A DNA stretch of 64,000 bases from Chiloscyllium plagiosum (GCF_004010195.1 NC_057748.1:16457829-16521828), one strand, 5' to 3'; shown: positions 1 through 64,000, numbered from the stretch's first letter. Made by a program: numbers and translations. The notes: generated from the sequence alone by a model not told the origin.

Positions 1-272
1 TTGGGTGAGAGGGGAAAGATATAAAAGAGACCAAAGGGGCAACTGTTTCACGCAGGGGGTGATACATGTATGGAATGAGCTGCCAGAGGAAGTGGTGGAG
101 GTTTGTACAATTGCAACATTTAAAAGGCATTTGGATGGGTATATGAATCGGAAGGATATGGGCCAGGTGCTGGCAAGATGGACTAGATTGGGTTGGGATA
201 TCTGGTCAGCATGGACGGGTTGGAATGAAGGGTCTGTTTCCATGCTGTACATCTCTATGACTCTATGACTCT
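1..272 (+). mobile_element. CR1 LINE 3' end
   Basis: WNELPEEVVE..FKRHLD and CTATGACTCTATGACT tail. Confidence 0.85.
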
Positions 273-3200
273 GTGAATACCACAGGACTCAGTGCTGGGC
301 TCTCAACTATTTACAATCTGTATCAGTGATATTGATGCAGGGACTGAATGTAAATATTTTAAATCAACCTGTTATGGCACATCTCTGGAGCAGATAGGAC
401 TTAAACCAGATCCCCTGGCTCAAAGGTAGGGACATTACCACTGTACCATAAAAGCCATCAGAGACTATGGTAGTTAAATTTGATAATGATATCAAGGTAG
501 ATATTGTGGAATGAACTTCCAGAGGAAGTAGAGGATGTGGGTACAGATACGATTAAAAAACATTGAGATAAGTCGATAAATAAGAAATATTTGGGGGGAT
601 AATGGCAGAGTGGGACAAGTTTGGTTTGGGATTATGTTTGACATGGACTGGTTGAAATGAAGGGTCTGTATCCTTGCTGTACGATTCTATGACTATGACT
701 CTATAGGTAGGGAAATAAAACTGAGAATTTGCAAAGGGATATAAATAAGTGGTTGGGTAGAAATTTGGAGTATAATGTGGGAAGATATGAACATGCCCAA
801 TTTAGCAGTAAGAACAGAAAAGCAATATGCTACTTACATTGAGAGAGATCACAGAACTCAGTGATACTGAGGGATCTGGGTGACCCGGTACAGGGATTAC
901 TAAAGTTAATCTGCAACTGTAGAAAGTGGTTAGGAAGGTGAATAGAATATTGGTGCTTATAGAAAGAGGGCTAGAATACAAAGTAGCAATGTCTTATTGC
1001 GGCTACACATGGCCATGGTGAGACCATGTCTGGAGAACTTTGTACAGTTTTTGTCTCCTTATGAGAAAGGATGTTATTGCAATAGAAGTAATGCAAAGAA
1101 TGTTCACTCAAAAAAGAAAACTCAATCCTGGGATGAAGAGTTAACCTTATGAAGAAAGGCTGAACAGGCTGGGCTAATACCCATTGGTGTTTGGAAGAAT
1201 GAGAACTTTGCTGTTGAAACATGGAAGATCCTGAGGGGACATTACAGGTTCGGTGGTTGGTTATCCACCCGATCAACAGCACAAATACAGTACTGAGAAA
1301 CAGCTTGCAGTCAGAGAAACATGAGAGAGACATGAAATTCTCTGATTGGGGGAGCAGCTGGTTATGGATTCTGTTCCTCTCATATAAAGAGATGACCTTA
1401 CGCTGATTAGTCCATTATCATTTCCTGGGCATTTTGGGGGATTTTTGGAGGGGGGGGGGATTTTGCCTGCCACCACACCCCTCACATATTTTCAGCTTTG
1501 TGAGGCACTCACTTGCTACTTTTGATGCACTTGAGAAAGGATCAGTGCTGTCCAAGTTTCTCTGAACACACCGGCCCTGACAAACAGGACTATCTGCCCA
1601 ACCCTCTGCCAGACTCTGAGAAAGTGTCAGGACGTCATTGCAAGTTCACATATTCCTGGCTCACAAGAGGAGCTGTTACTTCCGAAGCCAATAATTCCCA
1701 CACAACATTCTGGAACAAAAAACAGGAATTATAAGAAATGCACACCAGGTCTGGCAGCATGTGTAAAGCAAGAGATAGTGTTAAAGTTTGATGTTGATGT
1801 CCTCTCATCAGATCAAAAAATAGTATCTACAACTTTCCTTCTTTCTGCTCTCATCGCCATGTAGCTGTTGTGTTTCTCAGTCTCTGGAAATGCTCGTCAG
1901 CAGAATAGGAAGGATTTGAAGGGATACAGTCCACATGCTGGCAGGTGGGACTAGATTGGGTTGGGATATCTGGTTGGCATGGATGAGTTGGACCAAAGAG
2001 TCTGTTTCCATGCTGTACATCTCTATGACTCTATGAGCAGGCATTCAATTTCAGTCTGGCTTCTTGGAAGCCTGAATTACATCTTCCAGGGATGTTTCCA
2101 ATCATCATGTTCTTCACCACCCTTAAAATGGCAGCACACAATTGGGGATGGGCAACCAAATGTTGGTGTTGCCAGCAATGTCCACACCCTGTGATTGAAT
2201 TAATTAAAAAGACACACACACACATACAGCCGTTTGGAATCACATTTCCTGGTTTTTCATTTTAGCCACTTTCTCCACATTCTCCTACTTATTTGGGGGC
2301 TAAATAGCCATTTCAACACCTCAGTGAGAACATCACCTCCCTCCAAAATGTCTATCCAGATGATATGCACAAGTCTTGGAGTGGGGCTCGAACCTTTCTG
2401 ACGTAGATTGGGGTACCACTAACTTGCAAACCTAGACATAACCTCAATATGAGAATAAATCAGAACTCTGCTGCTCACTTTCCCTCTCTCAGCAACAATA
2501 TTAATTTCTCCAAAGACAAAATGGGAAATTCCCACTGAGTTCAAAAACAGTGCATGGTGCCGACCAGCCAAGATTCAGGTTCAGTCCTGAGTATATTGCT
2601 AAGCTTGCTAAACTAGCAGAGGCCTTCTCTGTCAAAGAGATAGAAGCACCCCTTTCCTCCACCTCTTGCAACAAAAATCTCAAAAATCTTCTACATCAAA
2701 GGGAGCAGTGCTTCCGTAGCCATTCCGGAATGAAATCAGGACTATTTCTTCACAGGGTGTAGTCAGAACCTGGAACTCAAAACAGCTGGATTTTGAGGTG
2801 GAGAGGGACACTGAGAAGTGGATTGATTTGATAATTCCAACGTGTGGGGACCAGTTAGGATCAGAGGAGTGGAGATATACAACTATACAAATTCGGCCCC
2901 TTGAGCCTTTTCTGCCATTTGATAAGATCATAGCTGATCTGATTGTGGCCTCAACACTACTTTCCTGACTACCTCCAATAACCCGTGACTCCCTTGCTAA
3001 TCAAGAATCGATTTGCCACTGCTTTCAATATATTCAATATCTCCTCCTCTCCTGCTCTCTGGGGAAGGACATTCCACAGACTCATGACCTCCGAGAGATA
3101 AATTCACTTCTCAACTTTAAATAGGAGGCCCTTTATTTTTGAACTGTGACCCCTAGCTCTAGTCTCTTCCCCTCTTCGATCTCTCAAATTAAAGGTTGGG

Positions 3201-3779
3201 GAGTTAGTGGGCGCTGTTTGTGGGCTGTAGGAATTTAAACAGATAGTGAGGTTCAAGGCCATTAAGGTATTTGAATGCAAGAGTGCTCCTGTATTAAATG
3301 TCTGACTTTAGTCCTATGAGGACCAATATAGAGGACAGGATGTTTATTGATGAATCTCAGGAATGGGTTACGGGCATCAGAGATTTGGATAGGATAAAAT
3401 ATTGCTGTCAGGGATCTTAGGTTCCTTGAGAAGGTGAATTATTAAAGATCTCCCCCACTCTGCAAACAATTGGAAATTATTGAATACAGCGAGAATTTCT
3501 TCCATAGGTTTTGGATGAGATGTTAAGCCAAGGCTCTGTTTTTCCAGTTGGGACATATAAAATAACTCATGGAATGATTTTGAAGAAAAAGCATTTAATT
3601 TTGATTTGAGTTGAGTTATTGTAGTCACATGTACCTAAGTACAGTAAAAAACTTTGTTTTGTGAGCAGTACTGGCAGATCATAGCAAACGAGAATAGGGT
3701 GCTTAGACATAGTGAGGTATATAAGGTTACACCGCACAGGAGGTGCACAAAGCAAGGTCAATATTGGCAAGATCACAGG

Positions 3780-3987
3780 TGAGCTTTCCTTGGTGCCTCA
3801 GCCAATATTTATCCTTCACAAAAACAGATCACCTGGTCACTATCACTCTGCAGTTTGTGGGAGCTTTGCTGTGCATAGATTGGCGCTGAGCTTTTGAGGA
3901 ATAGTCACTACGCTTCACTGGCTATAAAGCACTTTCAGACATCCAGTAGTCATGGGAGGTGCATCTAAATGCAAGTTAGTCTTTTCT
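3780..3987 (+). mobile_element. Deu-domain SINE remnant (SacSINE1/AmnSINE1-like); related pieces at ~6950-7203 + 10141-10230 and ~13270-13660 (-)
   Basis: GCCAATATTTATCC..CTGGTCACTATCAC..GTTTGTGGGAGCTTTGCTGTGCATAGATTGG..GGCTATAAAGCACTTT matches the DeuSINE core as I recall it. Confidence 0.6.
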
Positions 3988-3994
3988 CATGTGC

Positions 3995-4224
3995 TCTTAG
4001 TTTGTGAAAAGTCTGAAGAAAGTTACATATTATCAAATGAACCATAACCGTTTTTTTTTAATAACATCTAAATTCGTAATTACTGCTAAACATCCTCATT
4101 GATGGATCCTCATCCATCAATGAGGATGTTTAGCAGTAATTACGAATTTAGATGTTATTAAAAAAAAACGGTTATGGTTCATTTGATAATATGTAACTTT
4201 CTTCAGACTTTTCACAAACTAAGA
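3995..4224. repeat. Perfect inverted repeat, 113-bp arms, 4-nt loop
   Basis: 3995-4107 is the exact reverse complement of 4112-4224, including the 9-nt T/A run. Confidence 0.95.
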
Positions 4225-4796
4225 TCCTCATCCATCAATTACTGCTAAACATCCTCATCCTCATGCTGGAAAGTTAGTTATACATTTGTTAAATGATAAA
4301 TTTCTCATTTTGATAAAATTTCACCTTAAATTTTTAAAGTTTTAACATGATAGTTGGCTTATATTATAATGCAAATTATCATTTATTTCATGAGCTGAAA
4401 TGTTTAAATTAAAAATGGAAAGGATTCAATGCTTTTAGCATCCTGCTCTGTGTACTGTAAGAATACTTTAACATGATTGGCTTCTTACCTTGTATGATGA
4501 CATCATTGTTGTTGACATCCTGGAGATCCTCTTTGCTGCAGATAGGGGGAGATGGTGGTATAATGATAATGTCACTGCGCTATTCATACTGAATCCTAAA
4601 AGTAATGTTCTAGATACATGGGTTCAAATTGGCAGGTGGTAGAATTTAAAAATTCAATTGTAAAGGTTAATCCCAGTAATGATGACCAAAAAGCTATCAA
4701 TGATAGTAGCAAAAAAAAACCATCTGGCCCACTGAAGTCTTTTCGGGAGGGAAATCTACTGTCCTTAGCTAGTCTGACTTACAACATGTAACTCCA

Positions 4797-5322
4797 GAGT
4801 TACAGCCAGCACGGAAACAGATCCTTTGGTCCAACTCATCCATGATAACTAAATATCCTAAATTAATTTGGTCCCATTCGCCAGCACTTGGCCCACATCC
4901 CTCAAAACCCTTCCCTACTCATATACCTATCCAGATGCTTTGTAAATGCTGTAATTGTACCAGCCTCCACCACTTCCTCTGGCAGCTCATTCCATACATG
5001 CACCACCTTCTGCGTGAAAAAGTTGCCCCTTAGGTCTCTTTTAAATCTTTTAAATCTTTCCTCTCTCACCTTAAACCTATGCTCACTAGTTTTGGATTCC
5101 GCTATCCTGGGGAAAAGACCTTCACTATTCACCCCATCCACGCCCCTCATGATTTTATAAACCTCTATAAGGTCACCCCTCAGTCTCTGACACTCCAGGG
5201 AGAATAGCCCCAGCCCATTCAGCCTCTCCTTTTGGCTCAAACCCTCCAACCCCGGCAAATATTTCCTGAACCCTTTCAAGTTTAACAACAACACCTTTCC
5301 TATAGCAGGGAGACCAGAACTG
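4797..5322 (-). mobile_element. CR1 LINE 3' fragment
   Basis: LGLFSLE..LRGDLIEVYKI..NFFTQ..WNELP. Confidence 0.85.
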
Positions 5323-5689
5323 AGCCTACAATAATGTGGTTGCCTCTTAATTGCCCTCATTTCAGGAGTATTTAGGGAAAGGCAACAAAAGCTGCTTTGC
5401 CTCTGATGTCCACATCCTCTGAAATAAAGGGACAAACATTAATCTGCGTTTGGAGAAAGGGAAAACCACAGCAGAGTGATCATTGGATCTCTGCCGACAG
5501 TAGTAGCATATGCCATAGCTTCACTACTGATCACAAGATCCAAACTGATATGTTTTTTGGAAGTTTTGTGCTTAATTCCTTCTGATATTAAATCCCGCCT
5601 CCCTGGCTAACTAAAAGAAATCAAGGATTGTATAAAATTGAAAGAAAAAGCATACATTGTTGCAGAGGGCAACAGACTGAGAACTTTTT

Positions 5690-6325
5690 ATAACCTGCAA
5701 AAGATGATTTGGAAAAAAAAAACTTATATGGGAGACATTAGAATACAAAAGTAAACTAACAAAAAGTATAATAACAGGCAGTAAGAGCTTCTATGAGTAC
5801 ACAAAAAAGGACAGAGGGTAGCAAAAGAAAATGTTGGCCCTATAGAAGATGAGATTAAAAATAATAGTAAATGAAGAAATAGCAGGGAATTCAATCAACT
5901 ATTTACTACCTGTCTTTGCATTAACATAGACAAAAAATAAACTAAAAGTGATAGAAAATCAAAGGACAAAAAGTGAATAAATAAAGGACTTATTATCACT
6001 GGTGAAAACATACCAGGAAAATTGTTTGGACTAAAGGCTATTAGGTTCCTAGTACCTGATGGCCTATATCCCAGGATTTTAAGGAAAGTACCTGAAGAGA
6101 TATTGAATACATTGGTTGTAATCCTTCAAAATTTCCTATGTTCAGGGAAGGTCCCAGTGAATTGGAAAGTTACAAGTGCAACACCTCTATTCAAGAAAGG
6201 AGGGAGACATAAAACGACAGGCCTGATAGCCTAACAGAATTACATAAATACTGGAATCTACGTATTGAGGAAATTGTGGCAGTGTATTTAGAAAATCATT
6301 ATATAATACAGCAGAGTCAACAGGG
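5690..6325 (+). mobile_element. Old CR1 ORF2 internal fragment
   Basis: PDGLYPRIL, SGKVPVNWK, TPLFKKG. Confidence 0.7.
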
Positions 6326-6599
6326 CAAGTGCAAAGCAGGACAGCAAATTTGATGTCTTAGTTTTAATATCTGCTTGACAAATGGGTCTTCCTGAATTAT
6401 ACAAAACGTATGATTGCAGAATTCTGTGCTGAGTGATACTGTAAGCCTAGGTTCAATGGGAAAAGATTACAGTCTTAAGGCCTTTATACATCAGTAGATT
6501 GATGTAAATATAGCTGTAAATTGCATTTGGAGTGAGACTTCTTGCCACTTATTTGGCCAATTTGATCAACAACGCAACTCATGTATCCAAATTGTGATG

Positions 6600-6945
6600 T
6601 ATAGAATTCCTCGAATGCAGATGGAGGCCATTCAGCCCATTGAGTCTGCACCAGCACTCTGAAGGACATCCCACCTTGACCCAGGCCAAAGCCTGTCCCT
6701 TTAACTCTGCATTTACTACAGTTAACTCACCTAGCCTGCACATCCCTGGACACAGTGGGGCAATTTAGCATGGCCAATCCATCTAACCTCCATATCTTTG
6801 GACTGTGGGAGGAAATCAAGGCACTCAGAGAAAACCCATATAGATATGAGGAGAATGTGCAAACTCTACACAGGGAGTCGCCCGAGGTTGGGTTCAAACC
6901 TGGGTCTCTGGTACTGTGAGGTAACAGTGCTAACCACTGATCCAC
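6600..6945 (-). mobile_element. HE1-type V-SINE
   Basis: V-domain and tRNA head on the - strand. Confidence 0.75.
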
Positions 6946-7261
6946 ATGCCTTGCCTTTAAATCAGAAGGTTGTAGCTTCAACTCCTGCTCAACCTGGGCC
7001 CAAAAATCAAGTCTGATACTGCTGGACTATTGATGGTGCTGTTTTCAGATGAGATGCTAAACTGAGGGCCCACTTGCCCTCAGCTAAGATCTCAGTGTTT
7101 CAGAGAAGAGCAGGGGAAATCTCCTGTGTTGTCCTGATCAATATTTATCCCTCAATCATGAACAACCAAAATAAAACCAGACAATCTGACCATTATCCCA
7201 TTTAACAAAGTTAAAAATCACATAACACGAGGTTATAGTCCAACAGGTTTAATTGGAAGCA

Positions 7262-7296
7262 CACTAGCTTTCGGAGCAACGCTCCTTCATCAGGTG
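7262..7296 (-). ncRNA. Minimal type I hammerhead ribozyme motif
   Basis: cac-CUGAUGA-a-ggagc(guu)gcucc-GAAA-gc-UA-gug: intact core, 3-bp stem I, 5-bp stem II and palindromic stem III. Confidence 0.75.
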
Positions 7297-7669
7297 ATAA
7301 TGGAGGGCTCAATCCTAACAAACAGAATTTATAGCAAAAATTTACAGTGATGTAAGTGAAATTATACATTGAAAAAATGATTGTCTGTTAAGCCTTTCAT
7401 CTGTTAGAATACAGTGATAGTTTCACTTCTTTCATGTGTAAATCACAAAACCTTTTTTTTTAAAGTTGCATTCTCAGGTTAGCTGTTAACAATGGTGATA
7501 GCTAGACAATATGTTGAAAGTGTTGGCTCCCTGTATTCTCTGTCTATGCCATGATGTTTATATTGATTCTGATCTAAAAAGTGAGATAATGGAGTTCTAC
7601 ATGAATGCATGCAGTTTTTGAGCAAAGTACAATGTAACCCTGCAAGTACAAATTCACCCCACAAAATAT

Positions 7670-7910
7670 ATGTGTGCATATGGGTCTGTGTGTGTCTGTC
7701 TGTTTGGGGTGGGGGTTGTGAGTGTGAGAAAGTGTATGTGTGTAGTGAGTGCAGAGTGTCTTAAGTTTGTGAGGGGGTGCATGTGTGAGTGTGGGAGTGT
7801 GTGTGGGTGTCTGTGTGCGCGTCTCTGTGTATGTGTGTCCATGTGTATAGGAGTGCCTGTGTGTGTGTGAGAGTGTGTGTGTATGTAGGAGTATCTGTGT
7901 GTGTGTATAG
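7670..7910 (+). repeat. Degenerate (GT)n microsatellite-like tract inside the Penelope-like element
   Basis: Directly visible. It explains the H/T-rich and C/V-rich spurious ORFs. Confidence 0.9.
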
Positions 7911-8361
7911 TGCAATGGTGGTCACCTGTAGTGTGACATGAACCCAAGGTCCTGGTTGAGGCCCTCCTTATGGGTACCAAACTTAGCTATCAGCCTCTCT
8001 CGGCCACTACATGCATTCATGTAGAACTCTGAGCTCAAAAACTGCATGAATTTATGTAAAACTCCGTTATCTCACTTTTTAGATCAGAATCAACCTAAAC
8101 ATCATGGCATAGACAGAGAACACAGGGAGCCAACACTTTCAACATATTGTCCAGCTATCACCATTGTTAACAACTAACCTGAGAATGCAACTTTAAAAAA
8201 AAAGGTTTTGTGATTTACACATGAAAGAAGTGAAACTATCACTGTATTCTAACAGATGAAAGGCTTAACAGACAATCAATTTTTCAATGTATAATTTCAG
8301 TTACATCACACTGTAAATTTTTGCTATAAATTCTGTGTGATAGGATTGAGCCCTCCACTAT

Positions 8362-8396
8362 CACCTGATGAAGGAATGACGTTCCGAAAGCTAGTG
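8362..8396 (+). ncRNA. Minimal type I hammerhead ribozyme motif
   Basis: cac-CUGAUGA-a-ggaa(ugacg)uucc-GAAA-gc-UA-gug. Confidence 0.72.
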
Positions 8397-8906
8397 TGCT
8401 TCCAATTAAACCTGTTGGACTATAACCTGGTGTTGTGTGATTTTTAACTTTGTACACCCCAGTCCAACACCGGCATCTCCAAATCATGCCCATTTAACAT
8501 GGCTTTGTGCATGGGAAATCATGTCTCATAAATTTGATTGAGGTTTTTGAAGAAGTAACAAAGAGGATTGATCAAGTCCATATGACGTGATCTGTATGCA
8601 CTTCAGTAAGGCGTTTGGCAAGGTCCCCTATGGGAGACCGGTTAGCAAGGTTAGATCTCATTGAATACAGGGAGAACAAGCCATTTGGATACAGAACTGG
8701 CTCAAAGGTAGAAGACAGAGGGTGGTGGTGGATGGTTGTTTTTCAGACTGGAGGCCTGTGACCAGTGGTGTACCACAAGGATCGGTGCTGGGTCCACTAC
8801 TTTTCATCATTTATATAAATTCTTTGGATGTAAGCATAAGAAGTATAGTTAGTAAGTTTGCAAATGACACCAAAATTGAAAGTGTAGTGGACAGCGAAGA
8901 AATTTA

Positions 8907-9143
8907 GCGCTGAAAATGTGTTGCTGGAAAAGCGCAGCAGGTCAGGCAGCATCCAAGGAACAGGAGAATCGACGTTTCGGGCATAAGCCCTTCTTCAGGA
9001 ATGAGGAAAGTGTGTCCAGCAGGCTAAGATAAAAGGTAGGGAGGAGGGACTTGGGGGAGGGGCATTGGAAATGCGATAGGTGGAAGGAGGCCAAGGTGAG
9101 GGTGATAGGCTGGAGTGGGGTGGGGGCGGAGAGGTCAGGAAGA
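8907..9143 (-). mobile_element. Penelope-derived element (second family) inserted in CR1, running into the gap; hammerhead-like core at 8970-8999
   Basis: Same sequence as copies at 32756, 33053, 34726, 49828 and 56422. The - strand reads CCTGAAGAAGGGCTTATGCCCGAAACGTCG. Confidence 0.75.
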
Positions 9144-9615
9144 NNNNNNNNNNNNNNNNNNNNNNNNNNNNNNNNNNNNNNNNNNNNNNNNNNNNNNNNN
9201 NNNNNNNNNNNNNNNNNNNNNNNNNNNNNNNNNNNNNNNNNNNNNNNNNNNNNNNNNNNNNNNNNNNNNNNNNNNNNNNNNNNNNNNNNNNNNNNNNNNN
9301 NNNNNNNNNNNNNNNNNNNNNNNNNNNNNNNNNNNNNNNNNNNNNNNNNNNNNNNNNNNNNNNNNNNNNNNNNNNNNNNNNNNNNNNNNNNNNNNNNNNN
9401 NNNNNNNNNNNNNNNNNNNNNNNNNNNNNNNNNNNNNNNNNNNNNNNNNNNNNNNNNNNNNNNNNNNNNNNNNNNNNNNNNNNNNNNNNNNNNNNNNNNN
9501 NNNNNNNNNNNNNNNNNNNNNNNNNNNNNNNNNNNNNNNNNNNNNNNNNNNNNNNNNNNNNNNNNNNNNNNNNNNNNNNNNNNNNNNNNNNNNNNNNNNN
9601 NNNNNNNNNNNNNNA
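9144..9615. other. Assembly gap (N run)
   Basis: N run. Confidence 1.
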
Positions 9616-10440
9616 TTCTGGTCTCCTTCCTATCAGAAGAATGTTGTGAAACTTGAAAGGGTTCAGAAAAGATTTACAAGGATGTTGCCAGGGTTGGAGG
9701 ATTTGAGCTTCAGGGAGAGGCTGAACAGGCTGGAGCTGTTTTCCCTGGAGCGTCGGAGGATGAGTGGTGACCTTATAGAGGTTTATAAAATCATGAGGGG
9801 CATGGATAGGATTAATAGACAAAGTCTCTTCCCTGGGGTGGGATAGTCCAGAACTAGAGGGCATAGGTTTAGGGTGAGAGGGGAAAGATATAAACGGGAA
9901 CTAAGGGGCAACTTTTTCATGCAGAGGGTGGTACGTGTATGGAATGAGCTGCCAGAGGAAATGGTGGAGGCTGGTACAATTACAACATTTAAAAGGCATC
10001 TGGATGGGTATATGAATAGGAAGGGTTTGGAGGGATATGGGTCAGGTGCTGGCAGGTGGGACTGGATTGGGATATCTTGTCAGCATGGGCAAATTAGACT
10101 GAAGGGTCTGTTTCCCATGCTGTACATTTCTATGACTCTATGCTGTTTAGTGGGAGCTTGCTGTGCATAAATTGGCTGCCCTGATTCCAATCTTATGACA
10201 TCAATCAGGTGTAAAGTGATCTGAAGGAGCGTCCTCCAGTCATAGAGGCGTACAACACGGAAATCGACCTTTTGGTCCAACTCCTCCATGCCCACCAGAT
10301 ATCCTAAATCAATCTACTCCCATTTGCCAGCATATGGCCCAAATCCCTCTTAAACCCTTCTCATCCAGATGTCTTTTAAATGTTATAATTGTACCAGCCT
10401 CCGCCACTGGAAACAAAAAAGTTAACTCTGCTTTCTCTCC

Positions 10441-10727
10441 ACAGTTTGGAAACAGGCCCTTCGGCCCAACAAGCCCACACCGACCCTCTGGCCAGCAACC
10501 CACCCAGACCCATTCCCTTACATTTACCCCTGACTCATGCACCTAACACTACAGGCGATTTCCCATGGCCAAGTCACCCTGACCTGCACACCTCTGCTAC
10601 TGTGGGAGGAAAGCCGCACAGACACGGGGGAAAGAGTGTGCAAACTCCACACACAGACAGTCACCCGAGACTAGAGTCGAACCTGGCACCCTGAGGCAGC
10701 AGTGCTAGCCACCGTGCCACCCTGCCG
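10441..10727 (-). mobile_element. HE1-type V-SINE just upstream of the promoter
   Basis: V-domain and tRNA head on the - strand. Inserted within a Penelope-type terminal remnant. Confidence 0.75.
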
Positions 10728-11027
10728 AGTTTTTCCAGCAAGTTCCGCTTTTATTTCTGATTTTCAGCACCCACCGTACTGTCGGATTTGTTTTTGTCAG
10801 GTGTCAAGTGTGTCGGGTTTGTCCTGCAGCAGCGAAAGGTGCTACGAGAAATGTATACCCCTGTATAAATTATAATCCTCCCAATCCTCTGTGACTTGTA
10901 GTCCTTCCTCAACCCCCAGTTATTTAAAAAGGGAAAGCGTGAGCAAGGCGCGCAGTCACTTCTGACAGGTGCGGCCGACAGACGAGGAAGATGATATTTT
11001 GGATTCGGAGATTGAGAAGAAACATTT

Positions 11028-11037
11028 GGGATTTCCC
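11028..11037 (+). promoter_or_regulatory. NF-kappaB-type binding site GGGATTTCCC
   Basis: Exact match to GGGRNWYYCC, ~350 bp upstream of the predicted ATG. A GAAA-repeat (ISRE-like) tract follows at ~11079-11093. Confidence 0.4.
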
Positions 11038-11385
11038 TCCCGACTCGACAAACACCCCCCCGCCGCCGAATGAATCATGAAAGAAATGAAAAGCTTGTAA
11101 ATTGCAACTTGGCGTTGGAAAATCTGCGGGCGGTTGCCTGGGGGCGCTCGAAGAAAGAAAAAGAAAGTTTCGAAAAAGTCCTCACAACTTTCGATTGCCA
11201 AGTTTCAGTGTTTAACTTCCCTCCCTGCGACAGGACTGGTTTCGGTGCTGACTCCAGGGCTTACTGGGGAGTCAGACTTGATGACATTGACTGTCCAGGC
11301 ACAAGGATATCAGGAGTTAGCACAGAGGGGGAAATCTATCATTTGGAATCTCTGGAGTCTCTCAGTACCCTTCGCCACAGAAGGC

Positions 11386-11438
11386 ATGGCGGACTTTACC
11401 CCTCCTCAGATGGACCCAGGACCCAGGCCAACTTTCAG
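11386..11438 (+). CDS. ICOSLG: B7-family (ICOS-ligand-like) gene, coding exon 1 (MADFTPPQMDPGPRPTF-R)
   Basis: ATG in good Kozak context (GGCATGG) within the CpG-rich region. Donor AG|GTAGGA is phase 2, matching the phase needed by the signal-peptide exon at 41044. Confidence 0.6.
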
Positions 11439-12287
11439 GTAGGATACTCAGTTATTCAGGTCGTGAGAGTAAACCTGCGCAAAATTCCAACGCGTTCACT
11501 TTTTCCCAACTTGTTCATACTTTCCCCTCTGTCTCCCTCGCTCGAAACCGTTTCAGGAGCACCGCTCCCCTCCCAAAAGCTGCATCTCACTGTCTGATCT
11601 GCATTTTCGTTGGATCAAGACGTGATTGCCAGGGGGCACCTCGCCTGTGGGGGGCCATCACACCCTGAATCGAACTTTCCCCGCCTCCTGATCGACCAGG
11701 GGTTTTGTTTTTCAGAAATAGGAGAGAGAATGTGGTCTTTGGAAAAGGCGTTGGAAACCGCCAACAGTGACTTTCGTCAGGGAACTGGGTTTGTAAGGGA
11801 GAATGGAGTGGAGCTTTCAAAGAGGCCAGGTCAACACTCTCTGCGTTTCGCTGTTCAAAATGGATCTGTCTGCAAAGTGAGACAGAATGATTTGAAGGAG
11901 CCAGTGTCGGACTGGGGAGGACAAAGTTTAAACAAAAAATCACACAGCACCAGGATGATGAAGGGCCATGGGTGGGGAAGTCGTGGGATAGTGGTCAAAG
12001 CCTCAAGTGTGTGGTAGAGAACAGGTGAATAGTGCTGGGGACTTCACAGAGAGTCAGCCACAGAGTTACTTTGACATTTGTGAAAGAGAGCGGCGATGAC
12101 TAACTGGGAATAGGGCATGGCGACTGACACAACAAACAAACGACAAAGTCAGGACCAAACCTTATCAAGGAACCCCTTTAATACTGTGACATTTGCTCCT
12201 TTTTATATTATTGTGCCACCCATCAGTGGTAGACGTGTGAATAAGTGAAATACTACCTGTTTAGGGAATCCTTCCTATCTGCTCTCC

Positions 12288-12793
12288 CTGCTATAGGAAA
12301 GATGTTGTGGAACTTGAAAGGGTTCAGAAAAGACTTACAAGGAGGTTGCCAGGGTTGGGGGATTTGAGCTATAGGGAGAGGCTGAACAGGCTGGGGCTGT
12401 TTTCCCTGGAGCGTCGGAGGCTGAGGGGTGACCTTATAGAGGTTTACAAAATTTTGAGGGGCAGGGATAGGATAAATAGACAAAGTCTTTTCCCTGGGGT
12501 GGGGGAGTCCAGAACTGGAGGGCATAGGTTTAGTGTGAGAGGGGAAAGGTATACAAAAGACCTAAGGAGCAACTTTTTCACACAGAGGGTGGTACGTGTA
12601 TGGAATGAGCTGCCAGAGGAAGTGGTGGAGGCTAGTACTATTGTAACATTTAAAAGGCATTTGGATGGGTATATGAATAGGAAGGGTTTGGAGGGATATG
12701 GGCCGGGTGCTGGCAGGTGGGACCAGATTGGGTTGGGATACCAGGTCAGCATGGACAGGTTGGACCTAAGACTGTACATCTCTAAGACTCTAT
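12288..12793 (+). mobile_element. CR1 LINE 3' fragment
   Basis: LERVQKR..RLGLFSLERRRLRGDLIEVYK..NFFTQRVVRVWNELP. Confidence 0.88.
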
Positions 12794-13847
12794 AATCAGT
12801 GATGTTTTGGTAATGCCACTGGCCTATTAATTGAGAAACCTAAACTAAAACACTGGGAATATGGGTCAAATCCCACCATGGCAGACAGTGATTTTGTTTT
12901 TAAAATCTTGAATTAAAAAGATACGTCTTGAATGGTGTAAAAAACAATGTGTTTCACTAATTCAGAAGTCACATGACACCAGGATATAGTTCAAAAGCAG
13001 CTCTGAAAGTTTGTGATTTTAAATAAATTTGTTGGACTATAACCTGGTGTCATGTGACTTCTGATCTTGTCCACCGCAGTCCAACATGGGCATCTCCACA
13101 TTATGGTTCACTAATGACCTGGAGGGAAGGAAATCTGCCACCGCTACCTGACCTGACCAATCTGTGACTCCAGATCCACAACGATGTGGTTGACTTCTGG
13201 GTCATAAGGAATGGGCATAAATGCTGGTCCTGCCAGTGACACCCATATCCCATGAACAGGTAATAAACAAAATTGTACTTTTCACACCCGCTGGTTGTCT
13301 TAAAGTGCTTTACAGCCAATGGAACACCTTCTGAAACATAGTCACTGCTATATTGTAAGAATCACAGTGGCTAATTTGTGTTTGGCAAAGTCCCCCAAAC
13401 AGCAACGTGGTAATCTGTTTCTTTTGTGAAGTTGGTTAAGGGTTGACTTTTGTCAGGGCATTGGGGAGAAACCATCTCTTCAAAAAAGCACCTGAGAGGG
13501 CAGATCGGGCCTCTGCTAAACATTGCATTCAAATGCTAATACCTCCAACTGTGTGGCACTCCTTCTGAACTGCACTCAATTATCAGCTGTGTTCCTTTGA
13601 ACAGGGATACGAATCCAAAACCATGTGATTCACGGGCAAACATGCAACCAATGATCCCCAGTTGACATGAAGTGAGATAGATGTGTTCTTAACATAGCTG
13701 ACAACATGGACTTGACAGGGTAAAGGGCTATGCTGTAGATCTCTATGACTCAGCTGTGAACCTGTATCATGGGTGGTGTTCCCTTTCTAAGCAAAGGAAC
13801 CAAAGTTGGAAATTAAAAATGGAAAGAACAGCAGATGTTATAAATCA

Positions 13848-14058
13848 GAAACAAAAACAGAAATTGCTGGAAAAGCTCAGCAGGTCTGGCAGCCTCTGTG
13901 GAGGGAAGTCATTGTTAACATTTGGGTCAAGTGACCCTTCTTCAAAACTTAGTATGTTCTGAGGAAGGGCCACTCAATCCGAAACGTTAACTCTGACTTC
14001 TCTCCACAGATGCTGCCAGACCTGATGAGCTCTTCCAGCAATTTCTGTTTTTGTTTCA
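13848..14058. mobile_element. Palindromic Penelope-derived element (third family), hammerhead-like core at 13956-13991
   Basis: Imperfect ~100-bp inverted arms. The + strand reads gtt-CTGAGGA-..-GAAAC-GTT-aac. Confidence 0.65.
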
Positions 14059-16085
14059 TACCTAGGCATTCCTCACTTACTTTAAGACCACAACAGTTGG
14101 TGTTTCCTCACTGTCGGTTTCCGCTCACAGTCCAAAGATGTGCAGTTTAGGTGGATTGGCCATGCTAAATTTCCCATACTGTCCAGAGATGTGCAGGCTA
14201 AGATTAACCCTGGGAAAGTGCAGGGTTACAGGGATGGTATGGGTCAGGGTGGGAAGATCTTTGGAAGGTCGGTGTGGACTTGATGGTTCGAATGGCCTAC
14301 AACACACTGCCAAAGACTTTAAACAAAAACGCTTATTTAATCATTTGGGGAGCAATATTAAAAACAACACTGCTCAGCCTGTTTCAAGTGAAAACTACAA
14401 CCATAAACCCAAGAGTTATTAATAAATCCAAAAGGGAATTCCAAGTGAAACATTTTTTACGAAGGGGTTGGTTAGCACAATGGTTTACTTCTTTTAATGA
14501 AGGAACCCCATAACTTATTGTGAAATTCTGTGAAGCCCCAACAGGCACTCCCTGCTACCTCCCAATGTCTATATTTTACAAAACAAGAATGAAAATGAAG
14601 TAGAGAGCCATCGAACAAATGATTATCTTTTATTACCAACATGAGTTAGGAGTGGGAGTAGGCAACATGGTCTCTAGAGCCTCCTCTGCCATTCTGTACA
14701 ATTTTAGCTGATCTGATAGACCTAGCTTCCCACCTACACATCTCCCTTGTTTGTCAGGAATCTATCCACTTCTGCCTTAAAGGTATTCAAAGCTCCACTT
14801 GCACTGCCTTTCAAGGAAGAGTGTTCCAAAAAATTGGTGAGAAAAAGATCTCACCCTATCTCTGTTTTAAATAGCCCCCACATTTTAAAACAGCGTCCTA
14901 GTTCTAGGTTCCCCACAGCAATATGCCAAGGATCCCCAGATAGTGCCTTTCAAACACATGACCACTGCAATCTGGGAATTTGAGGGCAGCCATTGCTTGG
15001 GAACACCAAATCTAAGATGGTGGCAGTTAGGATGTTTCAGTCAGAGCTCATCCACTCTCTCCGTTTCTTTCTATGTCTTTCTTTCTGTCTCTTTTTGTTT
15101 CTATCTGGGTGTTTCTTTTGTTCATTTCTTCACTCACGGCCTCAGCATTGGAGAGGCATTGTCTTGGCCCAGCCTATGGCAGTCCCTTGGTCCTGTCTCT
15201 TGGTGGCCTGTCGTGATCTCTTGGTGGCACAAGGTGGTCTTTTGGCCCAGCTTGGCGGTGTCTCAAACCGGTGTCTGGGCAGTCCGTGACAGTGTCTTGC
15301 CCTAGTCCCTCAGCCCCGGTGTGGCGGTTTCTCGGTGTGCAAGTGGGTCCTGCCTGGGCATGTTCCAGAGGCAGCAGGAGGAGTTCGGGGAGGCAGCAGC
15401 TGCAGCAACAGCAATGGCATTATAGCCCGCTGTGTGAGAAGGGCTCGAGGTGAAGGACGTTCCTGGTATCTGAGGTGACAACATTGAGAACAGGTAGCTG
15501 AGCTAAGTGGAGGGCTATCAAAGACTGTTGAACTTTTCACTTTTTTCCTTGATTTTTCTAATTTATATTAAGAAGCGCTTTAATGTTAACTATTACCTTT
15601 TAAAAAAATGTTTCTACTTATTTTATGAATGTAATGCTTGACTTTTTAATTTTGTTTCTTTTACTACTTTGAGCCCAAGATGGCACCATGTGTGGCGGCA
15701 TTATGCACTTTTCACTGTACTCCTGTACGTGAGTACACATGACAATAAAATCTAAATCTAAATCTACAAGGGTTCCTCCAGGCCATTTACCATTCTGACT
15801 TGGAAATATCTCACCGTTCCTCTGTGTTGTTGGTTCAAAACCGCAGAACTCCCTCCCTAACAGCACTGTGGGGCCACCTATTAAGAATGAACTGCAGCGG
15901 TTCAAGAAGGTTCAAAATACTTCACGGCCATCTTCTTAAGGGCAATATGGAGTAGGCAAACATATGCTGGCCAGACAGTGATTCTCACACCCACTGAAGA
16001 AATGTTATAAAGGAAAAGGAAACACCTTTCTCACGTTCACCAGACCATGATGCCTCAGGACTTGTCTTAATCACTGTCCATGTTA

Positions 16086-16575
16086 GCCATACCTCAATAT
16101 GCAGAGCCAATCAAAGTGACTATCGATATGTTGCCAGGTTTGGAGGGTATGAGCTGTAGGGAGAGGCTGAATAGGCTGGGTCTATGTTCCCTGGAGGGTC
16201 AGTGGCTAACAAAATCATGAGGGGCATTGATAGGGTAAACAGTCAAGGTCTTTTTCCCAGGGTAGGTGAGTCCAAAACTAGATGGAACAGGTTTAAGTTG
16301 AGGGGGGAAAGGATATTAAAGGAACCTAAGGAGCAACGTTTTCATGCAGAGGATGGAGTGTGTATCAAATGAACTGCTGGAGGAAATGGTGGAGCTGGTA
16401 CAATTACAACATTCAAAAGGCAGCTGGATGGTATATGAATAGGTAGGGTTTGGGGGGATATAGGTTAAATGCTGGCAAATGGGACTAGATTAGATTAGGA
16501 TATCTGGTCGGCATAGACAAATTGGACCAAATGGTCTGTTTCCGTGCTGTACAGCTCTATTGGTCTATGACTTTA
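16086..16575 (+). mobile_element. Internally deleted CR1 3' fragment with a ~45-nt foreign head
   Basis: CR1 3' sequence. An inverted twin lies at 18346-18813. Confidence 0.75.
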
Positions 16576-17596
16576 TGTTGCAATTAAATCGCCTCTTCCT
16601 CTTCTAAACTCAAAATGTACGAATAATGAAAAGTATTTCAAGATAAAAATGACCTGAAAATTGTACGTAATACTTTCGTTATGCTGGGGGATCCCTTAGG
16701 CTTCTGGGGACTCTGGCTGTATAACAGACTAGGCTAGATTATGAAACTGAATACCACAGCAAGCTGTTGAATAATGCCAAATGAATGCAAAAGAGGAAAT
16801 TGAAACACAGGCAGGCATGGCTGGTCTAGATCTGTCTCCAGAGAGTGAATTCCATGCCTGACAACTGGCATGTGAAGAGAATCCGTAACTCTGCATTTCA
16901 AAATTGACATGTTGACGATGCTCTGATCCCGTTTCTCTTTAAGAGCTCCAACTGTTGCAGAAACCTCTCTGCACTGCTGTAATTGCAAGTGCACTTTAGG
17001 AAGGTGGGGGACTTCTGAAGTGATGAGGAAGAGCTGTGGGAAGAGAGACAAGGAACACTGGGACAAGGAACTCCTTTTTCTTTTTATTCCTGGTGACTAT
17101 TTGGAAAACCCCTACAATTAATGACTGTTTCTGTTCCCACTGAGGAACTATCTTTAAGTGGGGAATTCCCATGGTCCGTAGAATGGAAAGAAATATCCTT
17201 TTTTTTTTGGCGGACGAGTGACAAGAGTTTCATTATTAAAGGTGCTGATATTATTTTTCATAGATTAGTTCAACACATGACAAGGCCATTGAGTAATCTG
17301 GTCTGCACTGGCTCTTTTCAGCTGTCTTTAATTCCACTCCAGTTTTCGCTCCTCATATCCCTGTGATTTTCTTTCTTTCAAAATTTATTTGTGGCAAAGC
17401 AATTGAATGTGCCTTCACCACATTCTTGGGCAGTGCATTTCAAATCCTGAACATTTTACTCCTGCCACCCCTGTTTCTTTTGCCCTTTGCACAATATCCA
17501 CACCCTCTGCTTACTGAGGCTCTAAACATTGATATCTGTTTCTCTTTGTGTACTCATGCAAAACCTCTCCTGATTTTAAGCATATATTCAGTCAGA

Positions 17597-18970
17597 GAGT
17601 CATACAGCACAGAGGCAGACCAATCAGTCCAATAGTCCGGGCCAGCTATATTCTCAAACTAAACTACTCCCACCTGCCTGTATTTGGCCCATATCTCTCC
17701 AAACATTTCTTATCCATGTATTTATCTAAGTCTCTTTTAAAAGTTGTAACAGTACCCACATGCACCACTTTCTCTAGAAGTTCATTCCTCACACATTTCA
17801 CTCTCTGTGTAAAACAATTGCCCCTAAAGTCTTTTTTAAATCTTTCCCCTCTTACCTTAAAAATATGCACTGTAGTATTGAAATCCCTCAGTCGAGGGAA
17901 AAGACACCTTATCTATACCTCTTATGATTTTATAAACCTCTATAAGGTCACCCAGCAACCTCCTATGCTCTGGTGAAAAAAGTCCCAGCCTATTCAGCCT
18001 CTTCTTATAACTCAAACACTTTATTCCCGGCAACATCCTGGTAAATCTCTTCTGAACCCTCTCCAGCTTAATAATATCCTATAATGGAGGGACAAGAACT
18101 ATTCACAGTATTCCAGAAGAGGCCTCACCAATGCTCTGTACAAGCTCAGTGTAAAGAGCCCAAATCCTAAAATCAGAGGTCTGAGCAATGAAGGCAAGCA
18201 TGCTAAATGCTAAATTCTTAGCCACCCTATCTATGTAACTGAACCCCTAAGTCTCTCTGTTCTACAACACTACCCAAGGCCCGGCTTCTAATTGTGTAAG
18301 CCTTGCCTTTGTTTGTTTTAGCAAAATGCAATTTCTTGCATTTAGTGTCATAGAGTCATAGAGATATACGGCATGGAACAGATCCTTCAGTCCAACGCAC
18401 CCATGCCGACCAGGTATCCTAAAGTAGTCTAGCCCCATTTGCCAGCACTTGGTTCATATCCCTCCAAACCTTTCTTATTTATATACCCATCCAGATGCCT
18501 TTTAAATGTTGCAATTGCACCAGCCTCCACCACTCCCTCTGGCAACTCATTCCATACACACACCACCCTCTGTGAAAAGATTGCTCCTTAGATCCCCTCA
18601 ACTTAAACCTGTTCCATCTAGTTTTGGACTCACCTACCCTGGGAAAAAGACCTTGACCGTTTACTCTATCAATGGCCCTCATGGTTCGTTAGCCACTGAC
18701 TCTCTAGGGAAAATAGACCCAGCCTATTCAGCCTCTCCCTACAGCTCAAACCCTCCAAACCTGGCAACATATCGATAGTCACCTTGATTGGCTTTGCATA
18801 TTGAGGTATGGCTTTTCAACCTCTCTCTATAGCTTAAATCCTCCAACCCCGGCAACGTCCTTGTAAATCTTTTCTGAACCGTTTCAAGTTTCACAACGTC
18901 CTTTCAATTCATCCAAATTAACCCATCTGTCACTCTCAGCCCTTTGACCCAATTGATCAAGATCTCTTTG
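17597..18970 (-). mobile_element. Cluster of CR1 3' fragments
   Basis: Repeated CR1 ORF2 C-terminal motifs on the - strand, with GTCATAGA tails. Confidence 0.8.
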
Positions 18971-18977
18971 TAATTTC

Positions 18978-19293
18978 ATAGAAACCCTACAGTGTGCAAA
19001 CAGGCCATTTGGCCCAACATGTCTGAAGAGTAACCCACCCAGACCCACTTCCCTACCCTAATGCTCTAGATTTACCCCTGACTAATGTACCTACCCTACA
19101 TATCCCTGAACACTACGGGCAACGTAGTATTGCCAAAACACCCTGACCTGCACATCTTTGGACTGTGGGAGGAAACCGGAGCACCCGGAGGAAACCCACA
19201 CAGACACGGGGAGATTGTGCAAACTCCACACAGATAGTCACCCGACACAGGAATTGAACATGGGTCCCTGGTGCTGTGACGCAGCAGTGCTAA
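18978..19293 (-). mobile_element. HE1-type V-SINE
   Basis: V-domain GGACTGTGGGAGGAAACCGGAGCACCCGGAGGAAACCCAC. Confidence 0.8.
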
Positions 19294-19388
19294 TCTTAGA
19301 TAACCTTGTTCACTGGGAACTATACTATCAATCTTGGTGTCATCTGCAAATTTACAAATCGCACTTTGTATATTCACCTCTAAAATAT

Positions 19389-19857
19389 TGTTGGAGAAAT
19401 TCCCCAGACTCAGACCTTGTGTATTGACAAACTTATTGCATGATATCACAGGGAGCACACCTTTCCTAACCTTCAAAGCACTCTAGATCACCACGGATTT
19501 AGATAGTCCAACAAATGCCAAGCTGAACCACAAGATAATCACTAGAGGGCCTACGTGGCTATACACCAGTCTAAGGTCATACCTTGCCTAGAACTGTACA
19601 TTAACGAGCTATTGTTCTCAGACCTCGAGTCAATGCACACTACATTCACATGCTGATAATGTTTGGCTAAGTTGTCCTTTCGCCTAGCAAGTGTCTACAG
19701 AGAAACAGTTCATGAGTTATGTGGAAAAAGCAGAAGCTATGTGGTTGATTCAGACTGTTCTAACAGGCCAGGGCAGGGGGCCAAGCCAAGCGAGATCAAA
19801 ATCATGACTGACTAAAAATGGCTGCAAACAGGCAGTCCAGCAAAAACAGCTCCCACA
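19389..19857 (-). repeat. ERV 3' LTR
   Basis: Aligns end to end with 27796-28289 (about 20 differences in a ~200-nt stretch I counted, plus two indels elsewhere). Preceded on the - strand by the PPT. Confidence 0.93.
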
Positions 19858-19870
19858 ATCCCTCCTTTTT
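19858..19870 (-). other. Polypurine tract
   Basis: AAAAAGGAGGGAT on the - strand, directly abutting the TG of the 3' LTR. Confidence 0.85.
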
Positions 19871-19961
19871 GATCATAAGATCAAAACAACAGGTCAGGAT
19901 TACCTGCATAAGGGGAATGTAGCCGAAGCCTGGGGTATTATCCGATGCTAGAAGCTCGGAA

Positions 19962-21520
19962 TCAAAGGGGTAACCCATCTGTATCAGAGTGAGGGATTTC
20001 AGCGAGGGGGATTGTGACCATCTGGGAAGTTAATGGGACTGAGGGTAGTAATAGCAAGCTAAAGTGTGCACAACACTGATTAAGGCAGATGAAATAATGA
20101 CAACAAATATAATGAGGTCCTGCTAGAGACCCATTTCTAAGGGACCGAACCATCCACTCATCCAGCTCCACAGATCCCAAGGGGAGCTCGTGTCAATGTG
20201 CTTGGAGGCAGCCTTCCAAATGTGATTGGCAAGGTTGGGAATGTTCTCACTTGAGTTTGGAATATAGCTGCAACATTCAGAGCCAGTGAGGGCACAAGTG
20301 TCCCCTTTCTGGGCTACTGGATAATCAAAGGCCAATCTGTTTTATAGGACGACAGTCTTGAGGGCTGCTATTTCCTCAAGAATTGAGGCCAATTTCCTGA
20401 CCTCCGTTGCCAGTAGAGTGGTCCTATAAGACCACTGTGTGAAGAGAATGGCCAAGAATTTCTCAGTGTCAGTTATAGCTCTCTTGGTGCGAGGCCAAGA
20501 CCATTGGAACAGGGAGGAATGTGAGTCATAAGTAAAGGGAACTACATACCCTAGATAGGAACTACCCAAGTCCAGGGTAGGCCTTATGGTCACAAATGAA
20601 ATAGGTGCCATTATAAGTTCTCAAGTAATTGGTTCCAGTCCAAAGACTTGTGAACTTGGCACTTGTAGTAGTCTTGTTGAGAACTTCAAGGTTCAGGATA
20701 CTCCCAGCAGAAGTGGATCAGTGCACGGACGGGGTAAGAAGCAGGGAATGGGTACATTTACTGGTCCCAGCATTCCAGCCTGACATGTGACTGCTTTTAA
20801 AGCAGATGGTTCCCATGGGTGTACTCTTTCCTGTGGTATTAGTGAGGACCAGAGCTGGGGGTGTATGCCAGAGGTTGTGGTGAAGCCGGAACCAACCCTT
20901 ACACTTTTCCATATTATAACCTGCGGACTCCCAAGGGAACCTATTATTGGTGGCAGAATTGGCCCTGTCAGGGTCTCGCATAAAAGGGTTGTGAGACTCC
21001 CAGGCAAACCTACCCCCCCCGCAGGTAGACATATCGGAGGACCTGTTTTGTTCCAACCACATTCAGCTATTTTAGATTCCTTAAATGGGATGGGTGTCAG
21101 GGGTTTCCTCTCTTAGAGTGTATGGGGATATGGGCGCATACCCAGCAGCTAGACTGGTTAACCTTCTGTGTGTAAGTGTAAATCATGTGAAGAAAAGTGT
21201 TGACATGAACTCCATTGTGACAGAGTTCATCATTCCATCTTCCCTGTACCCCTCATGCCCAGTCAGCATGAACAAGGCAATATCAAGATTAGAGTGGTGC
21301 TGGAAAAGCACAGCTGGTCAGGCAACATCCGAGAAGCAGGAAATTCGATGTCCTGATGAAGGGCTTTTTCCTGCTCCTCGGATGCTACCTGACCTGCTGT
21401 GCTTTTCCAGCATCACTCTAATCTTGACTCTGATCTCCAGCATCTGCAGTCCTCACTTTCGCCTTTGAACAAGGCAATGAGGAGCACAGAGACTGAAATG
21501 GCGATCAGTCTCTAAATATT
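19962..21520 (-). pseudogene. env: ERV env, gamma-type, disrupted
   Basis: Hydrophobic leader split by a TE. SU CWVC (21136-21147). Furin site RTKR (20480-20491). Immunosuppressive-domain-like L*NRLAFDY..AQKG. CX6CC CALTGSECC (20270-20296), Trp-rich MPER and hydrophobic anchor. End coordinates approximate. Confidence 0.9.
21282..21465. mobile_element. Palindromic Penelope-derived insertion in the ERV env leader
   Basis: Inverted arms and 13-bp TSD TGAACAAGGCAAT (21269-21281 / 21466-21478). Shared family 3' end TGATCTCCAGCATCTGCAGTCCTCACTTTC. Confidence 0.85.
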
Positions 21521-24500
21521 GTGGATGGCGGGTGAGCTGATGCCTCTGGCGTTTTCTGCTTGTGTCCCTCTGGGGATGGCGCTCTCTTGCAGCAGGTTCC
21601 ATGCGTCCACTCAGGTCTTCCCTTGACCTTGACAGCCATCCGGCTTACCAGGAGGACGAGGTACGGGCCTTTCCACCTTAGAGAAAGGGAGTTCTTTTCC
21701 AATGATTTTATCATGACATAGTCCCCAGGTTGGAAGGGATGCATTGGGTCATCACTAGGTGCGGGAATGGCCTCCATTATCCGATCATAGGTATGGGTAA
21801 TCATCTTACAGAGTGCTTTGACATAATCCAGAACAGCTTCCTGTGTCAAGAGTAATGCCGTATCCACTGGAAATTTTGTAGACATTGGTCTCCCTCTCAG
21901 GATCTCAAATGAGGTAAGTCCTGTGGTTATGTTGACCATGTTTCTTATGGTATGCAGGACAAAGAGTAGGCCTTCTGGCGAAGGTAGACCCGTGTACTGT
22001 AAGATCTTTGTCAGAGTGGCTTTAAGGATACCATTCATCCATTCCACCATGCCTGAGCACTGGGGCTGATAGGGAATATGACATTTCTACACAATGCCTA
22101 GTGCTTTAGTAAAATTGTCTGTGACTGCCACGGTAAAGTGAGTACCTCTGTCACTGTTAATGCTCCCGAGAATTCTAAACTTAGGGATCACACCCTTCGT
22201 GAGGCATTTGACCACTGTTCTAGCATCATCTTTCCTTGTGGGGAAGGCCTTTACTCATTTAGAAAACATGTTAACAACACCCAACATGTACTTTAATCAC
22301 TGTAGAGCTGGCACGTGAATGAAATCATTCTGTAAATGATTAAACGGCTAAAGGTTGAGCATTACTGTTCTGTAGACATATTAGATATTTTGATACTTGT
22401 GCTGCTGCTGCAAAGCCTGGTCGGTACCAAGTTTGTAGTACTGCATGGATCATCCCTTCTTCTCCTGCATGACCGACCCCATGAGCGGCCAGTGCAAGAA
22501 CATGCAAGTAGGCTTTAGGACAAATGAACCTTCCATCAGGATGCACCATTAGCCCTAAAGGGGATTCCTTAGTTCCTATGCACATCCAACTATTGTTCTG
22601 AGCTTGTGGAGTGTGTTGCTGTGTAGTCTGCATCCCCTCTACTAGATCTAAAACCTTTGTTGCTTCCCCTGTCTTTGGAGCTTGTAGAATCCTTTCAGTG
22701 GGAGCTAATGCTGCTCACCTAGCAGCTTGGTCAGCGCGAGCATTCCCTCAGGCGATTGGGTCATCAGTGACGGTAAGGGAGGTGCACTTTATTTCCGCTA
22801 CGGCGGAGGGGAGCATAATGGCCTGAAAAAGATTATTGATGAGAATGGGAAGGCTGCAAGGGCCTTTCAGAAGAGGCAATAAATCCTCTGTTTCCCAGGG
22901 TTCCAAAATCATATACCACTCCAAAGGCATGTCTGGAGTTGGTACAAATGTTAACAGACCTCTTGCCAGCAAGGACACAGGCTCTGGTAAGGGCAGCCAG
23001 TTCGGCTGCTTGCGCAGAAGTCCCTTTGGTGATCGGAGGGTCAAAAAGAGGAGCCGTCTGTGAAAAGGATCATGTCTGGGTTGTCTAATGGAGTTCCAGA
23101 GAGGTCGGGATGCAGGGGGACAACTTCTAGGACTACATGCAGACAATCACGATCCTCTGCCGGGGAATGCTGTGTAACAGGGAGAAGGGTGGCAGGGTTT
23201 AAAGTGGGGGCATGCTGAAGCTTAAGATTAGTGAGAGAAAACAGGATGACCTCATAGCCAGTTAGCCTTGATGCCGTAAAATGCTGAGTCACTGCTGAAT
23301 TAAGCAGCAGGGAAACCGAATGAGGAACAAAAACTGTACAAGGATAATCCAGCACAATAGGGGTGGACGTTTTTACCATTACAGCAGCAGCCACCACAAT
23401 GCGGATACAGGCCGGCATTCCCCTCATAACAGGTGGTATCTGTACAGGTTAATAGACAACAGGGCATCAGAGATCCCCACGCAGTTGTATTAGAAAGCCG
23501 GACGCATATCCCTCCTTTTCGTTAATATACAGCTGAAAAGGCAGCGTGTAATCGGGGATGACCAGAGCAGCTGCTGAGGTTAGGCACCGTTTAAGTTCCT
23601 TAAAGGCTTGGGCCATTTCAGGTGTTCAGTTCAGTGAGGTTTGGCGAGGATGCCTGGCAGAGAGGCGCATCAATAACTCAATAGACCGGTATCCAGTGTC
23701 TGCAGTAATTCACCCATGCCCAAAAAGGACAACAGCTCAGTTTGTGTAAGGGGAGGAGAAGGGTTAATGATGGCTGCAATGCGATCTTGAGACAGTGCTC
23801 TGAGACCGTGCACACATTTGTAGCCCAAATATTGTGCTGTGTTTTGGCAGAGTTGCATTTCTTCAACAGAGACCTTATATCCGTCCTGAGCCAGACGGTG
23901 TCGCAATGCAAGAGTATCACACACGAAGACATCAAGAGGCCACTAATAAATCATTGGCGTACTGAACCAAGGTGCTTTTACATGGCACTTGGAGGTCCTT
24001 CAGGGTCCGGTGTACCGCAGACGCATATACAGTGTGGCTCTCCGTGTATGCTTGGGGAAGCTGTGTCCGTGTATACTGGCGGCTGCCCTAAGTAAAGGCA
24101 AAAAGGTATCCAGTGATAGTTTAATGGAGAGAAAGGCCGAACCGAGACAGAAAAACTATTGGTAGCAGAAGGGAGGCTAGCAAGGATGGCATTGGTGTCT
24201 GGCACCACTGGGGAGCATGGTGGCACAGTGGTTAGCACTGCTGCCTCACAGCGCCAGAGACCCAGGTTCAATTCCCGCCTCAATGTGTGTGGAGTTTGCA
24301 CATTGTCCCTGTGTCTGCGTGGGTTTCCTCCAGGTGCTCCAAAAATGTGCAGGTTAGGTGAATTGGCCATGCTAAATTGCCCGTAGTGTTAGGTGAAGGG
24401 GTAAATGTAGGGGTATGGGTGGGTTGCTCTTTGGAGGGTCGGTGTGGACTTGTTGGGCCGAAGGGCCTGTTTCCACACTGTAAGTAATCTAAATCTAAAC

Positions 24501-25450
24501 AATGGCATTGACTGCCCTCAACTCCTGCACAAATCTCCACCATACTGGTTTTCCTGTATTAGGAATAGGGAGGATAGGAGTTTTGCAGAGGCTAATGGTA
24601 GGCACCAGGAGGCAATCAATAACTGGTTTTATACCTTCATTGGCAGCTGGTGACAAATTGTACTGTCTGATAGATGGTCTGATGCCCCCATGTTTCACAG
24701 TGACCGTATGAGGCGGAGTCATTGGAGTGCCGTGCCCATAATGATGGTGGCACATTATTGAGCAATAAGGGACTGTCATAGGAGGGGCAGAGTTGCAGGG
24801 TCTGCAAGGTAAACGTCATATCTTCAAATGAGGGAAAACAATGTAGACAAAACTCCTCCTCTCCAAAACAGGAAATCCGCATGGTGGTCGGGATCCACAG
24901 GGTCCAGGGGGTTTCAATTCCTTCAGCAGACTGCAGAGTCCGTGCACCATGGGTCCCAAATCCTTTGGGTGCCACGGGGCTTTAACAATGATTGAAACCA
25001 TGAGGAAATGAGGAGGGATTATATCGGAAAAGCGGTCTTTGTTCGGCATTGAGCTGAATGTCAGCAGTCATGGCGGCCTATAAAAGTGGAATCGGAGAGC
25101 TCCAAGGTGAGGCCCTGTGGAGAGCAATGAATGGAGGCATTAAGTTTGCAGACAGTCTAGTGGCTGAGAAGGGCCACCGGGCAGGAAAGGGAGATTATAA
25201 CAGTGTTGGGGACCGCCGATGGACCAATGACAATAGGAATGTGGAGGGGTAGAAAGACAATCAACCATGGGCAGACCAGAGACACCCACGGTGGAAACTG
25301 TGTCAGAGCTGAGAGGAAGGGCCGCTGAAGGAGGCGCTGGGTAGCTCCAGAGCCCACCAAAACCGAGACAATATGACCCCTCATCTCAACCCCTCATCTC
25401 AATATGACCCCTCATCTCTGACAGGTAATGGGAGAATCGTATTGAGATGA
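21505..25450 (-). pseudogene. pol: ERV pro-pol (protease, 2H-like segment, RT, RNase H, integrase), disrupted
   Basis: Protease LV(G)SGAT and CPVALL. RT motifs RQY-L, WRFVQELRAVN, LPQAYTES, and QYANDLLVA (decayed YxDD, 23950-23961). Tether LNPATLLP, RNase H FTDGSS. Integrase SDRGTHFT, GMVE-MNG-LK and RWKGPY. Many stops and frameshifts, and a SINE insertion. Confidence 0.92.
24210..24499 (+). mobile_element. HE1-type V-SINE inserted into ERV RT
   Basis: Same SINE sequence. Splits RT between RAVNAIV and PVVPDTNAIL. Confidence 0.88.
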
Positions 25451-25744
25451 CCTGCAAAATCTTCCTTATGCAGCAGCTCGAGACATTAGGGATGTGGGGA
25501 AAAGGGTCGTGAAGAGTACACATGGCCTGTCGTGGCTGTCGTGGGGGTGGGTAAGCCTCTTTTTCCTTCTTGTAATCGAAAAGACCCTGTCGATCCATAT
25601 TGGTAAGGGCAGTGAGGAGGGGATCCCAGTTCATCTGCCAGTTGAGGTTATAGGATTTGAAGGTCTGGGCGCGATGGGGCTCCGGCAGTTGACAGAAGTT
25701 TGGACCGCTGAACAATCATTGTCTGAGAGAGGTATGCCTGCAGA

Positions 25745-25898
25745 TTAGATTAGATTAGATTACATTACAGTGTGGAAACAGGCCCTTCGGCCCAACAAGT
25801 CCACGCAGACCTGCCGAAGCGAACCCACCCATACCCCTACCCCTACATTTACCCCTTACCTAACACTACGGGCAATTTAGCATGGCCAATTCACCTGG
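25745..25898 (-). mobile_element. HE1-type SINE 3' half at the junction of the gag duplication
   Basis: (TTAGA)n tail and CAGTGTGGAAACAGGCCCTTCGGCCC. Confidence 0.8.
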
Positions 25899-25937
25899 CC
25901 CTGCAGCAAAATCTTCCTTATGCAGCAGCTCGAGACA

Positions 25938-27501
25938 TTAGGGGTGTGGGGAAAAGGGTCGTGAAGAGTACACATGGCCTGTCGTGGCTGTCGTTGCGGG
26001 GGAAGTTGGTGGTGCTGCTGTTGAGGGGTGGCTGGACTGGCATTCTGGCACCCAGTGGCCTATTTTCCCACATGCTCTGCATCTGACTCTGCTTTTATCC
26101 CTGTGTTGCTGTCCCTTTCCCTGGCTTTGTCCCTGATTCCACGCCTGTGTTAATCGGGTGGGGGTGGGTAAGCCTCTTTTTCCTTCTTGTAATCGAAATG
26201 ACCCTGTCGATCCATATTGGTAATGGCAGTGAGGAGGGGATCCCAGTTCATCTCCTGCCAGTTGAGGTTATGGGATTTGAAGGTCTGGGCGCGATGGGGC
26301 TCCGGCAGTTGACAGAAGTTTGGACCGCTGAACAATCATTGTCTGAGAGAGGTATGCCTGCAGATGATTCCCAAACTTCCTTAAAGTGAGCAAGGAAATC
26401 AAGTGTAGGCTCATTCGCCTTTTGCAGACAGCGCATGACTACTCCAAAGTCTGCCTGTTGACATGCTGCTGTCATAATGGCAGGCTTAACGGTATCCACA
26501 AGCCAATTTGCTTGTACATCTGCATCAGTCTATGGCGTCTGGGGGAATTCAAGGGAGCTTTTTATGACTTCCCAATGGGTCCCATACACCAGATGTTTTA
26601 AAGCCTGGACGTCCTGTGGCAGGCAATTATAAATACTGCAGATTTGTACTAGCCAATTATAAAATGGTATCGGGCGTTTGAGTGGATCAGAGCATGCCGT
26701 GGACCTCAGTAAGGGTTCAAGGCTTCTCGAGGGGCGTGTTGCTGATCATTACCCGCGGTAACTGAATGGTGGGCTTCGTCGTCGAGCATGTGGCATGTCT
26801 TTTGGTGCTCGTGGAGAACACGGTGGAGTCGGATTCTTCCTGACCTTGTCTCCCCAGCGGCACCCACTTCGGCCACTTGTTGTTGTTGAAGGAAAGAATT
26901 CTCAATGAGATCCTCTTGGCCTTGGAGGTGGGCTGGAGGATGAGTAGCAACAAAAGCGACAATTTCGTTCATAAGAGGGTCTGGGTCGAGGGTGCAGATG
27001 GGAACTTTAGGATACTAAGGGGTATAAGATGTTGGGGCAGAAGTTGTGGACCCAGAAGACGAAAGGTAGTCGAGCAGCTGACAGGGGTCTTTATTTTTAG
27101 GGAGCTGATGGCTTTTCGCAACTTCTTTAAATTTAGCTAAACATCGGAACATGTAATCAGTATTCCAAGAGGAATCACCGTAACAACCCTTAATGTTTAT
27201 CCTCTAATAATCAATGTTTTCCAATTTAAAGGAACCTCCATAAGGCCAGTTCCAGTGGGACCACCCATATAAGTCGGAAGTGAAAGCAATAACATATCTA
27301 CTGTCCCCTGTTTCCTTCCAACCAATATTGGCTGGTGACCCTAGTGGCACCAGGGGGATTCCTACCTTATTTTTGCATCGAACATATTTACTGTGGCACT
27401 GCTGCATCTTTATTGAGGGGAGAAATGGACGTGGGCCTTCCTTCTCGGCAAGACATGGTTTAACTTGTCCCCGAGGCCGGCCCACCAGTTGTTGACCCCA
27501 T
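25938..27501 (-). pseudogene. gag: ERV gag (frameshifted)
   Basis: Possible MG start at 27501. Matrix-type WPYGGSF motif. Major-homology-region-like QKANEPTLDFLAHFKEVW. Single zinc knuckle CRACGKIGHWVPEC (26040-26081). TAA at 25938-25940 in the NC frame. Confidence 0.85.
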
Positions 27502-27774
27502 TGTTGCTTCCTCAGTTCCGAAGCACGGATCTACGATCTGTGGAGAAATGAACAACAAACATACAAAGACTGACAAGCCAGCACTGGCGCCATTGTCAAT
27601 CCCTCAAGGTCACCTTAAAATGATTTCTGTCCTACAACACCGATCTTTCCATGCGCGCCTTGTCACAGCATCTCTCCCTAACTTGGGATATGCGTGTCGA
27701 CTCAGGTTTGGATTACACAGGCAGCCTTGTTTTAAAAACTACTGCAGGTTTGCTCAGAATTCCGTAATTAAAGG

Positions 27775-27792
27775 ATCCTGGCGACTACACCA
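27775..27792 (-). other. Primer binding site complementary to tRNA-Ser
   Basis: The - strand reads TGGTGTAGTCGCCAGGAT, 3 nt after the LTR. 16/18 complementary to the vertebrate tRNA-Ser(AGA/TGA) 3' end ATCCTGCCGACTACGCCA. Confidence 0.8.
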
Positions 27793-27795
27793 GAT

Positions 27796-28289
27796 TGTTG
27801 AACAAAGTCCCTATACTCAAACCTTGATTATGACAAACTTTGTTGCATGATATCATGGGGAGCACACCTTTCCTAAGCATGGTCCAGTGCTACTCCAAAG
27901 CACTCCAGATCACTGCGGATTTATATAGTACAACAGATGCTGAGTTGAACCACAAGCTAGTTACTAGAGGGCCTACGTGGCTATACACCAGTCCAAGGTC
28001 TTGCCTTGCATAGAACTGTACATTAACGAGCTTTTGTTCTCAGACCTTGAGTCAATGCACACTATGTTCGCACACTGACAATGTTTGCCTGAGTTGTGCT
28101 TTTGCTTAGCAGGTGTCTACAGAGAAACAGTTCATGAGTTATGTGGGAAAAGCAGAAGTTATGTGGCTGTTACAGAATGTCCTAACCGGTCAGGGCCACC
28201 GAGGGCAAGGGGCCAAGCCAAGTGAGAATAACACCATGACTCACTAAAAATGGCTGCAAACAGGTAGTCCAGCAAAAACAGCTTCCACA
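27796..28289 (-). repeat. ERV 5' LTR
   Basis: Direct-repeat partner of 19389-19857, with TG/CA ends. TATATAAA on the - strand at 27920-27927. Immediately followed by the PBS. Confidence 0.93.
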
Positions 28290-28974
28290 AACATTTATAT
28301 AAATGACAAACAAAAGTGGACCCAGCACCAAAACTTTCATTTAAATTATGAATGTAGATTGTAAATACAATAGTTGAAATCCCGGCACTAATCCATGTGT
28401 CAATCCATTACTTAAAATTTGCCAACCTGAAAATGGCCTATTTATCTCGACTACAAGTAACATGTAAATCAAATCTCTTTGAATACAGAAGACTTTCTTA
28501 CTTTCTCCTGTCTATCCACATAACTGTAACCTTTCAGCTCTGGGTAAATTTCCTGTGTATACTCCAAAGCTTTCAGATCCTTCTTAACCTGTATTGACTT
28601 AGCACACAAGCCGAACAAGTGGTTTCTAACTTCCTCCCATTTGTAATCATTGCCTCTATTCATAAAGCTCCTAATCCCACATGCCTCATTAATTGCTGTG
28701 TAAACCTATCCTGCTACCTTCCTGCCATGACATGTGCACAGATATCCAATTGTCACCCTGTTTTGAGACTGTACCTTTCAGCTTAAATCGCCTTCCTGTA
28801 TTCTTCTCATAAAATGAAATGCCTTCTGTCTTGAATTTCATTGGCAGTGTTATTTCACCCATTCCATCAGCTTCCCTGTATCTTCTTGAAGCCAATTTTT
28901 GGATTCTAAACAGTTTCTGAACCTTTCAAATTTTGTGTCATCTGCAAACTGCAGAACTGCACTTTGTATCTCCA

Positions 28975-29195
28975 ACTTTTTCACACAGAGGAATGAGCTG
29001 CCAGAGGAAGTGGTAGAGGCTGGTACAGTTCCAGCATTTAAGAGGCATCTGGATGGGTATATGAATAGAAAGGTTTAGAGGGACATGGGCCAAGTGCTGG
29101 CAAATGGGACTAGATTAATTTAGGATATCTGGTTGGCATGGACAAGTTGGACTGAAGAGTCTGTTTCTGTGCTGTACATCTCTGTGACTCTGTGA
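28975..29195 (+). mobile_element. CR1 LINE 3' end
   Basis: Matches other CR1 3' UTR copies in the window. Confidence 0.75.
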
Positions 29196-30988
29196 CTAAG
29201 TCATTAATGTGTATCAAAAACGAAAGTGGTCTTCGGACTATGCATTGGGGAGGAGCACTATAAAAGAGCACAAGAAATAGAAGCAAGTTTAGATCATTCA
29301 GCCCATTGAGCCTACTACGTTCTGGCCGATTGAGGCTGACCTTGGGCTTCAACTCAACTTTCCTGCCCGCTCTCCATACTTTTTGATGCCCTGAGAAAGT
29401 CTATCTATCCCAGCCTTAAACATGTTCAATGCCAAAGCATCCACCACCCTTTGGGTAACAAATCAAAATGATGTTTATTCAGCTTTTAAATTTACAATGC
29501 TCACTTAACTGCTGCGCACTACCTCAAACTATTTTTTCTCACTGTTGAAGATTTCTGTCTATGGCATATCAATTCTGCCACATGGATGTTACATCCCGGG
29601 GTATAATGTCTTGTAAATATCAGACTGTTTCTTGGCCTTATTGTTGGCACAGACTACAAGTGTAGGATAAAAGAATTAAGATTGCTGCCAATGATAACAG
29701 GCACAGGCCTGCTTGATGTGCTGCCTGCAGTCACAAACCAGCTGTTCCTTGGGAACATTACAGTTATTAGCCGAGTAGGCCATTCGGTCCTTCAAAACTG
29801 CTCTGCCAATCAATACAATCACAGCTGATCTGGTCATAGTATCAGCTTCACCTTTGTTTGACGACCCCATACCCTTAACTCCCTTGCCTATCAAAAGTTG
29901 AATAAGTTCAATGTTCCAACCTCCATTGCTTTCTGAGGGAATGAGTTCCATACAGTAACCATCCTCTGAGAGAAACACAACGCAATCGCCATCTTAGGCA
30001 GGAGATTTTTGTTTGCAACGGTGTTCTCTAGCTCTCATGCCCCTCACAAGAGGAGACATCCGTCCTGTCAGATCCCCTCAGGATTCTGTCTGTTTCAATT
30101 AGACTACCTCTCTTCCTTCTAAAGAAAGACCAGGACGTACAACACTATAAAATACATCCTTCTGTGCATGGATGAGTTGAGCAAACCTTTGGTGAACTGC
30201 TTTATGTTGTATCCTTTCTTAAATAATGAGTTCAAAGCTGCACACAGTGCTGTTTGCATGTGGTCTCACCAAGGCCTTGTAGAGATGTAGTAAAGTGTCC
30301 CTAACCAGTATATTCCAATACCCTTGCAAGAAACATCAGCAATCCATATTTTCATAATCCCTTGCTGTACCTAAACTCTAACATTTAGTGGTTTATATCC
30401 CAGGGCACTCAGATCCCTCAGTTCCACCAAGTTCTGCAATATCTCTCCATTAAATATTATTGCTGCTTTTCTATTCTTATTGCCGAAGTGGAATAATTCA
30501 CATACTCGAATTAGAATTAGATTTAGGTTTATTGTCATTCAAGTACAGGAATACAGGAGAACAGTGAAAAGTTTACAATATCGCCCTTAATGGTGCCATT
30601 TTAGGTACACAGTATCTCAGTACAAAGCTTAGACACAAAATAGAGAAATTTTAAAAAAGTTACATTACCTTACAGTGATTCATAGTATAAGTTGAAAAAT
30701 AAGAGATACTCCATCTGACAAATTTTTGCTGAGTCATTTAATTTATATTCCTTTGTAGCTTATTTACTTGTTTTTGACACCATAGTAACCCACCAATCTT
30801 GATGAGATTGGCAAGTTTAATGACCGTACATTCAGTCCCTTTGTCATCATTGAAGTTTTAAATTGCTGAAGCTCCTAGCATTGATCCTACTGTGGCACTC
30901 CACTCCCACGCCTCCAGCTATTACATTGTGTAATATTCTTTGATGTAACACCTTAACAAATGCCTTTTAGAAATGCAAGTTTTTTTTT

Positions 30989-31259
30989 AGATTACATTAC
31001 AGTATGGAAACATGCCCTTCGGCCCAACAAGTCCACACCGACCCGCCAAAGCGTAACCCACTCATACCCCTACATTTACCCCTTACCTAACACTACGGGC
31101 AATTTAGCATGACCTGCATATCTTTGGACTGTGGGAGGAAACTGGAGCACCCGGAGGAAACCCACGTAGAACGTGCAAACTCCACACAGTCAGTCGCCTG
31201 AGGTGGGAATTGAACCCGGGTCTCTGGCGCTGTGAGGCAGCAGTGCCACCGTGCCGCCC
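30989..31259 (-). mobile_element. HE1-type V-SINE
   Basis: As above. Confidence 0.8.
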
Positions 31260-31584
31260 ACCGTTCCCTGCTATGATTTCCGCAAAGCACTCTAGTAAAT
31301 TAGTTAAACATGATTTCCCATTTACAAAACCATGTTGACTCTGCCTGATCCCATTATCATTTTCTAAACATTGTGCTCTCTCAGCATTTCTTTAGATGAA
31401 GATTTTAAGAAGGTTGTACTTGTCATTTCCAGGCTCGCTGATTGGCTAGTCAGCAGGGTGCTTAGATTCTTCCACAGTGGGTCACGTGGAGGTGAATGGA
31501 TCTGCCCTTCTCCACCCTTCCACCTTCGTGCCGAATGCTCGCTCAGTCTCAGAGGAGACCGAAGCACTCCTGATTTGTGTAGTC

Positions 31585-32072
31585 CCAATATAAGAATGGC
31601 ATTATTAAACCGGAGACGGCTTATCAAAGACTTACCAGGATGTTGCCAGGAATGGAGGGTTGGATGTATAATAATAAACTGGAAAGTCTGGGACTTTTTT
31701 CATAGGAGCATAAGAGATTGAAGGGGTGACCTTATTGAAGTTTATAAAATCATGAGGGGTGTAGATAATGGCAGTTACCTTTCCTCTAGGGTAGGAGATT
31801 TCAAGACTGGGGGCATACCTTTAAGATGAGAGGAGAAAGATGTTAAAAAGACGTGAGGGACAACTTTTTTTACACTGAGAGTCGGTCATGCATGAAAAGC
31901 TCTGCCAGAGGATATGGTAGATGCAGGGATGGTTACAATGTTTAAAAGACAGATAGGAACGTTTTGGAGGGCTATGGACCGAACACAGACAGGTGGGACT
32001 AGCTTAGTTGGGAACATGATTGGCATGGACTGATTGGACTGAAGGGTCTGTTTCCATGCTCTATGACTCTAT
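31585..32072 (+). mobile_element. CR1 LINE 3' fragment
   Basis: GGTGACCTTATTGAAGTTTATAAAATCATGAG and CTATGACTCTA tail. Confidence 0.75.
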
Positions 32073-32084
32073 CTCCAGGTATCT

Positions 32085-32490
32085 GGATCCAGGGCCCATG
32101 CTTCCCATTGGCAATGGTGAATGTTCCATGCAGAAAGGGACTTCTTCAGGGAATACCTAAAAGGTCTGTGTGGGCTCCCTCTGTTAGATTAACCAATGGT
32201 CAGCCCTCTGTACACTATGATCTTGGGCAGGCAGCTATCATCCATCTCGGCAACATAATCTGCCCATCACAGTTGGCTGGTATGTCCTTGATGATGTTGG
32301 CTATTTCCACGACTCAAATATTTGTGATTAGATCTTTCCAGGGGATCTTGAGGATGCTGCAGAGTTAATTCTGGAGGATGGGCTCTAGAAAGCGAACATA
32401 TCACCTGTATCACCATAGGACCCATGGCTCAGGCCCATACTGAAGGGTGGTGTGGACTGTGGCTCTGTACACTTTGAGTTTGCTCAGCTC
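32085..32490 (-). mobile_element. Probable RTE-clade LINE 3' fragment
   Basis: The - strand has LKVYRA.. and RLPK-I-Y-type peptides typical of RTE ORF ends. Highly decayed. Confidence 0.4.
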
Positions 32491-32755
32491 CACACTTGTT
32501 TGTAGTGCCTGCTGTTTGCTTTTGAAAGTCTATTCGCTATTTAGCATCATACAGCATGAAAACAGAGCCTTGGGCCCAATTCATTCATGCCAGCCATATT
32601 TCCTAAACAGAATGAGGCCCATTTACCTGCTTTTGGCCCATATCCCTCTAAACCTTTCCTATCCATGTACCTGTTCAAATGTCTTTTAAATGCTGTAATT
32701 GTACTTGCCGCTACCACTTCCATCAATACACCAGTTTCTTGCCTCTGGTGGAATT

Positions 32756-32953
32756 GAGCTGAAAATGTGTTGCTGGAAAAGCGCAGCAGGTCAGGCAGCA
32801 TCCAAGGAGCAGGAGAGTCGACGTTTCGGGCATGACCAGGGTCATGCCCGAAACGTCGACTCTCCTGCTCCTTGGATGCTGCCTGACCTGCTGCGCTTTT
32901 CCAGCAACACATTTTCAGCTCTGATCTCCAGCATCAGCAGTCCTCACTTTCTT
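32756..32953. mobile_element. Perfect palindromic Penelope-derived insertion
   Basis: 82-bp perfect inverted arms with a 2-nt spacer (32756-32921). TSD TCTG(G/A)TGGAATT. Confidence 0.85.
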
Positions 32954-33052
32954 TCTGATGGAATTGAACAAGGAGGCCCTTCTCAAAGCAGTAAATTGTT
33001 TGATGGCTTCTAGCTCGTGTACTACTGATAATGTTTGGTGGAATCATAGAAT

Positions 33053-33372
33053 AGGAGAAAGTGAGGACTGCAGATGCTGGAGATCAGAGCTGAAAATGTT
33101 TTGCTGGAAAAGCGCAGTAGGTCAGGCAGCATCCAAGGAGCAGGAGAATCGACGTTTTGGGCATGAGCCCATCTTCAGAATGAGGAGAGTGTGCCAAGCA
33201 GGCTAAGCTAAAAGGTAGGGAGGAGGGACTTGGGGGAGGGGCATTGGAAATGCGAACCCTCGAACTCAGCACCACCTTCCTCGCCTGCAATCTTCTTCCT
33301 GACCTCTCCGCCCCCACCTCCATTCCGGCCTATCACCCTCACCTTAACCTCCTTCCACCTATCGCATTTCCA
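33053..33372 (-). mobile_element. Penelope-derived pseudo-LTR fragment with internal inversion
   Basis: Matches 8907-9143. The last ~110 nt switch orientation. Confidence 0.7.
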
Positions 33373-34546
33373 AGGAGCCTGTACTGTGCTGTATTGTTCT
33401 ATGTTCTAAAGTATAATTTACACTTATTAATGATTCAATTTCATTGTAAGTATATACACAAGAATAAAGTGAACACTGGTAGATAAATACTGAAAATGTA
33501 AGAAATAAGAGTGGGCCATTCAGTCCATCAAGCCTGCTCTGTCAATAAACAGATTATGGCTGATAACCTACCCCTATGCCATTTTCCACTTTCTATTGAT
33601 TTCTGTCTTGAACCTGCTCAGTGCCTGAGCTTCCACAGCCCTATGGCATATGAATTCTAAATATTTACAATCAGCTGAGAGAAGAAATCCCTACTCATTC
33701 TAGTTTTAAATGGGATACTCTTGGTTTATGACTCATCAGCCAGGAGAAGCATCCTATTCACATCTACTCTGTCATACCCTGTCATTATTAAACTTTCTCA
33801 ATGACACATATACTCCTCCTTAGATAAACTGTACACAGTGCTGTAGGTGCAGTCTCATCATGACTCTATACAATTGTAGCAAGATATCCTTGTTCCTGTA
33901 CCTACTTCCCTTTTTATTGAAGCCAACATTCAATTTACTTATCAAATTTCTTGCTTTATCTGTCTGCAATCTTTTTGTGACTCATTATGAAAAGTGCCCA
34001 GGTTCATTTGATCATCAACAATTCCCAACCTCTCATCATTTAAGAGAGAGATTCTGCGTTTCTGTTTATATTTCTACCAAAGTGGATAATTTCACAATTA
34101 CTCACTCTATATTCCATTCACTCAGCCTGTCTAAATCCCTTGATGCGTCCTTTCTCTCTCCTCACAGCCCACACTTCCACCTGAGTATTTCTAGAGCTTT
34201 TCTGCACCATATCTTTTGGATAACCTATACGTTTGTCAAGGAAGACTTTATGTATAAGTCAACCATAATGTTTTTGGCTTAAGAAAACCATGCCGGTTTT
34301 GTGTTCGCATCAAATGTGGAAATATGCCAGTTGATTCCAATATGCAAATCATTGATCGGAATTGTGAGCAGATGTCTTCAAAGCACTGATTCGTTTGGTA
34401 CCCCACTGGTAACAACCGACCATCTTGAGAATAGCCTGTTTATTCCTCTGCCCCTTTTCTGTCTATTAACAATTCTCAATCCAGAGTAGTATACTACTCC
34501 CAATCCCATGTAGTTCGATTTTGTTTACTAACCTCTTGTTTGGCGC

Positions 34547-35101
34547 TGAAGTAACTGCACAGAGGCAGATATCCCATTATCAAATCACCCTTTATTTACA
34601 TGTGTACAATATACTGACTGTGGCCAGCCAGCTCAGAGTCAGTCCCTGAATTGAGGAGATTCTGAATTCCCTGTTTATGTTTTTTGTAACCTATTTTCCT
34701 AATCAACCTGTTCAGAGATTTTATTCGAGCTGAAAATGTGTTGCTGGAAAAGCGCAGCAGGTCAGGCAGCATCCAGGGGCTTATGCCCGAAACGTCAATT
34801 CTCCTGTTCCCTGGATGCTGCCTGACCTGCTGCGCTTTTCCAGCAACACATTTTCAGCTCTGATCTCCAGCATCTGCAGTCCTCACTTTCTCCTCAGAGA
34901 TTTTATTACACAGCTTTGGAGCAGGTGGGACTTGAACTTGGGTCTCTTGGTTCAGGGGGTAGGGTCACTACATCTGAATCACAAGAGGGCCCTTAGTCCC
35001 CTGTTTATGTTGGTCAGCCAGGGCTTCCCAATTGGCCCAGGTTAACAAACCCAGTCAAGGGGGTCATAGTAAGTAAGGTCTACATGGTTCAAATCACTAC
35101 A
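34547..35101 (-). mobile_element. Solo LTR of the same family, split by nested insertions
   Basis: The - strand begins TGTAGTGATT and ends GTTACTTCA. Interrupted by a short SINE-like element flanked by CCCTGTTTATGTT, which is itself interrupted by the 34726-34893 element. Confidence 0.6.
34726..34893. mobile_element. Palindromic Penelope-derived insertion
   Basis: Inverted arms and 14-bp TSD TCAGAGATTTTATT (34712-34725 / 34894-34907). Confidence 0.85.
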
Positions 35102-35905
35102 GGGACATATCAAGAGCCTTCTGAAAATCCAAACACACCACGTCCACTGTTTCTCCATTAATTATGCTACAAGTAACATCCTCAAACAACTCTAGCAAGT
35201 TTGTCGAATTCTTTCATAAATCCATCCTTACTCTGCCCAATCACATTATTTTCTAATTAGCCAGTTATCACATACTTTATAAAAGATTCGCTAATAGACT
35301 CTAACATTTCCCTACGACAGACGTCAAATAATAAGTCTGTAATTTTCCACTTATCTGTTCTTTTCTTCTTAAATAATGGGGTTAAAGTTGCTCCTTTCCA
35401 GTCTGTAGCCCTTTTTGCAGAGTCAAGAGAATTCTGAAAGATTGTCACCAATGTATCCATTATCTCTGTAGCTACATCTTCCAATACACAGGGATGCAGT
35501 TTGTATGGTCCAGGGTATTTACCAACCTTTAACCCAATTAATCTTTTGATTACCACCTCTTTATTAATTCTAATTTCTTTCAGTTCCTCATTTTCACAAG
35601 GCCTTAGTTTCCTTGTATAATGGGAAATTTTCTATATCTTCCTCTAGGAAAGTAGATGCAAAATAATTGTTTAGTATTTCTGAAAAAAGTCACATTTTGT
35701 TGAGTCTTTTCATCTTGCATTCATCAGGACATTTTGCAAGAATACAAATCCAAGGGGTAAGCCAGTATTTTCAGTGAATGAGAGGAGGATGCTGATGGGC
35801 AGGCAAATTGCCTGTGATTGGTGGAGCTATTGCCATGGAGAATGCACTCAATAATGCTGCTCAGTGGTTAACAGCTAGGCTTTGTTTAAATTTTAAACTA
35901 AGCAA

Positions 35906-36166
35906 GGGCGGCATTGTGGCTCAGTGGTTAGCATAGCACAAGGGACCTGGGTTCAATTCCTGCCTCAGGTGACTGTCTGTGTGGGTTTTCTCCCACAATC
36001 CAAAGATGTGCATGACAGGTGAATTGGTCATGCTAAATTGTCCATAGTGTTAGGTGCATTAGACAGGGGTAAACATAGGGGAATAGGTCTGGATGGGTTA
36101 CTCTTTGGAGGGTAGGTGTGGACTTGTTGGGCCAAATGGCCTGTTTCCTTACTGTAGGGGATCTAA
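35906..36166 (+). mobile_element. HE1-type V-SINE (internally deleted)
   Basis: tRNA head plus tail. Confidence 0.72.
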
Positions 36167-36601
36167 TGTTGGCTCTGTTAGGTGAGGGCATCCTGAGAAA
36201 TGAACCAGTGAATGGTTGTCACCCATTTGTTGAGTTGTAACAGGTGTGATAAGTATATATGTTTCAACTGTCCATGAAGAACAGGCCCCTGTTTTTTAAT
36301 ATGTTGCTCCCACTACTCGCAAGTGTACCACACTGTGAGTCATACTGACAATCCTAAGTTGGTTGTCAGTGTAATTCTTTGCAATTAATTTCTCTGCCAT
36401 TTCCCTACTTTCCATCATAAATTCTCCTGCCTCTTCCGACAATGTCTTTGTCTTTGTTAATTTGTCATTTCCACACACCTTTAGAATATTTTACAGTCCG
36501 GCTTTATGTTACTCGCTAGCTTCTATTTATATTGTCTTTCTCCTTCCTTTATCTGTCTCTTGAACATCCTTTGTTGGATTTTAAATTTCTCCCCATGCTC
36601 A

Positions 36602-36902
36602 GGACAGCATGGTGGCTCAGTGGTGAGCACTGCTGCCTCACAATGCTAGGGATCTGGGTTTGATTCCAGATTCAGTGGCTCTCTGTGTGGAGTTTGCATG
36701 TTCTCCTCATTTCTGTCGGGTGCCCTGGTCTCCTCCACAGTCCAAAGATGTGTAGGTTAGGTGGACTGACTGTGCTAAGTTACCCATAATGCACAGGCTG
36801 GGTGGATCAGCCATGGGAAATGGAGGGCTGGGTATGGCTGGAATGTTCTTCAGAGGGACGGTATGGGCTGAATGGCCTGCTTCCACACTGTAGGGATTCT
36901 AA
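36602..36902 (+). mobile_element. HE1-type V-SINE
   Basis: tRNA head, V-domain and tail. Confidence 0.75.
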
Positions 36903-37049
36903 GAATCTTCTAAACCATCTCCTTTGATCTAACACAGGCAATTAACTTCTTTATTAGTCATGATTAATTCAACAAGGAGCCTTCAAGGCATATATATTTA
37001 TTATGGACATATCTCTTTTTATTTTGTTATGATTTATTCAAATTATCTG

Positions 37050-39437
37050 ATTCAGTATGTGAATGTACCTACTAAAGAAGATGCCAAACCTGACCTACTC
37101 TTGGGAAATAAGGCAGGGCAAGTGACTGAGGTATCAGTGCAGGAACACTTTGGATCCAGTGACTGTAATTCTATTAGTTTTAACATAGTGAGGAAAAAGT
37201 TAGACCAGATCTAAAAGTTGAAGTTCCAAATTGGAGGAAGGCTAATTTTGACGGTATTAGGCAAGAACTTTCAAAAGCTGACTGGGAGCAGATGTTTGCA
37301 GGTAAAGGGATGGCTGGAAAATGGGAAGCCTTCAGAAATGAGATAACGAGAGTCCAGAGACAATATATCCCTGTTAGGGTGAAAGGAAAGGCTGGTAGGT
37401 GCAGAGAATGCTGGATGATGAGAGAAGTTGAGGTCTTGGTTAAGAAAAAGAAGGAAGCATATGTCAGGTATAGACAAGATAGATCGAGTGAATCCTTAGA
37501 ACAGTATAAAGGCAATAGGAGTTCCCTGAAGAAGGAAATCATGAGGGCAAAAAGGGGACATGAGATAGCTTTGGCAAATAGGGTTACGGAAAATCCAAAG
37601 GGTTTTTATTAATACAATAAGGACAAAAGGGTAACTAGGGAGAGAATAGGGCCCCTCAAAGATCAGCAAGACAGCCTATGTGTAGAGCCGCAGCAGATGG
37701 GAAGATACAAAACAAGGATTTTGCATCAGTGTTTACTGTGGAGAAGGACATGGAAGATATAGAATGTAGGGAAATAGATGGTGACATCTTAAAAAATGTA
37801 CATATTACAGAGGAGGAAATGCTGGGTGTCTTGAAATGCATAAAAATGGATAAATCCCCAAGACCTAATCAGATATACCCTAGAACTCTGTGGGAAGCTA
37901 GGGCAGTGATTGCTGGGCCTCTTACTGAGATATTTGTATCATCGATAGTCACAGGTGAGGTGTCAGAAGACTGCAGGTTGGCAAACGTGGTGCCACTGTT
38001 TAAGAAAGGAGGCAAGGAAAAGCCAGGGAACTATAGACCAGTGAGCCTGACCTCGGTGGTGGGCAAGTTGTTGGAGGGAATCCTGAGGGATGGGACTTAC
38101 ATGTATTTGGAAAGGCAAGGACTGATTAGGGATAGTCAGCATGACTTTGTGCGTGGGAAATCATGTCTCCCAAATTTGATTGAGTTTTATGAAGAAATAA
38201 TGAAGAGGATTGATGAGGGCAGAATGGTAGACGTGATCTGTATGGATTTCAGTAAGGCATTTGACAAGGTTCCCCACGGGAGACTGGTTGGCAAGGTTAA
38301 ATCTCATGGAATACAGGGAGACCTAGCCATTTGGATACAGAACTGGCTCAAAGGTAGAAGACAGAGAGTGGTGATGGAGGGTTGTTTTTCAGACTGGAAG
38401 CTTGTGACCAGTGGAGTGCCACAAGGATTGGTGCTTTTTATGATTCATGTAAATGATTTGGATGTGAGCATAGGAGGCGTAGTTAGTAAGTTGACACCAA
38501 AATTGGAGGTGTAGTGGACAGCGAAGAAGGTTACCTGAGAGTACAACGAGATCTTGATCAGACGGGCCAATGGGCCGAAGAGTGACAGATGGAGTTTAAT
38601 TTAGATAAATGTGAAGTACTGCATTTTGGAAAGGCAAATCAGGGCAGGACTTATACACTTAATGATAATGTTGAAACTTTATTGCTGGAACAGCACAGCA
38701 GGTCAGGGGACCAATGGCCTGGGGAGTGTTGCTGAACAAAGAGACCTTGGAGTGCAGGTTCATAGTTCCTTGAAAGTAGAGTTGCAGGTAGATAGGATAG
38801 TGAAGAAGGCAATTGGTATGCTTTCCTTTATTGGTCGGAGTATTGAGTATAGGAGTTGGGAGGTTCATGTTTCGGCTGTACAAGTCATTGGCTAGGCCAC
38901 TTTTGCAATATTGCGTGCAATTCTGATCTTCTTCCTAGCAGAAGGATGTTGTGAAACATGAAAGGGTTCAGAAAAGATTTACAAGGATGTTGTCAGGGTT
39001 TGGAGGGTTTGAGCTATAGGGAGAGGCTGAACAGGCTGGGGCTGTTTTCCCTGGAGTGTCAGAAGCTCAGGATTGACCTTTTGGAGGTTTATAAAATCGT
39101 GAAGGGCATAGATAGGGTAAATAGACAAAGTCTTTTCCCTGGGGTGGGGGAGTCCAGAACTAGAGGGCATAAGTTTAGGGTGAGAGGGGAAAGATTTAAA
39201 AGGGACCTAAGGGGCAATTTTCTTCATGCAGAGGGTGGTGCGTGTATGGAATGAGCTGCCAGAGGAAGTGGTGGAGGCTGGTACAATTACAGCAGTTAAA
39301 AGGCATCTGGATGGGTGTATGAATAGGAAGGGTTTAGAGGGATAAATTGGACTAGATTAGATTGAGATATCTGGGCGAGATGGATGAATTGGACCGAAGG
39401 GTCTGTTTTCATGCTGTGTATCTCTATGACTCTATGA
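37050..39437 (+). mobile_element. CR1/HER1-type LINE, 5'-truncated ~2.4 kb with decayed ORF2 RT
   Basis: PLFKKG, NYRPVSLTS, DFSKAFDKVPH, SGVPQG, then LERVQ/RLGLFSLE/NFF..RVV..WN.LP and a (CTATGACT)n-type 3' tail. Frameshifts and stops are present. Confidence 0.92.
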
Positions 39438-39840
39438 TTCTAAGTGATAAGGTTACAATGACAAACCATGTTGTGAGTATAAAATTACTTACTGATAATT
39501 ATTTGAGATCATCTTTTCCACAGTTCATTAGAGTTTCTTTTGGATTTCCCTTGCGGCTCAAATCTAACATCACATGGAACTATAGGACTTAAGGGAGGAG
39601 TAGGCCATTCAGCCCTTTGAGTCTGCTTCACCATTCAATTGCCTGACAGCTAATTTGGCTGTAATCTCAATTTCACCATGTATCTGTGTAAAAATCAATC
39701 TCAAGACTGTTCAACTAAAAATATCGGCTTCACACAAGTAGATATGGTCTATGGTAGTTGCCAAACTTTGCTGTACCCCTAATGTTCAAAATACATTTTT
39801 GACTTCTGTATTGAATTGTGTTATGAGTAAAATTCCAAAG

Positions 39841-40058
39841 TGTAGTGATTATAACAAGGTCAGCCAGGTGGACCTCCTAGAATATGAGTTCCCTGATTGG
39901 GACTGTTCAACTAGTCCACTCAGGGAGCCCTGGCTGACAGATATAAACAGGAGTGTCAGAGGTTCTGTTCACTCTGAGAGCTGGCTCTGAGGGAGCCGGA
40001 TCAGTGTAAATAAAGGGTGACTTGGTGATGGGATACCAGTCTCTGTGGAGTTATTTTG
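39841..40058 (+). mobile_element. Solo LTR (LTR-retrotransposon type, unrelated to the ERV LTRs)
   Basis: Starts TGTAGTG and has internal TATAAA and AATAAA. Flanked by 5-bp CAAAG/CAAAG. A diverged antisense relative with TG..CA ends spans 34547-35101. Confidence 0.7.
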
Positions 40059-41043
40059 CAAAGCAATAGTTACTTTCCTTTTCTCACCACCTATTAAAGC
40101 TATCTGGTCTATGCCTCTCACAATAAAAGACCGCAAAGAAACAACAGATAAAGACAATTCATAAGTAAGACAAAAGAAATTACTACGACTTGACTGCCAA
40201 TCAAGAATGCGTTTGAACATATCCTAAAAGATATTTCTCAGGAATTTTGTGTTTGGCTGCAGCTCCAAACAAACCAGTTAATTGTTGCAGTCACAAATCA
40301 AGTTAAGCTGAGCTGTGACTTTTGTTCCTTGTTAATTTTTAAACCAAATACTTGAATTTCCTTGAGCTTTCTCCTGCTATGTCTCCTGCAACTTACTTGG
40401 TTGATGCAAATCCTGGTTTATCTGTGTAAATGGAGTTATAGAGTTATAAAGTCATAGAGTCATAATAAAAACAGACGTTTCAGTCCAACTCATCTGTGCA
40501 AACTAGACATCCCAATCAGACCTAGTCCCATTTGCCAGCAATAGGCCCATATCCCTCTAAACCCTTCCTATTCATATACCAATCCAGATGCCTTTTAAAT
40601 GTAATTGCATCACCTCCACTTGAATCCATTTTCTTCTCATCAGAGACAAATGTGCTACTAACTGAGCCATCGCCAACACCTATGCCCTTCTCAGTTGCAA
40701 ATGTACTATGTAGCATCATATTATGATGGCTTTGCACTTAATAATATTTGTGCAGTTCGGGTTGTGGATACCAGTTCCTTTTTAAAGACATCAACGAAAG
40801 GATTTAGGAGCATTTTTTAAACAAGGCATTTCTTGGCTATGTTACATATTAGCCTTCATTGCAAGAGGATTCGTGTTCAGTTGATGTTGTATTTGCAGTG
40901 AAGTTACAACAGCAAACTGCAAAAAAAGGGTGACAAAACCAGTGCATCAAATTGTCAAGAAAAATGATTCATTTTTGACACAAATCCATTGTCATTAATA
41001 TTTCAAAATCTTTGAAATAACAATTCTTTTTACTTTGTCTTAG

Positions 41044-41102
41044 GGGAGCCAGACTGGTGCCTGGGCTGTTTGAGTGTGGATTGCTTTTGTGTTGGGGAGC
41101 AG
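41044..41102 (+). CDS. ICOSLG: B7-family gene exon 2, signal peptide (R-GARLVPGLFECGLLLCWGA)
   Basis: Polypyrimidine acceptor TTCTTTTTACTTTGTCTTAG and donor CAG|GTAAAT. 59 nt, phase 2 in and phase 1 out, encoding a hydrophobic leader that joins the IgV exon in frame. Confidence 0.75.
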
Positions 41103-41502
41103 GTAAATTTAAATGTTCATTTCTTAGCAACAACTCACATTTCCTTTCATGTTGCCTCCATATCACTGATGTTCTATGGGCGTGATTCACTTTCATCTTT
41201 ATCGATCTTCCGAAATGTGCACTATCCTTGTACAAGCTGCAGTAAACAGTCTCTCCAAAGTCCGCATCAACTAATAGATGGTAGGAAGTGTGCCTGGGTG
41301 CGGTTTTAATCTGAACCCATTTCTTTTCCCAGGGCTAAAGGGATCAAAGGGTGTGGGCAGGAACAAGGTACTGAGTTGGATGATCAGCTGTGATGGTATT
41401 GAATGACAGAGCAGGCTTGAAGGGTTTGCTTCTGCTCCTAACTCCGAAGAAGTTAAACTTTTTTTTTGATCACTTACAATTCTCCAGCATCACCACAGGA
41501 TC

Positions 41503-41818
41503 ATCAAATCCCTACAGTGCGGAACGAGGCCATTTGATCGATCAAGTCTATATCAACCCTTCTAAGGGCACCCCACCCAAACCCCTACTCTCTAACCCAG
41601 TATTTACCATGGCTAATCTACCTAGCCTACCCATCCCTGGACACTATAGAAAATTTAGCATGGCCAATCCACCCTAACCTGCTTATCTTTGGATTTTGGG
41701 GAGGAAACCCATGCAGATACAGGGAGAATGTGCAAACGCCACACAGACAGTCTCCCAAGGGTGGAATCAAACCCAGGTCTCTGGCAATGTGAGGCTGCAC
41801 CACTGAACTCCCATGCCG
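41503..41818 (-). mobile_element. HE1-type V-SINE in intron 2
   Basis: V-domain on the - strand. Confidence 0.72.
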
Positions 41819-42056
41819 ACCTACAGATGCAGCCATATTAAAGAAGGATTGGAAGATTATAAACAGTGCTCTTCATTTCTCCTTTGTTCCCTAAGGATCC
41901 TCTTCGTTCTATCTGGTCTCGGTCACTTTTCATTTAAATCGCTTCTAATACCTCCTGCTTATCAGCCTGTGATGTTCTCCTCATTATTTATTACTTTTCC
42001 AGTTTTTATCATCGGGACAACAGCATTTTCATGTATTCTTTATTTTTATTCCCCAG

Positions 42057-42398
42057 TTTCCTTGTCAACCCTCACAGTCTCAGGAATTGTTGGGGAAAGT
42101 GCTCTGCTGCCCTGTGTGGATAGCACTATAAAAAATCATGCTCTTGATGAGATACGCGTGTACTGGCAGATGGCTGACCAGTTAGTCCATGCCTTTCACT
42201 CAGGGAAGGAACATGCTTACCAGGACTACAGCAATAGAGCCAGACTTTTTACAAAAGAATTCAAGCAAGGCAACTTCTCCCTTCTCCTGTCTGACCTCCG
42301 AGTGAGTGACGAAGCTGAATACATCTGCGTAATTCAGATGAAACAGAAGACGGGGTATGATGTGGTTCTGTCTGTTTCAGTCAGTTTGCAAATAGCAG
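42057..42398 (+). CDS. ICOSLG: B7-family gene exon 3, IgV domain
   Basis: Acceptor TTTTTATTCCCCAG and donor CAG|GTAAAA, phase 1/1. V-set motifs: VGESALLPC, VYWQ, Y-NRA, GNFSLLL, D-A-Y-C. The end of the exon, GYDVVLSVSVSLQIA, resembles ICOSL GFQEVLSVEVTLHVA. Confidence 0.9.
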
Positions 42399-43094
42399 GT
42401 AAAATTTTTCTTTTTTGTTGAGCTGTGTTTTAAAAGGGGAATGGATAAATGGCTCTTGAGATTTTCTTTGTTTTACATAAGAGTGAACTTCCTTAATAAA
42501 TGTGCTTAATGTGCTGTATATTCTATTTAATAGTTGCATCGATCTCTTTCCCTTAATAGCTCAGCTGTTTTTTGCACAAGTGTAGGTAATGTAATACAGA
42601 ACACCTGGTTGGATTACTGGCCGTGATGTGCTAAGTTGGAATGAAAATCTTTAATACTCAGCAATTGTTTCCTTTAATTTTCATTCTGGGAAAGTACATT
42701 TCCTGCGCTGAAGTTTTGTGCTCAAGATGTTATAGTGGAACTTATGACTCAGTACCACAATAACAATACCACAGATGACATTAAAGAGGCATATGACTGA
42801 ATTTACAATTTATCCAGTAAGTGTTAAGCTGTCATGTTGTGAATAGCAGTATAGTGGACTCATGATCTGAAGACTTACTTTCAAATGTCATCACATTTAA
42901 CTGAATTTGAATTTGGTTGACCAAACTAGTCTGGAATTAAGTTAAATAGCTAGACTCATTAATGGTGACCATGAAACTGCTGGATTCTTGTTAAAACCCC
43001 ATCTGGTTCACAAATACATTTTTAAGGAAGGAATTTTCCATTCTTACCTAGTCTGAGCTACATATGACTCCTGACCCACATCAATGTGGTTAAC

Positions 43095-43447
43095 ATAGAG
43101 TCATACTGCACGGAAACAGACGCTTCGGTCCAACCAGTCCATGACAAACATAATCCCACACTAAACTAGTCCCACCTGCCTGCTCCTGGCCCCTATCCCT
43201 CCAAACTTTATCTAGTCATGTGCTTACCCAAATGTCTTTTAAATGTTGTAATTGTACCCACATCCACCACTTCCTCAGGAAGTTCATTTCACATGTGAAC
43301 CCTCCACTGTGTAAAACATTTGACCTTCATGTCTTTTTAAAATCTCTCTCCTCTCACCTTAAAGTCTTGAAATCCCCCATCCTAGGGGGAATAAAACTAC
43401 CATTAATCCTATCTATACCCCTCATTATCTTATCAACTTTTATAACA
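43095..43447 (-). mobile_element. CR1 LINE 3' fragment in intron 3
   Basis: Similar to 50630-50975 and other CR1 ends. Confidence 0.75.
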
Positions 43448-44437
43448 TCTTGATTGATCTTTGTAGTGATCAAGCAGGCCACTGTTTTCTGGAAGGGGGC
43501 TGACCAGCCTCTTCTCAAGGGCAATTAGGAATGGACAATAGATCTTGCCAGTGATGCCCACCTCCCCTGAATGATTTTTATTCAGAGAAACAAACTTGTG
43601 GCAGCCACAGTTGATGATTGCACTCTCCCCTTGATCTCGGTCACGTTCATTCTCCTTTGTTGCCTGCTTGACACCAGCTACAGTTTAGACTGACTGGTTT
43701 CAGCAGGTTACGTTTCTCTCACTTCTGACAGTTAGGCCTCTCCTATCAAGTGCAAGGCAATGAAGTGGGCCAGACCACTACAACAGGGGCCACTTTGCTC
43801 TCAAATATTCCTTCATTTGGGCTCCGCTTGGTTCAAGTGCTGAACTCCGCTCGGTCCTGAATTAATAAACGGATCAATCAGAAAACTTAGAGCTAATTCT
43901 GGTTAACACTCGTCACTTGGATTTGGATCTCTGGGATGGAGTCATGGTGCTCTACAGCACAAACAAAAAAAGCCCTTTGGCCCATCAAGTCTGTGCTTGT
44001 CAAAAACAAGTACCGAACTATTCTAATACCATTTTCCAACACTTGGCTCATAGCCTGGTATGTCTTGACATTGCAGCTGCACATTGAAATACTGTTTTAA
44101 GTGTTATGAGGGTTTCTGCCTCTACCACTCTTACAGTGGTAAGATTCCAGATTCCCACCACACGGTGGATGAAATCCCATCTAAACCTCCTGCCCCTTAC
44201 CTATAATCTGTGCTCCCTGATGTCCCCCCAGTACTCCCTGATGAAGGTACAAAGCATAGATATTAATTCCAGATCTGCTGGTAAGGATGCGCAATGTGTT
44301 CATCTCAGCTATGAGAGTGGATTCTATGCTGTTCATTGGGAGAGACAGAGTAATGTCTCAATTAAAGTTTAAAAGCGACTCTTGAACTCTGTAACTAACC
44401 TCTGTGCATTACTATCCTTTTTGGTTGGTGATTGTAG

Positions 44438-44731
44438 CTCACTATATGGAGCCGGTGTTGAGTGCACAATCTGAGCCGGGTCATGAAGCTCTTGTGAAGC
44501 TAAATTGTTCCTCATGGGGCGGCTATCCAGAACCACTTGTATACTGGACTGATGACATCACGAACACCCTTCCTGAAAACAGTACAGTCAAGAATGACAT
44601 TATTTTTTCTCATGGAGGACTGTACAACGTTACCTCCATCCTCTGGATCCAAGCTACATCATACTTGACATATACCTGCTCTATATACAATCCCAAGCTT
44701 CAGAAGAACAAAACTGCAACTTTGCATTGGA
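44438..44731 (+). CDS. ICOSLG: B7-family gene exon 4, IgC domain
   Basis: Acceptor TGATTGTAG and donor A|GTAAGT, phase 1/1. B7 IgC motifs: AHYMEP, LNCSSWGGYPEP-VYW, GLYNVTS-L, YTCSI-NP-LQ. Several N-X-S/T sequons. Confidence 0.9.
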
Positions 44732-45274
44732 GTAAGTAAAATTAAACATTACATTCTTCTGTTTGGAAGGGAAAGAATTGAAACATAGGCTGCCACCTTT
44801 TTGTGTGCTGAGTCCCTGAAACATTCAGATTCTGTTGCCTACCCAATGGCAACCCAGCTGTCCTGAACTGTGAGGTTTGCAGCAACTTCCAAAATTATTC
44901 AACTCATCAAGAAGTATTACCTAGTCCTGCACCCTCCCATTACACATTGGAAGCTAAATTAATGGTCAGGGGCTCAAATCCTGTTTGATTTTTATCCCTC
45001 CCAGCATCATAAACATTGACGTCAATTGTAACCTCATCAACTACTTTTCAGACTGAGATCGGTTAATGTAGAACTAAATTGGAAGGTCCCAGATGAGATC
45101 CTAGTCAATATAAACCAGCACTCCAGTGGGACTTTCCTGGCTTGTATAAGGTCAATGTAGCCAGTTGTAACCAGTCTAAACTGCTTTCTATTGTCCATGG
45201 AATTTGTAGATATTTTGACAACATAATTATAAGTGAAGGTATTATTGGTTCAGTTAATTGCACTCCAGTAGCCT

Positions 45275-45790
45275 GACTTTAGAGCCAGATTTAAGGAAAG
45301 GTATAATTTCATTGGAGACAGTTCAAAGAAGGTTCACTAGGATGATCCCTGGAATGGAGGGATTGTTTTATGAGCAAAGGCTAAACGTATTGGGACTCTA
45401 CTCACTGAAATCTAGAAGAATGAGAGGTGATCTCATTGAAATATATACGAGTCTTCAGAGGCTTGACAGCACAAAATGTTAAGATGATTTTTCTCTCATG
45501 GCAGAGCCTATGACCATAGGGCATAGTCTCAGAGTAAAAAGGCCACCGCTTTAAGAATGAGATGAGGAAGAACTTCTTCTCTCAGAAGGATGTGAGTCTT
45601 CAAGAGAGCTGTGGGGGCAAAGTCCTTGTATATAGACAAGGCTGAGATCGATTCTTTATCAGTATGGGAAATCAAGGATTATGGGAAAAGGCAGGAAAGT
45701 GGATATGAGTAATGTTGGATCAGCCATGGTCCTATTGAATGGTAGAGAAGGCTTGAACATTCTACTCCTGTTCCTAGTTAGTCTGCTCCT
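45275..45790 (+). mobile_element. Older CR1 3' fragment in intron 4
   Basis: LETVQRRFTRMIPG..LGLYSL..RRMRGDLIE. Confidence 0.75.
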
Positions 45791-46364
45791 GTTCCTAGAT
45801 CTTAAGGTCTAATTCACTGTGCAAAGATATAGGAATGGACCATTTAGCACTTGAACCTGTTCCACTGCTACTTAGCGAGAACATGACTGTTCAGATAGAT
45901 GGCGAATGGTTTTTGCCATGGTCCATTTAACTCTCAGTGGCCTTGGCACTACAAGTTGCTGGGAGTGGGTGGTGGAGACAGTGCCCCCTAGAAGGCACAT
46001 GGGATGTTTGAACAGATGAGGCAATTATGTATTGCCTTAACCACATGGTCTGAAATATTGTCAACTGAACAATACAACAAAAATGTGTCCTTCACCCAAG
46101 TTGCTTGAAATAATAGTGTAATAAATAATGGTGAGCGCTCTTAGCCTCCCTGTTGTTTCGATGATAAATTGTGGCCCATTGTTTATGAGTTGTGGATACC
46201 GTGTAATTGCAAAGAAATTTTGAACTGTAAGTGTAAACCTTTCTTTGCTACTCATTGCATGACTCATATCTCCAAACATTGCACAGAAAAAATGGATAAG
46301 AAAGTGAATTGCTTCATGTTGTTTTACATTAATGTCTCAGTAATTTTTTTTTGTATTTGGGCAG

Positions 46365-46511
46365 ATATTTCTGAAGGAGACCGTGAAGAGATCAGTGTCA
46401 GTGACACGCATCACAGATGGATTACACCAGTGGTTTTAGTTACACTCATCTTTGTGGTTACACTGGCAGGTTACATTTTGCTGAAACATTTTCCCAGGTC
46501 GTCACTGATGA
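46365..46511 (+). CDS. ICOSLG: B7-family gene exon 5, stalk + transmembrane helix
   Basis: Acceptor (T)9GTATTTGGGCAG and donor A|GTAAGT, phase 1/1. Hydrophobic WITPVVLVTLIFVVTLAGYILL is followed by basic KH..R. Confidence 0.85.
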
Positions 46512-46549
46512 GTAAGTGAATTATTTCCTCCAGTTTACTGAACTGGCAC

Positions 46550-46825
46550 TTAGGTGGGTCCTACCTGCCAATCTTCCTTCCCACCTATCTGCTTCACCCT
46601 CCTCTTCGACCTATCACCTTTACCCCCCCCACCTCCATCCACTTATTGTACTCTTAGCTACCTTTTCCTCAGCCCTACCCACCCCTCCCATTTATCTCTC
46701 CACTCCGGAGGCTCCCTGCCTCATTCCTGATGAAGAGCTTTTGTCCGAAACGTCAATTTTCCTGCTCCTCGGATGCTGCCTGACCTGCTGTACTTTTCCA
46801 GCACCACTCTAATCTTGACTTTCGC
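46550..46825 (+). mobile_element. Penelope-derived pseudo-LTR fragment just after the TM exon
   Basis: CCTGATGAAGAGCTTTTGTCCGAAACGTC core. Flanked by duplicated CTGGCACTTAGGTGGG. Confidence 0.7.
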
Positions 46826-47789
46826 CTGGCACTTAGGTGGGCCAAGTGGAGTTCAATTCTGCATTGACTCTAATGAACGGAGTTTGTCCAAACTGATTGG
46901 GACTGAATGGTGTCTAACCTGCCTGTTATAAATACCTTTGGCAAACTGTGTCAAATTGGATGTGCCCAGCAGTTGTGTACCTGTTAGAAGCACAAATATT
47001 TTTAAATTCTGAGAGATTACCAGAGGCAGGTATGAGAATTGTATAGTGAAGGTTGCTTTCTGGGATTGGTTTATGGTACATTTGTGGCCAGAGAAAAAGT
47101 TGAATTGTGGTACACCTATCCGCAGTCAGTGTGAGCTGGATGATAATATTGAGGACAAAATGTAGAGCTATGTCCCATCTCTCTTAACTTTGCTGACATC
47201 ATTGTATCCCTTTTTACTTCCTTAAAGAATATTAGTAAATTAGATAAATATCATTTCCCTTGCATGAAGCCATCTTGACTCAGCCTGATTGCCTTAAGAT
47301 AAAGTGGCTTCCGATAGCATTCTTAATGATGGATTCTTGCATTTCTAGCATCTCTGGGTATGTCCTGTCCCATCAGGAGGGCAAATCCACCAAAGGTGGT
47401 TGTCCAGTGGTGCACAGTTGGGAAGGAAGAGCTCTGGGAGTCCCCAGCATTGACTCAGGTCCAGATGAAATCCTATGGTATTGGGTCAAACATGAGCAAG
47501 GAAACCTCCTGCTGATTACCACCTACTCCTGTCATCATACCCTTGTAATAACCTTTATATAAGTTCAGTCATAGAGTTTCAGACCAACAGTTCTCAACCT
47601 TGAATGAAATGTGAAATTCTATTATGTTACTATCACTCTCACCAAAAGGATCTTTTATTATGAAAACATTGAATAACTCTGCCTCATTAGGTTAAAAGTA
47701 GCCTTTTCATTGGTTGTTTACTCAACTATTATTTTAAGAAATGGTCTGGAATACATTATTAACCAGTGAGTTTTGAGAAGAATTGCAGT

Positions 47790-47925
47790 TCAGGTTGAGG
47801 TTCTGGATGTAAGTTTGCTCACCGAGCTGCAAGATATGTTTTCAGACGTTTCGTCACTATACCTAGTATGGTGACGAAATTTCTGAAAATGAATCTTCCA
47901 GCTCGGTGAGCAAACTTACATCCAG
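47790..47925. mobile_element. Imperfect palindrome, probable Penelope-type terminal remnant (another family)
   Basis: TCTGGATGTAAGTTTGCTCACCGAGCTG...CAGCTCGGTGAGCAAACTTACATCCAGA, with a GACGAAACGTC half-core. Confidence 0.55.
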
Positions 47926-49827
47926 ACACTATGAACTCTTATCCTAGATTATCTTTACCAATTTGATTCATCCAATCTGAATTACGTTTAAAATTACTGT
48001 TGATAATTGACATTCTTTTCTTAGAAGTTTCCTTTATTTCTTAAATCATACTCTGTTCAAGAGTATATCTGCTGTCAGAGATTAAATTAAATTTCATCCA
48101 TTTGTCTGTCCATTTCACCAGTCTGTCCATATCCTTTTGAAGTCCTCCACTTTTCTCCTCATGTGCAACAATACTTTCAAGTTTTGTTTTGCTCGTCACA
48201 AAAAACAACTTTACACCAAGGTCTGGGTCATTAACATGTGTCAGAAAGGCACCAACCTCTGGGCCACTCCATTATCTGCAAAATAACAGTTTACCACTAC
48301 TCTTTGTTTCTTGGCATTCAACCAATTTCATAGCCAAGTTTCAACTGTATCTTTCATTCCATGAGCCCCAGCGTTGCTGACAAGTCTGTTGTGTGGTACT
48401 GCATCAAATATTTCATCCACTTCAGATGATATGAAACTTTGTTCTGTATGTCCGAGATCGTTAATGTTTATTGAAAAGTGTAGCACTGACCCCTATAGAA
48501 CACTATTGTACACATGGAGAGTTAATGTAGACTCAGCCTTTTGTCCTATATCCTATTTTGTATTCATGTCTTCACTGTCTGTTTTAATTCCATGGGTTTA
48601 AGGAGATACTTAGAAGGAAATTAATTCCAGTGACTGAAGAGTTGGTAGTGTGTGCACACAGATTTAAAACAATTAACAAAACAACTACAGGTAACATGAA
48701 GATTTCTTTTACACACAGTAAGCTTCCTGGGACCTGGTTCTGTCTCAAAGAATGTTGGAAGCAGATTCATAGTAACTTTCACAAGCAAATTTGATAAATA
48801 CTTGACAAGAATAACTTTGCAGAGCCACAGGGAAATATCAGGTGATTGGATAACTCTGCCAAACGGCCAGCCCAAGACTCAATAAACTGAATGTCCTCCT
48901 TCATTGATGCTATGGTATCATAAGCACTGATGTGGACTGTTTTGGGCTGATTACCTGTTTCTGTACGTTCTGTGGTAGTTTATGTGTATGATAATATCCT
49001 TTCAATTTCAACGGGCCTCCAAACTGTCAAGATTGAGGGCTAAGACCTGCTTCTGGAGAAGATTGATCCAACAGCCCAAGTATTGTCTTGGTGGGATTAA
49101 GTCAAATGCATTCATTACCTTTGAGGCTTCAGTTTTCTTCTGGCTGGTGGGGGAGTTGGAAACCAGGCTCTTGCCCCAGATTTTCACAGGAACTCCTTGA
49201 TCATCCAGAAAGGAGACATATTGAAAAGGAATGGAAAGACTTTAAAGCCATAGCCTTGGATATTTGCATGATCCAGTTATGCTCCAAGTAAATCCAGCTT
49301 AATGGGACCGGGGAATGGGAGGTATTGCTTTTCCTATAATTGAAATCTCCTTCAAATGTCATCTGCAAGATAAAATAAATTGTACTTTTTTCAGGAGTTG
49401 GTGTGGCTGCAGGACAATGTGAGTTAGCTTCCCTAAATGTCGTCAATCCTACATTAGGTGAGTGATCCCATTTTTAGGTGATTCTGATATTGACTATCTT
49501 CCTTCTAAAATAGAAATATTGATTTATAAACACTATAGAACACTGCGCTGGGACATGAACTCAGTATCTCCCTGAAAAAGTCATTTGAAAGAAATGGTGC
49601 CATATGTAAATACACAGTATGGATGATGCTGAGTCATGTCGAACAATGAGGTCCCTGAGTTATTTTAATTTCTGCCTGAGCGATAGCAGTTGTGCGACAA
49701 TTAGTCTCAGTGTCTCTGATTCCATGTGAACTCTGCTCAAACCTCTGGCTCGTTATTGGCTTGCACTTCGACCTGAGCTGGTTTCCTTGGCAGGTTTTGT
49801 CTGTCATTACTTGCCATTGCCTTCCAC

Positions 49828-49961
49828 ATAAGCCATTCCTGAAGAAGGGCTTATGCCCGAAACGTCGATTCTCCTGCTCCTTGGATGCTGCCTGACCTGC
49901 TGCGCTTTTCCAGCAACACATTTTCAGCTCTGATCTCCAGCATCTGCAGTCCTCACTTTCT
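49828..49961 (+). mobile_element. 5'-truncated Penelope-derived insertion beginning at the hammerhead core (49835-49870)
   Basis: 14-bp TSD CCATTGCCTTCCAC (49814-49827 / 49962-49975). Confidence 0.85.
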
Positions 49962-50143
49962 CCATTGCCTTCCACTCTCAGGGTCAGGCTGAGGAGGCAG
50001 GACCCAAGTCAACCTCTAGCTCGCTGTTTTAGCCAACTCAGACAAATGCAACTGGTCCCCGCAGCTTGGATTAAAGAATACAATAATATTCTCACCCTGC
50101 TTATTGTCAACTCAGTTTAACCACATCGAAAAATATTAATGAT

Positions 50144-50263
50144 TTGGAGATGCCGGTGTTGGACTGGGGTGTACAAAGTTAAAAATCACACAACACCAGG
50201 TTATAGTCCAACAGGTTTAATTGGAAGCACTAGCTTTAGGAGCGCTGCTCCTTCACCAGGATC
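50144..50263 (-). mobile_element. Truncated Penelope-like terminal fragment (same family as 7208-8488)
   Basis: Reverse complement of 8365-8487. Flanked by duplicated AAAATATTAATGAT. Confidence 0.75.
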
Positions 50264-50629
50264 AAAATATTAATGATCCATCATGAATATTTTGAACCCG
50301 TACAAACTGGACTATGTCCTTTCCATGCATACCATGTCAATCTCACACCACCAATCTCCCAAGTTCTGTATGTACTGTCTGGGAAGAGTTGGTACTATTT
50401 TTGCAACTTCATAATCTGTCCTTTAGAGAACACTGTGAGTGGTGGGAGGATTGGCAGTCTGCCAGTCTATGACACAAGTACTCCTTTGAGAGTGATAAAC
50501 ATCTATGAGACCAGGTGATAATGTAGTTAATGAGAACAATTTAAGGCTTGTAATATGGCCCGATTGCTTGTACTGAATGCCACAGATATAATCACACAGA
50601 GCACTATGTTCGCAGGCAGAAAGCACATA

Positions 50630-50975
50630 CAGTCATAGATTCACGCCAGTCCACGCTGAACATAATCCCAAACTAAACTAGTCCCACCTGCCTGCTCCTG
50701 GTCCATATTTCTCCAAACCTTTCCTCAACAAGTACTTATCCAAATGTCTTTTAAATGTTGTAGTTGGGTCCACATCCACCACGTCTTCAGGAGGTTCATC
50801 CCACATGCAAACTATCTTCTGTTTGAAGAATTTGCCTCTCACGTCTTTTTCAAATCTCTTTCCTCTCACCTTAAAAATGTGCATCTTAGTCTTGAAATCC
50901 TCATCCTAAGGAAAAGACAACTCCCATTAACCCTATCTACACCCCTCATGATTTTATAAACTTCTATAAGATCAC
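50630..50975 (-). mobile_element. CR1 LINE 3' fragment in intron 5
   Basis: DLIEVYKIMRG..FKRHLD. Confidence 0.75.
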
Positions 50976-53320
50976 ATTGTGCCTGGTTCAATTCAACAAA
51001 ATGAGAGACAGCCATTCTCTTCTTCATTTCTCTGGACAGTGTATTAACAATCAGAGTCAACCTACTTGGTTTAAAATTGGAAACAAAAACAGAAGTTGCT
51101 GGAAAAGCTCAGCAGGTCTGGCAGCACCTGTGAACAGAAATCAGAGTGAACATTTGAGTCCGATGACCCTTCCTCAGTTCAGTTTAGGGGAACTTCAGAG
51201 GTGATTTCCAGTCTGTGAAACTTCAAAACCAGACAATTTGAGTTAGAAATCTTCAAGTTGTTTGCATTGAGACAGTTTAGGTCATCGAAATTGTGAAAGG
51301 TTCATGCCCTCAGACTCTGAAAGAAACCTGAAAATTCTAGAAAAAGTAACCGGAAAACTTCAGTAAAGTAAAGATTAAAGAAACTGAGCTGGGGTGATAT
51401 TTCTCTTGGATTAAGTCTCTAATGAATGGTGTTGGGAGAAAGGTTGAACACTTTGTGTTGATATTTATGTTAAGATCTTTCTCTGTCTTTTATATATTGG
51501 TTTGTTTGTTCACTTTACTTTGTGTAATAAACTTATGTTCAGTTGTCAAAGAACATCATATGAATATATTTCAATGACTAAACATTTCTAATAACTTTCA
51601 AAAAATTAAATATATAATCTATTGAGCTACTTTTCATTCTGAAATTGGGTTGGAATCATGCCAGATCCACCTGATTCAAATATGTGCAAGATGTTGACCC
51701 ATACATTTGAACCAGGAGTGCCTGGCTAGTGGTTTGAATACTGTGGAATTTATTGGGCAAGTTACGACAAAGTTGAAAGCTCACTCTGATGCAGTTCCAG
51801 GTTGGATTTATGGATTGTTTCTCTTTACAGTGTGAGATCATGTTTCTTTAAGAACTTTAGAAAAATAAAATGTTTTATTTTCTGATACCTGAATCATTAA
51901 GTCACCTCAGCAATAGGTTGTTTTTCCAAAGTAGTTTTTAATAAACAGAAAAACACCTCCACATTGAAGTAGAAGAGTTAAAGGAAGAACAGCAGAAACT
52001 GAGTTTCCAAACAAATGGGTTTTGGTAAGATCTTTAAAAATGGGGAGAGGAGTAATGTGACGCAGAAGTTTAAGGATGAGTCAAATAAAGGATGCTGGTG
52101 GTTCTGTTGTCGATGATGGAACATTTAGAGAACGATGTAGAGGAAGCAGATGGCATGTCTGGAAGGTATAGCTGGAGAAGGCTATAAAGTAGGGGTGACC
52201 ATGGGAGGCATTGTGGGCAGAGTATTTAACGTCAGTGAATTCAGAGCAGGGCAGTTATTGAAGATCAATGAGGACAAGAGCTATGGGCAGAGGAGTAGAG
52301 GCGGCAAGACTATGGGCAGCAGAAGCTGGGGAATAGAGATGCTGAGGGAGAAAGCCTGGGAGATTTGGATGAGTTCAGTGCCAAAAGAGAAGCCATCATG
52401 CATGTTTAAGCAACCATGAAAATTCTTATAGCCTTCTCTTATTATTGATATGATCCCAGTTGATGTAATATTGGACAACACAGATCCCAGAATGCAACGT
52501 GGCTTGATAGATAAGTTTACTCTTTGCAGTTGGTTATTGACTACAGGTACTCAGTTCCTCAGAAGTATGTCTGCTGCCTCAACTCTTTCATTGCTTACTT
52601 AGCTGACTCTTTTTTTCCATCCTGGACTGTTGAAATTATTTTAAGACCAATTTCTAGCTCTTATAACCCAGAACCCCGTTCAGTGTCTGCACAAACTCTC
52701 AAAGCTTGGAGACTTCACAAACCAAAGCCCTTGTGCTAAGGGGAAAACTGCTTGGTTGAACTGAAAGACAGGATATAATTGTGCCAGCATGAAACTGTAA
52801 CCTGATTTTTCTGAATTCGATTCAGATTAAACCATCAGTCACTTCTGATTTTGTTTGCTGACTCTCATAAACTCAGTAGTATAAACATTTCATCAGTTAA
52901 GAACACAGATATCTGATCACTAAGTGATTTGCATTCTTGGTAAACATGCATTGAAGTCACTTTTCTGAATAACCTTTTAAAAAGAAAAGTTACTTTTTGC
53001 AGAGCTGTTGCCAAAGCCAAGATCTGTTTTAAAAAGTAAGACCATTAATAATGGAGTAGACATAGGTCATTCAGCCCATTAAGTCTGCTGTGCCATTCAG
53101 TGAGGTCGTGACTGGTCTGATTATCCTCAACTCAACTTTCTTGCCTTGGAGTCATGAACACAGCCCAGCACACAAACCAGCCTTCCATTCATTGATTCCA
53201 TCTATACTTCCCGAAACCTCAGGAAAACAACCAAAATAATCAAAGACCCCTCCCACTATGGTTATATTCTCTTCCCGCTGGGGTGTGCTTCTGTTAATTT
53301 TCTGTGTTTGCTTTCTTTAG

Positions 53321-53415
53321 ACAGAAGAAGCCATATTCAGGATGACCAAGGTGCTATTGAAACTGAACCATTTACCAAAAATTTAGAAGACCATAAAGGA
53401 GAGACTGAAACGTGA
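53321..53415 (+). CDS. ICOSLG: B7-family gene exon 6, cytoplasmic tail and stop (N-RRSHIQDDQGAIETEPFTKNLEDHKGETET*)
   Basis: Strong acceptor TTTTCTGTGTTTGCTTTCTTTAG. Open in phase 1 to TGA at 53413-53415, in non-repeat sequence followed by AT-rich UTR-like DNA. Confidence 0.65.
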
Positions 53416-55786
53416 ATTACTCTGTTGCCACTGAATGTAACTGTTATAATATGTTCTTTGTACGTCTTTGGATTATTTGTATATGTCTCATTTGACTGCT
53501 TACGGTGATCACATTGTCAATAGTGACTCGAAAATGGCGAAAAATGCTCTGAAGTCCACGCCTGTAAATGATACTTTGCTATCAATTGTGCAACACTTTC
53601 TTTTCCTTTTTCTCCTCTCCGAAGCTGAAATGTTGGGCAGTTTGCTCAGGTATTGTATCGAAGTATTACAATCAGTGAGAGGCTTGGAACGACAGAGGAG
53701 CAGAAAGATGCAGAGAGGACATGTACAGAAATTGCTAAAAGTGGGCTGACACTTATGATCATGAATTAAAAAGCTGCTGGAGCAAGCCTTTAGCTGAAGA
53801 GGGCTGAAATACAGATGTTATGTTGCTGACATAGTTAGACTCAATTCTTTTCCTTAATTCTTTGTTAAGATATGGGCATCGCTGACAAAGCCAGCATTTG
53901 CTGCCGTTTCCAGTTACATTGGAACTGAATGGTTTGCTGGGCCGTTTCAGAGGGAAATAAAGAGTCAACCACATTATGGTGGATCTGGAGTCACATGTAG
54001 GTCAGACCAGCTAAGATTGGCAAATTCCCCTCTCCGAAGGTGAACTAATGGGTTTCTAAAGCAATGAATGATGGCATGATTGGTGCACTATTATAGTCTC
54101 AGTAATGGGAAACATTAAACGTGTTCAAGTTGGGGCAATGTGCCTCAGGAAACCGATATTACCTTTGGAGGGCTGCAGTGAGTATTTACCAGGATGACAT
54201 GAGGGGGAAAAGGGTTAAGCATTGAAATCAGAATGCACAGATTAAGCTTGTAGTTCTTTGATCAAAATGTGATGTTCAGAAGAGGAATAAAATTAATAGG
54301 ACAGAAAGAAAGGTAATTTCCTCTGAGGGAGGGGTGGGGGTTGGAGGGAGTGGAGTCCAGGACGAAGGGGCTTACTCTTAAAAATTAGATTCAGACTATT
54401 CAAACTAATCTGGAGAAATACTTCTTCATACAAAAACACACTGGAAATCTAGAACACTCCCTACTGATGCTGAAGAGCAAATTGAAAAATTTCATTTTGA
54501 AGATGTATTGTCTGAAATATTAATTGAGGATATTATTGACTGAACCTATATCGGATATTTTTTTGTAAAGAATCCTTTGCAGAGCTAACAGCAGGCAAAA
54601 GTATTGCATTTAGAAAGGACACTACTTCTTGATTGGAATGTTTGAGTCTAATAATTTCAGAGAAAGTTCACATGATTGAGTTGATGGATGAAATAAATCT
54701 ATTGGATATGAACACAGACAATCAGAGGGCTCTCTTCTCTGGAGCAACAGCCTTTGCTGTCTCTGTCTTCTTTGCAGTTTTGGAAACCTCTCGTTACAAA
54801 GGTTGTGAGCTGAAAAACTGTCTGGAAGGCCTCGCCGCTACAAGTAGAGAGTTCCTTCACAGAAAGATCTTCATTGCCATAACACAAGTGTTCATAAAGG
54901 AGAATCTGGTGTGGGGCAGAAAGACTAAATGAATTATCCGACCCGCAGGTACACTTCCAGCATCAAAAAGGTTATTGTTTTACACTGGAGAGAACCTCTG
55001 GCAGTCCAGGATCTTCTCCACTGAACATAGAGAAAGTTACCATTATTTATATTTTTACTTTTAGCCTGCCTTTAGCTGGTAAAAACCAATCATACTATTA
55101 ATTGATTATATACACATTAATCAGATTAATCATGTGACTGCATGATCGATCCACAACACCTTTGGGTCATCTTATGATGTTCACCAGACCCTCCTATCAC
55201 TTATCCTTGAGCCTTCACAATACATTTTACTCAACCACATTCCAGGCGTTAGCTCCTGCATCAGTGACTCAATACTCCCCTGCTAATTGCAAGGGTGTCT
55301 CCTGTCTGCCTTAGACTGAATGTCCATGGGCATGCAGTTAAATTCCTTAATACCTGCACACTTAAAACTCCATGTTTTATATATAACTTGTGGCTACGAT
55401 TACTTGGGGGTCAAACCCTACCCTTCTATCCAATAATCAGTACCATACTTTTGTCCAGCCTGGTTTGGAGACTTCTCTCAGTATTTCTCAAGGATGTTCA
55501 TTTTCAAACTGTCTCTATACATGCAGCTATTGTATTTTTACTTCTTATTCAACAGGACTCTTCTGTATGCATTTCACAAGACCCTTTGTGTACAATTAAA
55601 CTGTTACATTGGATGTGCTTCTTCTATGAAGTCTACAATTGCTCTCGCTTATAGTTTAACTTCAAACATCTGACTATGGAAGCTCCTGTTTCAGCTAAAA
55701 ATCTTCATCAGCCTATTTATGTCACTGAAGACCACTTTCAGCTATTTCATGCTGAGTCAGCCATAGGCAGCCCTAACTCTAAAATC

Positions 55787-56620
55787 AGAACAAAACGACG
55801 GTTGGAGGAAGAACGCCTCATCTTCCGGCTAGGAACCCTCCAACCACAAGGGATGAACTCGGATTTCACNNNNNNNNNNNNNNNNNNNNNNNNNNNNNNN
55901 NNNNNNNNNNNNNNNNNNNNNNNNNNNNNNNNNNNNNNNNNNNNNNNNNNNNNNNNNNNNNNNNNNNNNNNNNNNNNNNNNNNNNNNNNNNNNNNNNNNN
56001 NNNNNNNNNNNNNNNNNNNNNNNNNNNNNNNNNNNNNNNNNNNNNNNNNNNNNNNNNNNNNNNNNNNNNNNNNNNNNNNNNNNNNNNNNNNNNNNNNNNN
56101 NNNNNNNNNNNNNNNNNNNNNNNNNNNNNNNNNNNNNNNNNNNNNNNNNNNNNNNNNNNNNNNNNNNNNNNNNNNNNNNNNNNNNNNNNNNNNNNNNNNN
56201 NNNNNNNNNNNNNNNNNNNNNNNNNNNNNNNNNNNNNNNNNNNNNNNNNNNNNNNNNNNNNNNNNNNNNNNNNNNNNNNNNNNNNNNNNNNNNNNNNNNN
56301 NNNNNNNNNNNNNNNNNNNNNNNNNNNNNNNNNNNNNNNNNNNNNNNNNNNNNNNNNNNNNNNNNNNNNNNNNNNNNNNNNNNNNNNNNNNNNNNNNNNN
56401 NNNNNNNNNNNNNNNNNNNNNCGCAGCAGGTCAGGCAGCATCCAAGGAGCAGGAGAATCGACGTTTCAGGCATAAGCCCTTCTTCAGGAATGCCCTGAAG
56501 AAGGGCTTATGCCCGAAACGTCGATTCTCCTGTTCCCTGGATGCTGCCTGACCTGCTGCGCTTTTCCAGCAACACATTTCCAGCTCTGATCTCCAGCATC
56601 TGCAGACATCACTTTCTCCT
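55787..56620 (+). mobile_element. 5'-truncated Penelope-like element spanning the gap, with GIY-YIG endonuclease C-terminus
   Basis: RRLEEERLIFRLGTLQPQGMNSDF is typical of the end of Penelope ORFs. 15-bp TSD CCTAACTCTAAAATC (55772-55786 / 56621-56635). Back-to-back hammerhead cores at ~56459-56523. Confidence 0.85.
55870..56421. other. Assembly gap (N run)
   Basis: N run. Confidence 1.
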
Positions 56621-57518
56621 CCTAACTCTAAAATCGACCACTGCTGTCTCCAGATAATAAAATCCAGCCATACCCAATCCAGGAAGAAATCTCACTGCCA
56701 CAGTTTATGCGCAAAGTGACTTCAACTACAGCCCAACAATTGGACAATGTCTTTTTGTGAATGTTGCTGGATTTGATCAAAGAAACTTTAAGATAATGCA
56801 CTGCAGAGTTTTTTTTTTATTCCCAGACTTGGAGGTTGTGCGTTAGATCTCATGGATATTTGTATATATTTTTGCAGATGAAATCTTTTTGTCTTTGCAT
56901 CTTTCCTTGATTAGGTTTTGATTTCAATAACCCAGTTCTGTATTTGTTTCTGAAAGAACTTGGCTGATTTGTTTCCGACGTGGAAATATTTGCAGACTGT
57001 TTATATATAATTGAAATATTACCTGTCTTTTTAAGTTCAAACCTTGTTGCGACCAGCATAGGAGTGAGTTAGGGATAGGGATCATTCATCCATCCTATCT
57101 TGTGAGTAGCAGTTTGAAAATTATGGTTGATAGGTTTTTGTTGGGTAAGTTTATGGTTTACAGGACCAAGGTTGTCAGATAAAGAAAAAAATCAGTCATA
57201 ATCTCATCAAGTAGCTTCATAGTCTTGAGTGACAGAGTACACCAATAACAGTATCTATATAGTGTCTTCTGATGTAATACAATTGTGCTATAAACTTTGT
57301 CATGGTCATGGGTTTTAAGAAGTATCTTAAATGGGGAAAGAGGTCGGAGCAGCAGTGATGTATAAGGAAGGGATTTCGGAGATAATTGTAGGCACAATTA
57401 TCAATAATGGAGTTCTCAAAGCCAATACTGCTCAAAAGACCAGAATCAGATATTTCAGAGGCTGGTGGAATTACAGGGAGAGTTTTAAAATTGGGGTATT
57501 ACTTGACTGGGAACTTTG

Positions 57519-57828
57519 GGCAGCACGGTGGCTCAGTGGGTAGCACTGCTGCCTCACAGTGCCAGGGACCCGGGTTCAATTCCCGCCTTGGGCAACTGTC
57601 TGTGTGGAGTTTCCACATTCTCCCCGTGTCTGTGTGGGTTTCCTCCGGGTGCTCCGGTTTCCTCCCACAATCCAAAGATGTGCAGGTCAGGTGAATTGGC
57701 CTTGCTAAATTGTCTGTAGTGTTAGGTGCCTTAGTCAGGGGTAAATGTAGGAGAATGGTTCTGGGTGGGTTGCTCTTGTTGGGCTGAAGGGCCTGTTTCC
57801 ACACTGTATGGAAACTAATCTAATCTAA
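57519..57828 (+). mobile_element. HE1-type V-SINE, full length
   Basis: tRNA-like head with A box (GGTGGCTCAGTGG) and B box (GGTTCAATTCC). V-domain TGTGTGGAGTTT..GTGGGTTTCCTCCGGGTGCTCCGGTTTCCTCCCAC. CR1-like tail ending in (CTAAT)n. Confidence 0.88.
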
Positions 57829-58386
57829 TGTGGGCGAGCGAACATAGATTTAATGGATGAGTAGAACTCAATGCAGGAAGGATAAGTTAGCCGAGGTTTG
57901 GACAACTTTACATTTTGGGAAGCTACAACTTTGACGGCCAGCAGAGAAAACGTTTATTCAAAGCATGGATGAGGGTTTCAGCAGCGGATGAGCTTAGGCA
58001 GAGTTGGAATTGGAAATAGGTGGCTTTAATGATGCTGTTGTCTCAGAGTCAAATGTAACACCAAGGCTCTGATGACCTTTTCTTCATTCCAAGTAGCTCA
58101 AGTGTGATGTGTGGCTATTGGACTGACTATTCAACTATTGAGGCCTTGACAGCTGGGAAAACAAGCTTCTCACCTAGTGTCCACAAACAGCGGGGCAAGG
58201 TAGCTGGTTCTTTCCCCAGTGGAGATACATTGAGGTCACTAGACCTTGTTGAACTCAGTGCAAATGTGAATGGGTCATAGCCTTCCAATTTGAGGGGTAA
58301 ATGTGTACACTTCGAATATTCATTGTAAATGTGTCATAGTGTGTTTTGTACTTGTAATTTGTGTGTCTGATAAGATTTTTGTTTAG

Positions 58387-59412
58387 ACAATAGGTGCAGG
58401 AGTAGGCCATTCTGCCCTTCGAGCCTGCACCACCATTCAATGTGATCATGGCTGATCCTCCTTAATCAGTATCCTGTTCCTGCCTTATTTCCATAACCCT
58501 TGATTCCACTATCCTTGAGAGCTCTATCCAACTCTTTCTTAAAAGAATCCAGAGACTGGGCCTCTACTGCCCTCTGGGGCAGAGCATTCCACACAGCCAC
58601 CACTCTCTGGGTGAAGAAGTTTCTCCTCATCTCTGTCCTAAATGGTCTACCCCGTATTTTTAAGCTGTGTCCTCTGGTTCGGCACTCACCCTTTAATAAT
58701 CCTTTAATAATCTTATATGTCTCAATCAGATCCCCTCTCAGTCTTCTAAACTCAAGGGTACACAAGCCCAGTCGCTCCAGTCTTTCAGTGTAAGGTAATC
58801 CCGCCATTCCAGGAATTGACCTCGTGAACCTACGCTGCATTCCCTCAATAGCCAGAATGTCTCACCTCAAATTTGGAGACCAGAACTGCACACAGTACTC
58901 CAGGTGTGGTCTCACCAGGGCCCTGTACAGCTGCAGAAGAACCTCTTTGCTTCTATACTCAATCCCTCTTGTTATGAAGGCAGCATGCTATTAGCCTTCT
59001 TCACTTCCTGCTGTACCTGCATGCTTGCCTTTATTGACTGGTGTACAAGAACACCCATATCTCTCTGTACTGCCCCTTTACATACATTGATTCCATTGTG
59101 GTAGTAGTCTGCCTTCCTGTTCTTGCTACCAAAGTGGATAACCATACATTTATCCACATTAAACTGCATCTGCCATGCATCTGCCCACTCACTTAACTTG
59201 TCCAGGTCACCCTGTAATCTCCTAACATCCTCATCACATTTCACCCTGCCACCCAGCTTTGTATCATCAGCAAATTTGCTAATGTTATTACTAATACCAT
59301 CTTCTATATCATTAACATATATTGTAAAAAGCTGCGGTCCCAGTACTGATCCCTGCGGTACCCCACTGGTCACTGCCTGCCATTCCGAAATGGAGCCGTT
59401 TATCACTACTCT
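58387..59412 (-). mobile_element. CR1-type LINE 3' portion (different subfamily)
   Basis: [54 protein letters not shown]. Confidence 0.9.
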
Positions 59413-60874
59413 CATTTGTTCACTCTCATGGAATAGGACAGGTCAACAAATATGAAAACGTTCAATGTTATTGGATTTAGTCGGGTAGAAATGGGACAGT
59501 GTGGACCAGTGAGGGATGCTGTGTCAGATCAGTGAAGATTGGCTTCAACACGGCACTGTCCAATGATCAGATATTGCTGGGTTGTAAGCTTCACCTTCCA
59601 TCCTGTTGGACCACTTGTCTATTTTGTGGCATGATGAGGCTACTAGGAAATTGACTATAATTAATGAACAGTGATGCTCTTTTACCTGAGGCAGAGTCCT
59701 ATCAGTAATAATTACCTGCCTGTCAGTGCTGTGACATTTAGGCAGATGGAGAGGCAATTAGCAAGCAATTCTATTTGAGAGGGTAAGATTTGTCAGTGGG
59801 AGTATGGCTGTGTGTGAACTTCAGGAAGTGGAAGCAGAATAAGAGGTCACATCTAGACTCAGTCGCAGTACTTTAAAGGACGGAATTGGCAATTCTGAGG
59901 AGGTGAACGGGCAAATGCTTGCAATTGTTCCATTGTCAGCCTCAGCCAAATCCACCAGATAATGATGAATGTTCAGAATTGGCTGCCAGATCCATCAGTT
60001 GTTAAATGGGACAGGTGCGTGTGTGGGGGCAGGAGTCAGTTTTTCTCATAACCATGAGAGGAGTAAATGTTTCGTGACACCCCAACTTTGAAAGTGGCTG
60101 TGGGTAATGAGCAGATCTTGACAGAACAATAGCTTGGGAGGAAGGGGGAATGGTAAAATGAACTAAAATGTAACCTTGCTGAGTCACAATGTTGTCATTT
60201 CTTGCTAGGTGACCAATTTGCTCTCAGTTCTGCTCAAATCGCTAAACCTCAATCTAGACTTAATGGTCAAAATTGGTCAGGCTAGATCCCAGAGTTTCAA
60301 TGAGTGTGATGCTGCCATGTTGGACCATGTAGTCCTCCATTCACCTTGGCAACACATGGCACTCGCAATGGGTTGAGATGATGCCCTCTGGCTCTTCTGT
60401 GCCCTCAGGGTCCTTGCTGCTCCAATTGGATATCACTTCCAGAGGCAGCTTCTTAACTGGTCTCTTTTGGCAAGCTTTCCTGCCTGCCCATGTCTGAGTT
60501 CATAACCAGGAAATCAGCCCAATGTTAAATGTGGCTCAAATAGGAAAATTCAGCCCCTAGAGTCAAATCCGGCATGTTCTGAGCCCGTGGAGAAAACTGG
60601 GAAAATTCATTCACTTAAGTTTCTAAATTATTTGAATGTTGCAGTAAAATACTGAGGCATTAATTATTGATGCAATATTTGAGAAGTTGCTAGCACGTGT
60701 AAGTGATACAGATTTACTTTGCCCTCGTGTGAGGAATCATCTCTCACTGGGTTGATGGGTGGGGGAAAGGTCCGCTGTACCAAATTTCCACACTTGTTAC
60801 ACTGGCCTAGATTTCCTTGAGATTCCAAGTTAGTAAGACTCAGCCTGTGTATATAGGCCTAGGCCTGCATCATG

Positions 60875-61163
60875 GAAACCTATAGTGCAGAACACATGCC
60901 TTTCTGTCCATTAGGTCTGCACTGTCCCATCCTCTCCCTGTAACCCCACATTTACTCTGGCTAATCCTAACCTACATATCCCTGGCAATTTAGCATAGCT
61001 AAGCCACCTATCCTGCATATATTTGGTGGGAAACAAGAGCACCTGGCAGAAACCTACGCAGACAAAGGGAGAATGCGCAAACTCCACACAGTCATCTGAA
61101 GCTGGAATCAAACTTGGGTCTCCGGCGCTGTGAAGCAGCAGTGCTAACCATTGAGCCACCATG
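60875..61163 (-). mobile_element. HE1-type V-SINE
   Basis: V-domain and tRNA head on the - strand. Confidence 0.72.
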
Positions 61164-62824
61164 AATTAGGCAATGGCGCAGTGTAGGAGTGAAGCAGTTA
61201 GTGACACTGTTAGTGCCCAGCCTCTTCTTTTCCTGGGTATGTTTACCGTCAGTGTAGGTCTCCATTAAAAAGAATCTGGTAACTGCAAAATAACTGAGGG
61301 TGGGGCGGGGGCGGAGAAGAAACATACCAATTTATACACCACTAAAGGCACTGCACAGGAGCATTGTCAAACAAAGTTTGACACCAAGCCACACAAGGAG
61401 CTTTTGAGACAGATGACCAGAGGTAGGTTTTAAGGAACATTTTAAAGGAGGGTGGAGTTCCTGTGAGGTGGAGTTCGAGAGTTTAGGGCCCTGGCAAGTG
61501 AAACCTCAGCCAAGAATGGTCAAACAATGGAAATCAGGGATGTGCAAGAGGCCAGAGTTGTAGGACTCCAATTTTTCAGAGGTTTGATGGGCTGATTCCA
61601 GGGATAGGGAGGGACAAGACCTGGAGGGGATCTAAAAATGATAATGAGAGTTTTAAAATTGAGCCATCGCCAGACCAGGAACTAGTGTCTGTCAAAAACA
61701 TGAGGTAAGTTTGCATGTTTAATTTTGAGACTCATTCACTGGGTATTCAGATTACTGATCTCCGTCAGCTTCAGGAATCAGCAGATTCCTGGCTTCAGGA
61801 ATCAGCAGATTTTTTGACAGTGTAACATTCAAAGAGGTGGTTCTGTACTTGTCATTTCCATAATCCGACGCAAATAACTCATTGGGAGGTGAAATTTCAG
61901 TTGCTATTCCTTTTTGGTTGCACAGACTCAAATTCAAATCTTTCCTCTTGATGAATGCGAAATTTCAGAGCTGTTGTCACTTTCAAGGATTGAAAAAAAA
62001 AATTAAATGCAAAATAAGAGTCTATTTCCATGCTGTATGACTATAAGTGCACTCAGTGTCATGGGCTATTTCTGACTTGGGACCCAATGCCATCTACAGG
62101 TGATATTCAATTTCACATCCTGTAATATGTACTGATTGACATTGCTCATGTCATGAGTATGGTTTGTTCTGACTTAAAGATAACTAACTTCCTGGATAAA
62201 TGGAAATCAGGGATGTGCAAGAGGCCGGAGTTGTAGGACTCCAATGTTTCAGAGGTTTGAAGGAACAAAAAACTCTCATTACAGATTACCCAGCAACATA
62301 CTTACTGTTAAACTTTAAATGTCAGTATAACATTTCTAATGACTACATGAGGTATTTTGCAATTTTTGTCATTTCATAGCTGGACATCACAACTAGTTAT
62401 TTAATCATTATTCCCTCAGCTACTTTCTTGCCATGTAATTCCCCTCAGCTAAAAAGGAGATCATAAGTCTTAAACTGATCTGGAGGATGACAGTAGCAAA
62501 GTGGTCTAGAGATATGGGTTTAAATTCAAATAATTAATAAACCTACAACTGATAACTAATCTCTCTAATGCTGACCAGAGAACTGTCATTTATTACTGTT
62601 AGAAACCCATCTGATCCCGTTCAGGGAAAGGAAATTTGCTTACTTGGCTGCATGTTAACTATCCTCTGAAATGGCTTGGTAAGCCACTCAATTCAGGCCT
62701 AATAAGGAGGGGCAATTAGAATTAGGTTTACTGTCACATGTACTCAAATGAGTGCAGAGGAAAGTTCACAAGTCATCACTTATGGTGCCATCAAAGGTAC
62801 AACGACACCTAGGTACAGATTCTT

Positions 62825-63228
62825 AAATTAATGGTAGGACCCTGGGAGTGCTGTTGAACAGAACGGCCTAGGGGTGCAAGTCCAAAGTTTCTTGAAATTG
62901 GCAACACAGATAGACAGGGTGGTAAAGAAGGCGTATGGCATGCTTGCCTTCATTGGTCAGAGCACTGAGTACAGGAGTTGGAACATAATGTTACGTAGAT
63001 AATGGTAAGGCTACTTTTGGAGTACTGCATATAATTCTAGTCACCCTAGTATAAGGAAGGATGCTGTTAAACTGGAAAGGGTGCAAAAAAGATTTACAAG
63101 GATGTTACCTGAACTGGCAGGTTTGAGTTATAAGGAGAGGCTGAATAGGCTGGACCTTTTTTTTCCCCTTGAGTGTAGGAGGCTAAAAGGTGACCTCAGA
63201 GTTTTGTGAGGGGCATAGATAGGGTGAA
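62825..63228 (+). mobile_element. CR1 ORF2 fragment
   Basis: Similar to 38715-39120 (LGVQV..VDRVVKKAYGML..LERVQK). Confidence 0.75.
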
Positions 63229-64000
63229 AAACCTTATTAATGCTGGCCATGCCAATAACACCCACATCCCATGAAATAAATAAAAGCTATTTGGTTTATT
63301 GTTCGTGCGTCATATTTCCTATATCATTTCCACTGCTCCTTGTTTGTGTTCAAGTACAGTCGTTGACTGGTTATTGTGGGCAGTGGAGCTGTTTGCAACA
63401 GGATTAAATAACTCAGCACTATTCAGCTTAATGAAGGAAATGTTGGTTAGTTCATGTTTTCTCTTCAGCAAAACTATTAAGAAGTGCACAACTGGGACAT
63501 TAACAATAGCACATGATTCTAAACTGTAAAGGAAATGTAACTAACAATCTCCACTATCAAAGGTCACAAGATGCTGTGGTAGACTGAATGCTTATAAAAA
63601 TGTTTCTTTTCAGAATCAGGGGTTACAGTTTAAGGATAAAAGTGCCTTAATCATATGGGAACCGTGGAGCTGCTCTTTCATTAATGAGTCAGGACTGGTG
63701 GTGGTACTAATATGAGGGTCACCTTGCCTCAGGTAAGGTTGAGCAGGAGAGTTCTTCATGGTAACCTTAGCCAATGCAAGAATTGAACTCATGCTGTTGG
63801 CACTACTTTGCTTTGCAGCGAAGCATTTGAGACAACTGAGCTAACTGACCCCTAGGTTAAAGGTTACATTTGGTCTGAAATGAAGAGAAATTCCTTCAGC
63901 CAAAAAGTGATGAGCCTATGAAACTCTCTGCCACAGAAAGCAGTTGAGGCCAAAACATTGAATGCTTTCGAGGAGACAGATATAGTTTTTCAGGCTAAAG

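Follow-up and report, generated by a model that had tools for sequence, protein, structure and literature searches.

What retroviral element does the first coding intron of a shark immune gene (Chiloscyllium plagiosum) contain, when did it arrive, and has its host put it to any use? The window analysed here, that is, the whole stretch of 64,000 nucleotides (GCF_004010195.1 NC_057748.1:16457829-16521828), had been described from sequence alone as holding a structurally complete, old endogenous retrovirus (ERV) of an epsilon-related shark lineage. We consider it highly probable that the element is a single, dead, simple class I provirus with a gamma-type env, lying antisense in the first coding intron, which likely entered ~60-120 My ago and has likely decayed neutrally since.

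The provirus occupies 19389-28289 on the minus strand (Table 1). Both LTRs of the sequence-only reading are present, run from TG to CA and agree at 407 of 468 aligned bases (87%), with 38 transitions, 23 transversions and 4 gaps between them (K2P distance 0.145 +/- 0.019). The differences are spread evenly along their length, at 10-13 per 100 columns. The polypurine tract (PPT) and the serine primer binding site (PBS) were likewise borne out: a pattern derived from the PBS led to 117 metagenome loci, in which ARAGORN called 107 tRNA-Ser genes, and the site differs by 2 mismatches from the commonest 3' end of the matching tRNA genes (119 of 137 matches). ARAGORN called no tRNA gene in the window, and the sole Rfam match over 18900-28500 was at chance level (mir-2007, E 0.54). 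The 5-bp target duplication also holds, as an imperfect one: the two copies agree at 4/5 bases, with a probability of about 1.7% by chance, and both flanking 5-mers map onto one set of five bases, 8819-8823, in a LINE copy of the window that has no interruption. Since the flanks are the two halves of one LINE and share these five bases, we conclude that they mark a single integration with a 5-bp duplication. The locus combines paired TG...CA LTRs, PBS, PPT and duplication with the gene order gag-pro-RT-RNase H-IN-env.

Table 1. Features of the provirus, its later insertions and the host gene (window positions).
Feature	Position	Strand	Remarks
Host B7-family gene, first coding exon	11386..11438	+	CpG-rich stretch; C. 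plagiosum model begins 11281
First coding intron, holds provirus	11439..41043	+	29,605 nt, GT...AG
Target duplication, downstream copy (ATATT)	19384..19388	-	Followed by 3' half of the same LINE fragment
3' LTR	19389..19857	-	469 nt, TG...CA
PPT	19859..19870	-	Ahead of 3' LTR
Gamma-type env remnant, broken	20040..21500	-	N-terminal CWVC, RTKR, ISD-like stretch, CX6CC, TM anchor
High-copy hairpin repeat in env leader	21282..21465		13-nt duplication on its flanks
pol remnant (RT, connection, RNase H, integrase with MLVIN_C)	21505..25060	-	Broken by many stops and frame changes
SINE in RT	24212..24497	+	Junction also in organism C and, borderline, organism B
Protease remnant, broken	25091..25390	-	30% to P0001, E 2e-6
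Gag-end event	25454..25905	-	5'-truncated SINE (25746-25905), then second copy of 25906-26366 without knuckle
gag remnant, broken	25938..27501	-	Putative start at 27501
PBS, tRNA-Ser (AGA/TGA/CGA type)	27775..27792	-	16/18 match; starts 3 nt past 5' LTR
5' LTR	27796..28289	-	494 nt, TG...CA; TATA-like motif at 27927
Target duplication, upstream copy (ATGTT)	28290..28294	-	At end of the LINE fragment's 5' half
Signal peptide exon	41044-41102	+	
IgV exon	42057-42398	+	
IgC, TM and two cytoplasmic exons	up to 53415	+	Borders of these four approximate

Completeness applies to this outline and not to the genes, which are broken throughout: the longest stop-free stretch in the provirus measures 193 codons, and all proviral genes are dead. 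In a rough alignment, pro-pol shows about 10 frame changes and 14 stops, env 3 of each, and the catalytic motifs of protease and RT are degenerate. Nevertheless, each gene can still be recognized. In gag, the piece at 26251-26529 has Gag_p30-like features (cluster score 0.94, lead-level), and the single CCHC knuckle reported earlier was found at ~26037-26084, where zf-CCHC (E 0.004) misses the Pfam cut-off. Protease, RT, RNase H and integrase follow in order against the intact relative P0001, as the sequence-only reading had it for pro-pol. Among single-frame translations with stops marked, RT_RNaseH_2 fell just below its Pfam cut-off, and rve and MLVIN_C scored above theirs. Gag_p30, RVT_1, RVP and TLV_coat were not found by Pfam in the three stop-marked frames, because the pieces are too short and decayed. 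The capsid (lead-level), the single knuckle (below cut-off) and the MLV-type integrase C-terminus (above cut-off) are all features of class I viruses. The frame past the gag stop continues into the stretch ahead of the protease, in a region that is duplicated and broken.

The env motifs described earlier are present in frame translations, and the remnant is colinear with the intact relatives P0229 and P0230 at 34-60% identity. Every mark of a gamma-type Env was seen, namely a CXXC in SU, a furin site, an ISD-like stretch, a CX6CC and a TM anchor. Named viruses resemble it in TM only (24-29%). Between the end of TM and the 3' LTR lie ~203 nt, where no accessory ORF was found, in agreement with the claim that no room exists for one.

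Env relatives vary at the start of this gene: in P0226, P0228 and P0229 a furin-like site lies just upstream of CWVC, the leader ahead of this first site ranges from ~25 to 140 residues, and P0229, the whole one, also has the SU/TM furin site.

Three later insertion or duplication events, all missing from the first description, interrupt the provirus. Besides the SINE in RT, the end of gag carries a duplicate of ~460 nt that follows a truncated SINE and has a short shared motif at its bounds, and the second copy has lost the 165 nt that held the zinc knuckle. The two copies are ~98% identical, with 5 mismatches in 293 aligned bases and two gaps. With so few mismatches, we judge this duplication to be recent, far younger than the provirus; an assembly artefact is ruled out by the 5 substitutions and two gaps between the copies. 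The third event is the hairpin repeat in the env leader, which found no real Rfam match. Its 13-nt target duplication suggests that it is probably a retroposed element rather than a MITE. The repeat is presumably Penelope-related. At its edge, far-set contigs of A and C (see below), taken to be other copies of the family, come to an end. Relatives of this repeat occur elsewhere in the window, at ~32767-33155, 34738-34894, 46750-46820 and 49862-49967.

In order to place the virus, five natural single-frame pol pieces (three from RT, one from the connection and one from integrase) were each analysed separately, against references that included WDSV, WEHV-1, SnRV, SSSV, BaEV, RD114, REV, Mo-MLV, KoRV and puma foamy virus, together with the loci L003 and L014, which we take to be a Xenopus ERV and WEHV-2. 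Trees were built from 52 of the 120 proteins listed, a set without class II viruses and ZFERV; in the connection tree 5 rows, both foamy viruses among them, were dropped for coverage. The three RT pieces fell into one clade (support 100/99 with 42 rows and 97/99 with 22 rows) together with ERV proteins of sawshark, newt, fire-bellied toad, wrasse, tuna, mackerel and icefish. The connection piece joined the same clade (100/98, 35 rows), with the sawshark protein P0030 nearest at 57%, and the integrase piece the same group at SH-aLRT 91 in a quick tree of 49 rows. RT groups with gamma and epsilon viruses, away from foamy viruses and SnRV, in trees that hold no class II rows. The intact relative P0029 scores ~497 bits with the RT of MLV/XMRV, versus 183 with foamy virus and 75 with HIV-2. 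The provirus did not fall inside the MLV/KoRV/BaEV/REV clade in the RT, connection or integrase trees, so it is no Gammaretrovirus, nor did RT join SSSV, the two forming separate clades at 100/99 each in a tree without ZFERV. Class I membership, as proposed at the outset, hence finds four of the five pol pieces in a strongly supported class I clade and the integrase piece more weakly so, and no RT tree, all lacking class II rows, put the provirus outside class I.

A closer tie to the epsilonretroviruses has to be weighed against these trees. The provirus might be a true Epsilonretrovirus, kin to WDSV/WEHV, having exchanged its env and shed its accessory genes. In the quick integrase tree its clade does stand beside WDSV/WEHV, albeit at SH-aLRT 85 only, and two of the three RT pieces have WDSV as their best match among named viruses. 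On the other hand, AU tests on RT rejected forcing the pieces with WDSV/WEHV (p 0.004) as well as forcing the whole clade with them (p 0.039), the RT and connection trees keep these viruses apart from the provirus clade, and the connection piece scores higher with gammaretroviruses. RT and integrase thus disagree on the sister group, and the deep class I branches are weakly placed. Considering these results, we regard membership in Epsilonretrovirus as unlikely, and the pol sequences point to a class I provirus that is neither gamma nor epsilon proper.

The comparison with WDSV and WEHV leads in the same direction. They share a class I pol with the provirus, and their gag ends in a stop followed by pro-pol in the same frame. 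However, they form a separate RT clade, show 28-43% identity over the pol pieces and use another primer site. The WDSV env is a frame of 1,229 codons with neither CXXC nor CX6CC (PMC9967133), unlike the gamma-type env seen here, so these motifs do not mark epsilon envs as had been assumed. After env, the WDSV locus L002 has two ORFs of >300 codons in the place of the short spacer of the provirus. One simple fish retrovirus with a CXXC/CX6CC env does share the env type; it nevertheless forms its own strongly supported clade, resembles the provirus env in TM only (26%) and carries its CXXC in the middle of SU instead of at the N-terminus, the N-terminal position being a known variant of gamma-type Env (PMC9967133). 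The label 'epsilon-related' therefore stands only as loosely as it is applied to most class I ERVs of fish, and fails as kinship with WDSV/WEHV, which RT rejects.

Nor is the lineage a chondrichthyan one, as the same clade also contains ERVs of teleosts and amphibians. Its strongly supported RT and connection members (P0030 from sawshark, P0031 from Lissotriton, P0063 from Bombina, P0035 from Xyrichtys, P0017/P0022/P0025 from Thunnus/Scomber/Gymnodraco, and P0001/P0029) share 44-64% identity with the provirus over the better-matched pol pieces. These relatives are open reading frames and probably young, whereas the provirus is dead and sits on a long branch. Proteins from Mustelus, Mobula, Amblyraja and Heptranchias fall in other clades of the RT tree. 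Xu et al. 2018 (PMC6001957) found the retroviruses of cartilaginous fish scattered over the tree through host switches.

The description of this group as thin was overstated. Chen et al. (bioRxiv 10.1101/2021.11.23.469661) described epsilon-related class I ERVs with a gamma-type Env and without accessory gene (ERVs-GTE) in fish and amphibians, in 37 species of which 6 are cartilaginous fish, and reported, for Chiloscyllium, 46 orthologous groups without being able to date them. Our provirus has all of their features, from the class I pol and the gamma-type env (ISD, CX6CC, TM) to the lack of an accessory gene, and comes from the same genus, while we found no three-species or B7-intron locus described there. 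The provirus is thus a new, or possibly an already listed, member of the ERVs-GTE, and the locus may be among the 46 groups. Han 2015 (PMC4422223) reported epsilon-like ERV lineages in Callorhinchus milii, the elephant shark. Of these, CmiERV II and III resemble the provirus as cartilaginous-fish ERVs clustering with epsilon-like viruses, a likeness by description and not by sequence, and they differ in LTR divergence (0.024-0.033 versus 0.145). A further screen covered 12 chondrichthyan genomes, and Chiloscyllium is absent from its main text (PMC10699275). We found no publication on this particular locus in a literature search that was thin on subscription papers.

Outside the sharks, the protein P0036 from the hagfish Myxine glutinosa groups with class I pol. 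For jawless fish, PMC6001957 reports a snakehead-related clade only, and PMC10699275 an epsilon-like ERV from another hagfish.

The host gene belongs to the B7 family, with an IgV-IgC-TM build. Its exons in the window equal the C. plagiosum 'ICOS ligand-like' protein XP_043535789.1 except for splice-edge residues and one further position, and differ more from the proteins of C. punctatum, H. ocellatum and whale shark. As the gene lies on the plus strand with a GT...AG intron at 11439-41043, the minus-strand provirus is intronic and antisense to it, exactly as first read. An antisense bias of intronic ERVs is known from mammals. The name 'costimulatory-ligand gene' is sound as to the B7 family and not as to costimulation, since annotations split between ICOS ligand-like in some sharks and CD276-like in the orthologues of others; ICOS ligand (E 3e-29) comes out slightly ahead of CD276 (2e-26) when single IgV-IgC structures are compared. 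The gene may have an upstream non-coding exon.

Orthologues vary in build. H. ocellatum isoform X2 (P0011) joins another first exon, contributing two residues only, to exon 2. P0002 (Heterodontus, 435 aa) and P0003 (Leucoraja, 414 aa) are longer, and P0002 matches the IgV exon twice, suggesting an IgV duplication in some lineages.

Of the 24 listed sequencing runs, 20 contain the stretch whole or in part; they come from three organisms (A, B and C) and 7 studies. Contigs were compared over 16600-25750, with 24 of ~561,000 contig pieces listed, and were sorted by divergence into a near and a far set. In unique flank, A differs by 0.6%, B by 3.1% and C by 4.5%. Among the 24 listed pieces, the near set holds 6/7 proviral pieces of A (0.6%), 6/7 of B (~4-7%; 123/2456 bases, 5.0%) and 4/7 of C (~4.5-7.7%; 135/2063 bases, 6.5%). 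The remaining proviral pieces lie at 12-15% and, judged by this distance, appear to be other copies of the family. One contig of C runs from RT 44 nt into the SINE and one of B 32 nt, with the SINE border as drawn here, and none of the 24 listed pieces from B or C crosses an LTR-flank junction. The low divergence of the pieces and the shared SINE junction make it likely that the same provirus is present in A, B and C, and that its insertion predates their split. In run X1, depth was ~16-120 over the provirus versus 7-9 in unique flank (bins free of high-copy repeats), depth not being equal to copy number; the evidence for other copies is confined to the 12-15% pieces.

An intronic provirus beside an immune gene raises the question of whether its LTRs were co-opted, as enhancer or antisense promoter, to tune the B7-family gene. 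The persistence of both LTRs in the first intron, the TATA-like motif retained in the 5' LTR and the H. ocellatum isoform P0011 with its other first exon would agree with such a role. However, the 3' LTR piece of organism B differs by 4.3% versus 3.1% in unique flank, and the internal pieces too diverge faster than the flank, in a comparison that uses one 1.1-kb flank contig per species. As the proviral pieces have diverged faster than their surroundings, the sequence comparison gives no hint of co-option; the provirus is likely inert, and we see only a slim chance that its LTRs serve the gene.

The claim that the provirus is old is upheld by the LTR distance, which amounts to 2.8-4.6 A-B distances and 2.1-3.1 A-C distances. 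The bamboo shark rate of 1.02e-8 per 9.5-year generation (PMC9826928) gives an age of 68 My, and the dS of 0.061-0.111 between whale and zebra shark over ~50 My (PMC13100897) gives 65-118 My. If organism B, which is known by code only, were C. punctatum, with a split at 20.9 Ma (PMC7677710), this indirect calibration would yield 58-96 My. The rates published for sharks span a factor of five or more: at the 2.2e-10 per year applied to elephant shark (PMC4422223) the age would be ~330 My, and the 7e-10 per generation from an epaulette shark pedigree (PMC10587355) likewise points to an older date. The family splits towards whale, zebra and nurse shark fall before 66 Ma (PMC8529718). We therefore believe that the insertion likely took place roughly 60-120 My ago, with an upper bound left open-ended by these slower rates. 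That the provirus exceeds 100 My, uncatalogued and in two shark genera, with LTRs, PBS, duplication and three genes still visible, we regard as doubtful. If true, a serine-primed class I lineage that moved among sharks, bony fish and amphibians, and whose open reading frames persist in tuna and mackerel, would have to be at least Cretaceous in age.

These dates presuppose that the LTRs are a true pair. If they came from two different proviruses joined by recombination, the element would be younger than their distance implies, and the mismatch in the target duplication would fit such a joining; other family copies differ about as much as the LTR pair does (12-15%). Nevertheless, the flanks are halves of one LINE fragment that overlap by exactly five bases on the uninterrupted copy, the differences are even along the LTRs, coding decay is heavy and the SINE in RT is common to another species, all of which makes a recombined pair highly improbable. 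Serine primer sites occur in class III elements, a point in favour of a class III or snakehead-retrovirus-like element that carries a class I env. Such recombinants are reported from frogs (PMC8278194), yet this last reading is barely conceivable and is refuted by the pol trees, since none of the trees joins a pol piece to SnRV or foamy viruses and the integrase piece has 23% identity to SnRV versus ~52% to its nearest class I relatives.

We thus return to a single class I provirus and propose the following course. Judging by what retroviruses have in common, reverse transcription would have started from tRNA-Ser, Gag-Pol would have arisen by reading through the stop of gag, and an Env with SU and TM linked by a disulfide would have let the virus into cells. 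It integrated into the LINE fragment with a 5-bp duplication and would have become fixed by drift, the copy being tolerated because it lies antisense and would be removed with the intron by splicing. At least three related shark species would then have inherited it, along with a few other copies of similar age, and since entry it has taken up the three later insertions and has likely decayed neutrally.

Ordinary in kind, the provirus offers neither a new mechanism nor an intact gene, nor any demonstrated influence on the immune gene that surrounds it; its age and its sharing across species are the only points of specialist interest. Its use is that of a dated fossil. In the slow genomes of sharks it can still be read with LTRs four to six times as divergent as those of the elephant shark copies in the literature, and the cross-species insertion, in which the nested SINEs would serve as time marks, could be used to calibrate a class I lineage found across sharks, teleosts and amphibians.

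The remainder of the window holds decayed LINE fragments with RT-like frames at 37180-39254 (intron 1) and 58466-59455, and two runs of N outside the provirus (9144-9614 and 55870-56421), which are assembly gaps or masked stretches.
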